This document shows, piece after piece, positions 1 to 58,396 of a stretch of DNA of 58,396 nucleotides. The translations under genes and the position numbers were made by a program. The stretch is from an uncultured Bacteroidaceae bacterium (GTDB taxonomy: Bacteria; Bacteroidota; Bacteroidia; Bacteroidales; Bacteroidaceae). Each line of letters begins with the position of its first letter. The stretch's first letter is position 1. Under the pieces are notes generated by a model, which had not been told where the DNA came from, searched no databases, and was given only the letters and a program-made list of their open reading frames with translations. The DNA is taken from positions 1 to 58,396 of the forward strand of contig CAZAIM010000001.1 in NCBI GenBank assembly GCA_964485215.1, given 5' to 3'.

Positions 1-6
1 TTTTCC

Positions 7-171
7 TTATCCCACAAAATTCCATTGGGAAAGAGCAGAGATACTCTTGCGACGGAAAATATCATACACATTGCTTCTGTCGCAATACAGTTTGCGGGCA
101 AACCAGGATATGGTGCGTTCCTGGTTCAGCAGCTCCTCTTTTATCAGGTTCCCAATGTGGATATCAAGCAT
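7..171 (-). CDS. small helix-turn-helix DNA-binding protein (54 aa), possibly C-terminally truncated
   Basis: This ORF is absent from the track (<60 aa) and was translated by hand, ATG at 171 and TAA at 7-9. Product: MLDIHIGNLIKEELLNQERTISWFARKLYCDRSNVYDIFRRKSISALSQWNFVG. The core ISWFARKL..DRSNVYDIFRRK looks like the HTH of small XRE-like Bacteroidales regulators. It lies directly downstream of the acyltransferase gene. Confidence 0.35.
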   Translation of the reverse strand: MLDIHIGNLIKEELLNQERTISWFARKLYCDRSNVYDIFRRKSISALSQWNFVG

Positions 172-196
172 AACACATAAAACAGACTACAACGGG

Positions 197-1195
197 TTAC
201 CTATGTTTACGGTTACCTATTATCAATGGGAAATATCTATGCAGCAACATTACAATAGGCACGAAAGCCAACAAGACCAATGATGATGCCAGGAACGACA
301 ATACTCCTTCACTTATTCCACCTATTGCAACACTCTCGACAATTTTACCCAACGGATGATATAAGTCTCTATGGAACTGAAGAATAACCATCGTTCCGAT
401 AGAAATGACTCCTATGGCCTTAGGCCTGACATTATCGAGCAATACGGATATTAAGAAGCACACAACAGTCCCCATTAATCCTAAGAAAAAGAACAGCAAA
501 ATGCTATTTCCGTATATGCCTTTGAACATTCTGACAGTGCCACTGAAATCACTCAATACGAATTGCATAAGAAGCAATATTCCAATACACAACAGGATAC
601 GGGATTTATATGTTTTGATCTTATTTACAAAGCCTGACAGTTTTTCCTCAAAATTGACTGAGATAATATACCCGAAAAAGAAGTATGGCAGAGCCAAGAA
701 CACATTGGTCACTCCCCAGGCCGGATGAAAATTATAGTATCCGCATATTAAGGATGCTGCTATGCCAAACATCGCCAGCAGTGTCAGTTGCTTCTTATTT
801 TTTGTCAGTTGGAACAGCACCTTGATTACGAAAAGAGTATACACGAACCACAAGTTTTTTGCAGCAGGTGCATCCATAAATGTATGGAAACCACTTAAAA
901 CACCAATAGGAAATTTAAGTAATTCCGGGAAATCATTGTAATATTTGATAATGTGTGAAAAATCTTTTATCAAGCATAGTAAAAGATAGGGTATTATCAA
1001 TGATATATAATTCTTCCTAAGAAATACAGAAAATGTCTCACTACGTTTAAAGAGGTAGCCGGACACAATAAAGAACAGCGGGACATTAAATGAATATATA
1101 AATGGGGAAAAGGTTTCGGGGAAAGCATGCCCCCAAATGATAAATAGCATACCTATGGCCTTCATCCAGTCCACCCAGTATTTGTGTCCATTCAT
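197..1195 (-). CDS. acyltransferase family 3 membrane O-acyltransferase
   Basis: ATG at 1195. The 332-aa ORF consists almost entirely of hydrophobic helices. The N-terminal VDWMKAIGMLFIIWGH signature is typical of acyltransferase_3 (OafA/NolL-like) proteins. Confidence 0.75.
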   Translation of the reverse strand: MNGHKYWVDWMKAIGMLFIIWGHAFPETFSPFIYSFNVPLFFIVSGYLFKRSETFSVFLRKNYISLIIPYLLLCLIKDFSHIIKYYNDFPELLKFPIGVLSGFHTFMDAPAAKNLWFVYTLFVIKVLFQLTKNKKQLTLLAMFGIAASLICGYYNFHPAWGVTNVFLALPYFFFGYIISVNFEEKLSGFVNKIKTYKSRILLCIGILLLMQFVLSDFSGTVRMFKGIYGNSILLFFFLGLMGTVVCFLISVLLDNVRPKAIGVISIGTMVILQFHRDLYHPLGKIVESVAIGGISEGVLSFLASSLVLLAFVPIVMLLHRYFPLIIGNRKHR

Positions 1196-1778
1196 AGCAA
1201 CAGCGTTTTAGAGTTGCCATCAGCCCCCAACTGGCAATGTGTAAAAAAACAGAAAAAGCGTAGGAACTGTACTGTCACCCGTTCCACGCTTCGAGGCTCT
1301 GGTATGCCCATTACAGTCGGAACGAGCAACGCAGAGCCTACGCCATTATGTATAACGCACAAGGGGCAGCAATGTCCGGGACGCCCCGAATTGCCACCAA
1401 GTGCATAGATACACACCATAGACATCTATCGTTGCCTTGTCTTTGACTGTAATTGAAATTTACCAGATTCCGAAACGTCAAGAACAAAGCGTCAATAAAC
1501 GCTTTCAATAAATATTACCCTCCACTCACCCGTAAACAGCCGGGCTCTGCAGAGGTTGATGCAAATATATCTGTTAAAAATAAATTATGCAACTTAGGAA
1601 GTGTTTAAATTTCCAATAAAGGTTTTCCTGATACCGAAAGTCGTCATTACGTTGTTTCTTATATTCAAAAATGGCTGTTTTCTTCTTTTTCTATAAAAAT
1701 TTCAACGATACAAATCCAAACAGTTTATTACCTGACAAAATATTTCTTTATCGGAAATGGCTATCTCTTTTTTTTACC

Positions 1779-1786
1779 TATCTTCG
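1779..1786 (+). promoter_or_regulatory. candidate Bacteroidetes sigma-A -7 box (TATCTTCG) upstream of the pyrC-like gene
   Basis: TATCTTCG lies 60 nt upstream of ATG 1846. It is one mismatch from the TAnnTTTG consensus. The same octamer recurs upstream of two other plus-strand genes (5712, 56442). Confidence 0.35.
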
Positions 1787-1845
1787 CGAAGAGAAGTTCG
1801 GAAGCGGCTCAAGAAGCAGTTGAGTTTCCAAAAATCATTTATATT

Positions 1846-3192
1846 ATGCGCATACTTATAAGCAACCCGACAATTGTCAACGAAGGTGAACGGTTCATAG
1901 GTTCAATAGTAGTGAACAACGGCAAGATAACAGAGATTCTGCGCGGCAATGAGCTGCCGCGTGCCTGTTGCGATGTAATAGTTGAAGCCAGCGGGCTATA
2001 TCTTATCCCTGGAGTAATCGATGACCATGTGCACTTTCGCGAGCCGGGGCTCACAGAGAAGGCTACCATTGCCACTGAAAGCCGCGCGGCAGCTGCCGGC
2101 GGCGTAACCTCGTACATGGAGATGCCCAACACCAACCCACAGACAACGACCTTGAAGGCACTGAAGGAGAAATATGGCATTGCAGCAAGGGAGAGTGCGA
2201 TAAACTACTCGTTCTACTTCGGAGCAACAAACAAGAACGTCACGACATTCTCAAAACTTAACAGGAAGAGAGTGTGCGGCATCAAGCTTTTTATGGGCTC
2301 AAGCACGGGAAATATGCTTGTCGACAAACTTAATGAACTCGAAGGGATATTCTCCGAGGCTGCCAGGATTGGCCTGCCGGTTGCGGTGCACTGCGAGGAC
2401 AGCAATATCATAACACAGAATGCACAGCGTGCAATAAAGGAATGCGGCGACAACCCGGGAGTAGAATATCACCCTCTAATACGTAGCGAGGAGGCCTGTT
2501 ACCAAAGCACAAGGAGTGCCGTGGAACTGGCAAGGAAATACGGCACACAACTTAACGTTATGCACATTAGCACTGCACGCGAACTTGAACTGTTCGGCAA
2601 TGAGAAGGTGGAGGCGAAAAGAATAACTGCCGAGGCAACACCGGCACACCTGATATTCTGCGACAGCGACTACAGCCGCCTTGGGACAAGAATAAAATGC
2701 AACCCGGCCATAAAAAGTGTCAATGACCGCGAGGCACTACGCAAGGCTGTGACCGATGGAACGATAGACATAATCGGCACTGACCACGCACCGCATCTGC
2801 TGAAGGACAAGGTTGGCGGTGCCTTGAAGGCCGCATCGGGAATGCCAAGCATTCAGTTCTCGCTGCTTGCCATGCTAAGACTTGTCGACGAGAAAGTTTT
2901 CACTGTTGAAGAGCTTGTAGAAAAAATGTGCCATGCTCCTGCAAGAATATATTCTATACAAAAACGTGGGTTCATAAGAAAAGGGCATTTTGCCGACTTT
3001 GTGCTGCTGAACCCTCACAAGCCACACACCATCACAGGCAGCGACATCATAAGCAAATGCGGATGGAGCCCATTCGAAGGTGATACTTTCAACTGGAGCG
3101 TCGAGCAAACTTGGGTGAACGGCGAGTGTGTATACAAGGAGGGGACGGTAAACGAAGAGGTCCACGGCAAAGCATTGGCATTCAACAGATGA
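1846..3192 (+). CDS. pyrC: dihydroorotase-type cyclic amidohydrolase
   Basis: 448 aa. It carries the N-terminal metal-ligand motif DDHVHFREPG (HxH), then VHCED, MHIS and GTDHAPH blocks of the amidohydrolase superfamily. Length and motif order fit the long Bacteroidales dihydroorotase. Confidence 0.7.
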   Translation: MRILISNPTIVNEGERFIGSIVVNNGKITEILRGNELPRACCDVIVEASGLYLIPGVIDDHVHFREPGLTEKATIATESRAAAAGGVTSYMEMPNTNPQTTTLKALKEKYGIAARESAINYSFYFGATNKNVTTFSKLNRKRVCGIKLFMGSSTGNMLVDKLNELEGIFSEAARIGLPVAVHCEDSNIITQNAQRAIKECGDNPGVEYHPLIRSEEACYQSTRSAVELARKYGTQLNVMHISTARELELFGNEKVEAKRITAEATPAHLIFCDSDYSRLGTRIKCNPAIKSVNDREALRKAVTDGTIDIIGTDHAPHLLKDKVGGALKAASGMPSIQFSLLAMLRLVDEKVFTVEELVEKMCHAPARIYSIQKRGFIRKGHFADFVLLNPHKPHTITGSDIISKCGWSPFEGDTFNWSVEQTWVNGECVYKEGTVNEEVHGKALAFNR

Positions 3193-3998
3193 GAAGAGAG
3201 GTATTTCACTACAGGACAGAAGAGCTTATACCCTTTATCGACTGGAGCTACCTGCTCCATGCTTGGGGCGTGACAGCGTGCAAGGCGAAAGTGGCAAAAG
3301 ATGAACTGCTGCGCGATGCAAGAAGAATATTAGACTGCGTAAAAGAATGCCACACCCACGCACTCTTTGCATTGTGCGAAGCGCACAGCGAGGATGACAA
3401 CATCGTTGTTGAAGGGTTGAGGTTGCCGTTGCTCCGCCAACAGCATAGAGAAACCGGGAAGCCCAATATTTGCCTGAGCGATTTTGTTTCGCCAAAGAAC
3501 GACTGCATAGGCCTTTTTGCCACCACAGTAGACCCCGAGTTCGGCAATGGATTCAAGAATGACGAGTATGCAAGCCTGCTTGCACAGACGCTAGCCGACC
3601 GTCTTGCTGAAGCCACAGCTACGGTTATGCACCGCAGAGTACGCACCGACAGCAGCCTTTGGGGATATGCAAAAGACGAGGAGCTTAGCGTCGAGGAGCT
3701 TAACAGGGAGATGTATCAAGGCGTACGCCCGGCTGTAGGCTACCCGTCGCTGCCCGACCAAAGTATCATATTCATCATTGACAAGCTGCTGAAGCTTAAA
3801 GAGATTGGAATAGAGTTGACACCCAACGGTGCTATGTACCCACACGCTTCGGTGTGCGGAATAATGCTGAAGCACCCTGCTGCACACTATTTTGCTGTTG
3901 GAAGAATAAGCGAAGAACAATTCTGTGATTATGTATCGAGACACACGCTAACGGCCGAAGAACTCAGAAGATTTCTCGCCAAGAACCTATGCGAATGA
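3189..3998 (+). CDS. stand-alone methionine synthase activation (AdoMet-binding, Met_synt_B12) domain protein
   Basis: I take the start as ATG 3189, which overlaps the upstream stop as ATGA; the track start at 3111 lies inside pyrC. Motifs PFIDWSYLLHAWG, LPLLRQQ, CLSDFV, LADRLAEA, WGY, YQGVRPAVGYPSLPDQS, MYPHASVCG and HYFAVG follow the C-terminal reactivation module of MetH. Confidence 0.8.
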   Translation: MRREVFHYRTEELIPFIDWSYLLHAWGVTACKAKVAKDELLRDARRILDCVKECHTHALFALCEAHSEDDNIVVEGLRLPLLRQQHRETGKPNICLSDFVSPKNDCIGLFATTVDPEFGNGFKNDEYASLLAQTLADRLAEATATVMHRRVRTDSSLWGYAKDEELSVEELNREMYQGVRPAVGYPSLPDQSIIFIIDKLLKLKEIGIELTPNGAMYPHASVCGIMLKHPAAHYFAVGRISEEQFCDYVSRHTLTAEELRRFLAKNLCE

Positions 3999-4058
3999 AG
4001 AAAAAATTGGCACTTATACAAAAAAGCACTATCTTTACAACACAAAACTAACAACAAT

Positions 4059-4793
4059 ATGCTTAGAAAAATCCTTCATCCACTGTATGTACTATACCAA
4101 GTAGTGTTCGCCTGGTGGACAGGCATACTGCTGACAGCATTGGCATCAATTGCAATCCTTGTCCTTGGCAATTGGCTAAAGATAAAGAATGGCGACTACT
4201 ACCCGGCTGTAGTCTGGTGCAGGCTCATGTGTCTGGTGTTCCTCATACCGGTAAAGGTTGTCGACAGGAAGAAATATGTAGAAAAAAAGAAGAATTACAT
4301 TTTCGTTGCCAACCATCAGGGAATGTTCGATGTGCTTGTAATGTATGGTTTCGTCATGAAGAATTTCAAATGGATAATGAAGGATTCTTTGCGTAAGGTT
4401 CCTCTGCTTGGCGTGGCTTGTGCAAAGACCGACCATATTTTTGTAAACCGTACTACACCGCAGAAGGATCTTCTGCGCAAATCGCTCAATGTGCTCAAGA
4501 GCGGCAAGTCCATGTCGATTTTTGCAGAGGGCACACGCTGTGATGACGGCAAGCTTGGAGAGTTCAAGAAGGGAGCCTTTGTAATTGCTAACATGTCACA
4601 GAAGAGCATAATCCCTGTGTCGATACAAGGTTCTTACGAAATTCTGCCCAAAGGCTGCTATTGCCTTCATTGGTCGCCGGTAACGCTTACTTTCCACGCA
4701 CCGGTCGAATGCAAGGGACGTGACAGCGAGAACGTTGAATACATGATGAACGAGACACGCTCGGCAATAGCCAAGACACTCGGAGAGGAATAA
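4059..4793 (+). CDS. plsC: 1-acyl-sn-glycerol-3-phosphate acyltransferase
   Basis: It has the HX4D motif (NHQGMFD), FAEGTR and later IPV blocks of the lysophospholipid acyltransferase family, plus N-terminal TM helices. Confidence 0.8.
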   Translation: MLRKILHPLYVLYQVVFAWWTGILLTALASIAILVLGNWLKIKNGDYYPAVVWCRLMCLVFLIPVKVVDRKKYVEKKKNYIFVANHQGMFDVLVMYGFVMKNFKWIMKDSLRKVPLLGVACAKTDHIFVNRTTPQKDLLRKSLNVLKSGKSMSIFAEGTRCDDGKLGEFKKGAFVIANMSQKSIIPVSIQGSYEILPKGCYCLHWSPVTLTFHAPVECKGRDSENVEYMMNETRSAIAKTLGEE

Positions 4794-4828
4794 ACGGCCG
4801 CTTTTCGGAAGCCGGCATTGGATACAAT

Positions 4829-5530
4829 TTAGGAACCGCTACTATTGCCTTCGGCATCCAAAGAGATGATTGAGCGGACTTCGTGGCTCTCTTTGAAAAC
4901 GTCGGGAGCCTCATCAACAAGTTTCCTTACGTTCTCATCGGACATCGGATAACGCATATGCCCGAACCATTGCCTGAATGCCAATGGCCCCAGCACATCG
5001 CAATAATGGGTGCGGATGAATGCACATACATATCTGCGCATCTCCTCATCAACACTGCGCAACTGTTTCTCGGCCTGCTCTTTGGCTGTTGCAGGAACAG
5101 AACCGTCCATTATCAGCCGCGCCTCCATACGCGATATTTCTGAGACTGCAATACTATATTCATCCACCTCGTCGATATAAGCGTACAAGGCTTCATTCAA
5201 TTCGGTACCATTAGCCCGCACCGTCTCGTCGCCGACCACAATGCTGACGGTGCCGTTCTCCAGAACCAAAGGCATCAAGAAAGTCTCATTCAGATAAAGT
5301 GCCGCTAAAGATGGCTTCTCGATGGCTCCGTTAAACTCGAATTCGCAGTCCCTTATCTCGGTAAAGCCTGCTTCGGAGAGCGAGTCGCCCGAATAGTGTT
5401 TAAGATATATTGTATCACCATTGAAACAGTTGCCGCTTATTACACCCTCAACAGTATACCCGTTATTGCCACAAGAGACTATGGCAAGGAGATAGAATAT
5501 CACAGAGCCTGCAATAAGTTTTCTAATCAT
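4829..5530 (-). CDS. DUF4369-like lipoprotein, function unknown
   Basis: Start set at the internal ATG 5530, giving MIRKLIAGSVIFYLLAIVSCGN with a lipobox Cys. The following YTVEGVISGN..GDTIYLKH...CEFEFNG..EKPSLAALYL pattern resembles the DUF4369 beta-sandwich found at the N-terminus of Bacteroidetes thiol-disulfide proteins. No thioredoxin CxxC is present. Confidence 0.5.
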   Translation of the reverse strand: MIRKLIAGSVIFYLLAIVSCGNNGYTVEGVISGNCFNGDTIYLKHYSGDSLSEAGFTEIRDCEFEFNGAIEKPSLAALYLNETFLMPLVLENGTVSIVVGDETVRANGTELNEALYAYIDEVDEYSIAVSEISRMEARLIMDGSVPATAKEQAEKQLRSVDEEMRRYVCAFIRTHYCDVLGPLAFRQWFGHMRYPMSDENVRKLVDEAPDVFKESHEVRSIISLDAEGNSSGS

Positions 5531-5711
5531 AGATGTAGCTTTGTTATGGTGTTTTCTTTCAGCGCAAAGATACGACAGTCGGGCAAAGTAATTGAACAAT
5601 ATTCCTTATTAAATATTAAAAAACAGGCAGTAGTTGATTATAAAAAGCAAAAAAATGCAATCGAATGTCAAAAAAGAGAATGCTTTTCAGAGAAGCGGCA
5701 CATTTTTAATG

Positions 5712-5719
5712 TATCTTCG
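5712..5719 (+). promoter_or_regulatory. candidate -7 box (TATCTTCG) upstream of the S46 peptidase gene
   Basis: The 12-mer TATCTTCGCAAG (5712-5723) lies 38 nt upstream of ATG 5757. An identical 12-mer occurs at 56442-56453. Confidence 0.4.
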
Positions 5720-5756
5720 CAAGCGATAAGAAATATTCACAACTAAATAGATAATT

Positions 5757-7898
5757 ATGAAGAAATTATTCATTACACTGCTTATGGCAGTATTTGCTAC
5801 CCCGCAGCTTATAGCCGATGAGGGTATGTGGCTGTTGCAGCTTATGCGCCAGCAGAATCTTGAAGACCAAATGCGCAAACAAGGACTTGAGATGCCTGTA
5901 GACGGCATATACTCGCCCGATGCCCCATCGCTGAAAGATGCTATCGGAATTTTCGGCGGAGGATGTACCGGCGAAGTCGTTTCGCCGAATGGCCTTGTAC
6001 TGACAAACCACCACTGTGGTTTCAGTTTCATACAGCAGCTGAGTACAGTTGAGCACAACTACCTGCACAACGGCTTCTGGAGCCAGAGCTACGAAGAAGA
6101 GCTTCCCTGCAATGACATTGCCTTTACATTCGTTGTCAGCATAAAGGATGTAACCGATGAGGTCAACAACCGTGTAGCAAATGGCGAACTGACCGTCGAG
6201 CAGTCGTTCGACCGTCAGGCACTTGGCAAGATTGGCAAGGAACTGTTTGCAGCCGATGAGATTGAAGGCAAAGAGTATATGTATCCACAACTGCTCCCCT
6301 ATTTCGAGGGCAACAGATACTACCTTGTATATTACAAGAAATATACCGATGTGCGCCTTGTAGCCACACCTCCTAACTCAATCGGAAAGTTCGGAGGCGA
6401 GACCGACAACTGGATGTGGCCACGCCACACCGGCGATTTCTCAGTGTTCCGCATCTATGGCGACAAGAATGGCAACCCGGCCGCTTACAGCAAAGAGAAT
6501 GTACCCTTGAGCACTCCCAAGTATCTGAACATATCGCTTGCAGGCTTCGAGAATGGCGATTTCGCCATGATTATGGGATTCCCCGGCAGCACATCGCGCT
6601 ACCTGACAGGCGACGAGGTTAAGCAGAGAATGTTCCAGGAGAACGAACCACGCATTGCAATGCGCGACGTTACATTGAAAATCATACGCGAGGAGATGGA
6701 AAAGAGCGAGGACATCGCCATACGCTATGCAAACAAGCAGGCACGCATAAGCAACTACTGGAAGAACTCAATAGGTATGAATAAGGCTATTGTAGACAAC
6801 AAGGTCATTGAGACCAAGCTTGCCGAGGAAGCCGAATTCAAAGCCTGGGCCGAAAGGAACGGCAAGAGTGAGTATGCAGGCGTTGTTGAGAAAATCAACG
6901 CTTGCGTAGAGGAGATGAACCGCACACAGTACCTCTCAACCCTAACGGTAGAGCTGATAATGAATGTTGAGTTCATCTACCGCAATCTCACAATGGAGAA
7001 CAAGAGCATCCTTGAAAAGCCAGAAAAACTCGAAGAGACAATGAATGCTATATACGACTGGCTGCACGAGCGCGACTATGTACATGAAATAGACCGCCGC
7101 ATAGCCAAGGAAGTTCTGCCACTATATTTCAAGCTCACATTGTCCGAAGAACGCGACGAATACCTCAACGAGGTCTATGCGAAGTATAAAGGAAACCTCG
7201 AAAAGTACATCGACTATGTGTACGACAACTCAATTCTTGCAAATGAAGAAAACCTCAAGAAGTTCCTGAAGAAGCCTTCGTTGAAGAAGTTCGAAAAGGA
7301 CCCGGCTATGCTTCTACGCACAGCTGTATTCAAGTCGTACCGCGAGCTTATGGCAAAGAACCAGGAATTTGCAAAGGTTATGAACCCGCTGCACAAGACA
7401 TACATCGGTGGCATTATGGAGAAGGCCGACGGTGCACCTGTATACCCAGACGCAAACTTCACAATGCGAATGACATACGGCAATGTAAAGCCATACCAGC
7501 CTAAGGATGGTGTCACATACGACTACTTCACAACCCTAAAGGGAGTAATGGAGAAGGAAGACCCCAACAACAGTGAGTTTATTGTGCCGGCACGCCTCAA
7601 GGAACTTTACGAAGCTAAGGACTATGGCCAGTATGCAATGGCAAACGGCGACATGCCTGTTGCATTCCTTACTACAAACGACATAACCGGTGGCAACAGC
7701 GGCAGTGGTGTTCTCAACTCAAAGGGCGAGCTGATAGGCCTTGCATTCGACGGAAACTGGGAGTCTCTAAGTGGAGACATCAACTTTGACGACAACCTGC
7801 AGCGTTGCATCAATGTCGACATACGTTATGTTCTCTTCGTTATCGACAAACTCGGAAACTGCAAGAGAATCATTGATGAAATGAATATCGTAAAGTAA
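5757..7898 (+). CDS. dpp7: peptidase family S46 dipeptidyl-peptidase, DPP7-type
   Basis: After the signal peptide come DEGMWLL, TNHHCG (catalytic His), GGNSGSG (catalytic Ser) and FDGNWE. The residue 18 positions after the catalytic Ser is Gly, as in DPP7; DPP11 has Arg there. Confidence 0.85.
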   Translation: MKKLFITLLMAVFATPQLIADEGMWLLQLMRQQNLEDQMRKQGLEMPVDGIYSPDAPSLKDAIGIFGGGCTGEVVSPNGLVLTNHHCGFSFIQQLSTVEHNYLHNGFWSQSYEEELPCNDIAFTFVVSIKDVTDEVNNRVANGELTVEQSFDRQALGKIGKELFAADEIEGKEYMYPQLLPYFEGNRYYLVYYKKYTDVRLVATPPNSIGKFGGETDNWMWPRHTGDFSVFRIYGDKNGNPAAYSKENVPLSTPKYLNISLAGFENGDFAMIMGFPGSTSRYLTGDEVKQRMFQENEPRIAMRDVTLKIIREEMEKSEDIAIRYANKQARISNYWKNSIGMNKAIVDNKVIETKLAEEAEFKAWAERNGKSEYAGVVEKINACVEEMNRTQYLSTLTVELIMNVEFIYRNLTMENKSILEKPEKLEETMNAIYDWLHERDYVHEIDRRIAKEVLPLYFKLTLSEERDEYLNEVYAKYKGNLEKYIDYVYDNSILANEENLKKFLKKPSLKKFEKDPAMLLRTAVFKSYRELMAKNQEFAKVMNPLHKTYIGGIMEKADGAPVYPDANFTMRMTYGNVKPYQPKDGVTYDYFTTLKGVMEKEDPNNSEFIVPARLKELYEAKDYGQYAMANGDMPVAFLTTNDITGGNSGSGVLNSKGELIGLAFDGNWESLSGDINFDDNLQRCINVDIRYVLFVIDKLGNCKRIIDEMNIVK

Positions 7899-7922
7899 TT
7901 CAAATACAAGCATTTTTTTGAG

Positions 7923-7953
7923 CAGGTCGAGATATTTGTCTCGACCTGTTTTT
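7923..7953 (+). terminator. intrinsic terminator of the S46 peptidase gene
   Basis: CAGGTCGAGA-tatttg-TCTCGACCTG forms a 10-bp perfect stem followed by TTTTT. It starts 25 nt after the stop codon. Confidence 0.7.
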
Positions 7954-8138
7954 GTTTTAGCAGAGTGCGGACAACGCGACAGCCCTAAAGAAGTTGCAGA
8001 TTTCTACGGATGGAACGTTACAGAAGAAAGAGAGAAGAATGCCCAAAGATAATCGTAGCAAAACGGTTCACTGTAAGCAATGAAGCAATCGCTGCATCTT
8101 TGGCCACGCAATCCACCGGTATACGAGTGAGATTAAAT

Positions 8139-8170
8139 AGCAAGTGAGGCAAAATTTTGCCTCACTTGCT
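8139..8170 (-). terminator. palindromic hairpin downstream of the CotH-domain gene
   Basis: AGCAAGTGAGGCAAAA/TTTTGCCTCACTTGCT is a perfect 32-nt palindrome located 57 nt after the minus-strand stop at 8227. Confidence 0.55.
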
Positions 8171-8226
8171 ATTAATTGTTTCAAGAAAATTCTATCACTC
8201 AAATTCTTGAACCGGAAGATTTCCTT

Positions 8227-11200
8227 TTACCTGACCAGCACCTTCTTGCCATTTACAATATACATGCCTGCCGGTACACTGATGCGTGTAGTACCCTCTT
8301 TGAGAGACAGTTTTCGTACCAGACGGCCATCAACGCCATAGACTGCAAGTTCCATTTCGTCAAGCGACGTAACAGTAATGCACTCGCCGCCCTTGACTGT
8401 GTATGACTCAAGACCGTTCCCTACAGAAGTAGAATAGGTAAAAGAGGCCGAAGCATCGGCAATACGCTGCTCTTCATAGCCGGCATTGACAGCATAGATA
8501 TTGCTCAGAGCAAGCACACGAGCATTCTCCTCCACCAAATAAGAAGCACTTAGAACCAAGTTGACAACAGTTTCATCAGCAGTATTGAGTTCGCTGTTAT
8601 CCTCGGAGTAGAGAACTACTCTATAGTTGTTCATATCCTTCTGGGCATATGTCATTTTGCACGATGCAAGGTTCTCGCCCATCGTTATATCATATACCTC
8701 CACTCCATCGGGGACATTAATATCGAACTGAAGTGCTGAATATCCTTCGACTCCTGAAATTGCCAAAGGAACGCCCTCTTCTGTACCAACCTCAAGTTTA
8801 AAGTCATTTGCCGACAGAATAGCATCGGCAACAGGAGTACGGTACCAATACATTGACGATGGCGCATCGTTCCCAAGTATAAGTTCGGCAGTCGAGGCCG
8901 CATCGGCAAGTTCAATCTTTCCATTGGTATCAACATCGGCCTTTCCTGCACGGAATGCACCATTGTCAACACCATTAAGGTAGGCTACAATAAGTGCTAC
9001 GTCGTGTACAGTAACAACATCGTTGCTGTTCACATCGCCAACGACTGCATGCAGTATATCATCGATGTCATATTCGGTCAAGTTATTGAATATATGGTTC
9101 TTACGAGTTTCGAGCCACTGTTTTGCACGGTCTCTGTCACTTTCGCCAAAACCACAAGAACTGCCCCAAATGACAGCATTGCTGCTGAACGAATTCTTGG
9201 CAAAACTGTAATAGCTGTCGATATAATCCTCAAGTTCCTCCATGCAATTGTTCTCAAGAAACTCTTTCCACACTCTATAATAGTGTTTCCTGAATGTTTC
9301 GTTACTTGTTATATCTTCCCAGAAACCACTTGCAGCCATGTTGATATTGATATTGCTTACTGTCGCATCGGAATAGCAATAAGAAGAGGTTGTCTCATAT
9401 CCATACCCCCAGTCAAAATCCCATATCGGGCCGAATGTAAGCTTGCCCTCCGGATCACTTTCATTCTTGTAGAGGAATGTACTCTTCGGGTGGTTCAGTT
9501 CCTGATTCAAAGACAGGTCGTTGGCAAGGTAGAAGCGTGCAAGCGCATCCACATCGAGCACTGTTTCAATGTCACCGCCATTAAACAGTACATTAGACAT
9601 CTCTTTTACATCGTCGAGCATTGCTGTACGGCGTGCGGTTGCAACATCGGTTGTATAATCATTCAGGTCGGGCTCATTTATCTTTACCGGAAGATTATAT
9701 ACACCTGTACGGTATATCGGTTCATCGGTGCTGCCGTATGTATCCAGTTCTAGGACATATCCGAGTGCCTCGTCTATATCTACACTGTTGTTTGCCATTC
9801 CTATCTTTTCGGTAAACATATAGTTACCCTTGTATTCCCCGTTTATATAAAGATCGACAGGGATTATATGGTTGGTATAATGCGCTCCGGCCATCTGACC
9901 CATCTTCATGGATATTGCATTGGCCATAAGCGAGCCTCTCTGGGCATTCGCAAGCAGCACCCAGCTCTTGCCCTTTGTCAGGCCGAACGGCTTCACCTTC
10001 TCGGCAAACTTCAGGCGGTATGGTTTCTTGGTGTAGCTCCATGAAGAGTTTCCGCGACCCTTTATCTGCACCGAATCCTCGAAGTTCTCATACACACCAT
10101 AACCTGTTATACGGAAGTTTGCATTAAGGTAATAATCCTTGCTTGTCACCGACATCCCTCCGTCAATGTCAATATCTATTCGAGGCACCGATATTGCATT
10201 GTCAGTAAGCCACTCTACGTTTATATTATACTCACGCCCGAAAGGCCTGTAACGGTTCTCATATTTTGCATCCTGTATTTTTACAGGCTCCTCAGACGTA
10301 CCTTCAAGAACCTTATAGACACGCAACTCCGAAAGTGCCATATGATTCTTTGAATACTCACCTCTTGTCTGCAATATCCTTATTCTTGAATAACTGCCGC
10401 CAAGAGATATTGTCGGTGAGGTATATTCCTGACCGGCACCGCCTGTAGGCATATTATCAACAGTGTAATCGAGTGTACGCACTAGTGTCCACATATTGCC
10501 GTCATTGCTTGCGTATATCTCCCAGACAAGAGGGTTGTAACGAGATTCCGGCCTGCACTTGTAGTATAGCTGTATGTTCTCCAATGATTCCGGCAGGAGA
10601 ATATTTATATAGGGGTTCACATTAAGCGTAGCATTGTTTGCACTACCCCATGTAGAATGGAAAATCGTTGACGGATTGCCGTCAAGCAAGTTCTCCAGTC
10701 CTTCGTTGGACTGTTGCGAAGGCTTGTTGGTAGAGAGCATATCTGCAGTGAGCTTAACCTCCACAGTATCACCATCAGCAACAGGTGTTGTCCATATCTC
10801 GTCCTGAACCTTTACACGTTCAATGGTGTTATATCCCGGATATGTCACCTTGTATGTCACCTTGTCGGCAAAGCTCTGACGTGTAACCTTGCTCTCCTGC
10901 AATACAGTATCAACAAATGCCACAGCCTTGTCGTCACTGAGCTGAAAGCTTGCAGTAAGCCACTTGCCTATTGCGTTAAGGCTGAAATACATCTCGCCTG
11001 ACACCGCTTCGGCAATAGCATCGACATTCAGATTCGGGTTATACTTGTTGTTGAACTTGAACGATGTCATTGTGGGCAACTGTGGTGCTACAGCCGAACA
11101 GCTGTCATACTCTTCCTGAGTATAGTACATCGTATCTCCATCCTTTATGGGGAAGCAGAGCTTTCCGTTCTCTTCATAATAATTGCCGTCGAGTGCAGCC

Positions 11201-12927
11201 AAGGCGTACGCATCTACGCCGCCATTCGCAAGATACACATAAACAGCCTCACCTTCGCCAAACTGTTCATTGTCATCCTCGCCTGAACCATCTCCCCCAC
11301 TGTTGCCGCCTGAACCCACAACCTTTGTCGATTCAAACTGAGCTATCTCATTCTCAATCTGAACAAAGACAGCCTCATACTGTTCTGCGGTATATATGCC
11401 GGCAGCATTCTTCGCTGCTGCTATTGTCGAGACTATACCTTCGAGTATGGACCTTGAGCTTTCGGGATAGGTACCTTCAACATACGGGTAGCTGCTATAT
11501 GTAGCTGTTGACTGCAGTTCTGCCACACGACGCTCATACTTCTTCAGGCCGACAGCCATATATTCGGAGAGTGCAACCAGAAGTGTCGATTTAGCCGTCT
11601 CAATCTCCGAAAGGTTCTTTACGATGCCGATTGTGTTCGCGGCACTTGATATGGCAGAACGCAAGGCTTCATCCTCCCCTGCACAGTCACCGTCAAAGTT
11701 GCCGTATTCGGACAATGCGGCATTTGCATTATCTATGACAGGCTGCAATGTATTTGTTGCTTGTTGAAAGAGAGAGAGCATCAAGGACTCGACTGTAGAA
11801 TCGTCAAGCAAAGCCTTGTATATATCCCAGCCAAAAGCTATCGGCAAGGAATAGCCTTGTGTGTAATCCCCGTTCTCAAGAGCAGTCTTGTGCTCAAGGT
11901 CAAATGTCTTCATCTTGGAATCAACTCCGTCACGCATTTCTGCACCGACATAGAGCGTAAGTTCTCCCGAAGAGTTCACTCCATCGTACTGCAACCCGAA
12001 CTTGCCGTCACCCACTGCCGTAATCTTTACATAAGCAGCCTTGCTCAGATATGTCGTACTGTATTGCCAACCGTTCAAGCCATTATAGGCACTGGCTGAA
12101 TTGGCAAGATACTTTCCTGCCATAGGCCAATAGATTATATAGTGTTCATCATCAACAGGAACAAGTTGCATCACATTCTCAACCGAAGCCTCAACATCAC
12201 CTTCCTCGGCATAGCGCATATACAGAGAGCCACTGCCTGTATAGGTTGTTCCATTGGATGCTGTAAAGAATTTCACAGCATTGCCCTTCAATACAAACAG
12301 CTGCTTCTCTGCAGCAAGTTCCTGCACTGCTGTCACAGCATCGCCAAGCTTGAATTCATCGCCAACCGAAACCGGCACATAGTCTGTTCCCAGAGTTATT
12401 CCGACCTCCGTCGGGGAATTCTTTGGCTCGCCAAGACGCGTTGCCCACTGCAATGAAAAAGAAGAGACACTTTCCGCAAGGTCCAGTTCTATGTAGTGAT
12501 AATCGGTTACAGGCCAATTGCCATACCACATCGAGTGGAAATATGTCTTGTAATCATTGTCGCTCAATGCAGGCAAGCCACCTCCATCCTCGAAATAGGC
12601 TAAGGAATTGTGGTCGGCATTTGACGAGGCACTGTAAGAGACCTCATTCCCGTTTGCATCAAGCACCTTCAGTTCCGACAGGACAAAACAATAGTTGTTG
12701 CCATTGGGCTGCTCGCCCGATACAGTTCCGGTAACCGTAATGCGCACCTTGTTTGTTGATACTCCGGGAGAAAGTTGCGGCGAGTTGTATAAATAATACG
12801 ATTCGCCCCAATATGCCTCCTCACCTGGCAGGCCATTGGCCGTGGTTAATGTAAAAGACCATTCCTGAGCATAGCTGCCCAGCATTACTGACAAAGTCAG
12901 AACCACAGTAGATAGAAACCTTTTCAT
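8227..12927 (-). CDS. giant secreted CotH-domain protein with discoidin (F5/8 type C)-like modules, a dockerin-like Ca-binding pair and a T9SS C-terminal sorting domain
   Basis: Start set at ATG 12927, giving the signal peptide MKRFLSTVVLTLSVMLGSYAQ; the track start 12963 is TTG. Discoidin-like LLDGNPSTIFHSTWGS...ALSELRVYKV is present. The CotH core contains KKPYRLKF, WVLLANA, SMKMGQMAG, IPVDLYINGEYKGNYMFTEKI and FGPIWDFDWGYG. Dockerin-like loops are GDVNSNDVVTVHDV and ADVDTNGKIELAD (about 8880-9050). The C-terminal LAVYGVDGRLVRKLSLKEGTTRISVPAGMYIVNGKKVLVR is typical of a Por secretion tail. Confidence 0.8.
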   Translation of the reverse strand: MKRFLSTVVLTLSVMLGSYAQEWSFTLTTANGLPGEEAYWGESYYLYNSPQLSPGVSTNKVRITVTGTVSGEQPNGNNYCFVLSELKVLDANGNEVSYSASSNADHNSLAYFEDGGGLPALSDNDYKTYFHSMWYGNWPVTDYHYIELDLAESVSSFSLQWATRLGEPKNSPTEVGITLGTDYVPVSVGDEFKLGDAVTAVQELAAEKQLFVLKGNAVKFFTASNGTTYTGSGSLYMRYAEEGDVEASVENVMQLVPVDDEHYIIYWPMAGKYLANSASAYNGLNGWQYSTTYLSKAAYVKITAVGDGKFGLQYDGVNSSGELTLYVGAEMRDGVDSKMKTFDLEHKTALENGDYTQGYSLPIAFGWDIYKALLDDSTVESLMLSLFQQATNTLQPVIDNANAALSEYGNFDGDCAGEDEALRSAISSAANTIGIVKNLSEIETAKSTLLVALSEYMAVGLKKYERRVAELQSTATYSSYPYVEGTYPESSRSILEGIVSTIAAAKNAAGIYTAEQYEAVFVQIENEIAQFESTKVVGSGGNSGGDGSGEDDNEQFGEGEAVYVYLANGGVDAYALAALDGNYYEENGKLCFPIKDGDTMYYTQEEYDSCSAVAPQLPTMTSFKFNNKYNPNLNVDAIAEAVSGEMYFSLNAIGKWLTASFQLSDDKAVAFVDTVLQESKVTRQSFADKVTYKVTYPGYNTIERVKVQDEIWTTPVADGDTVEVKLTADMLSTNKPSQQSNEGLENLLDGNPSTIFHSTWGSANNATLNVNPYINILLPESLENIQLYYKCRPESRYNPLVWEIYASNDGNMWTLVRTLDYTVDNMPTGGAGQEYTSPTISLGGSYSRIRILQTRGEYSKNHMALSELRVYKVLEGTSEEPVKIQDAKYENRYRPFGREYNINVEWLTDNAISVPRIDIDIDGGMSVTSKDYYLNANFRITGYGVYENFEDSVQIKGRGNSSWSYTKKPYRLKFAEKVKPFGLTKGKSWVLLANAQRGSLMANAISMKMGQMAGAHYTNHIIPVDLYINGEYKGNYMFTEKIGMANNSVDIDEALGYVLELDTYGSTDEPIYRTGVYNLPVKINEPDLNDYTTDVATARRTAMLDDVKEMSNVLFNGGDIETVLDVDALARFYLANDLSLNQELNHPKSTFLYKNESDPEGKLTFGPIWDFDWGYGYETTSSYCYSDATVSNININMAASGFWEDITSNETFRKHYYRVWKEFLENNCMEELEDYIDSYYSFAKNSFSSNAVIWGSSCGFGESDRDRAKQWLETRKNHIFNNLTEYDIDDILHAVVGDVNSNDVVTVHDVALIVAYLNGVDNGAFRAGKADVDTNGKIELADAASTAELILGNDAPSSMYWYRTPVADAILSANDFKLEVGTEEGVPLAISGVEGYSALQFDINVPDGVEVYDITMGENLASCKMTYAQKDMNNYRVVLYSEDNSELNTADETVVNLVLSASYLVEENARVLALSNIYAVNAGYEEQRIADASASFTYSTSVGNGLESYTVKGGECITVTSLDEMELAVYGVDGRLVRKLSLKEGTTRISVPAGMYIVNGKKVLVR

Positions 12928-13077
12928 AATGCTGTCTATTGTATTTTTATTATAATCGGTCAACAGATAATATTATCTTCGATAATACCCCAATTTGCAA
13001 AGAAACAGAATTTTACAATATTCTCAAAAAAAATATTTATTTTTTATGGCACATAGATTAAAAAACCATCAACTATT

Positions 13078-13129
13078 ACACAAATACAGAGCAATGCGAA
13101 GATTGTTTCGCATTGCTCTGTATTTGTGT
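13078..13129 (-). terminator. 23-bp perfect-stem hairpin terminating the FHA/PP2C cassette
   Basis: ACACAAATACAGAGCAATGCGAA-gattgt-TTCGCATTGCTCTGTATTTGTGT lies 19 nt after the PP2C stop at 13148. It separates that operon from the CotH gene promoter region. Confidence 0.65.
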
Positions 13130-13147
13130 GTATGGAACTGAGATAAT

Positions 13148-14485
13148 CTACTGTTGTGAAACAGTATTCTTGTCTACTACTTCTCCCTGTTCACCACTTC
13201 CTTCATTTTCCACACGGACCGGATTCCCTTCATCAAGAGTTCCATCCGCAGCTTCATCATCTCTTTCTTCGGAAGCATCAGCATCGTTTTCTTGTGTTAC
13301 GCTAAGATTCTCTTCTTCCTCACCGCCGGCAGATGTGGGAATTTCGGGATTCTGTATCGAGGTGACATCATTCCCGGGTTCTGCAGTTGCATCTGCACCG
13401 TCGCCTTCATCAGAATTTCTTTCCAGCTGCTTGTCTTTGGCCGATGTTCCGTCTTGCAATTCCTTCTCTACCACAGGTTTTGTATCCTCGGGAACCTTAA
13501 CATCCTGTTCGGAAACCGATGACGGTTCATTCGATGGCGCAACTGTAACCGTTGCTTTGTCCGTATTGGCCAAGAGGAAATATGCGCCAATGGAAAGAGC
13601 AACAAGAAACATTGCTGCCGGCAAGATGAAAATCTTAGGAATACCCCGTTTTTTAACGGGAGACTCTACTGGGATGGAATATTCGGGCAATTCGGCCGAT
13701 TTTGGTATCTCCGGAACGACCGGTATCGCACCTTTGACATCAAGGACGTGGATTAGATAAGCTGTGTGGTTGTCACGTGCCTCTACAGTATTCTCCTTGA
13801 TAATACGCATCTTTTCTTCATCACTGAACGAATTATCGAGAATAACGTTAGCAAGATGACGGCTCTCCATAACCTCGTTGACACCATCACTGCACATGAA
13901 GAAATAGTCGCCCGGACGTATGTCGGTAATCTCCTTTATGTCGGCACGGCTACGATATTCGTTGTTGGGCTGCATGCAGCGTGTAATTACATTCTTCTGC
14001 CCGAATGTCTTTGCAGTCTCCTCTGTAAGTTCCCCAATCTTTATCAAGTCGTTCACAAGTGAATGGTCGCGTGTCTCGAACAGAATGCCGAGTGACGGGC
14101 GCAGATGATAAACCCTGCTGTCGCCCATATGTGCTACCAAGCAGCCCCCGACATGGAAATTTGCGAATGTCATCGTTGTACCCATCTTCTTTGCAGCATG
14201 GGTGTCACGTGCATCGAGCGCGTCATACGCCGCAGCCAGAGCATTACGCAACTGTTCGGGGGTAAAGAGTGTGTCGGCCGGACAGTTGGCTTTCACATAA
14301 CCGCCCATCGCATTGCACACAGCCTGACTGGCCACCTCACCGGAGTCGTGTCCGCCCATACCGTCACACAGGACAAAGCAGCGGTCGTTGTCGGTTGCCT
14401 GCCCGGGAGCAGGGTACATATAATCTTCCTGATTGCTGCGATGCCCCAGTTCGTGCATCGACAGGACTTTCAACTTGTACTCCAT
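13148..14485 (-). CDS. PP2C-family Ser/Thr phosphatase with TM helix and long acidic disordered C-terminal tail
   Basis: Motifs RSNQEDY, FVLCDGMGGHDSGEVAS, VAHMGDSRVY, FMCSDGV and DNHTA mark the PP2C metal-binding blocks. They are followed by the TM helix IFILPAAMFLVALSIGAYFLLA and about 160 aa (residues ~286-445) rich in D/E/S/T/P. Confidence 0.85.
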   Translation of the reverse strand: MEYKLKVLSMHELGHRSNQEDYMYPAPGQATDNDRCFVLCDGMGGHDSGEVASQAVCNAMGGYVKANCPADTLFTPEQLRNALAAAYDALDARDTHAAKKMGTTMTFANFHVGGCLVAHMGDSRVYHLRPSLGILFETRDHSLVNDLIKIGELTEETAKTFGQKNVITRCMQPNNEYRSRADIKEITDIRPGDYFFMCSDGVNEVMESRHLANVILDNSFSDEEKMRIIKENTVEARDNHTAYLIHVLDVKGAIPVVPEIPKSAELPEYSIPVESPVKKRGIPKIFILPAAMFLVALSIGAYFLLANTDKATVTVAPSNEPSSVSEQDVKVPEDTKPVVEKELQDGTSAKDKQLERNSDEGDGADATAEPGNDVTSIQNPEIPTSAGGEEEENLSVTQENDADASEERDDEAADGTLDEGNPVRVENEGSGEQGEVVDKNTVSQQ

Positions 14486-14511
14486 AATCTATTTATGTTT
14501 TGAAGCAGTTA

Positions 14512-14519
14512 CAAAAATA
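14512..14519 (-). promoter_or_regulatory. candidate internal -7 box (TATTTTTG) upstream of the PP2C gene
   Basis: The reverse complement of CAAAAATA matches TAnnTTTG exactly. It lies 27 nt upstream of ATG 14485, in the 94-nt gap after the FHA gene. Confidence 0.35.
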
Positions 14520-14579
14520 TTCTTACCGAACTATGACATACAACACTTCCCCTTACACAAGGAAGCCGGTGCATCATAG

Positions 14580-15101
14580 TCACTGTTTCTCTATATCAAT
14601 ATGAAACTTGCTGCCGGCCAAGGCAATGGTATCGCCGGGGCCTACAACTATTATATCATCACCGACAACCTCTTCGCCATTGACCGATGTCGGATATTTG
14701 TTCTTTGCATTCGATATGCTGCAACGCACATTCCCGCCAGCAGTCAGCATAACTGTTATGTATGAATGCATGCGGCTGATACTACGATCCGAAGTCTCTA
14801 ATTTTATATCGGCAGTACATGTGCTGGCATTTCTGCCTACACTGTTTGCACCAACAGAAAGCTTATATCTGCGCCCGGTAGCATCGTCCACCAGATAGAC
14901 TTCGCCCTGACTGCCACTACCGGGCAGGACGGTTCTTTTCTCCTCTACCGATGAGCCTACCTGTTCATATTCGCGGAACATCGCATTCTTTCCACAACTG
15001 GAACAGGTAATTCTTTTGCTCTCGATATTCGGTATCATCATAAGCAGAAGCTGCTTACCGCAATGAGGGCATCTCAAGCGGATTGTCTTTATCATATTCA
15101 T
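14580..15101 (-). CDS. zinc-ribbon + FHA domain protein
   Basis: The N-terminus has CPHCGK..(19 aa)..CSSCGK (a four-Cys ribbon). The C-terminal FHA pattern is VGRN....ADIKL...DRSISRMHSYI....N..N.YPTSVNGEEV. The stop lies 4 nt from the upstream caspase gene stop/start junction. Confidence 0.75.
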   Translation of the reverse strand: MNMIKTIRLRCPHCGKQLLLMMIPNIESKRITCSSCGKNAMFREYEQVGSSVEEKRTVLPGSGSQGEVYLVDDATGRRYKLSVGANSVGRNASTCTADIKLETSDRSISRMHSYITVMLTAGGNVRCSISNAKNKYPTSVNGEEVVGDDIIVVGPGDTIALAGSKFHIDIEKQ

Positions 15102-15105
15102 ACCT

Positions 15106-15819
15106 TTACCATTTCATTATTGTCATCTTGTCGGAGAAACTGCCCCACATTACCGGGTGTTGTTTCTCTTTGGAGGCCGACCGTACGCCGTTGCTGACAA
15201 AGTCATAAAGTTCCTTGGCCGTTATTCTACGATTCCTGTCCTCATCGGCCCCTCCTCTTAACCCACGCTCAAGAAAAGCTGTAAAAAGCCCATTCTTCAT
15301 GCTTGGGATTTCCATAGAAGATTCGTTACCGCGCGAAGAGAGGAAAAACACCACGTTATTCTGCTTGCCACTGCCCGATGAGCCACTGTTCACACGCAGC
15401 CCTCCCGAACAGCAGGCATCGGCAAACACCAGTTTGTTGACGTTCCTGAACTGAGAGAAGAGCCTGCGTACCTCCTTGAATGCAAAGACACCATCGTACA
15501 TACAGAAACCGGATTGTACTCCGTGCCCTGCAAAAAACAGTATGATATTGTCATCCTTCCTTGCCTTGGAGAAAAGCCTGCTCATGCTTTTCTTTACTTC
15601 GGCCACTGTAGCGTTGCTGTTAAGCAGGCATATATATTCGGCATCGTTGTTCTTCCGGCACAGTTCCGCCATTGTTCTGGCATCGTTCACGGGCAGCCTA
15701 AGGTCGGAAGCAGTCCCGGGATAATCGGATATGCCTACCGCAACCAGATATGTCTTCTGTGCGAACAGAAGCTGTACAGACAGAAGCAAAAACAGCAACA
15801 GCGAGAAACGTCTCTTCAT
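15106..15819 (-). CDS. exported caspase-fold (peptidase C14) protease
   Basis: A signal peptide MKRRFSLLLFLLLSVQLLFAQ is present. YLVAVGISDYPG...LPVNDARTM follows, with catalytic His in FFAGHG (His99) and catalytic Cys in FADACCSGG (Cys136). Confidence 0.8.
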   Translation of the reverse strand: MKRRFSLLLFLLLSVQLLFAQKTYLVAVGISDYPGTASDLRLPVNDARTMAELCRKNNDAEYICLLNSNATVAEVKKSMSRLFSKARKDDNIILFFAGHGVQSGFCMYDGVFAFKEVRRLFSQFRNVNKLVFADACCSGGLRVNSGSSGSGKQNNVVFFLSSRGNESSMEIPSMKNGLFTAFLERGLRGGADEDRNRRITAKELYDFVSNGVRSASKEKQHPVMWGSFSDKMTIMKW

Positions 15820-15828
15820 ACCGCTATA

Positions 15829-16749
15829 TTAACACATTGACACATCGGCATCGTTCATGTAGTCGGGAAGGTCGTTCGATGAGAGCAAATCATTGTCAAT
15901 ATCCATCATCTGTGCAGCCATATCATCAACAGAGAAGCCAGCCTCCGAAACATCAAGTATCTCAAATTCATCTATGCTGCCATTGTGGTCAAGGTCGGAA
16001 ACAGCTACATCAAAGAGACCGTCATGGTCGGCATCGATATACAGGATATTCTCTCCCTCAACCTCTACCGCGCCTATATACATATCCTGCCCCTCAACAT
16101 TTTCCTCTATTACACCAAGGATGCGCACCTCATCGTCGGAGTCATCGACGATAGCCACAACCGGTTCACCTTCATCCGCAACAATCTCCTGCCCGGCCTG
16201 CACATCGGTTTCCTGTAAAGATTGAGAAAATTCATTCTTCTCCTCGGCCGACATTGCATCCCATTCCTCTTTGTAATAGGTATTGTAAAGATTGCCCTTC
16301 CATTCAAATACACCACCAGCACCTACCTCGGCACGGGCAGCCGCAAAAGCCTCGGAAAAAGACATATCGTCATTTACTGACGATGCAATCTGAATAGCTT
16401 CGGCATCCTCAGCCTTCGCAGAAAGGATTTCGCCTACACCGCCAGCTGCATTGCCGCTCTCTTCTACATCATCTATCGACGGTTCAACAACACCTTTGGG
16501 TGCATCGTCATCGGCAAAAATTCTAGTACCTGCATATGCTCCGGCCGCACCCATGGCCAAACCGCCAACGGCACCTATCACAACACCGGCCGCAGTACCA
16601 CCAGAACCGGAAGGGGCTGAATTGTGGGGTTCTGCCGAAGGCTTTTGTACCGCATTACCTGGACGCTGTGATGCGCCGCATGTGTCATCATTCGCATATC
16701 CGGTATCACCATCATAACCGGCAATAACAGTTCTATCTTCTGTACTCAT
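15829..16749 (-). CDS. acidic single-TM protein with paired EF-hand/dockerin-like calcium-binding loops, function unknown
   Basis: The N-terminus is P/G/S-rich and is followed by the Gly/Ala-rich TM helix AAGVVIGAVGGLAMGAAGAYAG. A conserved-looking block SFSEAFAAARAEVGAGGVFEWKGNLYNTYYKEEW comes next, then a D/E-rich tail with DADHDGLFDVAV and DLDHNGSIDEFE (15961-16035). The 9-nt gap to the caspase gene implies co-translation. Confidence 0.6.
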   Translation of the reverse strand: MSTEDRTVIAGYDGDTGYANDDTCGASQRPGNAVQKPSAEPHNSAPSGSGGTAAGVVIGAVGGLAMGAAGAYAGTRIFADDDAPKGVVEPSIDDVEESGNAAGGVGEILSAKAEDAEAIQIASSVNDDMSFSEAFAAARAEVGAGGVFEWKGNLYNTYYKEEWDAMSAEEKNEFSQSLQETDVQAGQEIVADEGEPVVAIVDDSDDEVRILGVIEENVEGQDMYIGAVEVEGENILYIDADHDGLFDVAVSDLDHNGSIDEFEILDVSEAGFSVDDMAAQMMDIDNDLLSSNDLPDYMNDADVSMC

Positions 16750-16779
16750 AATATTTATTTTTTGGTTTTACATCTATTG

Positions 16780-16787
16780 CAAAGTTA
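16780..16787 (-). promoter_or_regulatory. candidate internal -7 box (TAACTTTG) upstream of the acidic TM protein gene
   Basis: The reverse complement of CAAAGTTA matches TAnnTTTG. It lies 31 nt upstream of ATG 16749, in a 142-nt gap. Confidence 0.35.
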
Positions 16788-16891
16788 ACACCGGAGAACA
16801 ACCGAACAAAATCTTTCGCCCGTTTTTGTACCAACATCTGCCGAAAATGTACGAACCGCCTTCGTTTGATGAAGAACCGCAAAAAACGCGC

Positions 16892-17590
16892 CTATGCTTT
16901 GTATTTGGAATGACAGAAAGGACACTCGCCTGCTTTTAGCAGATTCTCATATTCGCCATTCAGTGTGCGGCCACACTGAGGATTGGGACATACATACTTC
17001 TGACGGAACTCCTTGTCTAGTTCTGCGGCCTTTATAGGATTCTTGCTGGCAGCTACAAAACCTACATATCCGAAATAACACGAAAGCAGCAACGAGCATA
17101 CGGATGGAATCACTCTTAACTCACCTGGCAATATGCCGGTAAAGCCCAACACGCCGGCCAATGCCATAAATACAGGCATAAGACCTCTCATTGCGTTCTG
17201 CTTCCTCTCGCTTATCTGCATATTTAGTTTGGCAGCTCTGTAATCATCTATGACTCTCTTCAGATGCCCAATTGAGAATGTCTCCTTCATCCCCATCTTC
17301 TTCAGGAGTTCAGCCAACTCAAGACGATAGCGGTTCGCGCCAAGTTCTATCACTGTCTTGTCATCCAGCTCGAATTTCTTCTTTATCACATTGCTACCAT
17401 TGAGAAACGTAAAGTTCTCCTGCTTGAGGTTTGTCAGTATCTTGTTTCCGTTGTCATCAATCTCGAGTTTGCAATGCTGTCTGCTGACTCCGCAATCAAC
17501 CGAATTCGGACTGCCCGAAAGCATCTCCTTGCCATCAAGCACTATTTTCAGCCTGCCACTTGCCGAATCGCGGCCAAATATTATCTCCAT
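16892..17590 (-). CDS. membrane-anchored FHA protein (FHA - two TM helices - C-terminal zinc ribbon)
   Basis: The N-terminal FHA pattern is IIFGRD.......VSRQHCKLEIDDNGN..LTNL...N.TFLNG. Two TM helices follow (GLMPVFMALAGVLGFTGILPG and IPSVCSLLLSCYFGYVGFVAA), then CPNPQCG...(16)...CPFCHSKY. Confidence 0.75.
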   Translation of the reverse strand: MEIIFGRDSASGRLKIVLDGKEMLSGSPNSVDCGVSRQHCKLEIDDNGNKILTNLKQENFTFLNGSNVIKKKFELDDKTVIELGANRYRLELAELLKKMGMKETFSIGHLKRVIDDYRAAKLNMQISERKQNAMRGLMPVFMALAGVLGFTGILPGELRVIPSVCSLLLSCYFGYVGFVAASKNPIKAAELDKEFRQKYVCPNPQCGRTLNGEYENLLKAGECPFCHSKYKA

Positions 17591-17696
17591 AATCAGAAAC
17601 TGTTTAAAATTCCTTATCTAAATAAATACATAAAAGCTGAATAAATATATACCCCGTTTTGTACAGACAAACAGAAAATAGATTTCAAACAGCCCG

Positions 17697-18068
17697 CTAT
17701 CTTTGTTTATTAATTTCCGCCAATAAGTTTTTCATATTCGTGAGTGCAGGTCTCGAAATCTCCAACTGATATGCAAAGGTCGAGAAGTCACTCAAAACCA
17801 GACGCTGCTTCACCGGGTTTATCATATAAAGGAAGTTCCTGTTAATGATATAGCGTCGGCCAACCCTCATAAAGATAGCGGCCTTGTCATTAAGCCTGCC
17901 GGCAAGTAGTTTCTCAACATTTCCTAAACTGATGCATAGCGAGGGCTTTAGTCTATTCACAGTTACCATATGTGTATAGTTCCCGTCCGATTCAAAATAG
18001 ACAATATTCTGAATCTTGACCCGCAACATTTCATCACGTGAATTGAATAACAGATAATCCCCTTCCAT
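17697..18068 (-). CDS. stand-alone LytTR-domain DNA-binding protein
   Basis: 123 aa. VKIQNIVYFESDGNYTHMVT......L..LEKLL....F.RV.RRYIIN is the canonical LytTR pattern. No receiver domain is present. Confidence 0.8.
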   Translation of the reverse strand: MEGDYLLFNSRDEMLRVKIQNIVYFESDGNYTHMVTVNRLKPSLCISLGNVEKLLAGRLNDKAAIFMRVGRRYIINRNFLYMINPVKQRLVLSDFSTFAYQLEISRPALTNMKNLLAEINKQR

Positions 18069-18310
18069 CAGTTATAGAAACTGTTCAAATATTTAATAAA
18101 TGATTCTTGGAAACTGTTTAAATTTATAACCTTGCCTTGCCGACATCGGTTGCACTCATGATAAAACACTCACGCAAAGAAATTTAAACAACTTCTTATA
18201 TTTTTTTGCAAATTTTACAAAAAAGTTTGACTATCGCAAATTGAACAACAACAAAATGATGACATGGCTCCAAATTCAAAATTAGGCACAAACAGGAAAA
18301 GTTGTTAAAG

Positions 18311-18350
18311 AAAAACAAAAAATGGTTCTACAGGTATTCGTAGAACCATT
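18311..18350 (-). terminator. intrinsic terminator of tRNA-Pro (bidirectional architecture)
   Basis: AATGGTTCTAC-aggtattc-GTAGAACCATT (18321-18350) forms an 11-bp stem. It is flanked by an A-run on one side and a T-run on the other. On the minus strand it is followed by TTTTTTGTTTTT, 9 nt after the tRNA 3' end. Confidence 0.65.
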
Positions 18351-18358
18351 TTTTGTTG

Positions 18359-18433
18359 TCGGGATGACTGGATTCGAACCAGCGACCACACGCCCCCCAG
18401 ACGCGTACTCTAACCGGGCTGAGCTACATCCCG
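18359..18433 (-). tRNA. tRNA-Pro (anticodon GGG)
   Basis: Reverse complement: CGGGATGTAGCTCAGCCCGGTTAGAGTACGCGTCTGGGGGGCGTGTGGTCGCTGGTTCGAATCCAGTCATCCCGA. It folds as a cloverleaf with acceptor CGGGATG/CATCCCG, D-arm GCTC/GAGT, anticodon stem CGCGT/GCGTG with loop CTGGGGG (G37), and T-arm GCTGG-TTCGAAT-CCAGT. The discriminator is A, and no CCA is encoded. Confidence 0.85.
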
Positions 18434-18553
18434 CTCCATTTTTATCCATTTGCGAGTGCAAAGGTATACAAAATTCAGCAATATGCAATGCTTTTCCCGA
18501 AATATTTTCCATTTGAGGCAATAATGTTCAAGAAAAATCACCTCTTTTCTTTT

Positions 18554-20320
18554 TCACTCTCTGACTGAACGCACCTCGTGCAGCACTCGCAGCCAGTTTC
18601 CTCCCCAAATTTTCTCAATGTCGGCATCGCCGTATCCGGAACGGAGCAGTTCACGCGTTACATTACGCAACTGAGCTGCGCTTGAGCACCCGGCAACAGC
18701 ACCGTCACCATCAAAGTCAGTCCCTATACCGACATGGTCTATTCCGGCAACAGATATGGCATGTTGCAGGTGTTTAATAAAATCGGCAAGCGAAGCCACA
18801 CCATTTTCACACAAGAAGCCGCTATACATTGTCACCTGAACAACACCGCCCTTGTCTGCCAACGCCGCTATCTGCTCATCGGTGAGGTTACGTGGATGAT
18901 TGCATAAGGCACGACAGGAAGAATGCGAGCATACTACAGGCACAGTGCTTTCCTCAAGCACCTGCCAGAATGTGCTTTCAGCAGCATGCGACAGGTCTAT
19001 AGCCATTCCCACCCTGTTCATCTCGGCTACTACAGCTTTGCCAAAACTGCTTAGACCGCCGTGTTCACCGTTTCCGCGAGCTGAATCACAAATATCATTG
19101 TCACCGTTATGACAAAGTGTCATATAAATTACCCCTTCATTGAAAAAGCGTTCTATATTGCCAATATCACGTCCGATGGCATAGCCGTTTTCAATGCCGC
19201 GCATAATGACACGCCGTCCGGTCTTTTTGTATTGCCATAACATCGCAGGGGCACTACACAAGGCAACCGTGCCGGGATTTGCGTTCACACGGGCCGCAAT
19301 GCCTGCCAACAGTTCATCGGCAAGCCTCGTAGCCTGTTTCAACGCCTCTTCATCGCGTTCTCCTTGAGGTATGTAGGCAACCATCGTTGCAACATCGAGC
19401 GCACCCTCTTTCATCTTGTGAAGGTCAACAAGTGCATCGTAGCTGCGTTTCTCGAGCTGATAGCCGTTAGCGAAAAGCATCGGTGTATCGCAGTGGGAAT
19501 CGACGGTGAGCATTCCACGGTGCAATTCCTTTGCCTTGCGATAGAGGCTCGCTTCTTCTACAAGCCAGCCGAAGAGAGGCATCATACACCTGTCGCCGTT
19601 CATTATGAATGATTCGGGATGCCACTGCACCCCTATTATAGAACGGCCATCGACAGCTTCGATGCCTTCAATCACTCCATCTGTCGCACGCGCACATACT
19701 TCAAAGCCGTTTGGAACAAGGTTTACCGATTGATGATGAAAGGTATTCACAGCCAATCTGTCGGTTGCAAACAGAGAAGAGAGCTTGCTACCCTCGACAA
19801 GAACAACATCATGCGTTGCAACACCCCTTTCTACAGGCTCCTGGTCGTGGTTCAGCAGTTCGCCGCCTATGGCTGCATAAAGATCCTGATGCACACTGCC
19901 GCCCATAGCCATAGCCAAGGTCTGTATTCCGCGGCATATTCCAAGTATTGGCAGCGCGCGGTCGTCGGCCAGAAGAGCCAGCAGCAACTCCTGTTCATCG
20001 CGTTTTGGGTTTATGGTATGAAGCAAAGAGTAATCGGGCTGCTCACCTGCATAGCGTGGGTCTATGTCGGCACCTCCGGTCAGGAGCAAGGCATCGATAT
20101 GTTCCAGTGTCTCGAACAGAGCGTCTCTGTCGGCGTACGGAGGTATTATAACGGGAGTGCCGCCGGCCTGAAGCACCGAAAGGTAATAGGCCTCGGCGAC
20201 AGCAGCATTGCCATCGCGGAAGTTTGCGGTTATGCCAATGACAGGGCGGCTGCTGTAGGCCGGGAAACGCCCGTGCAGTGCATCATACTCTGCCTTTATG
20301 TCGTATTTATCGGTAGACAT
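18554..20320 (-). CDS. fusion protein: class-I glutamine amidotransferase-like gamma-glutamyl hydrolase (peptidase C26) + membrane-type dipeptidase (peptidase M19)
   Basis: The N-terminal half has RPVIGITAN, GGADIDP, the nucleophile elbow LGICRGIQTL, and HHQSV...WHPE. The C-terminal half has DSHCDTP, IENGYAIG, TLCHNGDN, DLSHAAE, VCSHSS and GIGTDFDG, the renal-dipeptidase motifs. Confidence 0.8.
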   Translation of the reverse strand: MSTDKYDIKAEYDALHGRFPAYSSRPVIGITANFRDGNAAVAEAYYLSVLQAGGTPVIIPPYADRDALFETLEHIDALLLTGGADIDPRYAGEQPDYSLLHTINPKRDEQELLLALLADDRALPILGICRGIQTLAMAMGGSVHQDLYAAIGGELLNHDQEPVERGVATHDVVLVEGSKLSSLFATDRLAVNTFHHQSVNLVPNGFEVCARATDGVIEGIEAVDGRSIIGVQWHPESFIMNGDRCMMPLFGWLVEEASLYRKAKELHRGMLTVDSHCDTPMLFANGYQLEKRSYDALVDLHKMKEGALDVATMVAYIPQGERDEEALKQATRLADELLAGIAARVNANPGTVALCSAPAMLWQYKKTGRRVIMRGIENGYAIGRDIGNIERFFNEGVIYMTLCHNGDNDICDSARGNGEHGGLSSFGKAVVAEMNRVGMAIDLSHAAESTFWQVLEESTVPVVCSHSSCRALCNHPRNLTDEQIAALADKGGVVQVTMYSGFLCENGVASLADFIKHLQHAISVAGIDHVGIGTDFDGDGAVAGCSSAAQLRNVTRELLRSGYGDADIEKIWGGNWLRVLHEVRSVRE

Positions 20321-20342
20321 TGAATTGTAACGTTTAATGAAT

Positions 20343-20369
20343 ACAAAATGCCGGGCCTGAGCCCGGCAT
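20343..20369 (-). terminator. intrinsic terminator of the Lrp/AsnC gene
   Basis: ATGCCGGGC-ctga-GCCCGGCAT forms a 9-bp GC-rich stem. On the minus strand it is followed by TTTTG. It lies 18 nt after the stop at 20387. Confidence 0.65.
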
Positions 20370-20386
20370 CACCTGTCAAGCAGAAA

Positions 20387-20854
20387 TCATTCAAGCGGCA
20401 TATTCCGTTTGATACTATGGGCAAGCACAATCATCGTTTCGGTGCTCACCACACCTGGAATCTCCTGTACCCTGCCATTGAGCAACTGCATAAGATGCTC
20501 ATTGTCGTGCGAATACATTTTCGCAAGGATAGAATACGGACCGGTTGTATAACAGCACTCAACCACTTCGGGTATTTCATATAGACGCTCAACAACCTCC
20601 TTGTACATTGAACCGCGCTCGAGACGTATTCCTATGTATGTACAGGTCTTATAGCCAAGACGGCGCAGATCAATCTCGTAGCACGAACCGGATATTATGC
20701 CCATATCGATAAGATGCTGCACACGCAAGTGGATTGCAGCACGCGAGACACCACAGAGCTCTGCCACATTACGGAATGGGATGCGGGCATCCTTGGAAAT
20801 TATGCCCAGTATTTTCAGGTCAAGCGCATCGACCTTACATTCTACATTTTTCAT
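20387..20854 (-). CDS. Lrp/AsnC family transcriptional regulator
   Basis: 155 aa. The N-terminal HTH LDLKILGIISKDARIPFRNVAELCGVSRAAIHLRVQHLIDMGII is followed by an AsnC-type ligand-binding (RAM) domain. Confidence 0.85.
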   Translation of the reverse strand: MKNVECKVDALDLKILGIISKDARIPFRNVAELCGVSRAAIHLRVQHLIDMGIISGSCYEIDLRRLGYKTCTYIGIRLERGSMYKEVVERLYEIPEVVECCYTTGPYSILAKMYSHDNEHLMQLLNGRVQEIPGVVSTETMIVLAHSIKRNMPLE

Positions 20855-20879
20855 TTTTGGTCAGTTATATTGTTCTTTA

Positions 20880-21707
20880 TCATTTATCGAGTATCTTCAC
20901 TATCTCAAGTTCATATACGAGTGCACTGTAAGGAGGTATATTACCGCCTCCGCCTGCGCCATAGGCAAGTTGCCAAGGAATATAAGCCACACAGGATGTA
21001 CCTTCGGGAAGCGTGGTCAGCACCTCGGACAGGCCGGCAACGACTGAGTTTACAGGCAAATCGACCGCTTGGCCACGCGAAGAATCAAAGACCGCACCGT
21101 TGGGGAACCGCCCTTTATAGACGCAACTTACAACAGAAGCGGGAGCAGGCACACGTCCGCTGCCCATCTGTTCCACCTTGTACTGCACGCCACTTGGCAG
21201 AGTAACCACACCGGGACGCTCCTTGTTGTTTCTCATGAACTCTTCGCTCACCGAACAGAATACCGTTTTGTTGTAATACTCCTTTGCGGCCTTTATTGAC
21301 ATGGTCTTGCCACTGGCGTATGCCGATGCTTTCAGCCCTTCGAGATAGAGGCTGCGGTCGACCTTCTTGCCGTTGCCGTCGGGATATATTGCTTTGTCGG
21401 CCTCTTCGAGCATTTCCATTGCCGATGCAGCCATAACCACTCCTTGGGCATATGCCATAGACTCGGGTGAACCGTCGGTGGGAAAAGCATCGCAAAGGCC
21501 TCGCATGAAATCGTCGACAGTAGTCGAGTCGATGCCGAACTCAATCATTGCGGCAGGCATTTGCTCCGCCACAAGCATACCGACTGCAAACGAAAGCGAA
21601 TCGCCCCTGTCTGCAAGCTCTACAAACTTGTCTTCATGGGCATCGGCAGCAGGCTGGCAAGCACCCAAAAGAGATGCGAACGATGCCAAAAGCAGCAAAT
21701 TTCTCAT
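20880..21707 (-). CDS. FKBP-type peptidyl-prolyl cis-trans isomerase lipoprotein (FkpA-like)
   Basis: The lipobox is LLGAC. An N-terminal helical domain precedes the C-terminal FKBP block VVTLPSGVQYKV...Y.G.F.NG..FDSS...PVNSVVAGLSE......G......IPWQLAYG. Confidence 0.8.
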   Translation of the reverse strand: MRNLLLLASFASLLGACQPAADAHEDKFVELADRGDSLSFAVGMLVAEQMPAAMIEFGIDSTTVDDFMRGLCDAFPTDGSPESMAYAQGVVMAASAMEMLEEADKAIYPDGNGKKVDRSLYLEGLKASAYASGKTMSIKAAKEYYNKTVFCSVSEEFMRNNKERPGVVTLPSGVQYKVEQMGSGRVPAPASVVSCVYKGRFPNGAVFDSSRGQAVDLPVNSVVAGLSEVLTTLPEGTSCVAYIPWQLAYGAGGGGNIPPYSALVYELEIVKILDK

Positions 21708-21717
21708 ACGGAAGCTA

Positions 21718-22302
21718 TCAGATTACACTAATGAGTTCCACATCGAAGACAAGAGCACTGTAGGGAGGAATCATCTCTCCGGCACCATGCTCACCATAGG
21801 CCATATCATATGGGATATACAGACGCCACTTTGCGCCCTCCTTCATGAGCTGAAGAGCTTCGACCCATCCTTTGATAACCTGGTTCACGCCAAAGACAGC
21901 AGGTTCGCCGCGCTTGATTGAACTGTCGAACACAGTTCCATCAATAAGCGTCCCTTCGTAATGGCACTTCACTCTGTCTGTTGCTGAAGGCTGTTTGCCA
22001 CTACCCTCAGTTATGACCTCATACTGCAAACCGCTGGGAAGAACCGTAACACCGGGTCTCTTTGCATTTGCAGCAAGAAACTCCTCGCCACCCTTCTTGT
22101 TCATTTCGTATGCCTGTTCGGCAAGTTTCTTGAAATGTTCATTGACAACCTGCTGAGCCTCGGAATGTGACATTTCGGGAGTTTCACCCGCAAGCACAGC
22201 ACTTACACCTTTTACAAAATCCTCTACACTCATGCCTTTAACCCCCATAGAAAGAAGATTCTGGCCAATCCCCATACCGAGACCATAACTGAATTTATCC
22301 AT
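21718..22302 (-). CDS. FKBP-type peptidyl-prolyl cis-trans isomerase
   Basis: GVTVLPSGLQYEVITEGSG...V.CHYEGTLIDGTVFDSS..RGEPAVFGVNQVIKGWVEALQLM.EGAKW.LYIP.DMAYGE is the canonical FKBP_C pattern. Confidence 0.85.
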   Translation of the reverse strand: MDKFSYGLGMGIGQNLLSMGVKGMSVEDFVKGVSAVLAGETPEMSHSEAQQVVNEHFKKLAEQAYEMNKKGGEEFLAANAKRPGVTVLPSGLQYEVITEGSGKQPSATDRVKCHYEGTLIDGTVFDSSIKRGEPAVFGVNQVIKGWVEALQLMKEGAKWRLYIPYDMAYGEHGAGEMIPPYSALVFDVELISVI

Positions 22303-22619
22303 AATTCGTTTTTTATTATTATTTATAAACTGTCATTTTGCCAATTAATTTTCTTGACAACAAGAAAACAATGGCGAGCGAAGATACAATTTTACCCTTT
22401 AAAACAAAGCAAAAACAGACCATTTTTTAGCAAAAAGATATTTTTTATTGCAAACAGGCAAATCGCAAGAGCAAGAGTTACAGATTACATTTTGTCAAAA
22501 AACAGTAGCTCCGCAGGAAAACAGCTTGCAGAACCGGGAATACCTGAAGTTGCTTTGCAAAATTCAGGACAGCACCCAAATTATCTACGATAATTAACCG
22601 AAACATCATTTTAATTCTA

Positions 22620-22627
22620 TAACTTTG
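22620..22627 (+). promoter_or_regulatory. candidate -7 box (TAACTTTG)
   Basis: An exact TAnnTTTG match lies 41 nt upstream of ATG 22668, in the divergent intergenic region. Confidence 0.4.
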
Positions 22628-22667
22628 TAATCTACATTCAACCACAAACGTTGTATCAGTGAATATT

Positions 22668-23054
22668 ATGGAAACCGGAACTATTATACTTATTGCAATA
22701 TTGGCCATAACTACAGGTGCATTCTTCTTTCTGAAAAGATTCTATGGCAACAGCCCTGCGCCCCAGGAGGAGCATCATGAGCACGACACCGCCGATGGTG
22801 TCTGCTGCGGTAAGCACTCCAACTGCAGCAAAGGGCACGACAGCGACAACCTCTACTTCGATGACGAAGAGCTCGACAGGTTCAAAGGCGCGGACCCCGA
22901 GAAGTACACCGATGAGGAAATCGAAGAGTTCCGCCAGATACTTTACACAATGCGCGAGGAGGAAATAGATACCTGGGTACACTGTCTTCAGACACGCGAG
23001 ATTGAACTCCCTCAAGTCATAAGAGAGGAGATTCTTATGATTCTGCAACCGTAA
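22668..23054 (+). CDS. small membrane-anchored Cys/His-rich protein, function unknown
   Basis: Start set at ATG 22668; the track start 22659 is GTG. There is one N-terminal TM helix (GTIILIAILAITTGAFFFL), then HHEHD..DGVCCGKHSNCSKGHD and an acidic helical tail. The N-terminus resembles FeoB-associated Cys-rich membrane peptides, but the protein is longer. Confidence 0.45.
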   Translation: METGTIILIAILAITTGAFFFLKRFYGNSPAPQEEHHEHDTADGVCCGKHSNCSKGHDSDNLYFDDEELDRFKGADPEKYTDEEIEEFRQILYTMREEEIDTWVHCLQTREIELPQVIREEILMILQP

Positions 23055-23123
23055 ACGGCAATAAAAACAGTTTTTATCAGTTAATATAATATTAATATCA
23101 ATTATAGAGATACAAGTACGGAA

Positions 23124-25985
23124 GTGACACGACATGCAAGATACATACTGATAATTGTTCTGCTTTTTGGCCTGTACAGCTGTTCAAGCCGCAAGAAGAA
23201 CACCGTCACCACACGTGCATACCACGCATTCTTTGCAAAATACAACACGTTCTACAACGGGAATGTGGCATACGACAAGGCAATAAAGGCACAGATAAAC
23301 GGACACAAGGACAACTATCTGGAACAGCTTCCGCTACTCATAGTGAACAACGAGAATACGCGAAAGATTGGCGGCAGCGAATATGACAAGGCCATTGAGA
23401 AGTCGCAGAAGGCCATAAAGAACCACTCCATAAAAAGAAAGCCAAAGAAACCCGCAGGAAAGAAACTCTCCAAGAAACAGAAGGAATTCTATGCCAAGAA
23501 AGAATTCAACCCTTTTCTTTGGAAAGCGTGGATGATGATGGCAAACTCACAGTTCCAGAAAGGCGACTTTACAGAGGCCGCGAGCACATACATCTACATT
23601 TCGAGGCTATATGAAAATGAAAGCGACATTGTAGCAATGGCTCGTATAGGGCTTGCCAAATGCTATTCCGAACTGGATTGGCTCTACGAGACAGAAGAAC
23701 TGCTGCAGAGAATAGAAAGAGACACCGTACCAGAAAAACTGAAAAGGGAATTCGCACAGGCCAAAGGCAATCTGCTCCTCAAACAGGAACGGTATGAAGA
23801 AGCTATACCCCATATTGCAACGGGTATAAAGCGCAGCGGAATCACCGGACTCGAAAAAGCACGCGAATATTACCTGCTGGGGCAACTATATGCTAAGACC
23901 GGAAACCGGAAGGCTGCCTACAAGAGTTTCGGCAAGACTATATCCACAAGCCCACCATACGAACTTGAATTCAATGCACGCATAAGGCAGACAGAGACAG
24001 CATCGGACGAAAACCACAAGAAGATTCTCCGCAAGCTCAAGAGAATGTCAAGGTCATCGAAGAACAAAGAATACCTATCGCAGATATATTATGCCATAGG
24101 CAATATCCACCTGAGCCAGAAAGACACGGTTGAGGCTGTCAGGGCATATGAAACCGGCATTGCAGAAGGCGAATCGGGCGGATACGGAACAGCAATGCTG
24201 CACCTGTCGCTGGCCAGAATATTCTGGGAACAGGAGAAATTCTCATTGGCACACGATAACTACAGCAAAGCACTGCCACTCATAGGCGAGGAGACACCCG
24301 GATATGACGAAGTAAAGTTCCGCAACGATGTACTCGGCAGCCTTGTGCAGTTCACCGATATTGTCGAGAAACAGGACGAATTGCTTTACTGGGCAACATT
24401 GCCGCCCGAAAAACTGAACCCTATTATAGATGAGCGCGTAAAAGAAGAAAAGCGCAAGGAGGAACTGAGGAAGAGACAAGAAAAGAAACTGGAGCGCGAA
24501 AGCAAGGGCAGCGAGCTCGACAACGCCGGCAAACAGGCCGGTATGGAAATTGTGAACCAGAACGAAAAGCAGCAATGGTACTTCTACAATCCGCAGATGG
24601 TATCGCAAGGTATACGCTCGTTCAAGCAGAAGTGGGGCGACAGGGAAATAAAGGACTATTGGCGTTTCAGCCACGAGATTTCATCTCTTATGATAAGTGA
24701 CACCATTCCGCAGGACACAACACTATACAGTGACAGCATCGGTTTGGATTCCCTTGCAACAGACAGCACTCTGCTTGTTGCCGACATGGTACAGGAGAAT
24801 AGCCTGAACGACTCCATTTCAAACGACCCGACCACACGCGAATATTACATACAGCAGATTCCTGTAACCGACGAGCAGAAGGAGGCTGCACATAAGGCAC
24901 TGCGCAACGCGCTTTTTGAAGCAGGAATACGTTTCAAGGATAATGTAAACGACAAGGGTTTGACACTCAAATACCTTGAGCGCGTACCGGAAGAATACCC
25001 CGGTTTCGAAAGGCTTGCCGATACATACTACCATCTATTCCTTGCCTGCTCAAGATGGGATGAGCCGGAAAAGGCAGAGCTCTACAAGAACCTACTCGTA
25101 GAACACTACCCCGACAGCGCAATGACCAAGCGTGTACAGGAGCCCGACTTCTTTGACAACACGGCCACACGCAAGCACAAGGAAGACTCAATATATGTAA
25201 AAGCATATGCACACTACCTGCAGAGCGAATATGACAATGTCATTGAAGAAAACATATATTCAAAAGAGAAATACCCGCAAGGCAGTCACCGTGCACGCTT
25301 CATGTTCCTCGATGCCATGTCTAAACTCTACAGCAACAGGCAGGATGAGGCCTTGGCCGCACTAGGAGAACTTGTCGCAACATATTCGAGCGACAGCATA
25401 AGCATTATCGCCGGAGAAATTTCCACCGGAATAAAGGAAGGACGGCTGCTGCAAAGCGGAATTTCGACATCTATTTGGGAGCGCAAGGCCGACGGAACCA
25501 TCAGGAGAGAGAGTGACAGCATCCCTGCATTCACAGCCGAACGCAATGAGCCATATTACTTTGTACTGGCATTCCCGAACGGTACGGTCGACAAGCAACG
25601 TCTTCTTTTTGAGATGGCAAGATACAACTTCTCACGTTATATGATACGCAAGTTCAATATGACATTCGAGGAGCTGACAGAGGTTACCCTACTCCAAATA
25701 AAAGAGTTCCTTAACTTCGATGAGGCATTCGTCTACCGCAAACGCCTGTACGAAAACAGCGAGACAGCAAGACTACTCGAAGGAATAAATGCTATGATAA
25801 TATCCAAAACAAACCTTGATTTGTTATTGAAATACTATACCTTCGACGATTACCGCATTTTCTACGAGAACAATCTCCTTGGAATTCCGGAGCTGGAGAT
25901 AGACGGATACACTCTCGATGAGATTGACTTCAGCAGCGAAGAGGAGAAGAACGGCGAAAAAAGCGAGGAAGATGCTGTTGAGTAG
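23124..25985 (+). CDS. TPR-repeat lipoprotein, PorW/SprE-like T9SS component (tentative)
   Basis: It uses a GTG start and has the lipobox LFGLYSCSS. The post-lipobox motif RKKNTVTTRAYHAFFAKYNTFYNGN matches what I recall of SprE/PorW N-termini. Multiple TPR-like helical repeats follow, and the gene sits immediately upstream of porX. Confidence 0.55.
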   Translation: MTRHARYILIIVLLFGLYSCSSRKKNTVTTRAYHAFFAKYNTFYNGNVAYDKAIKAQINGHKDNYLEQLPLLIVNNENTRKIGGSEYDKAIEKSQKAIKNHSIKRKPKKPAGKKLSKKQKEFYAKKEFNPFLWKAWMMMANSQFQKGDFTEAASTYIYISRLYENESDIVAMARIGLAKCYSELDWLYETEELLQRIERDTVPEKLKREFAQAKGNLLLKQERYEEAIPHIATGIKRSGITGLEKAREYYLLGQLYAKTGNRKAAYKSFGKTISTSPPYELEFNARIRQTETASDENHKKILRKLKRMSRSSKNKEYLSQIYYAIGNIHLSQKDTVEAVRAYETGIAEGESGGYGTAMLHLSLARIFWEQEKFSLAHDNYSKALPLIGEETPGYDEVKFRNDVLGSLVQFTDIVEKQDELLYWATLPPEKLNPIIDERVKEEKRKEELRKRQEKKLERESKGSELDNAGKQAGMEIVNQNEKQQWYFYNPQMVSQGIRSFKQKWGDREIKDYWRFSHEISSLMISDTIPQDTTLYSDSIGLDSLATDSTLLVADMVQENSLNDSISNDPTTREYYIQQIPVTDEQKEAAHKALRNALFEAGIRFKDNVNDKGLTLKYLERVPEEYPGFERLADTYYHLFLACSRWDEPEKAELYKNLLVEHYPDSAMTKRVQEPDFFDNTATRKHKEDSIYVKAYAHYLQSEYDNVIEENIYSKEKYPQGSHRARFMFLDAMSKLYSNRQDEALAALGELVATYSSDSISIIAGEISTGIKEGRLLQSGISTSIWERKADGTIRRESDSIPAFTAERNEPYYFVLAFPNGTVDKQRLLFEMARYNFSRYMIRKFNMTFEELTEVTLLQIKEFLNFDEAFVYRKRLYENSETARLLEGINAMIISKTNLDLLLKYYTFDDYRIFYENNLLGIPELEIDGYTLDEIDFSSEEEKNGEKSEEDAVE

Positions 25986-26035
25986 AAGGGATTCCCTATA
26001 TTGACTTTTATTAGAAGCTGTTTAAAAGAACAAAT

Positions 26036-27592
26036 ATGGCACATAGACTTCTTTGGGCTGACGATGAGATAGAACTGCTGAACGCCCACATAATATTCCT
26101 GCAGAACAAAGGGTACGAGGTGACTAAGGTTACCAACGGACCCGATGCCATTGAGGCCTGCCGCAACGGCTCGTTCGACCTTATTCTGCTCGACGAGAAC
26201 ATGCCCGGACTATCAGGGTTGGAGACACTGACAAGAATAAAGGAGATACATCCGTCGACACCTGTCGTAATGGTAACCAAGAGCGAAGAAGAGGACATTA
26301 TGGAACAGGCCATAGGTTCAAAAATCGCCGATTACCTTATAAAGCCAGTGAATCCCAACCAGATTCTGCTTACGCTGAAGAAGAACATACACAGCCGAGA
26401 GATTGTAGCAGAGAAGGCAAACAGCGCGTACCAGCAGAACTTCGGGAAACTTGCCATGCAGATTGGTGATGCACGCACCATAGAGGAATGGCAGGAAGTA
26501 TACCGCAGGATTGTCTATTGGGAGTTGCAGCTCGAGGAAGCCGACAAACAGATGCACGAGATGCTGAAAGCGCAGAAGGAAGAGGCCAACAACATCTTCT
26601 CACGGTTTGTAAGGAAGAACTACCTTGAGTGGATGTCTGCTCCACGGCAGGAAAGACCATTGATGAGCCACGACCTGTTTAGGGAACGCATATTCCCGTT
26701 GGTAGACAATGGAGAAAAGGTATTCTTTATCATAATAGACAACTTCAGGTACGACCAATGGAAGGTTCTTGCCAATGAAGTCGGCAGCAGTTTCACCATC
26801 GAGGAGGAGCTCTATACAAGCATTCTTCCCACGGCAACACAGTATGCACGGAACGCAATATTCTCGGGGCTGATGCCAAGCCAGATAAAAGAGATGTTCC
26901 CCAAGCTATGGGTCGATGAAGAAGAGGAAGAGGGCAAGAACCTCAACGAAGAGGCACTGATAGAGACACAAATCGCACGCTACAGACGCAAGGACAGTTT
27001 CTCGTACAACAAGGTGCTGACCTCCACGGCCGCCGAGAAATATATCGACACAATAAACAATCTTGGCAAGAACAATATAAATGTCCTTGTCATAAACTTC
27101 ATCGATATGCTCTCGCACGCACGCACAGAATCTCTCATGGTGCGCGAGCTCGCAGCCAACGAAGCGGCCTACCGCTCCATAACACAGTCGTGGATAAGGC
27201 ATTCGGCAATAAAACGACTATTCGGCTACCTTGCAGCAAGCGACTACACAGTAGTAATCACGACCGACCACGGAAGCATACAGGTCGACACACCCACAAA
27301 GGTCATCGGAGACAAGAACACAAACACAAACCTGCGCTACAAGCTCGGCAAGGCCCTCAACTGCAACAGCAAGGAGGTGTTTGAGATAAAAGAGCCGTCA
27401 AAGGCATTCTTGCCGTCACCAAACATAAGCACCAGTTATATTTTTGCAGGCGGAAGCAATTTCTTCGCTTACCCCAACAATTATAACTACTATGTGCAGT
27501 ACTACAAAGGGACATTCCAGCACGGAGGAATATCAATGGAAGAGATGTTGGTGCCGTTTGTAAAAATGAGGGCAAAGCAGGCAAACAGATAA
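26036..27592 (+). CDS. porX: T9SS response regulator PorX (CheY-like receiver + PglZ/alkaline-phosphatase-like domain)
   Basis: 518 aa. The receiver is RLLWADDEIELL...LILLDENMPGLSG...VVMVTKSEE...KP. The C-terminal PglZ-type block contains FFIIIDNFRYDQW, SILPTATQYARNAIFSG, INFIDMLSH and TTDHG. Confidence 0.85.
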   Translation: MAHRLLWADDEIELLNAHIIFLQNKGYEVTKVTNGPDAIEACRNGSFDLILLDENMPGLSGLETLTRIKEIHPSTPVVMVTKSEEEDIMEQAIGSKIADYLIKPVNPNQILLTLKKNIHSREIVAEKANSAYQQNFGKLAMQIGDARTIEEWQEVYRRIVYWELQLEEADKQMHEMLKAQKEEANNIFSRFVRKNYLEWMSAPRQERPLMSHDLFRERIFPLVDNGEKVFFIIIDNFRYDQWKVLANEVGSSFTIEEELYTSILPTATQYARNAIFSGLMPSQIKEMFPKLWVDEEEEEGKNLNEEALIETQIARYRRKDSFSYNKVLTSTAAEKYIDTINNLGKNNINVLVINFIDMLSHARTESLMVRELAANEAAYRSITQSWIRHSAIKRLFGYLAASDYTVVITTDHGSIQVDTPTKVIGDKNTNTNLRYKLGKALNCNSKEVFEIKEPSKAFLPSPNISTSYIFAGGSNFFAYPNNYNYYVQYYKGTFQHGGISMEEMLVPFVKMRAKQANR

Positions 27593-27605
27593 AGGGAAGA
27601 TTTAT

Positions 27606-28037
27606 ATGGCAGGACATAGAATTACAATAAACGGACTTGATGATTACCCACGTGCAGCCAAGGAATTTGTGCAGTATCTCGGGAATGGACGCATATTTGC
27701 CTTCTATGGCAAGATGGGGAGCGGCAAGACAACGCTTATAAAAAGCATATGCGAAGAACTGGGAGTGGAAGATGCCGTGAACTCACCGACCTTTGCAATT
27801 GTCAACGAGTATCAGAGCGGCAAGGGAGAAACCATATACCATTTCGACTTTTACCGGATAAAATCGGTCGAGGAGGTATATAATATGGGCTACGAAGAGT
27901 ATGTGTACAGTGACGCATACTGCTTTATGGAATGGCCCGAACTCATTGAAGAACTGCTGCCGGAGGAGTGCATCAGGGTGGATGTAAATGAGGAAAGCGA
28001 CGGAACAAGAACCATCTGCATTACAATAGACGAATGA
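27606..28037 (+). CDS. tsaE: tRNA t6A37 threonylcarbamoyltransferase complex ATPase subunit TsaE
   Basis: 143 aa. It has the Walker A motif GKMGSGKTTL, SPTFAIVNEY, and the YHFDFYR signature of the YjeE/TsaE family. Confidence 0.85.
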   Translation: MAGHRITINGLDDYPRAAKEFVQYLGNGRIFAFYGKMGSGKTTLIKSICEELGVEDAVNSPTFAIVNEYQSGKGETIYHFDFYRIKSVEEVYNMGYEEYVYSDAYCFMEWPELIEELLPEECIRVDVNEESDGTRTICITIDE

Positions 28038-28058
28038 AAAATACAAAAGAATAGTGAT

Positions 28059-28388
28059 ATGTATATAAACGCAAACGCATCGGGAACCAGAAGAATTGAG
28101 GTTACAGAGACACAGTTGCAGATTATCAGGAGATATTCACTGCTCGACAGGATTGCCAACAGCGCAGGCATCATTGACGAGGATTCGCTGAACAAGCTGC
28201 GTCTCACTGTACGTTCATTGATTGCATCGCAGGCAATGGCCTCGAAAGAACTAATAGAACTATGTCTGGTGCTCTATCACGAGGATATGAAGGCGACAGG
28301 CCTTAACAACCTTGTCAAGTGCTACAACAGTTGGCTGGCGCAGGAAATTGGCATTGGCGACAGAGAAGAGGAGCAGAATGCAGAATAG
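28059..28388 (+). CDS. hypothetical protein (109 aa)
   Basis: ATG lies 21 nt after the tsaE stop. Amino-acid composition is balanced. Its stop overlaps the ygiQ start by 11 nt, suggesting translational coupling. I recognise no motif. Confidence 0.45.
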   Translation: MYINANASGTRRIEVTETQLQIIRRYSLLDRIANSAGIIDEDSLNKLRLTVRSLIASQAMASKELIELCLVLYHEDMKATGLNNLVKCYNSWLAQEIGIGDREEEQNAE

Positions 28389-30234
28389 AAAGGTTACAGA
28401 CTGGTTGCCCACTACACGCAAGGAGGCGGAACTGCGCGGATGGAGCGAAATGGACGTTGTCATTTTCAGTGGCGATGCCTATGTCGACCACCCCTCCTTT
28501 GGAGCAGCCGTAATAGGACGGTTGCTGGAAGCAGAAGGGCTGCGCGTGGCAATTGTGCCACAACCTAACTGGCAGGACGACCTGCGCGACTTCAAGAAAA
28601 TGGGACGTCCAAGACTATTCTTCGGAATTTCGGCCGGCTGCATGGACTCGATGGTAAACAAATACACTGCGGCCAAGCGTTTCCGCAGCGAGGATGCCTA
28701 CTCACCCAACGGCAAGCACAGCATGCGCCCGGAATATGCAACAACCGTATATTCCACCATACTGAAAAGTCTGTTCCCCGAATCGGCAGTTGTCATTGGC
28801 GGCATAGAGGCATCGATGCGCCGTTTCACACACTACGACTATTGGCAGGATTGCCTTAAAAAAAGCATACTGGCAGAGAGCAAGGCCGATGTGCTTGTAT
28901 ACGGGATGGGAGAACAGCCAATAACTGCACTGGCAAGAGCGATGCAGCAGCAGCTTGCAGAGAATGGAGCAGAGTATATCACAGCTGCCGATGCACGCAA
29001 CATTGCAAGAAGCACAAGGCAGACCGGTTACATTGCCGCAAGGAAGGAGATTCACTTCGACGAAGAGAGTGACAGAATGCTTGCATCGCATGCAGAGTGC
29101 ATAAAGAGCAAGGAGAAACAGGCCGCGAACTTCCATATCATAGAGAAGGAGTCAAACAGGGTGAATGCAAAAAGGCTACTGCAGGAGACCGATGAAGGCG
29201 TAGTAGTGATAAACCCTCCTTTCCCGACTATGACAACAGAACAGCTCGACCATAGTTTCGACCTCCCTTATACCCGGCTACCCCACCCCAAGTACAAAGG
29301 CAAGAGGATACCGGCATACGATATGATAAAGTTCTCGGTAAATATTCACCGTGGATGTTTTGGCGGTTGTGCCTTCTGCACAATTTCGGCACACCAAGGC
29401 AAGTTCATTGTGAACCGTAGCGAAAAAAGCATTCTGCGTGAGATTGAAGAGATTTCAAAGATGGAGGACTTCAAGGGTTACCTATCCGACCTGGGAGGGC
29501 CATCGGCCAACATGTACATGATGAAAGGCAAGAAGAGCGAGTTATGTGCCAAATGTTCGCGCGCATCCTGCATACAGCCGAAAGTGTGCCCCAACATGAA
29601 TATCGACCACTCCGCACTGCTCGAGCTATACCGCAAGGTAGACGCACTGCCATACATTAAGAAAAGTTTCATAGGAAGCGGTGTACGCTACGATATGCTG
29701 CTTCACAGAAGCGGTGACAAGGAACTTGATGCCGTAACCGACAAATACACCGAAGAACTGATAAAGAACCATGTCAGCGGACGCTTGAAAGTAGCTCCGG
29801 AACACACTAACGATGCCGTGCTGAAGCTTATGCGCAAGCCGCCGTTCAGACAATTCCACGACTTCAAGAAAGTGTTCGACAGAATCAACAGCAAGCACAA
29901 CCTTAAGCAGCAGATTATCCCATACTTCATAAGCAGTCATCCGGGCAGCACTCTTGAGAGTATGGCAGAACTTGCAGCCGAAACCAAGCAGCTCAACTTC
30001 CATCTCGAGCAGGTGCAGGATTTCACACCAACGCCTATGACAATGGCTACAGAAATGTACTACAGCGGCATGAACCCCGAGAACGGAGAAAAGGTTTACG
30101 TTGCACACGATATGCGCGACAAGGAGGCACAGAGAAGATTCTTTTTCTGGTACAAGCCCGAAGAACGCGAGGAGATTGCAAGGATTCTGCGACGGATTAA
30201 ACGCGGAGACCTCATCAAGAAATTAGGCGTATGA
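28378..30234 (+). CDS. ygiQ: YgiQ-family radical SAM protein (UPF0313)
   Basis: Start set at the internal ATG 28378. LPTTRKEAELRGWSEMDVVIFSGDAYVDHPSFG parallels the E. coli YgiQ N-terminus. The radical-SAM cluster motif CFGGCAFC is present, and HVSGRLKVAPEH lies late in the protein. Confidence 0.85.
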   Translation: MQNRKVTDWLPTTRKEAELRGWSEMDVVIFSGDAYVDHPSFGAAVIGRLLEAEGLRVAIVPQPNWQDDLRDFKKMGRPRLFFGISAGCMDSMVNKYTAAKRFRSEDAYSPNGKHSMRPEYATTVYSTILKSLFPESAVVIGGIEASMRRFTHYDYWQDCLKKSILAESKADVLVYGMGEQPITALARAMQQQLAENGAEYITAADARNIARSTRQTGYIAARKEIHFDEESDRMLASHAECIKSKEKQAANFHIIEKESNRVNAKRLLQETDEGVVVINPPFPTMTTEQLDHSFDLPYTRLPHPKYKGKRIPAYDMIKFSVNIHRGCFGGCAFCTISAHQGKFIVNRSEKSILREIEEISKMEDFKGYLSDLGGPSANMYMMKGKKSELCAKCSRASCIQPKVCPNMNIDHSALLELYRKVDALPYIKKSFIGSGVRYDMLLHRSGDKELDAVTDKYTEELIKNHVSGRLKVAPEHTNDAVLKLMRKPPFRQFHDFKKVFDRINSKHNLKQQIIPYFISSHPGSTLESMAELAAETKQLNFHLEQVQDFTPTPMTMATEMYYSGMNPENGEKVYVAHDMRDKEAQRRFFFWYKPEEREEIARILRRIKRGDLIKKLGV

Positions 30235-30240
30235 CAAAAT

Positions 30241-30270
30241 TGTGCGGCCAGGAATATCCATGGCCGCACA
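30241..30270. terminator. bidirectional terminator hairpin between convergent ygiQ and the rubredoxin gene
   Basis: TGTGCGGCCA-ggaatatcca-TGGCCGCACA forms a 10-bp perfect GC-rich stem. It lies 7 nt after the ygiQ stop and 26 nt after the rubredoxin stop. Confidence 0.6.
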
Positions 30271-30295
30271 ATTTCCATATACCGTTTTTTACGTT

Positions 30296-30457
30296 TTATT
30301 CTGTAACCTCAAACTCCTCTTTACCAACTCCACAAAGAGGGCAAACCCAATCCTCGGGCAAAGCCTCAAAAGGAGTACCAGGTTCAATACCTTGTTCGGG
30401 GTCACCAATCTCGGGGTCATAGACCCACTGACACACTGTACATATATATTTTTCCAT
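30296..30457 (-). CDS. rubredoxin (53 aa)
   Basis: Not in the ORF track; translated by hand. Product: [53 protein letters not shown]. It has the canonical CxxC...CPxCG iron site and the conserved Y.P..G, GT.F..LP.DW core. Confidence 0.9.
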
Positions 30458-30613
30458 ATGAATATGATTTTATCATTAAACAATCTACACTGAAATAAGT
30501 TTGCAAAAGCGGTTCTGGATACATATCCTTTGTTCAACCTTAATGCACTGCAAATTTAACACATAATGCCATATGAGCAATAACTTTTTGGTTAAAGTAT
30601 TTTAATTTTAAAA

Positions 30614-31315
30614 TCATTTCAATAATGAAAGTTTCAAAGTAAGTTCCTTCACACCCTCCTGAGCACCTTTACGTATGACAATAATATCATCTATACCATT
30701 CACACTGACCTCGTTAGGGTCGATAAGGTATATTGGAACTCCTGCCGGCACATAATGCAGCAGACTTGCTGCAGGATAAACATTCAACGATGTTCCTATT
30801 ACAACAAAAATGTCGATACCACTCAATGCCTGTATAGCATCGCCCATACGCGGTACAGCCTCACCGAACCATACTATGAAAGGTCTCAACTGAGAACCGT
30901 CATCAGCAAGGTCGCCTATTGATATATCGGGAGATGATGGGGAAAGCACCTTTATATATTCCTCGCTTTGGGGAGAGTTCGATGAGCAAGCCTTCATTAG
31001 CTCACCATGAAGGTGAATTACGTTTGAAGAGCCTGCACGTTCGTGCAAGTCGTCAACGTTCTGGGTTATTATGACCACCTCATGACATGTCTCCAATTCC
31101 GCCAGGAGGCTATGCCCAAGATTAGGCTTGACGGAAAGAAGTTCCCGACGGCGTTTATTATAGAATTCAAGTACAAGAGCCGGGTTGCAGGAATAGCCCT
31201 CAGGGGTTGCAACATCCTCAACTCGGTAACCTTCCCATAGACCGCCGGAACCGCGAAAAGTGGCCAGACCGCTCTCCACACTCATTCCGGCACCAGTAAG
31301 TACTGCTATTTTCAT
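30614..31315 (-). CDS. cobB: Sir2-family NAD-dependent protein deacylase
   Basis: Motifs GAGMSVESGLATFRG, ITQNVDDLHERAGS, HLHGE and GTSLNVYPAA are present. This is the short Bacteroidetes-type sirtuin; the usual four-Cys zinc ribbon is absent, with only one Cys in that segment. Confidence 0.85.
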   Translation of the reverse strand: MKIAVLTGAGMSVESGLATFRGSGGLWEGYRVEDVATPEGYSCNPALVLEFYNKRRRELLSVKPNLGHSLLAELETCHEVVIITQNVDDLHERAGSSNVIHLHGELMKACSSNSPQSEEYIKVLSPSSPDISIGDLADDGSQLRPFIVWFGEAVPRMGDAIQALSGIDIFVVIGTSLNVYPAASLLHYVPAGVPIYLIDPNEVSVNGIDDIIVIRKGAQEGVKELTLKLSLLK

Positions 31316-31333
31316 ATTCTGCTATAAATGGAA

Positions 31334-31362
31334 ACAGGGAGAGAGCTTACGCCCCTCCCTGT
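31334..31362 (-). terminator. candidate terminator at the end of the fasciclin/SusCD locus
   Basis: ACAGGGAG-(13 nt)-CTCCCTGT forms an 8-bp stem 21 nt after the SusD stop at 31383. On the minus strand it is followed by TTCCATTTAT. Confidence 0.4.
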
Positions 31363-31382
31363 CTATTGATTGGTTTTATTTA

Positions 31383-33458
31383 TCACTCAACTGGATTTTG
31401 AGGGTCGAAATCCTCAGGAGTATCCTCTACCTTTCCTGGCTCTACAACTACACCGGGCAAGGGGAGATACCAGTTCTGCTCGTTGGTAAGCTTGTTATAA
31501 AGCTCAGCATCGAACATGAACTCTGAACTGCGATAACTTACCTCATTGTCATAAGCACGTCCTGCTACACGCTTAGCAAGTACATCTACGTCGCCCATAG
31601 CCTTTGAGAAACGTATAAGGTCGCCAAAACGTGTACCCTCCCATGCTAATTCAAGAGCAAGCTCATCGAGAAGAATGTCGGCAATGTAGTTCAAGGAATC
31701 CTGATATGTTACAGGAACCTTTATTGTCTCAACATTGTTAATCTTCTCCACATTGCCAAGATAGCGTGCAATGCAGGTATCGCTCAGAGAGTAATAGATG
31801 TTCCTTTCAGAGTCACCGGAACCGCGTGAGTGTATACCGCTATTATCCTCAAATGTGATGTCTGAGAAATCGTAATTCAGAGAATCGTCACAGTGTGAGA
31901 GATAGGTCTCCTGAACATAAGTGAACAGAGTATCTCCGTTCTCGAGAAGCTCGAAACCGTTCTTAATTCGTTCACCGTCAGCGTTCAGTTTGTCACGCTG
32001 TTCATATCTAGGGTTCTTCAGAAGCTGATAATTATGTTTTACACCCTCCTTGAGGACAACCATTGCAAGTTCCATCGCACCTTTGTATCCCTCACGCTCC
32101 ATACCTATAAGAGCCTCTGCGAAACGCAGATACGCATGTTCCTTACGAGAGAGAACCAGCAGGGTTGTAGGGATGTTGGAAGTGTGCATTGAAGGGGTTC
32201 CCGAAGCACTGATGACATTCTGCTCGAGATTGAACTTTGCAATAATGTTATTGAATTCCTTCTTCTCTTCATCATTTGTCATCTGTGAATAGGTTGTAGC
32301 CTTTATACGAAGGTCACCGGGGAACTCGTAATTGTGGCTGTACTCAACTGTTGCCTTGGGGTCTTCCGGGTCCTGTGCGTAACGGTAGACCTGACGACGC
32401 GCAAGTGAAATTACACCTGGAGAAGCATAAGCCTGCGCTGCACCAACCTCGTTCTGCGGAGAGAATACGGCAGCAAGGTTAGAGGTAGTACCGTAAAGGT
32501 CGTTAGCAGCAAAAGGAATTACCGCAAAGTAGCTATTGCTTGCGCTAGAGAAGTTGCTGAGGGCAAAAATTGTAGCAAAACTGTTTGTTGCATTCTTGCC
32601 ACCTTCTGAAGTATAATATGCACGCTCAGGACCGTCGATATATTTGCGAGCTGTATTGTTAGTGCCAGCACCGGTAATCTGGTCGTAGAAGCACTGCGCA
32701 GCTTTCTTGTAGTCACCGGCAGCAGCACGCCACAAATACATTTCACCCAAAAGCATACGCACAGGTACAAAGAGTTTCTTGGTTTCTACCTCTGTGCCGC
32801 TTGAACCGTAACCGAACTTCAACACTTTGCCGTCGGTGTCCCATGCTGGCATTGGGAATGCAGCAGGATTCTCATACGGAAGAATATCGTTGATAAGGTT
32901 TGTCAGCAGTTCCTCTCTTCCCAGCATCGGCTTCCTGAGAACATTCTCGGCAGCACTGTGAGAGAGAATCGGTTCAGTAAAATATGGCACCTGGTTGTAG
33001 TTTATCGCAAGCTGGAGGTAAGTCCATGCACGCACAGTCTTCACTGCAACATACTCAGGAATCATCAGTTTCACATTGTTCTTCTCAAGTGTCGTATCTA
33101 CACGCGCAAGATAAATATTACAATTATTGATTATTGCGTAATAGTCCTTTACAGCGAGATACTCGTTGCTCTCAAGGTTGAAAACGGATTTGCTTAACTC
33201 CTGTACATCAACCACAGCCTTTTCCTCGCTTATGGTAACAAGGTCGGCACGAAGCTCGTTGATGAGGATTTGACGGTCACCCACCTTCTGGACATTCTTC
33301 AGAATACCCAGCACTGAGTAAACAGAGTCATTCAAGGTCCAATCGTCAAATTCATACTCTACTCGGTCCGATTCTACATTCAACATATCCTCGCAAGAGC
33401 TGAAGAAGAACGCTCCGCAAAGCAGGAATGTCACTGTATAAATTAGATTCTTTTTCAT
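31383..33458 (-). CDS. SusD/RagB-family nutrient-binding outer-membrane lipoprotein
   Basis: The lipobox is FFSSCED. It is a 691-aa TPR-like helical protein encoded immediately downstream of a SusC-like gene. RAWTYLQLA, the AEALIGM-type helices and the C-terminal WYLPLP are typical of SusD homologs. Confidence 0.85.
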   Translation of the reverse strand: MKKNLIYTVTFLLCGAFFFSSCEDMLNVESDRVEYEFDDWTLNDSVYSVLGILKNVQKVGDRQILINELRADLVTISEEKAVVDVQELSKSVFNLESNEYLAVKDYYAIINNCNIYLARVDTTLEKNNVKLMIPEYVAVKTVRAWTYLQLAINYNQVPYFTEPILSHSAAENVLRKPMLGREELLTNLINDILPYENPAAFPMPAWDTDGKVLKFGYGSSGTEVETKKLFVPVRMLLGEMYLWRAAAGDYKKAAQCFYDQITGAGTNNTARKYIDGPERAYYTSEGGKNATNSFATIFALSNFSSASNSYFAVIPFAANDLYGTTSNLAAVFSPQNEVGAAQAYASPGVISLARRQVYRYAQDPEDPKATVEYSHNYEFPGDLRIKATTYSQMTNDEEKKEFNNIIAKFNLEQNVISASGTPSMHTSNIPTTLLVLSRKEHAYLRFAEALIGMEREGYKGAMELAMVVLKEGVKHNYQLLKNPRYEQRDKLNADGERIKNGFELLENGDTLFTYVQETYLSHCDDSLNYDFSDITFEDNSGIHSRGSGDSERNIYYSLSDTCIARYLGNVEKINNVETIKVPVTYQDSLNYIADILLDELALELAWEGTRFGDLIRFSKAMGDVDVLAKRVAGRAYDNEVSYRSSEFMFDAELYNKLTNEQNWYLPLPGVVVEPGKVEDTPEDFDPQNPVE

Positions 33459-33475
33459 TGTTTTATGTTTTTGGC

Positions 33476-33505
33476 TTCCTCAGTGTGCAACTGCACACTG
33501 AGGAA
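33476..33505 (-). other. perfect 14-bp-arm hairpin in the SusC-SusD intergenic spacer
   Basis: TTCCTCAGTGTGCA-ac-TGCACACTGAGGAA starts 9 nt after the SusC stop (33514) and ends 18 nt before the SusD ATG (33458). Confidence 0.6.
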
Positions 33506-33513
33506 ATCGTTTT

Positions 33514-36500
33514 TTAGAGATTAACCTTAACACCGAGGTGGAAGCTGCGTGACTGTGGCAACAGGCCGGCATCAACACCTTGATACAACACATTGTTATT
33601 TACCGAGAACTCAGGGTCATTACCCTCATACTTTGTAAATGTGTACACATTCTCCGCAGCACACCAAACTGTCAATCCCTGTAGCCAGTTGACAGAAAGA
33701 GGTATGTCATAAGAGAGTCTTATAGACTTGATTCTCAAATAAGAGCCATCCTCAATCCAACGGTCAGAAAAACGTGAATTGCCTACCGGGTCGCCATAAG
33801 ATACGGCAGGGATGCTTGTCTTCTGTCCGTCGACAGTCCAGCGGTTAGCCATTGCTGATGTCTGGTTGAAGAAACTTGAACCACTCTCAAGCTGCTGACG
33901 ATAGTAGTTATACACATCGTTGCCCACTGAGTAGTTGCAGTTCACATCAAGCTGCAGGTTCTTGTATGAGAGCCTTGTGAATATATTACCGTAGATATCC
34001 GGATTCGGATTACCGATGATTGTCTTGTCGTTCTCATCGATACAGCCGATGTTGTCGGGGTCTACACCTGGATTTACATCCACGAACTTTACATCACCAG
34101 CCTTGAAGTACTGCTTGGCACCTGTTGCATCGCGCTGGAAAAGACCTAGTTCATCAGCCTCCTTCGCACTTGCGATAACACCGTCAGTCTTGTATCCCCA
34201 GAAGGAACCGATAGACTTGCCGACCATAGTTGCAACCTCGCCACCGTAAACCTGAACCGGAGCAATCTCTTCGTCAAGTGCTGTAATCTCGTTCTTATAA
34301 TGACCGACTGAAGCACCAAGTTCCCACTGGAAATTACGGCTGTTTATCAGCTTGGCATTCAAGGTAGCCTCAATACCCATATTCTCGAGTTCACCACCGT
34401 TGGCCCAATACTTATCCATACCTGTCACGAACTGATACTGCTTCTGCACAAGCAAGTCACTTGTTGTAGATTTGTACCAATCGAGAGAGAGGGCAAGACG
34501 GTTTTCAAAGAGCATCGCATCCAAACCAACGTTTACACGTGATGTTGTTTCCCACTTGACACCGTCGTTCTCTACATTGCCAAGTTCGAGACCCATATAC
34601 TGGTCATAGTACTTTACAGCCTGCAAATAGCTGCGGGCAGCAAAATAATCGATAGCATCGTTACCTGTTATGTCGAAACCTGCACGCAACTTGAGCTGGT
34701 TCACACCCTTGAGTTTGAACCAAGGTTCAGAAGAAACGAGCCATGCTGCCTGTACAGAGGGGAAGAAGCCCCAAGCCACACCGCACATCTTGAGAGCATT
34801 GTCGGCATTGCCGCCGAAACGTGACGATGTCTCAAGTGATGCAGCAAGCTGCAAGAAGTAGCGTGTCTTGTATGAGTAATCGGCTGAAAGATACCATGCC
34901 ATATTAGACCACACATTCTTGTCGCCCTCACTTGAAATGTGGTTGAGCGAAGTACTGATGTTGAAGGTATTGTCACTACCAGAGTTCGCACCCGATATTG
35001 CATTGGAATCGAAGTTGAAGTTGGTATAACGGAAACCTCCGAAGACATCAAAGCTGTGGGCACCGAATACCTTGTTCCAAGAAACGCGGGTATCGCTTGA
35101 AAGGGCAGTCTCCTTGCCGAAGAATGATGAAATATAGTTACCAATCTTTCCGTTCAGAGACTTTACATAGAAGTGATAGTATGTATTGTCGGCCGATGTC
35201 GGATATGGCAGATAATACTTCTCGCTCACACGGTACAATGAGTAGTTGAAAATCTCGGAAATTGTAAAGTCACCAAGCTTGTATTCCGGAGCCACAGTGA
35301 TTCCCATGTTTGTATACTCGAGTTCGTTTTTCTCTGTACCTGCACCCTTTGTAAGGATAGTCAACGGGTTATAGTATGCGTTGTTTGGATATGCGACACC
35401 TGCCTTTTTCACAACGTCGAAAGCATATGAGTCGGCAACATCGAGAATATCGCTTATCTCACCTGAAACCGCATAACGGTATGGGCTGAGGAACGGAGAC
35501 TTGATGACAGAAAGCATACCTGGAGAACTCAACGGGAAAGCCTCGGCATCCTCGCGCAAACCGTCGTCAAACAGTTCACGTGCAACACGTGAATATGCAA
35601 TATCAACACGTGTCTTGAAGTTGTCGGTAAGCAGGATGTCCGAATTCAGACGGATGTTCAGACGGTCGAAATCATTACCCTTGAGCGGTGTGTCACCGGT
35701 TGTGTAACCGAACGAGAAGTTGTACATAGCAACGTCGTCACCACCCTCGACATTCACCTTGTAGTTCTGTGTAAGAGCCTCGCGGTAAACAAGGTCGGTC
35801 CAATCTGTATCGTTATGATACTTGTTGTAGTAGATAAAGTCCTTGTCGGAGCGCAGGAAAGGAATGTTGCTGTTGGCATTTATATCCATTGTGCTTATAA
35901 GGTCATTGGCATAGACACGGTAAGCCTCCGGACCCAGCATCTTAGGAGTTTCGGGAGCAAGTGTCACATTGGCATAAATGTTTGCAGTGATTCGGGTAGC
36001 CATACTCTCACCACGCTTTGTATTGATGATTATGACACCGTTTGCAGCACGTGCACCATATATTGCCGCACCATTCTTCAGAACCTTTACATCGCGGATA
36101 TCATTCACGTCAATTGCCGAAAGGATATTGTTGTAGACACCCATGTGGATTGTCTCGTTGCCCTCCTGCATGTCCCAAATGACGCCATCGACTATTATCA
36201 GAGGCTGAGTATTGGCATTCAAAGAGTTTATACCACGGATAAGCATCATTGCACCGACACCCGGAGTTCCCGAACGCATGATGGAGCGCACATCGGCACC
36301 AAGCTGGTTCTGAATCTCGGAGTCAATGGTCACAGCAGATGAAATTCCGTTATCGAAGCCTCTCTCTGCTGTAAAGTTCAACTCATTCGAATAATTCTCC
36401 TGGAACTTGTCGGAATAGAGACGGACATTGACAATGTCGTTATCGCCTACCGGACGCTGAACAAGCAGATACTCAGGAGTTGAGAAACTCAAGAGAGTAA

Positions 36501-36807
36501 CATAAGATGGAACATTGAGTTCATACTTACCCTCAGCGTTTGTCATCGCGGTTATCCTTGAATGACCTGTTGCCTGCACGCGGACACCGGCCATCGGCAT
36601 ATTGGTAGCAGCATCATACACTGTACCGGTAATGGTACGTACATCGTCTGCAACAACCTTACTAGCCTCGACCTTTACAGAATCGCTTGTAAAATAACCG
36701 TCAGGCATTGTATCCGACGCGTGGACGGCTGATGGCACCAATACCATTAATGCCACCGATAATTGCATAATTTGTCGCATATACATATTTAATTTTCTTT
36801 TTTTCAT
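33514..36807 (-). CDS. SusC/RagA-family TonB-dependent outer-membrane transporter
   Basis: 1097 aa. A signal peptide is followed by a CarboxypepD_reg-like N-domain (TGTVYDAATNMPMAGVRV...TNAEGKYEL). The plug contains GAMMLIRGINS and NGVIIINTKRG, and the terminus is a beta-barrel ending in ...GVKVNL. No STN domain is present. Confidence 0.9.
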   Translation of the reverse strand: MKKRKLNMYMRQIMQLSVALMVLVPSAVHASDTMPDGYFTSDSVKVEASKVVADDVRTITGTVYDAATNMPMAGVRVQATGHSRITAMTNAEGKYELNVPSYVTLLSFSTPEYLLVQRPVGDNDIVNVRLYSDKFQENYSNELNFTAERGFDNGISSAVTIDSEIQNQLGADVRSIMRSGTPGVGAMMLIRGINSLNANTQPLIIVDGVIWDMQEGNETIHMGVYNNILSAIDVNDIRDVKVLKNGAAIYGARAANGVIIINTKRGESMATRITANIYANVTLAPETPKMLGPEAYRVYANDLISTMDINANSNIPFLRSDKDFIYYNKYHNDTDWTDLVYREALTQNYKVNVEGGDDVAMYNFSFGYTTGDTPLKGNDFDRLNIRLNSDILLTDNFKTRVDIAYSRVARELFDDGLREDAEAFPLSSPGMLSVIKSPFLSPYRYAVSGEISDILDVADSYAFDVVKKAGVAYPNNAYYNPLTILTKGAGTEKNELEYTNMGITVAPEYKLGDFTISEIFNYSLYRVSEKYYLPYPTSADNTYYHFYVKSLNGKIGNYISSFFGKETALSSDTRVSWNKVFGAHSFDVFGGFRYTNFNFDSNAISGANSGSDNTFNISTSLNHISSEGDKNVWSNMAWYLSADYSYKTRYFLQLAASLETSSRFGGNADNALKMCGVAWGFFPSVQAAWLVSSEPWFKLKGVNQLKLRAGFDITGNDAIDYFAARSYLQAVKYYDQYMGLELGNVENDGVKWETTSRVNVGLDAMLFENRLALSLDWYKSTTSDLLVQKQYQFVTGMDKYWANGGELENMGIEATLNAKLINSRNFQWELGASVGHYKNEITALDEEIAPVQVYGGEVATMVGKSIGSFWGYKTDGVIASAKEADELGLFQRDATGAKQYFKAGDVKFVDVNPGVDPDNIGCIDENDKTIIGNPNPDIYGNIFTRLSYKNLQLDVNCNYSVGNDVYNYYRQQLESGSSFFNQTSAMANRWTVDGQKTSIPAVSYGDPVGNSRFSDRWIEDGSYLRIKSIRLSYDIPLSVNWLQGLTVWCAAENVYTFTKYEGNDPEFSVNNNVLYQGVDAGLLPQSRSFHLGVKVNL

Positions 36808-36815
36808 CTTACAAA

Positions 36816-38477
36816 CTATTCTTCAGAATCCTCTACTGGTTCGAAAATCACGGCATCAAGACGCAAAGATGTGTCAAGATCGTTTCCTCGGTTTGTCTTG
36901 ATTTCAATATATGTATCGAAATCCTTCTCAGAATATGAATTATAGAATTCACAATATGGAATATCAACTACAAGACGCTCTCCCTTATTGTTTTTCAGGA
37001 ATACAGTATCAATACGGGTTGGGTCGTTATAGACGTTTGTAACCTGATAGAGACGCTTGGTACCCTGATAGACTGCAACAGTAAACTTGCTTTGAAGCAG
37101 TTCTGACTCGTCTACCTTGGTAAGGATATTCTTTGGAACAACAATAAATGCAACATTGTAGCTTGCAGAGAGGAGTTTAGGAACCTTTACACGGACTGTA
37201 GCAGCAGCCTTGGGGCTCTCGCTCTCAAAATATCTGCTGCCCGAAATTGCACAGCCGGCAAAGATTGAATCATTCTTGAGCTGGGTCTTTGTTACAGTTT
37301 TGATAGAGTTATTCTGTGCAGAAGCATAGAAACGCATTATATCGTCCTCAACCTCAACCTTTATTGTGTCGTGCCACAAATCGAACTGGGTGAACGGAGA
37401 CTTGTCCACTATCTTCAGGACTCCGTTAGAGAGTTCCTTTGTGAATATGACGTTCTGTTCGAGCTGGGCTCTCAAGAACTCGGGACGTTCGCCACTACGG
37501 TATGCAGGCATAACAGAATCGGGATTGTTTACATGCTTCTGTTCATACTCGCTGAAAGAGATATACTTGACCACATTGAAATGAGAATAGTGGTTACGCA
37601 ACGAGTCGCGGTACAAGCTATCCATTGATACCGGATTATAGGCCGTCCTGTTATAGTTGAAGTGCTTGTCTGCCTTTTTAACCATCTCAGCCCAAACCTC
37701 ATTAGTAGGAACATACACTACATAGAGCGAGTCCTCCTTGTCGATTGCGCCTACACCCGACCAAGGATTAAGCATCACATTGGTTGTTGTAAAGACTGAG
37801 TCGAGATAGGTCTGAGCACCATCCTTAATAGGACCGAGTATACTCTGCCCCGGGTTGAAATCCACGACATTGAAAGAATAGAGATAGTTTGCAACAGAGT
37901 CTATACGAGAATCGAGTTTCAAATACTCCCAGATGCTGTACTTGTACTCTGAAGGATTTTCTATCTTGTGAAGAATACCGTTCCATGCACGGATGTTGCA
38001 CTCTGTCAGTTTTCGGCCGCCAAAGAAATATCCGCTTGTATAGTTACCCTCAAAGACAGCGACCTTCTCATTGAGAAGAAGAATCTTGTTGTCCTCGTCG
38101 AGTTTTCCGTTCGCAGGCTTCAGATGGTTAGAAATGTGAGCCATAACGAATGTCCTGAACACGACGTCACGATTGCCGGCTTCTATCTCGGCAGCTATCG
38201 AATCTTTGTTGAAACTGTTATTCTCGGGAGCCCACAAAGTATAGACCCTTGACTGGTTGAACAAAGAATCGGCACACTCCGCTCCGCAAAGGTCAACAAT
38301 CTCCATAAAGTCTGTCAAATCCGCGTCGGCCTTTACTACCTCATACAAAGTCTTGTCGGCGTATGGAGTCTCCGGAGTTACCTTCAGGCCTTCTGAATCC
38401 TCACAAGAGGCACCCAGCAACGTTGCACCCAACAACATTGCACCGGTAAGAATTCTATGTTTAAAAATTGTATTCAT
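36816..38477 (-). CDS. fasciclin (FAS1) domain surface lipoprotein
   Basis: Start set at ATG 38477, giving MNTIFKHRILTGAMLLGATLLGASCED. The FAS1 H1-like motif is VYTLWAPENNSF and the H2-like motif is NGILHKIENP. It sits between two SusC/D pairs. Confidence 0.65.
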   Translation of the reverse strand: MNTIFKHRILTGAMLLGATLLGASCEDSEGLKVTPETPYADKTLYEVVKADADLTDFMEIVDLCGAECADSLFNQSRVYTLWAPENNSFNKDSIAAEIEAGNRDVVFRTFVMAHISNHLKPANGKLDEDNKILLLNEKVAVFEGNYTSGYFFGGRKLTECNIRAWNGILHKIENPSEYKYSIWEYLKLDSRIDSVANYLYSFNVVDFNPGQSILGPIKDGAQTYLDSVFTTTNVMLNPWSGVGAIDKEDSLYVVYVPTNEVWAEMVKKADKHFNYNRTAYNPVSMDSLYRDSLRNHYSHFNVVKYISFSEYEQKHVNNPDSVMPAYRSGERPEFLRAQLEQNVIFTKELSNGVLKIVDKSPFTQFDLWHDTIKVEVEDDIMRFYASAQNNSIKTVTKTQLKNDSIFAGCAISGSRYFESESPKAAATVRVKVPKLLSASYNVAFIVVPKNILTKVDESELLQSKFTVAVYQGTKRLYQVTNVYNDPTRIDTVFLKNNKGERLVVDIPYCEFYNSYSEKDFDTYIEIKTNRGNDLDTSLRLDAVIFEPVEDSEE

Positions 38478-38580
38478 ATAAAGTTTGTTTTTTGTTTTCC
38501 TTGTAAAGGAGGCTCTGCCCAAAATACTGAATACTCCAAACAGAGACCATCCTTATTAGTAAAATCCGTTCAACTCCAAA

Positions 38581-40332
38581 TTAATTCATCTCAACCGATT
38601 CATCATCATTCACATAAGCAGGGTTCTGCTTCAAGAGTTTGTTGTAACGTATCTCATCGATATGAATTGGGAAGAAGAGACCGTCTATGGTAGACATCTT
38701 GCTCTTTACAACACCTGAATTGCTATCGAGCTTGTCGGCAACGAACTTGATGTTGTTTGTCGACTTCTCACGCAAGGCTTTGCGCACAAGGTCGAACCAA
38801 CGCTTGCCCTCGAATGAGAGTTCAAGAAGACGCTCCTTCAACACAAGTTCCTGAATGGCCTCCTTGTTTGTGTAGTTGCTTGCAATGAGCTTGCCTTTCT
38901 TTATATTGGTTGAATCAATTCTTGAACGTGTATTGATTGCCTCTACAATGTCGAAGGCCTTTGCAAAATCCTTACTGTCTGCCGAAGGACGTGAAACCAT
39001 AGCCTCGGCCATCATAAGAAGGACATCGGTCTTGCGGTAAACAATCCAGTTGGCATCGTACTCACCCGACTTGCGGTAGTCGGTCGCAGGAGAAGACTTG
39101 GCCGAATACTTCACAATGCAAACATCATTCTTCTCGTTGCTGCCCGAAGAACTGCCGGTACCTGTGCCGCCGGATATTGTCTTGGCATTAGTAAATGAAT
39201 ATGCACGGAGGTCATCATCGGTATAATTCTTCAAGAAGTTAGAAGGAACAACGACATTGCCGTGCTTACCCTCGGTACCGAATACATAATAAGCACCCTT
39301 GTATCCGCCATTGTCGGCATTGTCACGCTCTACCTGAAGCTCAAATATCGATTCATCTGAATTTCCGAAACCGAAGATTTCGTCATAGACAGTACTTTGG
39401 TGGCTCTTTGTCTTCTCTTCGGGCTCACCGTAGTTCTGCAACAGATTATAGCGATACTTCACCTGTGGTCTGTTGCCGCCCATCTTGTCATACTTCTCCT
39501 CGAGCAAAAGGTCCATATTTGTTATCACATCCTCGCAATTCTGCACACAGAGGTCATAGTAATTCTGGACATCGCCAGCAGAAACCAGTTCGCTCTCGCC
39601 TTCATAATAGGCGGCAAACGCTGCACGCCACAGGTTCACGTCGGCCTTCATAGCCAACACTGCATTCTGTGTAATGCGTCCGTAGTTGCTTTCAACAGTA
39701 GTGAACTTGCCCGATTTCATTACAAGTTTCTCGGCACGGTCGAGGTCTTCCATAATAAGGTTCAGAGCCTCGAGCGGATGCACCTGGACATAATCGGGAA
39801 GGTCGGCATCATTGGCCGCAGGCACCAAAGCCATAGGAATGTCGCGGAATGTCCTTACAAGGTAGAAGTGACAGAGAGCACGCATGGCATACATCTCACC
39901 CATAACAACATCAAGGTCGCCCTCTGTAAAGTCGGGGTCGCGTTCCACTACCAAAGGAGCATACTCAAGCACAAGGTTTGCGCAGTTGATAGCCTCATAG
40001 TATATGCCCCACTTGTTGAATGAGTTATCATCGAGCAGGTTAGCCTCTACTATGTACTTAATATCCTCATTATATGACGCTGGGAAAGTCATATTGTCGG
40101 CACGCAGCTCGCCCCAAATAAGAGCCTTCTGCACGGCATCCGAACTCATCAGTTTCAGATAACTGTTGGCAAGCATACCGTTAACCTGGTCTTTAGTCTG
40201 CCAAAAGTCTTCATGTACAATCTTGTCGGCCGGTATAATGGTCAAGTAATCGGTACAGGAACTCATCAATGTGCCGAACATCAATGTTGCTGCTAAAACA
40301 GCTTTTCTATATATTTTCATAGTTCTTTTCAT
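38581..40332 (-). CDS. SusD/RagB-family nutrient-binding outer-membrane lipoprotein
   Basis: Start set at ATG 40332, giving MKRTMKIYRKAVLAATLMFGTLMSSC; the track start 40341 is TTG. The fold pattern is SusD-like, with RALCHFYLVR, ERLLELSFEGKRWFDLVR and the terminal FPIH..E. Confidence 0.85.
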   Translation of the reverse strand: MKRTMKIYRKAVLAATLMFGTLMSSCTDYLTIIPADKIVHEDFWQTKDQVNGMLANSYLKLMSSDAVQKALIWGELRADNMTFPASYNEDIKYIVEANLLDDNSFNKWGIYYEAINCANLVLEYAPLVVERDPDFTEGDLDVVMGEMYAMRALCHFYLVRTFRDIPMALVPAANDADLPDYVQVHPLEALNLIMEDLDRAEKLVMKSGKFTTVESNYGRITQNAVLAMKADVNLWRAAFAAYYEGESELVSAGDVQNYYDLCVQNCEDVITNMDLLLEEKYDKMGGNRPQVKYRYNLLQNYGEPEEKTKSHQSTVYDEIFGFGNSDESIFELQVERDNADNGGYKGAYYVFGTEGKHGNVVVPSNFLKNYTDDDLRAYSFTNAKTISGGTGTGSSSGSNEKNDVCIVKYSAKSSPATDYRKSGEYDANWIVYRKTDVLLMMAEAMVSRPSADSKDFAKAFDIVEAINTRSRIDSTNIKKGKLIASNYTNKEAIQELVLKERLLELSFEGKRWFDLVRKALREKSTNNIKFVADKLDSNSGVVKSKMSTIDGLFFPIHIDEIRYNKLLKQNPAYVNDDESVEMN

Positions 40333-40344
40333 AATCTTCAACTT

Positions 40345-43300
40345 TTAGAAACCGAGTGATAGTGAAACAGTGTATGAACGTGAACGTGGCGTCTTGGTGT
40401 TGTCATAAGCTACACCGTCTGCACTGCTTGAAACCTCAGGCTCAAGACCTGAATATTTTGTCCAGAAACATACGTTGTCGGCCGAAACGTAAAGATTAAG
40501 GTTCTTGAGACCAAACTTCTTCAGCCAGTCGGGCTCGAACGAATAAGAGAGCTGTACATATGAGAGACGCACATATGACGCATCCTCAACATAACGGTCA
40601 CTACCGAGGTAGTTGTAAGCATTGTCACTGCCATAAACGGCACGTGGAATCTCGGTGATGTCACCCTCCTTGCGCCAACGCCAGTTAACAGCGACACTCT
40701 GGTTGTTGAATGAAGACATATTCTCGAACGACATACGTGACATATTCACAACGTCAACATCCCAACGGTAGGTAAAATTGGTCTTCAATGTCCATTTCTT
40801 GTAACGGAATGTCAAACCGAAACCACCCTGAGCCGCAGGGTTTGAGTTACCGAGATATACGATATCGAGCTGGTTGATTGTACCGTCGTGGTTAATATCC
40901 TCGTAGATTGCATCACCACCGCGGAACTCATACTTGTTGTATGTTATCAAGTCCTCATTGTCAAAGAAAAGAGCCATCTTCTTAGGTGTTCCGTCAGCCT
41001 CGTAGACTACATTGCCCTGAGCATCGCGCACGATAGGACAGGTACCGTTTCTTCCGGCCTCTTCCTCAGCGAGAGCCTTTTCCCAGTTCTTGTAGCTGTA
41101 ACGGTAAACTCCCTTGTAACGGAAACCGTAGATGGCACCGCTTGGGTTACCTATCTGTATGCGGCCAAGATACTTGCCGTTCTCGGGATACTCGTACTTG
41201 CCGTTTTTCTCCTCGAGATAAGCCTCTTCAAGTTCAAGAATCTCATTGAAGTTCTTACCGATGTTGAAGTACATTGAGAACGAAAGATCCTTCACAATCT
41301 TCACGTTATTGAGGTTGAAGTTAAGCTCCCAACCAGAGTTGCGCACAGTACCGGAGTTCTTGTATCCAAGGCTTGAATAACCTGTAGAAGAAGGAATCTT
41401 GTAGTTGCCGATAATCTGGTCGTATGTAGTTCCGCTGTAGTAGTTGAATGAACCGGTAAGGTATCCATTGAAAATACCGAAGTCGGAACCGATGTTCCAT
41501 TCACGCTTGTCGGAACGGCGGAGGTCTGTCAAACGTATACCGTCCATTCTGAATGCTGCCATTCCCAGATAGCTTTGCCCAACGGGAGAATAGCTGTTGA
41601 ATGTAAGGTTAGAACCTGGTGCGTGACCGTCCATACCGAAACCGGGACGGATTGAGAGCATTGACAGGAACGGCTTTGACCACTCCATCCACTTCTCGTC
41701 GATGATGTTCCAACGAGCCGAGATTGAAGGATATGCAGCCCACTTTCTGTCGTCACCCATAGCTGTGTGTCCCTCGCCACGTACTGCAAGACGCAAAGAG
41801 TACTTTGACTTGTATGAGTAGTGCGCATCGAACACGAAGCTGATGTTGCGGTTCTCCCACTTGCTTGTACCGGCACCGTTAAGCTTTGAACCTACTGTAG
41901 AACTGCTTATATTGCCGGTTGGCAAACCTACAGCTGTCGAGTTCTGTGAGTTACCGTTACTTGTCTGAAGCTCAAACTGGGCGTTCATAGTAAGGAAGTG
42001 ATCCTTGTTGCCCAAGTATGGAGTGAAGATAAACTGATGACGTGTTGTAAAGCTCAAGCTCTTGCTGTCATCGGCCTGCGACTGGTTCTTGTATGTATCG
42101 GTCCAGTTGTCCATAGAGAGAGCGGCCGGAGTGTACACGGTACCTGAATATGTTGACGCATTCAAGTTAACCATACCACGATACTTGAGCTGTGTCTCAT
42201 CGTCCTCAAGGCCGAGAAGATTATACTCGAATGTAATCTGCGGGTTAATGCTGTAGTTCTCGGTGTGGTACTGTGCAAGGTTACCTACGGCAATAGGATT
42301 CTTGCGGCCATACATTGAACTCTGGAAAATATTCGGGTCGGCATACTTGAGCATTGAATAGTAGTCTTCAGTATTGTTACCCTCGGCATCCTGCTTATAG
42401 ATGCTCATGTTAGGCATCATAAGCTGCGCATCGCTGAGCAGACCCGATGTGTTTCTCCTATTCTTTGAATAAGAGAAAGCAAAGTCAGCAATAACCTTGA
42501 TGCGCTGCGATACATAGTAGTCGAGAGCAAGACGGGAGGTGAAGTTCTGCATATACTGTCCAATCACCTGACCGGTCTCGTTAGAGTAACCGCCTGAGAT
42601 ACGGAATGTAGCCTTCTCGCCACCACCGCTTATGTTAATGTTATACTCGTTACGGTAACCGTGCTTAGAGACTGCATCAACCCAATCGGTATTGTTGTTG
42701 AAGTTCTCATACTCGGGGAATGTCTTGTCGTAGTTAAGCTCGGGAATATCCACACCTTGCTGGTCACGGTTAAAGAGAGCCTGCTTGATGAGCATTGTAT
42801 AGTCGTCACCGCTCAACAGGTTCACACCGCTCGGTGTCCACTTGTCTTTGAACTTATATGTAAAGCTCACACGTGTGGGACCTCTCTTACCACGCTTGGT
42901 CTTAATCTTGATGACACCGTTGGCACCTCTTGAACCCCAAACGGCACAAGAAGCAGCATCCTTCAATACCTCAATTTCTGCAATATCCTCGGTGTTGACC
43001 ATCAGAAGCTCAGCGAAGCTCTCGTTTGTTGCATCCTCGAAGTTGAAGCTGCCCTCGTCTACCTCAAAGATATTGTCGTCGACAACGATAAGCGGTGTCG
43101 CGTCACCCTCGAGCATTGAGTTACCACGAAGACGCATCTGAGTACCGGAACCTACGTCACCCGAATTGAAGACGATGTCAAGACCGGCAATCTGTCCCTG
43201 CAAAGCCTCGTCGACCGATGCAAAGGAGAGACCATCCATTTCATCCATGCTAATCTTCTGAGAAGCATGTGTCATTTCTCGTTCCAAAATATCAAGACCG

Positions 43301-43662
43301 TTGGAACGTGACACCTGCTTGGCGGTGATAACGACCTCGTCAATGACATTATCCTCAACCATCTTGACATTAAAGACGGTACGTGAACCGATTTCAAGAC
43401 GTTGTGTCTTGTAACCGATATAAGAAATCTCAAGGACATTGCTTGTATTCTTTACAACCATTGAGAAGTTTCCCTCGAAGTCGGTTGTAGCAGCCTCGAT
43501 GATACGGTTACTTTTGTCACGCTCGGTTATATTCACCATAATCAGCGGACCTTCGGCGTCACTTGATATCGTACCCGAAATTCTCGCGCTCTTCTGTGCG
43601 AATGATGCAGTTCCAAGACTGCAAAGAAGCACGAGCAATAGTAAATGCTTTATTTTTATCAT
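40345..43662 (-). CDS. SusC/RagA-family TonB-dependent outer-membrane transporter
   Basis: 1105 aa. A signal peptide precedes a CarboxypepD_reg-like domain (ISGTISSDAEGPLIMVNI...TDFEGNFSM). The plug contains MRLRGNS and NGVIKIKTKRG, and the protein ends in the aromatic residue ...SLSLGF. No STN domain is present. Confidence 0.9.
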   Translation of the reverse strand: MIKIKHLLLLVLLCSLGTASFAQKSARISGTISSDAEGPLIMVNITERDKSNRIIEAATTDFEGNFSMVVKNTSNVLEISYIGYKTQRLEIGSRTVFNVKMVEDNVIDEVVITAKQVSRSNGLDILEREMTHASQKISMDEMDGLSFASVDEALQGQIAGLDIVFNSGDVGSGTQMRLRGNSMLEGDATPLIVVDDNIFEVDEGSFNFEDATNESFAELLMVNTEDIAEIEVLKDAASCAVWGSRGANGVIKIKTKRGKRGPTRVSFTYKFKDKWTPSGVNLLSGDDYTMLIKQALFNRDQQGVDIPELNYDKTFPEYENFNNNTDWVDAVSKHGYRNEYNINISGGGEKATFRISGGYSNETGQVIGQYMQNFTSRLALDYYVSQRIKVIADFAFSYSKNRRNTSGLLSDAQLMMPNMSIYKQDAEGNNTEDYYSMLKYADPNIFQSSMYGRKNPIAVGNLAQYHTENYSINPQITFEYNLLGLEDDETQLKYRGMVNLNASTYSGTVYTPAALSMDNWTDTYKNQSQADDSKSLSFTTRHQFIFTPYLGNKDHFLTMNAQFELQTSNGNSQNSTAVGLPTGNISSSTVGSKLNGAGTSKWENRNISFVFDAHYSYKSKYSLRLAVRGEGHTAMGDDRKWAAYPSISARWNIIDEKWMEWSKPFLSMLSIRPGFGMDGHAPGSNLTFNSYSPVGQSYLGMAAFRMDGIRLTDLRRSDKREWNIGSDFGIFNGYLTGSFNYYSGTTYDQIIGNYKIPSSTGYSSLGYKNSGTVRNSGWELNFNLNNVKIVKDLSFSMYFNIGKNFNEILELEEAYLEEKNGKYEYPENGKYLGRIQIGNPSGAIYGFRYKGVYRYSYKNWEKALAEEEAGRNGTCPIVRDAQGNVVYEADGTPKKMALFFDNEDLITYNKYEFRGGDAIYEDINHDGTINQLDIVYLGNSNPAAQGGFGLTFRYKKWTLKTNFTYRWDVDVVNMSRMSFENMSSFNNQSVAVNWRWRKEGDITEIPRAVYGSDNAYNYLGSDRYVEDASYVRLSYVQLSYSFEPDWLKKFGLKNLNLYVSADNVCFWTKYSGLEPEVSSSADGVAYDNTKTPRSRSYTVSLSLGF

Positions 43663-43689
43663 AGTTATTATGTTTATTCTACACTACTA

Positions 43690-46600
43690 TCAATTATTGT
43701 CCCCGGCTGTTACAGGGATTCTCTCTATTGTATTGCCGGCATTGTCGACCTTGAGCATATTTCCATCCTCAACAACATATTCGTATGTAGCATTGTCATC
43801 TGCATCCAATACTACCTGGATGAGCATACCCTCACTGTTGACAAGCATCTTTTCCTCGCCTTTGAGTACCAGAGCCTCACGTGTAAGGCTTGAATTCCAG
43901 TTCTCGTCGCTCTCGCTTAATGGAGTCATAAGGTATCCGGCACGCATAACGCGCTCAACACCGCTAAGGTCGGTCATTGTTATGTTGCCATAGTCTGCAA
44001 CAAGATACTTGCCGTCGACAGCTCCATTGGCACCGCCGGCAACAGTCATTGTGTCGACAAGTTCACCGGTAGACGCATAACGGCACACACGTTTGTCGTA
44101 ACCGAATACTGCATCGGTGAGAAGAACGCGGTCGATAGGCTGTATTACAGCAAATGAAGAGCTTTCGATTGACGATGGTTTGTTGGCCACAGCCTTGAAT
44201 GTGATGTCACGGCACATGATATTCCATGTCTTGCCCTCTTCGCCGGGCTTCTGGATTCTTGCCCAGTTTTCTGTATCATCATATTCGGTAACGTGGTCCT
44301 TAACCATAATGGTGCTATTGTCCGGGGTACTTCTTACAACAGTCTCGTAGAAACGTCCGGTCTTGTCATTTATCACACAGCTTGCAAAATTAGCCTCTGT
44401 GTACGGGGCACCCTCCGGAGACGGTATAGAGAACGCGTTATTGTCAACATATACCGAGTTGTCCTGGAAGTGATAACGGATGAAACGGTTCATAAGACGC
44501 ACAAGCGAAGCTGCCTTCAATGGCTCATCGGCTGCAATTTCGTTAATCTCTTCCCAGGTAGGAAGGCCACGGTCATACATAGCCTGTATTGAACTGTTCG
44601 AAGGAGCGTATACTGTATAATGGAACACGTTGAAGAAAGGTACAATATTCTTTGCAGTACCATCGGCAATACCTGCAGTATTGGTTGGTGTGTAGAATAT
44701 TGAATAGAGTTCCAAAGAATCCTTGTCTACACGGCCGTTTGTCTTGGCAAAGAGAGTCTGCATTACATTCAAGAACTCCGGGTGGTTACAGAGGTTGAAG
44801 AATTCATAGAAAAGGTCTCCCTCTTCCCTTGCATTGGCCTCAAGGTTGTCATATACTGACTTTGTCGGAGGCGTGGGGATACTTGACAAAATGCGCTTAG
44901 TGTTCTCATTCTCAACAGGAACAGTTGAATATGTAACACCGTTCTTCTGGTTGTACTCTTTGGCCGATACAATCTCAAGGCCTGCTTCAATCTGCTCACC
45001 ACCGTAGAACTTCACTACATCGGGGTTGCTTGCATCAACCTTTATAGTACCGTAGCCCTTGGTCTGGTAGTACTTGTTGCCTGACTCTACATTATCTACT
45101 ATAATAAGGTATTCCATCAGATCCTTGAAGATTGAAGCTGACGAACTGGCCTTAGCAACATCCTTGGATGCTGTTGCCTCAAAGTACTTCTTTGGTGTAA
45201 GAGTGTCAACAATCTCGTATGTACGGGGGTCAAACTCATAGACATCGGCCCAAAGCTCTACCTTGCCGTTGCCCTTAGGACGGTCGGCATTGTAGTGGAA
45301 CGAATAGACCTTAGGCTCATCGGTAGTGAATGTTGCCGGGTCGTAGTAAACGAAATATTTGTCATCGGGGACAATAAAGCTATACTCAGCCTGCATTGCA
45401 AGCAAGTAGTAGTTGTAGTCGAAGTCGCTGATTGCCCTACGCATTATGAGCATGTTCTCAAATACGAGGGTCGGAGCAGAAACTGACTGGAACTCTGCCG
45501 GGCCGAATACGTTATTCAATATATAAATAACACCGTTGTTTGCAATAACACACTCGTCCACGTGGTGCTTCTCAATACCCATTACATCATTAGCATCGTC
45601 TGTAATCTTGTCAAACTTGCTAAGTACTGTACCCGAGAAGGTTGCCTTCATTAAGTTGTTAAGGAAAGGAACGATATTTGTCTCGGGAACGCTGTCGAGA
45701 GCCTCAAGCAGTGTTGGTATATCCTTAACCTGCACGTTTGGAGCAAAATGCTTCAGGAGGAAGTTTCCAGCACCGTTCTCGTCGGCAAAATACTGATACA
45801 TAACCTCGTCGTTAGGAACGAACATCGCAGCCATATCGCGCTCTTTTGAAAGGCTGTTCGCATAGGCATTCCATCCCGGGTCATAGTTCAGGAGCTCGCC
45901 CTGAACAGGGTTGCTTGCAGTTGAAGCAAAGCCGCTGTAGGTAGTAAAGTCCTTGGTAAAGTAACGCAGACGGAAGATTGAGTCGTTGGTCTTGTAGATG
46001 CTCTGGTAATCTGCTGTCAGAGATGCATCGTAAACCGGAATGCAGAAACGGTCGAGCAGGTGACTGAAGACCTTGGTATCCTTGTGGTTTCTAAGTTCTT
46101 CTGCCATGTTTGACGGCGGAAGGAGGACACCATCGAGACGGTAGATATATCCGTTCTTGCAGGTAATGGTCAAAGTATCGTCGGAGATGCTGCTTGCATC
46201 AACGCCACTTGAGACAATCTTCTTGTCAAAGACAAGCACTTCGTCGTCGGTGTATGTATTGGTCAATGTACCGTTCTTGGTGAAGAGGAACTCAATATCC
46301 TCGGCCTCGATAGCATTGTTCTTTAGATAATCATAAAGGAAGTGAACCATCATAGGCCTTGTACCATCCTTGGCAATGCGCAGTTTCTCGTTTCTCTCCT
46401 TGCCGCGCAGAGCATCCCAGTACTTGTTGTAGGTAGGCATCTCGGCACCCTCTACAAGAGGTATTGTATCGATGACCGATGCCGATGTCTCACGGCGCAT
46501 GCATGAGCCCTCATTGCCGGTACCGGTACCTGAACTTGAGAGCATGTCGAGCAGCATGGCATTGTCGAGCATTGCGCTATAAAGAATCATCTTCATTTGC

Positions 46601-46947
46601 GCCTTTGTCATATCACCGACCGACTTTACACCCCAAGGATTGTTCTCAAAGAACTTCTCGAATGCAGCATCGTCAGCTACAAAAAGAGTTTTGCTACCGG
46701 TATGAGCAAGCGTCTCAGTCTCACCCAAACTGTCAATTATGGCAACAAAATTGTTGTATGTGTGCTCAGCGGTACCCTTCTTGAGGAAGTCGTACACACT
46801 TGCACCCAACCACTCCGGATCTCCCGAATCGTCGTAAGGATAATCATCCAGCATATCCTGACACGACTGCAGAGAACCGCCCACAAACAGCATACACATC
46901 GCAAAAAGCGATGCCTTGCCAAATTTACTTAAACGGTGTTTAAACAT
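43690..46947 (-). CDS. large multi-FAS1 (fasciclin) domain surface lipoprotein
   Basis: The lipobox is GGSLQSCQD. FAS1-type motif pairs recur: KTLFVADDAAFEKFF / NGYIYRLDGVLLPP, AAMFVPNDEVM / NNGVIYILNNVFGP, and YTVYAPSNSSIQ / FAVIQPIDRVLL. It is the first gene of the locus. Confidence 0.65.
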   Translation of the reverse strand: MFKHRLSKFGKASLFAMCMLFVGGSLQSCQDMLDDYPYDDSGDPEWLGASVYDFLKKGTAEHTYNNFVAIIDSLGETETLAHTGSKTLFVADDAAFEKFFENNPWGVKSVGDMTKAQMKMILYSAMLDNAMLLDMLSSSGTGTGNEGSCMRRETSASVIDTIPLVEGAEMPTYNKYWDALRGKERNEKLRIAKDGTRPMMVHFLYDYLKNNAIEAEDIEFLFTKNGTLTNTYTDDEVLVFDKKIVSSGVDASSISDDTLTITCKNGYIYRLDGVLLPPSNMAEELRNHKDTKVFSHLLDRFCIPVYDASLTADYQSIYKTNDSIFRLRYFTKDFTTYSGFASTASNPVQGELLNYDPGWNAYANSLSKERDMAAMFVPNDEVMYQYFADENGAGNFLLKHFAPNVQVKDIPTLLEALDSVPETNIVPFLNNLMKATFSGTVLSKFDKITDDANDVMGIEKHHVDECVIANNGVIYILNNVFGPAEFQSVSAPTLVFENMLIMRRAISDFDYNYYLLAMQAEYSFIVPDDKYFVYYDPATFTTDEPKVYSFHYNADRPKGNGKVELWADVYEFDPRTYEIVDTLTPKKYFEATASKDVAKASSSASIFKDLMEYLIIVDNVESGNKYYQTKGYGTIKVDASNPDVVKFYGGEQIEAGLEIVSAKEYNQKNGVTYSTVPVENENTKRILSSIPTPPTKSVYDNLEANAREEGDLFYEFFNLCNHPEFLNVMQTLFAKTNGRVDKDSLELYSIFYTPTNTAGIADGTAKNIVPFFNVFHYTVYAPSNSSIQAMYDRGLPTWEEINEIAADEPLKAASLVRLMNRFIRYHFQDNSVYVDNNAFSIPSPEGAPYTEANFASCVINDKTGRFYETVVRSTPDNSTIMVKDHVTEYDDTENWARIQKPGEEGKTWNIMCRDITFKAVANKPSSIESSSFAVIQPIDRVLLTDAVFGYDKRVCRYASTGELVDTMTVAGGANGAVDGKYLVADYGNITMTDLSGVERVMRAGYLMTPLSESDENWNSSLTREALVLKGEEKMLVNSEGMLIQVVLDADDNATYEYVVEDGNMLKVDNAGNTIERIPVTAGDNN

Positions 46948-46979
46948 AAGTACAAAAATTATTAATTATTATTTTTTCG

Positions 46980-47174
46980 TTTTTTTTAATTTTTCGCATA
47001 GGGATGCAATACACCCTTTGATAACGTGCAAAAATAAGACTTTTCAATAAATATTTGCATAAATCCTCTTTTTTTTTCGTACTAGAGCCGTTTTTTTTTT
47101 AATTAGCAAAAAAAATAACCAAAATATTCTTGAAAAAAAAACAAATTGGGGAAAAAAAGGGATTTTTTTTTTTT
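46980..47174. repeat. cluster of long A/T homopolymer tracts (T8, T9, T10, A8, A9, A7, T12)
   Basis: Counted directly on the plus strand: T8 46980-46987, T9 47069-47077, T10 47091-47100, A8 47108-47115, A9 47133-47141, A7 47152-47158, T12 47163-47174. All lie in the 246-bp spacer between two minus-strand genes. Confidence 0.9.
47029..47036 (-). promoter_or_regulatory. candidate -7 box (TATTTTTG) for the fasciclin/SusCD locus
   Basis: The reverse complement of CAAAAATA matches TAnnTTTG. It lies 82 nt upstream of ATG 46947, embedded in the homopolymer-rich spacer. Confidence 0.35.
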
Positions 47175-47193
47175 AACAGTAAAATGTTAATCT

Positions 47194-48696
47194 TTACTTT
47201 ACACTGCTCGAATATTTAACTTTTATACTATCGCCTTTTATTACCTCGGCAAACTCCTGCGGAGAGATTCTTACCGGCTCGACCATAAACTCCGGAACAT
47301 TGTAGGAACGGTCGAAGAAGTCATAGAAATCTGCACTCTTCTGCGGAAGCAGGAATGCCTTTGAAGCAGTTCCGTCGGCGTTGACATGGGCTATGTAGAG
47401 ACGGCTGTAATTGGTATCGTCCCTGCGGCTGGCAAACAGTATCCACTTGCCATTGCTGCTCCAGGCATGGTAGCTCTCGGGGAACTCGGAGTTTGCAGCC
47501 TCAAGAGGCCAAAAGTCTCCGGTTGCAAGTTCCAGAAGATAGAGGTCGGCATCCCTGTGCCATATGTGGAAGCAGCCGTACTCTCCTAAAGCGAAAAGCA
47601 TGAATCTTCCATCGGGAGATATTCTCGGAAATGTCGCGCTTTTGCCAAGTGCCGTAGCCTTGAACACTGTGTCCGCTTCACTGAACTCACCCGTTTCGGG
47701 ATTCCAGGAGCGTTTCAGCACATCATACTTTATATCCTTGTAGTTCATAATCATATTCGCCTCACGGGTCATCGTTGTATCGACCCATGGGAAGTCCGAC
47801 GAACAATAGTAGAGTGTCTTTCCGTCGGGGGCCCATGCCGGAAACACCTCAAGCTTGTCCGGTTCATCTGCCACATGGGTCACAGTCTCCTTCACCGGAT
47901 TATATACAATGATGTCGCTGTACTTGTCCTGTACCTCAACCTTGTTGCTGTTCACGGTATGGAATATCTGCCCGGTATTATTCACCGAGTAGGCCACTAT
48001 GTCATATTTGGGATTGAACGAAGGATATACTCCGGCCGAGATTGTAGAATCGGTCTTCATATCAAGTTTCTTTGCCTTACCTTCGTGTACAAAAACCGTA
48101 CCGCCATTATGCTGACGGACGTGGAACTGCATATTGTCGGTTCTGTAGTTCTTGTAGGCGTGGCAGTTTATGCACTGTCCCTGCGGCTCGGCCGATGCAA
48201 GCATATTGTTGTATATAATCTCCTCGTCATAATTTGTGAGGTTTCGCTGGCTGATGCTCAGTTTCTCATATGCAACATACGATGGCGGTATCAGACGATA
48301 GGAGATATATGGGTCAATGGAATCGGGCGATACGTTAAAGAGGAAAGAGGCATACTTGCTCCATGCCGCATCCTTCTCGACGAAGACATCCACGGTAATT
48401 GCACTGCCGGTTCCTGCGGCAAGCAGAGCACGCCACTCCTCAATGGGCACAGAGACCTCGCGCCCGGCAACCACAACCTCCTCGCCGCCTGCCGCAAGAC
48501 GGGTAACGAAATCATCGCCCTCCTCTTCTATGCGGAATGTCAGTGGTGCAATGTTGCAAGGGAGTGTAACATCGGCATAAGAGGGATATATCGCCGGCCG
48601 CTCTTCCACCTTCGAATACTCTTCGGGAAGCGTCACGGAACAGGAGAGCATTGCTGCAGAAAGCAGCAAGAAGAGATATTTTGTTATATTTCTCAT
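47194..48696 (-). CDS. TolB-like PD40 beta-propeller lipoprotein with a single CxxCH motif
   Basis: The lipobox is AAMLSCS. CINCH occurs at GQCINCHAY. PD40-type repeats are present: PAWAPDGKTLYYCS, FPRISPDGRFMLFA, AWSSNGKWILFASRRDD. Confidence 0.6.
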   Translation of the reverse strand: MRNITKYLFLLLSAAMLSCSVTLPEEYSKVEERPAIYPSYADVTLPCNIAPLTFRIEEEGDDFVTRLAAGGEEVVVAGREVSVPIEEWRALLAAGTGSAITVDVFVEKDAAWSKYASFLFNVSPDSIDPYISYRLIPPSYVAYEKLSISQRNLTNYDEEIIYNNMLASAEPQGQCINCHAYKNYRTDNMQFHVRQHNGGTVFVHEGKAKKLDMKTDSTISAGVYPSFNPKYDIVAYSVNNTGQIFHTVNSNKVEVQDKYSDIIVYNPVKETVTHVADEPDKLEVFPAWAPDGKTLYYCSSDFPWVDTTMTREANMIMNYKDIKYDVLKRSWNPETGEFSEADTVFKATALGKSATFPRISPDGRFMLFALGEYGCFHIWHRDADLYLLELATGDFWPLEAANSEFPESYHAWSSNGKWILFASRRDDTNYSRLYIAHVNADGTASKAFLLPQKSADFYDFFDRSYNVPEFMVEPVRISPQEFAEVIKGDSIKVKYSSSVK

Positions 48697-48727
48697 ACTT
48701 GGGAACTGTTTGGATTTCTAAAAAATA

Positions 48728-50815
48728 TCAGTTAGTCCTTATTTTGCGCACGAAATAGAAATAGTAATAATATGTATCACCATAATCATAACTGAAATGG
48801 GACGACAGATAAAGTTCACTGCTCTTGCGGCCTGCATTGGGTCCTTCGGACGGCACTTCGGGGAAAGCCCTCCTGAATGGAGCATTGATACCGTTGAAGA
48901 GTGCTACCTTTTCCATAAACAGCCTGAAGCGATCCTTTGCCGGCTGAGAAATGAAATAGGCTTCGAAATGTCTCTCAAGCTCATCGACGTTCACAATGCG
49001 CTGGGCTGGCGGTTTCTGCAGTTCGAGCTGCTTGAACAGCAGATATGCCTCCTGGTAATGTACCGGCAGCTTGCGCTTTGGCCTTTTATTCGAATCGTGA
49101 GGTATACACTTGACTATATACTGGTTGAGAAGCCTCCAGAAAGCGGTTCTGTCCTTCTTTATCAGCGCAACCGTCAACGAAGTCTCGGCATACTCAGGAG
49201 AAGGCTCCTCGGGCATATACATAAGGTTCTTGGTAAGGTATGCTTCAACAAAGGAATCGTCCACATCGAGAGCATCATCATAGCATGCCATCTGCATAGG
49301 CTGCCCGAAAGCAGGCTCTTTTGCTATAAGGCTCGGATTGTCGATATACTTTTCCATTTCATTTGCCCATGCACTATGGAACATTGTACTCTTGAGAATA
49401 TTCAGATACCTTTGCGCCAAGGTATGCTCTCCCGAGAGCAGCAAGGAGCGAGCGGCGTGCTTCAGGTATTCAATGCGCCAGCCATACTCGACAGCATCCT
49501 CCATACACCAACGATAGCAGAAATTGAACTTTCCATATTGATAATAGAGCATCTTGCCACCTGTCTGGGTGAGGTGAACCGCCATAGGCGAGAGTATTTC
49601 GGCACTGCCATCGGGATAGCTGAACATTTCGTCACCGGCCTTGCCCAAACGCAGCAAAGCCATGTTCTTGTTCAGGATAATCTGCCTTGTAGGCTCCTCT
49701 GCATCCATTGCATATTCAGCAACAGCCTCCCAATCCTCGGCCCACATCGCACAATTCTGCTTGTTCTCAATTCTGAAGTTCTGATCCCTGTACCAATAGA
49801 AATAGAGCAGCAGCAGTGCGAAAAGTGGCACGGCTACCACCGTAACAGCGGGAAGCATCCTCCTGACGGCCAGTTTTCTGCGGAACATTGCCAGCAATGG
49901 ATACAATAGGAATATTGCCAGAAGCAGATAGAACGGCACCCAATAGAAATCTATGTTATGCCAATAGGACGACACCTCGTGAGTCACTTTTGCCACATAT
50001 TCCTGTGTCCACTGGTACACGGGAGTTCCTACAGCATAGATAATATCGCTTGCAACCGTAGCATAATAATCATAATAGATGCCCGGTACAATATAAACCG
50101 CCACGAATGCAGCCAGAGCCACAGCCGCCGAAAGAAGATAGCCTTGACGCTTCTGCACAGATAGAGAAACAGCAAGCAGAGCCATAACAACCGCCGATGC
50201 AAGCGCGTAGACTCCAAACAGAGGATAGCCGGCAATAACCCACAGCACAACAAACGGCAGACGCAGCAGTGCCGGCATCTTCCTGAATGCCCACAGGGCA
50301 AAGAGAGAGAACAAGACACCAAGCAACGCCACATAGTAATAGCCGGGCAACTTAAGATAGAATATCCAGTAGCCCAGCTGAGCATTGGAGGCAACTATCG
50401 CGAGCACTGGCAAAAGTGCTGCGAAGGAATACCTCTTGGAGATATTGAACACCTTGATAGTCAGCACATAGACCAGAAGCAGAAGGAGCACATATATTGC
50501 TGCACCCAACGCCGGTATATGGAAGAACTGCACAAGGAAACTTCCTATATATGAGAGGAAGCCTGCCGGAACTGACATCATCTCGTTGAAGTATGTCTCG
50601 TCGAAAAGGAATACCGAAAGTTCCTCCACCCTTTGCAAAAGAGCCGGCTCGAAGATTACCAATGCCAGCCACAGCAGCGGAAAGAAAAGCAGGGAGATTA
50701 TACCGGAGCTTTCCGAAAGAGAGAGCAACAGCCTTTTCAAGGCAACGATGCGCGATTCTCCAACCGCCTTGCCACTAATCGGTGCCTCTGCCTTTTTCTT
50801 GTTTGTCTTGTTCAT
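48728..50815 (-). CDS. large polytopic membrane protein with C-terminal helical soluble domain (DUF6057-like, function unknown)
   Basis: 695 aa. About 10 hydrophobic helices fill the first ~340 aa, followed by a ~350-aa alpha-helical/TPR-like region. The gene ends 32 nt upstream of the PD40 gene. The family name is from memory only. Confidence 0.5.
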   Translation of the reverse strand: MNKTNKKKAEAPISGKAVGESRIVALKRLLLSLSESSGIISLLFFPLLWLALVIFEPALLQRVEELSVFLFDETYFNEMMSVPAGFLSYIGSFLVQFFHIPALGAAIYVLLLLLVYVLTIKVFNISKRYSFAALLPVLAIVASNAQLGYWIFYLKLPGYYYVALLGVLFSLFALWAFRKMPALLRLPFVVLWVIAGYPLFGVYALASAVVMALLAVSLSVQKRQGYLLSAAVALAAFVAVYIVPGIYYDYYATVASDIIYAVGTPVYQWTQEYVAKVTHEVSSYWHNIDFYWVPFYLLLAIFLLYPLLAMFRRKLAVRRMLPAVTVVAVPLFALLLLYFYWYRDQNFRIENKQNCAMWAEDWEAVAEYAMDAEEPTRQIILNKNMALLRLGKAGDEMFSYPDGSAEILSPMAVHLTQTGGKMLYYQYGKFNFCYRWCMEDAVEYGWRIEYLKHAARSLLLSGEHTLAQRYLNILKSTMFHSAWANEMEKYIDNPSLIAKEPAFGQPMQMACYDDALDVDDSFVEAYLTKNLMYMPEEPSPEYAETSLTVALIKKDRTAFWRLLNQYIVKCIPHDSNKRPKRKLPVHYQEAYLLFKQLELQKPPAQRIVNVDELERHFEAYFISQPAKDRFRLFMEKVALFNGINAPFRRAFPEVPSEGPNAGRKSSELYLSSHFSYDYGDTYYYYFYFVRKIRTN

Positions 50816-50920
50816 AAAATAGAGTATGCTTTTTAAAGCAGTTTAAATTTCTTGTATTAATGTCTCCAAAGCTAATAAAACGAATCCTTGGTCTGTTCTT
50901 AACATTTCACTATTACCCGT

Positions 50921-52003
50921 TTACACGAAAAGCCCATGCGATGCCCTGTCGAGCAGATAGTGGTCGAGCAGCACAAGTGCGGTCATAGCCTCAACAACCG
51001 GCACTGCACGAGGAACCACACAGGGATCGTGTCTGCCACGCGCAAGCAACGTCGTCTCTTCACCCTCTTTCGTAACGGTAGGCTGCTCCATAAGGAGTGT
51101 AGCCACTGGTTTGAAGGCTACACGGAAGTATATATCGTTCCCGTTGGAAATACCCCCTTGTATTCCGCCGCTGTTATTGGAACGTGTAGCTATCTTGCCA
51201 TTATCGTTGTAGAATATATCATTCTGCTGTGAGCCGCGACTCGATGCCGCAGCAAAGCCATTGCCATATTCGAAGCCCTTGACTGCATTTATTGACATCA
51301 TTGCTGACGCAAGCGACGAAGTGAGCTTGCCGTAGAGCGGTTCACCAAGACCTAACGGAACACCCTGCGCCACACAGGTAACGACACCGCCCACCGTGTC
51401 TCCCAAACGCTTCACCTCCATTATCAGCTGCTCCATTTCTGCCGCCTTGCCGGCATCGGGGCAACGTACCGCATTCTGTTCGGCAGAAGAAAGGTCATAA
51501 CATGTGTAGTCGTCCTTAAGTTCTATCTCGCCGACTTGTGAAGTGAAGGCTTGCACTGTTATTCCCAGTTCCTTGAGCGCGAGTTTAGCCAGCGCACCGG
51601 CACACACTCGCACAGCCGTCTCGCGAGCCGAAGAACGCCCGCCACCTCTATGGTCGCGAACACCATACTTGCCCTGGTATACATAATCGGCATGCGACGG
51701 ACGGAAAGCCTCGCGCAAGTTATCGTAATCACTGCTACGGCTATTGCCATTAATTATCATGAAGGCGATTGGAGCACCTGTAGAACGTCCCTCAAAGACT
51801 CCGGAAAGGATACGAACCTCATCCTGCTCGTTGCGCGATGTGGTAATTGCGCTCTGCCCCGGACGGCGACGCTGCATCTCACTGCGTATAAAACTCTCAT
51901 CGATGACCACCCCTGAGGGATAGCCATCGACAACACCACCTATTGCAACTCCGTGAGATTCGCCAAAAGTGGTGAGACGAAGAAGCCTGCCAAAACTGTT
52001 CAT
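50921..52003 (-). CDS. aroC: chorismate synthase
   Basis: Motifs TFGESHG, RRRPGQS, SARETA.RV, GGISNG and GRHDPCV are present. The 360-aa length is canonical. Confidence 0.9.
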
Positions 52004-52048
52004 TGCTTTACTTGGCGATATAATTCAAAACAACTTCTTGATATTCCT

Positions 52049-52621
52049 TTAATGACAACAGCCGCTGTCGCATCCACCGTCGTTGCAGCCTCCTCCGCAA
52101 CCGCTGCAACCGCCGCTGCAACTGCATGAGGCCTTCAGCGAATCGTAGAATTTCTTCATTTCGGCCTCTGTCGCAGGACGTGCCTCCACTACACTGCCCA
52201 TGAACTGAAGGTCGCAGCCTGCAAGCGGATGGTTAAAGTCCATCACCACCTTCAGCGGAGTAACCTCCTTTACTGTTCCAAGTATAGGCGAGCCGTCGGC
52301 ACGCATCATCTCAACGACATTGCCTGCATAGATGTGGGCAGAATCGAACTTGCCGTCAATAGTAAACACTTCGCGGTCAAAGTCCTGCACGTGGTCCGGG
52401 TCATAATCGCCGTATGCATCGGCCGAAGGGATTGTGAAATCAAACGTATCACCCTTCTCCAAATCTTTAAGATTCTCCTCAAACGCATCGAGAGTATACC
52501 CTACACCTGTAAGGAAAGCGAAAGGCTGTTCACGTGTTGTCTTCTCAACCTCTTCACTCTCACCGTTGCGGTGCGAAACAAGCGTGTATGCCACGCGCAG
52601 ATATTTGTTTGTCATCTCCAT
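52049..52621 (-). CDS. slyD: SlyD-like FKBP-type peptidyl-prolyl isomerase with Cys-rich metal-binding tail
   Basis: An FKBP core is split by an insert-in-flap region (FDFTIPSADAYGDYD.....GTVKEVT...V.MDFNHPLAG..L.F.G.V). The C-terminus is SCSCSGGCSGCGGGCNDGGCDSGCCH. Confidence 0.8.
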   Translation of the reverse strand: MEMTNKYLRVAYTLVSHRNGESEEVEKTTREQPFAFLTGVGYTLDAFEENLKDLEKGDTFDFTIPSADAYGDYDPDHVQDFDREVFTIDGKFDSAHIYAGNVVEMMRADGSPILGTVKEVTPLKVVMDFNHPLAGCDLQFMGSVVEARPATEAEMKKFYDSLKASCSCSGGCSGCGGGCNDGGCDSGCCH

Positions 52622-52626
52622 TTTAT

Positions 52627-54324
52627 TTAATAATGTATTAGTAAATCAGGCGTAAAATTCCTAATATAAGTGCTGTGGCCCACTACCGTAGCCTCTGCTA
52701 TTGCAACAAAACAGCTGAGCGAAGAGGCAAACAGTTCTTGGTCCTCGGCTGCATCGCGCAGCAACAGCGATGCCATAATAGAATAGGCAGCCATCTCGTA
52801 GAGGCGGCGCGACAGGAAGTCAAGCGATTCGGCACTGCCTAACGACTGCACCTTGGCAAGCGCATCGTTATAGGATGCGACCATAGCCTTGATGCGCACA
52901 CGCAGCGGCTCAAGAGTCTCTGGAACAGGCGATGCAAGGTATTCCTCGAGAAGTTCCGAATAGAAACCGCTTGTTGCATAACGTATCGCAGCAACAACCT
53001 GCAACTGTGTCGTACCCTCATATATCGATGTTATTCGTGCATCACGGTAAAGACGCTCGCACACATAGTCGCGCATATAGCCCGACCCTCCATGAACCTG
53101 CACGGCATCGTATGCGTTCATATTGGAAAACTCACTTCCCATACCCTTTATCACAGGAGTAAGCGCGTCGGCCTTCTTCGAGAAGATTTTCGACTCGGCA
53201 CGTTCCTCGGGTGTAAGCGCACGTTCACGTGCTATGTCGGCAAACTGGTAGCTCATATCAACATTGCGTGCTGTTTCATAAAGCAGACTGCGTGCAGCAT
53301 CGAGCCTTGCCTTCATGGTTCCTACAAGTTCACGTACCGGCTGCAGGCTTATGATTGTCTTGCCGAACTGCTTACGTGAGTGGGCGTAGGAGAGAGCCTC
53401 GCTGTATGCTGCCTGTGCCAATGCCACACTTTGTGTCGCAATGCCCAGACGCGCTCCATTCATAAGCGACATCACATATTTTATGAGCCCCATCCTGCGG
53501 CTGCCGCAAAGTTCTGCCGGCGCATGGTCGAATACCACCTCGCAAGTGGGTGAACCGTGAATACCCATCTTGTCCTCAATTCTGCGGGTTCTTACACGTC
53601 CGCAACCCTTTTCACAGATGAACAGCGAAAGGCCTCGTCCATCCACACTGCCCTCCTCGCTGCGCGCAAGAACAAGGTGAATGTCACTGTCGCCGTTGGT
53701 AATGAAGCGTTTCACACCGTCGAGATACCAGCAACCATCCTCTTCGCTGTATGTAGCCTTCAGGCGCACACTCTGGAGGTCGCTGCCTGCGTCGGGTTCG
53801 GTAAGGTCCATAGACATCGTCGCACCGGCCGACACCTGTGGAAGATAATGTTCGCGTTGCTCATCGCTGCCGAAATTATATATTGTTGTCGCACAATCCT
53901 GCAACCCCCAAAGATTACCGAAACCGGCATCGGCACGGCATACAAGTTCCTGTACCATTGTAAAGATTGCAGTAGGGAAGTTCAAGCCACCATAGTTCCT
54001 GGGCAGCGAGACACCCATAAGACCTGCCTTGCGGAAGAGGTCGAGATTCTCCTCGGTAGCCGGTGCATAGACAACACGGCCATCGGCGACCACAGGGCCT
54101 TCCGTCTCAATCCTGACGGCATTCCCGGCCACCACATCGGCACAAAGCTCACCTGCGAGGTGCAGCACCTGCTCATAGCCATAGAGAGCCTCTTCAAAAT
54201 CGACAGGTGCGTAATCATACTCGGCACTGTTGGCAAAATCGCGCTCCTTCATTGCAACGATGCGCTTAAGAAGGGGGTGCTTCAGATAGAACTGAAGTTC
54301 TTTATTATCGCTATAATAGTTCAT
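52627..54324 (-). CDS. acyl-CoA dehydrogenase family protein with extended C-terminal domain
   Basis: Motifs LTEPDAGSD, KRFITNGD, AQAAYSEALSYAHSRKQFG and the C-terminal catalytic region IYEGTTQLQ are present. It is about 170 aa longer than short-chain Bcd-type enzymes. Confidence 0.85.
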   Translation of the reverse strand: MNYYSDNKELQFYLKHPLLKRIVAMKERDFANSAEYDYAPVDFEEALYGYEQVLHLAGELCADVVAGNAVRIETEGPVVADGRVVYAPATEENLDLFRKAGLMGVSLPRNYGGLNFPTAIFTMVQELVCRADAGFGNLWGLQDCATTIYNFGSDEQREHYLPQVSAGATMSMDLTEPDAGSDLQSVRLKATYSEEDGCWYLDGVKRFITNGDSDIHLVLARSEEGSVDGRGLSLFICEKGCGRVRTRRIEDKMGIHGSPTCEVVFDHAPAELCGSRRMGLIKYVMSLMNGARLGIATQSVALAQAAYSEALSYAHSRKQFGKTIISLQPVRELVGTMKARLDAARSLLYETARNVDMSYQFADIARERALTPEERAESKIFSKKADALTPVIKGMGSEFSNMNAYDAVQVHGGSGYMRDYVCERLYRDARITSIYEGTTQLQVVAAIRYATSGFYSELLEEYLASPVPETLEPLRVRIKAMVASYNDALAKVQSLGSAESLDFLSRRLYEMAAYSIMASLLLRDAAEDQELFASSLSCFVAIAEATVVGHSTYIRNFTPDLLIHY

Positions 54325-55340
54325 TGTTTCTGCTGGTAAAAGGTTATCAACTTAGGAATTACTTCTTCCACTCTGCCGGTTATGACGTAATCGGCCAGTG
54401 CATTTATAGGAGCATCGGGGTCGCTGTTTACCGATATTATTATACCGCTCTCCTGCATACCAGAGACGTGCTGCACCTGACCCGAAATGCCACAGGCAAA
54501 ATAGACCTTGGGGCGCACCGTAAGGCCGGTAGAACCTATCTGGCGGTCGTGGGTCGTATAACCGGCATCTATCGCCGCACGCGTCGCGCCCACCTCGCCG
54601 TGCAGCAGGTGTGCAAGAGTGAAGAGCTTGTCAAAATTCTCTTTGCTTCCCATACCGTAACCGCCTGCAATTACAATCGGGGCGTTCTTGAGATTATTGT
54701 CGGCCGCCTTGACATGACGTTCTATTACCTCTACCACAAAGCACTCCTCGGGTACATAGGCCGATACATCGTGCGATATTGTCGTTCCTTCGTAAGAGGC
54801 AGGACGTACCTCGCGGCAGCACATAACACCCTCACGCACCGTTGCCATCTGCGGACGGTTGTAAGGGTTCACTATTGTGGCCACGATGTTTCCGCCGAAC
54901 GCCGGACGCACCTGATAGAGGAGGTTGTCAATTACAACGCCTTTCTTCTTGTCTTCATAAGTGCCTATCTCGAGTGACGTACAGTCGGCGGTAAGTCCGC
55001 AATGCAGTTCGGCGGTAATGCGAGGCGCAAGGTCGCGACCGATTATTGTCGCACCAAGAAGGAATATCTGATACCCCTCCTCCTTTACCAGCCTGCAAAG
55101 AGCCGCAGTCTGCGGCAAGGTTGTATAGAGAGCCAGACGTTCATCATCGAACAGATGAAGTTTGTCAACGCCATATTTATAGACCTGCCCGGCAACAGAA
55201 GAGAGATTATGTCCTATTGCCACTGCATCGAGTTCAACACCCAGTTTGTCGGCAAGGCGACGGCCTTCGCTAAGCAGTTCAAGGCTTACGTCTGCAACAC
55301 GCGTGCCGTCAAGTTCACAATATACTAATATGTTGTTCAT
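54321..55340 (-). CDS. etfA: electron transfer flavoprotein subunit alpha (FixB/EtfA)
   Basis: FAD-binding blocks are present: IVIAGGYGMGS, GATRAAIDAGY....QIGSTG..V.PKVYFACGISGQVQH. Its start overlaps the downstream ACAD gene (54321 vs 54324). Confidence 0.85.
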   Translation of the reverse strand: MNNILVYCELDGTRVADVSLELLSEGRRLADKLGVELDAVAIGHNLSSVAGQVYKYGVDKLHLFDDERLALYTTLPQTAALCRLVKEEGYQIFLLGATIIGRDLAPRITAELHCGLTADCTSLEIGTYEDKKKGVVIDNLLYQVRPAFGGNIVATIVNPYNRPQMATVREGVMCCREVRPASYEGTTISHDVSAYVPEECFVVEVIERHVKAADNNLKNAPIVIAGGYGMGSKENFDKLFTLAHLLHGEVGATRAAIDAGYTTHDRQIGSTGLTVRPKVYFACGISGQVQHVSGMQESGIIISVNSDPDAPINALADYVITGRVEEVIPKLITFYQQKQ

Positions 55341-55344
55341 TTGA

Positions 55345-56217
55345 TTATCCTATTGTATGGTTTTCAACCAGCTCCGACACGAGAGCCTTTATATTCTCAT
55401 CGGTGGCAGCATAACACTTGCTCTCCTTGGCCTTGAAGATAATATTGTCTACCTTCTTCACCTTTGTAGGAGAGCCCGAAAGACCACAGCGCGAAGCGTC
55501 ACCGCCCACAAATTCAAGATTCCACTCCTTTATATTGAGAGCATCGTCATTCTTTACCTGCTGCAAATATCTGTATCCTTCGGCAGCCTGTTCCTGCGGT
55601 GTTGCCGCGCGGTGGAAGCGTAGCATACGGTATACATTGCGCGGACGGCAGGGTGCCGCAGCACCGTCAACCGTAAGCAACAGCGGATAGGGAGCCTTCA
55701 CAACCTCGGTTCCATTCTCTATTGAACGTTCGAGGAGCATTGTACCGTCACCCTTGGAGATAACACGGCGCACGTATGTAACCTGAGGAAGGCCAAGCAT
55801 CTGCGCAACCTGAGGACCGACCTGGGCCGTGTCGCCGTCGATAGCCTGACGGCCACACAATATGACATCGGCAGCCCCAACCTTGCGCACAGCCATTGAC
55901 AGGGCATATGACGTAGCCAAAGTGTCGGCACCGGCAAAGGCACGGTCACTGAGCAGCACACCCTCGTCGGCACCGCGGTACAACGCCTCGCGAAGTATAT
56001 CTGCCGCACGCGCAGGCCCCATCGTTATTACAGTTATCTTACTCCCCGGATTGACATCCTTCAGAAGCAAAGCCTGCTCCAGAGCATTCAAGTCGTCGGG
56101 GTTGAATATTGCAGGGAGTGCCGCACGGTTTATTGTTCCGTCGGCATTCATTGCCTGCTCACCCACATTACGGGTGTCGGGCACCTGTTTTGCCAATACT
56201 ATAATTTTCAGTTCCAT
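55345..56217 (-). CDS. etfB: electron transfer flavoprotein subunit beta (FixA/EtfB)
   Basis: MELKIIVLAKQVPD.........NP.D.NALE.AL.LK......ITVITMGP..A...LREALY.GAD..VLLSD....GADTLATSYAL fits the EtfB family. A 4-nt gap separates it from etfA. Confidence 0.85.
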   Translation of the reverse strand: MELKIIVLAKQVPDTRNVGEQAMNADGTINRAALPAIFNPDDLNALEQALLLKDVNPGSKITVITMGPARAADILREALYRGADEGVLLSDRAFAGADTLATSYALSMAVRKVGAADVILCGRQAIDGDTAQVGPQVAQMLGLPQVTYVRRVISKGDGTMLLERSIENGTEVVKAPYPLLLTVDGAAAPCRPRNVYRMLRFHRAATPQEQAAEGYRYLQQVKNDDALNIKEWNLEFVGGDASRCGLSGSPTKVKKVDNIIFKAKESKCYAATDENIKALVSELVENHTIG

Positions 56218-56441
56218 AATTCAAATATTACTTTTAAGGTACACCGCACCTGCATTTGCAAGCAGAAAAGAGACCTTTTGCAGTGTACAGTTATAGAGCT
56301 CTACAGGCTGCAAAGATATAAATTGTTCCAATAAAATTCAAAGTTACCCCAAAAATTTGAGCAACCGCACATTATTAATAAATAATTTTAACTGACAGAT
56401 GAAAAAAATATATAAAAGTTCGTTTCTTTATCACAAATTGT

Positions 56442-56449
56442 TATCTTCG
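56442..56449 (+). promoter_or_regulatory. candidate -7 box (TATCTTCG) upstream of the GH5 gene
   Basis: TATCTTCGCAAG (56442-56453) is identical to the 12-mer at 5712-5723. It lies 28 nt upstream of ATG 56477 and inside the longer track ORF that starts at 56399. Confidence 0.45.
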
Positions 56450-56476
56450 CAAGATGAACCAAGCAAAACGTTTTTT

Positions 56477-57799
56477 ATGAAATATATTGCAAAAATATGG
56501 CTATTGCCTATACTGGCTCTTATTGCCACTACATCCTGCAACAGCGCGCGCCGCGTGCAGCAGCCATCGGACGCGATGACCAGGAGCATCATATCTACCG
56601 ACGGCACATCATTCACAAAGGAAGGAAAGCCTTATAGATACATTGGCACAAACCTATGGTATGCGAGCATTCTTGCATCCACCGGCGAAGGAGGCGACAG
56701 GGAGAGATTCTGCAAGGAACTCGACCGGCTCAGGAGTATAGGGGTCACCAATCTGAGGATTGCGGCAGGCCCCGATGCCGGCAGCGACCTAGCCAACCCG
56801 GCTAAGCCATACTTGCAGATTTCACCGGGAGTTTTGAACGACACCATTCTGCAAGGACTCGATTTCGCCATTGCCGAACTGGAGAAACGCGGAATGTATG
56901 CCGTAATATACCTGAACAATGCCTGGGACTGGAGCGGCGGTTACGGCTTCTACCTCAAGGAGTGCGGCTATGGCGACTCGCCCAACACCAATGAAGATGG
57001 CGGCTACAACCGCTATGTAGAGTATTGCGCAAACTTTGCACGCGAGCCAAGGGCTCTTGAATTGTACTACAGCTACATCAGGCAGATTGTATCGCGCAAG
57101 AACAGCATCACCGGGCGCAGCTACAAGGAAGAACCGGCAATCATGTCGTGGCAGCTGTGCAATGAACCGCGTCCGTTTGCAAAAGAGAACAAAGAACTGT
57201 TTGCAAAATGGATATCCGATGCAGCTGCACTCATAAAAAGCATTGACCCTAATCACCTTGTATCAACCGGTAGCGAGGGATATATCGGCTGCGAGGTCGA
57301 CATGGAACTGTGCGAGCTCATTCATGCCGACAGGAACATAGATTACCTGACCATTCACATCTGGCCGGTCAACTGGGGATGGGCACCGCGAGAGAACCCC
57401 GACAGCGGTATAGAGAACGCCTGCGAGAAAAGCGGCAGATACATTGAAGAGCACATAGAACTTGCCAACAAGATAAACAAGCCACTTGTCATCGAGGAGT
57501 TCGGATACTCACGGAAAGGAAATGTTTCGGGAGTGGACATACCAACCGATAGCCGTGATATTTTCTACGGCTTCATTTTCGGGCAGGTAAAGAAGAGCAT
57601 CGAAAAGGGCGGCCCCATTGCAGGATGCAATTTCTGGGGCTGGGGCGGCAGCGGCCGTCCGCGCGACCTTGTATGGCAGCCTGGCGACGACTATCTGTGC
57701 GACCCTCCGCATGAGCCACAGGGTTGGTACTCGGTATTCGACTGCGACACAACGACCATAGAAATCATAAAAAGATATTCAAAGGAAATAAACAGATAA
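56477..57799 (+). CDS. glycoside hydrolase family 5 lipoprotein (probable beta-mannanase)
   Basis: Start set at ATG 56477, giving MKYIAKIWLLPILALIATTSCNS with a lipobox. The acid/base motif is WQLCNEPRP and the nucleophile motif is LVIEEFG. HIWP lies between them, as in clan GH-A cellulase/mannanase folds. Confidence 0.7.
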   Translation: MKYIAKIWLLPILALIATTSCNSARRVQQPSDAMTRSIISTDGTSFTKEGKPYRYIGTNLWYASILASTGEGGDRERFCKELDRLRSIGVTNLRIAAGPDAGSDLANPAKPYLQISPGVLNDTILQGLDFAIAELEKRGMYAVIYLNNAWDWSGGYGFYLKECGYGDSPNTNEDGGYNRYVEYCANFAREPRALELYYSYIRQIVSRKNSITGRSYKEEPAIMSWQLCNEPRPFAKENKELFAKWISDAAALIKSIDPNHLVSTGSEGYIGCEVDMELCELIHADRNIDYLTIHIWPVNWGWAPRENPDSGIENACEKSGRYIEEHIELANKINKPLVIEEFGYSRKGNVSGVDIPTDSRDIFYGFIFGQVKKSIEKGGPIAGCNFWGWGGSGRPRDLVWQPGDDYLCDPPHEPQGWYSVFDCDTTTIEIIKRYSKEINR

Positions 57800-57812
57800 A
57801 AAACCTATAACT

Positions 57813-58396
57813 ATGTACAAGAAAGACAACCGTATTGTTGCCACGCTCGATGCCGGCGGCACAAACTTTGTGTTCGGCGCAATGAAAGCCGGAGAGTTCA
57901 TCATAGAACCAGTTTCTGTTCCGGCGCAGTCCCATGACCTCGACCTCTGCCTGCAGAACATGGTCAGCGGCTTCAGGCAGGTATTCGACAAACTTGAAGA
58001 AAAGCCGGTAGCCATAAGCTTCGCATTCCCCGGCCCTGCCGACTACCCCAACGGCATCATAGGCGGATACCTCCCGAACTTCCCTTCGTTCCGCGAAGGC
58101 GTAGCATTGGGAGCGTTCCTTGAGAAACAGTTCGGGGTTCCTGTATTCATAAACAACGACGGCGACCTCTTCGCTTACGGTGAAGCCCTTTGCGGTGTCT
58201 TGCCCGAGATAAACAGTCGCCTGAAGGAACTGGGTTCTACAAAGCAGTACAAGAACCTTATAGGCTACACGCTGGGCACAGGGTTCGGCATTGGCGTTGT
58301 AATTGACAACCGCCTGAACAGAGGCGACAACTCATGCGTAGAGACATTCTGCCTGCGTCACAAGGAGATGCCCGATGTTATTGTTGAAGAGGGGGT
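57813..58396 (+). CDS. ROK-family sugar kinase (5' part; runs off the window end)
   Basis: ATG 57813 lies 14 nt after the GH5 stop. The hand translation is MYKKDNRIVATLDAGGTNFVFGAM....AISFAFPGPADYPNGIIGG...VPVFINNDGDLFAYGE. It shows the ATP-binding DxGGT and ROK-type NDG motifs. No stop codon occurs before position 58396. Confidence 0.75.
   Translation, partial: MYKKDNRIVATLDAGGTNFVFGAMKAGEFIIEPVSVPAQSHDLDLCLQNMVSGFRQVFDKLEEKPVAISFAFPGPADYPNGIIGGYLPNFPSFREGVALGAFLEKQFGVPVFINNDGDLFAYGEALCGVLPEINSRLKELGSTKQYKNLIGYTLGTGFGIGVVIDNRLNRGDNSCVETFCLRHKEMPDVIVEEG

Follow-up and report, generated by a model that had tools for sequence, protein, structure and literature searches.

A cassette of six genes in an uncultured Bacteroidaceae bacterium is a reduced, kinase-unlinked copy of a cluster conserved in the Bacteroidales, and not a system working without a writer. 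The cassette lies in a stretch of 58,396 nt, here called the window. The cluster is apparently a previously undescribed kinase/phosphatase signalling cluster of gut Bacteroidales; as far as the searchable literature reaches no prior description was found, in agreement with the preliminary description of this DNA. With slightly better than even confidence, the whole is best explained as a trans-envelope phosphothreonine (pThr) signalling cluster, predicted to comprise kinases, two FHA readers, a PP2C phosphatase, a caspase-fold protease, an acidic membrane protein and a LytTR regulator.

Bacteroidales are dominant in the mammalian gut, and to our knowledge their Ser/Thr phospho-signalling is almost unstudied. 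The cassette is present in at least 289 species-representative genomes, counted as caspase-anchored loci, and joins receptor kinases, FHA and PP2C proteins, receiver-less LytTR regulators and exported caspase-fold proteases, which have mostly been separate research subjects.

Gene content of the cassette

The ORF check placed all six genes on the minus strand of the window at exactly the coordinates of the preliminary description, and the domains noted there agree with Pfam. Topology was taken from hydropathy. The genes are:

17697-18068, minus strand: L, LytTR-only DNA-binding protein (PF04397), 123 aa, without a receiver domain
16892-17590, minus strand: F, FHA domain (1-91), long helix, transmembrane helical hairpin (about 136-182) and zinc ribbon (Pfam, hydropathy)
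15829-16749, minus strand: A, acidic single-pass membrane protein (no Pfam family; hydropathy)
15106-15819, minus strand: C, exported caspase-fold (Peptidase_C14) protease, 237 aa, predicted signal peptide, His99/Cys136
14580-15101, minus strand: Z, soluble zinc ribbon and canonical FHA domain (Pfam; conserved G87-R88 and S107-R108-x-H110)
13148-14485, minus strand: P, PP2C phosphatase, transmembrane helix (281-308) and acidic disordered tail (310-445) (Pfam, hydropathy)

Protein L matched PF04397 over profile positions 2-97 of 98 (E 1.4e-8, 35.3 bits, cut-off 22.6), and sequence conservation was seen among its homologues. The FHA domain of F matched PF00498 (E 1.7e-9, 38.4 bits, cut-off 20.7) and shares its fold with pThr-binding FHA domains of known structure, that of M. 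tuberculosis FhaA among them (probability 1.00). The G[RK] and SRxH motifs are conserved in the F family, the Arg of 'GR' frequently being Lys, and the C-terminal zinc ribbon has the pattern CxxxxC...CxxC. F is a predicted membrane-anchored cytoplasmic pThr reader. Z matched the same FHA family (E 1.6e-5, 25.7 bits, cut-off 20.7) in addition to zinc-ribbon fragments. P matched PP2C_2 (PF13672; E 2.1e-13, 50.8 bits, cut-off 24), and its metal-binding motifs (ED, DGMGG, GDSR, DG, DN) are all present and invariant among homologues. It is not an Stp1 equivalog, because the score against the NCBIfam Stp1-type PP2C model was 149.8 bits, below the cut-off of 230. The architectures proposed earlier for L, F (with two transmembrane segments) and P were thus confirmed by Pfam and hydropathy.

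The caspase C matched Peptidase_C14 (E 3.2e-19, 70 bits, cut-off 21.4), and Pfam identified no additional domain in its 237 aa. Its description as a signal-peptide-bearing protease with an intact dyad holds: hydropathy displayed a hydrophobic leader at the N-terminus, and His99 and Cys136 do not vary among 13 homologues.

For protein A, the acidic character and the single transmembrane helix were borne out. The helix, at 51-71 by hydropathy, is Gly-rich, and the C-terminal part contains 61 D/E versus 7 K/R. The paired EF-hand-like loops of the preliminary description were not: neither a Pfam family, EF-hand included, nor an NCBIfam model matched A at E<=0.1, and in the AF2 model the DxDxDG loops, with D239, D241, D247 and D252 conserved, sit between beta-strands of a beta-rich module. 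The model contains two folded modules, 121-181 and 208-290. A known fold was rejected, since the beta-rich module matched no PDB fold (Foldseek best E-value 0.087) and Pfam gave only a DUF7167 fragment in some homologues; no mention of DUF7167 was found in the searchable literature. One homologue, P0212, displayed a borderline Pfam match to EF-hand_5. Two further segments of A are conserved, namely PDYxNDADVS at the C-terminus and one or more [DE][DE]xT motifs, with the consensus E-E-T-I-Y-D, in the N-terminal tail. There were 47 occurrences of [DE][DE]xT in the A tails, as compared to 12.9+-3.6 expected from 1000 shuffles, and the commonest residue at position +3 was Asp.

Boundaries, promoters and surroundings

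The flanking and regulatory features are:

18358-18433, minus strand: tRNA-Pro(GGG), upstream boundary of the cassette
18314-18357, minus strand: tRNA-Pro terminator hairpin, upstream boundary of the cassette
18069-18313, minus strand: leader/promoter region of the L gene, Bacteroides-type -7 elements
17596-17604, minus strand: AACAGTTTC repeat, third copy, 5 nt upstream of the F start codon (ATG)
13078-13129, minus strand: 23-bp perfect hairpin after P, putative terminator, downstream boundary

The hairpin, the tRNA-Pro boundary and the short gaps were all found as first described, the coordinates giving 9 nt between A and C and 4 nt between C and Z. The tRNA-Pro boundary is also kept in two syntenic relatives (L004 and L008), and the 23-bp hairpin is, from its sequence, probably a terminator and the downstream boundary. 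The other three intergenic gaps are 94-142 nt long and contain promoter-like elements, which is the observation that favours a chance juxtaposition of unrelated genes. From the TAnnTTTG elements, there may be as many as three transcription units instead of one operon. Internal terminators were rejected, as candidates within the cassette were at chance frequency.

The leader of L displayed two putative -7 elements of the Bacteroides type, TAATTTTG (18284) and TAAAATTTG (18217), and two AACAGTTTC direct repeats (18110-18118 and 18077-18085) with 33 bp spacing. In the window, AACAGTTTC is enriched (5 matches versus 0.54 expected), with three copies upstream of L and F. A conserved LytTR operator was rejected, because neither L004 nor L008, and almost none of the other loci, have the repeat upstream of LytTR, the 33 bp spacing is not like that of LytTR regulatory systems (LRS), and the repeats are downstream of a promoter-like element. 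The repeat is an oddity specific to the window.

The cassette is flanked by housekeeping genes without an island signature, and the locus is syntenic chromosomal DNA of native GC content. A horizontally acquired island was rejected, the GC content of the cassette being that of its flanks. Next downstream of P is a gene (8227-12963) whose exported product contains a CotH atypical-kinase domain (E 7e-31).

Conservation of the cluster in Bacteroidales

A census was made of the window and 80 species-representative loci (n=81), the latter being the best 80 of 289 caspase-anchored loci, using purpose-built HMMs searched against stop-to-stop ORFs. The order caspase, ZnR-FHA, PP2C (C-Z-P) was observed in 71 of the 81 loci and the C-Z adjacency in 73, while A was directly 5' of the caspase in 70. 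F was directly 3' of L in 52 of the 54 loci with LytTR, and L and the caspase are near-constant members of the cassette loci. The six genes remain linked in about 80 species from many Bacteroidales families, and the linkage outlasts rearrangement, as in the orders LFAZPKK..C, CLFAZPK, RgACZPLFK and FACZPKL. Chance juxtaposition, to which we attach next to no probability despite the wide gaps, is ruled out by this conserved linkage, the rearranged loci included. Thus, the order of the genes is conserved and the caspase is habitually a neighbour of FHA and PP2C genes, as expected if the cassette is a unit. Some genomes carry the cassette twice.

Expanded loci contain in addition a MORN-repeat GH25 muramidase, a protein with a transglutaminase core and an LRR protein of the BspA type. 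These additions favour a module for homeostasis of the envelope or cell wall, a counterpart of the actinobacterial FhaA/FhaB-PstP-PknA/PknB cluster, in which kinases would sense envelope or peptidoglycan cues, FHA and PP2C proteins would tune remodelling enzymes, and LytTR would be an auxiliary output. The parts also match (two FHA proteins, one of them membrane-anchored, PP2C with a transmembrane helix and external tail, transmembrane receptor kinases), and the housekeeping flanks of the window cassette, with no island signature, are consistent with it. However, rodA, pbpA and other cell-wall synthesis genes were linked in none of the mapped loci, and GH25 and transglutaminase are confined to a few loci (7 and 3 ORF matches), whereas LytTR and the caspase are near-constant. 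We consider a homeostasis module unlikely.

Kinase linkage

The cassette had been called kinase-less, and no Hanks-type kinase was found within the 58-kb window. The related loci give a different picture, with a Hanks-type kinase, mostly receptor-type, directly after PP2C (P-K) in 53 of 81 and a kinase anywhere in the locus in 61 of 81. Of the 21 complete, well-flanked cassettes, 14 contained one to six kinases and 7, fully flanked, had none within 5-10 kb. Pfam Pkinase matches are present in the neighbourhoods of L001-L003 and L006, and one syntenic relative without kinases was seen among the Pfam-annotated neighbourhoods. The locus kinases are active-looking judged by their motifs, with an HRD-like motif in 117 of 129 and DFG in 125 of 129; a transmembrane segment follows the kinase domain in 99 of 129. 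They are paralogous within loci and have variable C-termini. Since Hanks kinases are regular in orthologous loci, the window cassette is therefore a kinase/phosphatase/FHA module with an unlinked writer, and the earlier notion of a reader and eraser system lacking a writer was abandoned.

The kinase-unlinked cassettes fall into three caspase clades, and all of them keep the GR/SRxH and PP2C motifs. The readers, the eraser and the protease retain their catalytic or ligand-binding residues in the family at large, kinase-unlinked loci included. The intact FHA and PP2C motifs of kinase-unlinked cassettes therefore point to kinases acting in trans.

The term kinase-less is further qualified by the CotH atypical kinase next door, which could in principle be the writer in the window genome, replacing the Hanks kinases. 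Its gene is immediately downstream of PP2C, a CotH neighbour is common to the kinase-unlinked relatives L004 and L008, and the rearranged locus L072 has a distant CotH gene in its vicinity. Shared synteny nevertheless accounts for the neighbour in L004 and L008, CotH is missing from the five other kinase-unlinked loci, and the 23-bp hairpin and a 184-nt gap separate the gene from the cassette. Moreover, with its signal peptide the CotH protein is in the wrong compartment, the cytoplasm being the predicted location of the FHA domains and PP2C. A replacement kinase was rejected on the grounds of synteny, absence from the other kinase-unlinked loci and compartment, and we regard it as very improbable.

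Relation to conflict and defence systems

Conflict systems repeatedly include caspase-fold proteases and Ser/Thr kinases (PMC7159879), and the preliminary description had proposed a suicide or defence response as one model. Kinase arrays with diversifying sensors would then detect invaders or competitors and elicit a caspase-dependent response, as in EACC1-caspase or kinase-based defence systems. The one to six paralogous kinases per locus with variable C-termini agree with this, as do the EACC1-caspase-like position of a single-pass protein with a Gly-rich helix 5' of the caspase and the conjugative-element genes beside two loci. The searches argue against it. PADLOC-DB v2 identified no defined system, with isolated matches to caspase, PDC-M21C, PD-T4-6, mad6 and MkoA; these are generic PP2C, kinase and caspase domain matches with no partner protein, and a known defence system was rejected. 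The NCBIfam model 'caspase, EACC1-associated' scored 59.8 against a cut-off of 140, A was without an NCBIfam match, and the caspase is stand-alone, exported and without a fused effector. A phage-borne cassette was rejected, as only 1 viral contig among 2.9 million carried a relative, and so was general carriage on conjugative elements, homologues of Tra, relaxase, RteC and ArdC being found only beside L006 and L003. The syntenic chromosomal position and native GC content of the window locus likewise speak against a defence function, which we consider quite improbable.

Proposed mechanism

The preferred reading, trans-envelope pThr signalling, agrees with the predicted topology, as did the envelope-spanning model first put forward. 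Kinases encoded elsewhere in the window genome would phosphorylate acidic-x-Thr motifs (E-E-T-I-Y-D) on the cytoplasmic N-tail of A, and other cassette components may also be substrates. The pThr sites of the A tail would be bound by Z and by the membrane-anchored F through their FHA domains, and PP2C would reset these sites. The membrane-tethered F might hold or release L, as membrane inhibitors do in LytTR regulatory systems, and so set transcription. On the opposite side of the membrane, the exported caspase would have the acidic ectodomain of A, or else the acidic PP2C tail, as its target or its regulator, and periplasmic proteolysis would thereby be coupled to cytoplasmic pThr signalling. 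We infer the kinase-A tail, FHA-pThr, F-LytTR and caspase-A interactions from linkage, topology and motifs. Precedents are the LytTR regulators held by membrane inhibitors (PMC6193735) and AlgR, a LytTR regulator on which a Hanks kinase acts (PMC11197903).

A more specific proposal is a new type of signal transduction, in which the periplasmic caspase processes the A ectodomain, receptor-kinase arrays and the membrane PP2C determine the pThr state of the cytoplasmic A tail, and this state is read by F, which gates the release of LytTR. We hold this to be doubtful; if true, regulated proteolysis and pThr signalling would be united in one trans-envelope switch of gut Bacteroidales. If the parts cooperate as proposed, the control of receiver-less LytTR regulators, the role of a bacterial periplasmic caspase homologue and the signals sensed by variable-sensor receptor kinases in gut bacteria become testable, and cultured hosts of the cassette include Leyella stercorea DSM 18206, Segatella hominis, Bacteroides caecigallinarum and Prevotella sp. 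B2-R-102.

Comparison with known systems

The actinobacterial cluster fhaA-fhaB(fipA)-pstP-rodA-pbpA-pknA-pknB shares two FHA proteins, one of them membrane-anchored, a PP2C with a transmembrane helix and an extracytoplasmic tail, and transmembrane receptor Hanks kinases, and its M. tuberculosis FhaA is structurally matched by the FHA domain of F. The Bacteroidales cluster belongs to another phylum, lacks rodA and pbpA, has kinases with variable C-termini, and adds the LytTR regulator, the acidic transmembrane protein and the exported caspase; in the window, its kinases are unlinked.

The LytTR regulatory systems HdrRM and BrsRM of Streptococcus mutans (PMC6193735) share a receiver-less LytTR gene followed by a membrane-protein gene, an arrangement found here in 52 of 54 loci, F of the window being a membrane protein by hydropathy. 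By analogy, a membrane-sequestration switch is plausible for the L-F pair. The membrane partner F, however, combines FHA and zinc-ribbon domains and is not homologous to HdrM or BrsM, and L and F form part of a larger pThr cluster. LRS operators have conserved 9-bp repeats separated by 11-13 bp, and these are missing; the repeats of the window are 33 bp apart, downstream of a promoter-like element and not conserved, being absent in L004 and L008. The 'LRS-like' operons of Bacteroides (PMC6193735) also differ in architecture from the L-F cassette.

The two-gene EACC1-caspase system (Kaur et al. 2020, PMC7159879) shares a 5' gene for a single-pass protein with a Gly-rich helix, followed by the caspase (70 of 81 loci; 9 nt apart in the window). 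That system is actinobacterial, whereas the cassette is from Bacteroidales. C is short, exported and without a variable effector fusion, the ectodomain of A is large and acidic, and C is below (NF047832, 59.8 bits versus 140) and A outside the NCBIfam models.

The threonine-phosphorylation pathway of the T6SS (PpkA-PppA-Fha1) also uses a receptor Hanks kinase, PP2C and an FHA reader for an envelope-spanning process. No T6SS structural genes were found in the scanned window flanks or the annotated related loci, and the output of the cassette, unlike that of the T6SS pathway, appears to be transcriptional, through LytTR.

Finally, the vWA-STK-FHA-PP2C modules (TerY-P triad; Deinococcus DRA0331-0334, bioRxiv 10.64898/2026.01.23.701218) share the kinase, FHA and PP2C in a self-contained operon. 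None of the components scanned contained a vWA domain. The co-encoded kinase typical of Hanks-kinase/PP2C/FHA modules is absent from the 58 kb of the window and present in the wider family (53 of 81 loci), and the caspase, LytTR and acidic transmembrane protein are specific to the Bacteroidales cluster.

Gene content and boundaries of the cassette

The six co-directional minus-strand open reading frames claimed in the preliminary description are present with exactly the coordinates reported there, including the gaps of 9 nt and 4 nt between the central genes. The boundaries of the cassette also hold, with a tRNA-Pro and its terminator on one side and a 23-bp hairpin on the other.

Features of the cassette and its surroundings, with Pfam matches
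18358-18433, tRNA-Pro(GGG)
18314-18357, tRNA-Pro terminator with a 19-bp stem
17697-18068, minus, L, LytTR (E 1.4e-8)
16892-17590, minus, F, FHA (E 1.7e-9)
15829-16749, minus, A, acidic single-TM protein, no family
15106-15819, minus, C, exported caspase, Peptidase_C14 (E 3.2e-19)
14580-15101, minus, Z, zinc-ribbon fragments and FHA (E 1.6e-5)
13148-14485, minus, P, PP2C_2 (E 2.1e-13)
13078-13129, perfect 23-bp hairpin
8227-12963, minus, exported CotH protein of 1578 aa with a CotH atypical-kinase domain (E 7e-31)

In NCBIfam, P was nearest to Stp1/IreP (150 bits, under the 230-bit cut-off) and C to "caspase, EACC1-associated type" (59.8 bits, under the cut-off of 140). The topology proposed for the products was backed by hydropathy and AlphaFold models. 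F starts with an FHA beta-sandwich, continues through a long helix into a TM helical hairpin and closes with a C-terminal zinc knuckle, and because of the hairpin both of its soluble parts face the same side. A has a single Gly-rich TM helix at residues 51-71 and a strongly acidic C-terminal part (61 D/E versus 7 K/R), and in P a TM helix (281-308) precedes an acidic tail. A cytoplasmic location is predicted for the FHA and PP2C domains. C carries a cleavable-looking leader, and its His99/Cys136 dyad is intact, both residues being invariant in the caspase alignment.

Other genes in the window encode fusion proteins. The product of 18554-20320 (minus) combines Peptidase_C26 (gamma-glutamyl hydrolase/GATase-like) and Peptidase_M19 (membrane dipeptidase) in one 588-aa protein, a fusion kept in the related locus L004. 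The gene at 26036-27592 (plus), adjoined by one for a 953-aa TPR protein, fuses a receiver to a PglZ domain, giving a response regulator with an alkaline-phosphatase-like output.

Conservation of the cassette in Bacteroidales

Homology searches returned 1116 homologues of C at E<=1e-5 and 447 of A, with contigs repeatedly common to both, and gene order was alike around three caspase homologues with Pfam-annotated neighbourhoods. For a census, the caspase alignment was scanned against one genome per species, and 289 genomes were found to encode a relative. The best 80 of the 289 loci, many of them on truncated contigs, were combined with the window, and components were mapped on stop-to-stop ORFs with HMMs built for this analysis. 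The 80 loci derive from Bacteroidaceae, Prevotella/Segatella/Leyella, Muribaculaceae, Alistipes, Paludibacteraceae, Butyricimonas and others.

The order caspase, ZnR-FHA (Z), PP2C was conserved in 71 of the 81 census loci, the A gene lay immediately 5' of the caspase gene in 70/81, and LytTR was followed directly by the FHA/TM gene in 52 of the 54 LytTR-bearing loci. Rearranged cassettes stay linked, as in LFAZPKK..C (Segatella), CLFAZPK, RgACZPLFK and FACZPKL, where K denotes a kinase. Since linkage outlasts rearrangement, functional coupling is better evidenced than by fixed order alone, and the cassette is more than a chance juxtaposition. An insert composed of an acidic paralogue, a BspA-type LRR protein and a 140-aa protein was present in 29 census loci.

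A typical Bacteroidales cassette was observed in MAGs labelled Paratractidigestivibacter, Faecalimonas, Waltera, Clostridium and Oscillibacter (L022, L031, L058, L069 and L073). These are most likely mis-binned contigs, the alternative being horizontal transfer.

Kinases linked and unlinked

The cassette had been described as kinase-less, and tblastn with five cluster kinases indeed detected no Hanks kinase in the 58-kb window, but the next gene past the hairpin, directly downstream of PP2C, encodes the CotH atypical-kinase protein. The CotH domain occupies residues 967-1270 of this protein, which has an F5/8 type C domain as well. Beyond the window, CotH adjoins the cassette solely in the syntenic L004 and L008 and in one distant, oppositely oriented case near a rearranged locus (L072), and was not found at the other five kinase-unlinked loci. 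This limited distribution, and its export as opposed to the predicted cytoplasmic location of the FHA and PP2C domains, led us to reject CotH as a general kinase substitute.

The reading of a system without a writer was not borne out by the orthologous loci, in which a Hanks kinase lies directly 3' of PP2C in 53/81, after the FHA/TM gene in 14 and before LytTR in 7. At least one kinase was present in 61 of the 81 loci. Among the 21 loci that have both LytTR and PP2C and flanks of 3 kb or more at either end, 14 carry one to six. Judged by their motifs, the cluster kinases look active (HRD-like in 117/129, DFG in 125/129). In 99 of the 129, the kinase domain is succeeded by a TM segment and then by C-terminal regions that vary, which marks them as receptor-type.

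Complete kinase-unlinked cassettes number seven in the census, plus L004, and represent three distinct caspase clades (window/L004/L008; L015/L023/L057; L036/L037). In all eight, GR and SRxH persist in the two FHA proteins, as do all metal-binding motifs of PP2C. Such continued selection on readers and eraser implies that these genomes would encode the writer elsewhere.

The 371-aa protein after PP2C in L001 (12926-14041) and its equivalents have no Pfam match; an HMM seeded with it converged on the kinase family, with a weak PADLOC PD-T4-6 match (E 1.3e-6). The protein is likely to be a degenerate kinase or a pseudokinase. The Alistipes MAG RGIG9059 carries an expanded cassette twice (L014, L016), with four or five kinases each. 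The L003 cluster kinase at 17643-19574 has terminal FKBP_N/FKBP_C domains 44% identical to a window FKBP gene (20880-22302, minus, about 3.6 kb upstream of the cassette), a resemblance that could be fortuitous or reflect past domain exchange.

The acidic protein and its N-terminal tail

A had been labelled EF-hand-like, but EF-hand HMMs gave no match to the window protein. Its conserved DxDxDG loops sit between beta-strands of a module at 208-290 (pLDDT 93-96 in the AlphaFold model), and calcium binding is a guess at the motif level. The whole model had no PDB match better than E 0.087. Members of the A family share this beta-rich module, a C-terminal PDYxNDADVS and a block, about 45 residues long and invariant (V125-M166, VNDDMSFxEAFAAARAEVGxGGVFEWxGxxYxTYYxEEWxxMS), which is duplicated in some members and recognised by Pfam solely as a DUF7167 fragment.

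The otherwise divergent N-terminal tail keeps an acidic-x-Thr motif, often in repeats, with the consensus E-E-T-I-Y-D; in the window, T7, T16 and T23 have a D/E-x-T setting. Across 34 tails the motif was counted 47 times, compared with 12.9+-3.6 in 1000 composition-preserving shuffles. None of the shuffles reached 47, a count that is not a formal probability since the tails are related. The control pattern S..[DE] showed no comparable excess (17 versus 18.6). Asp is the commonest residue at position +3, and the classic preference of FHA domains is pTxxD. Conservation, enrichment and Asp at +3 make the tail the best candidate for kinase substrate and FHA ligand.

Transcription units and upstream repeats

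The Bacteroides-type element TAnnTTTG was located at 18284 (upstream of L), 16787 (F-A gap) and 14519 (Z-P gap), with none in the L-F gap, against a background of 0.3 per kb per strand. Terminator-like sites inside the cassette occur at chance level only. On these patterns the cassette may consist of three co-located units, L-F, A-C-Z and P.

Copies of AACAGTTTC shortly before the start codons of LytTR and FHA/TM
18110-18118, minus
18077-18085, minus
17596-17604, minus

The window holds five copies of this sequence, compared with 0.54 expected. The first two listed belong to a repeat of about 18 bp at 33-bp spacing, containing the AgrA-like ACAGTT core. The repeat is not conserved in related loci, and its region looks like an insertion of about 120 nt, relative to L004/L008, between a promoter-like element and the ATG. 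In the expanded loci L001-L003, L022 and L042, a NusG/UpxY-like gene and a small KOW-domain gene lie about 0.5-1.2 kb upstream of LytTR, which may point to antitermination-type control over a long operon.

Proposed mechanism

The functional links between kinase, FHA, PP2C, LytTR and caspase are inferred. Receptor kinases would phosphorylate the A tail, the soluble Z and the membrane-anchored F would read it, and P would erase the mark. Being membrane-tethered and encoded after LytTR, F would be placed to retain the receiver-less LytTR protein at the membrane or let it go. Membrane inhibitors hold the regulator in LytTR regulatory systems (LRS; PMC6193735), and there is precedent for a Hanks kinase acting on a LytTR regulator (PMC11197903). 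The caspase is exported to the compartment where the A ectodomain and the tail of PP2C lie, and could cleave them or come under their control.

Comparison with known systems

The observation stands, and its interpretation in the preliminary description is supported in part. A conserved Bacteroidales Ser/Thr-kinase/FHA/PP2C cluster exists, with LytTR, acidic-TM and exported-caspase proteins as constant components, and the window cassette is its kinase-unlinked form. A literature search found no description of the cluster, which is apparently undescribed so far. Only one viral contig carried a cassette relative, conjugative genes lay beside two loci only, and the GC content of the window cassette matches that of its flanks. 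A known defence system was rejected, as PADLOC matched generic domains only.

The A-C pair is reminiscent of EACC1-caspase, but falls short of both NCBIfam models, and C is exported and unfused. By the two-gene definition L-F qualifies as an LRS, but it fails on the direct repeats and differs from the Bacteroides LRS-like operons (PMC6193735). The actinobacterial fhaA-fhaB-pstP-pknA-pknB cluster differs in that no rodA or pbpA is linked in the Bacteroidales loci mapped, but its FHA, PP2C and kinase parts are mirrored there, and the F FHA domain is a structural match to FhaA.
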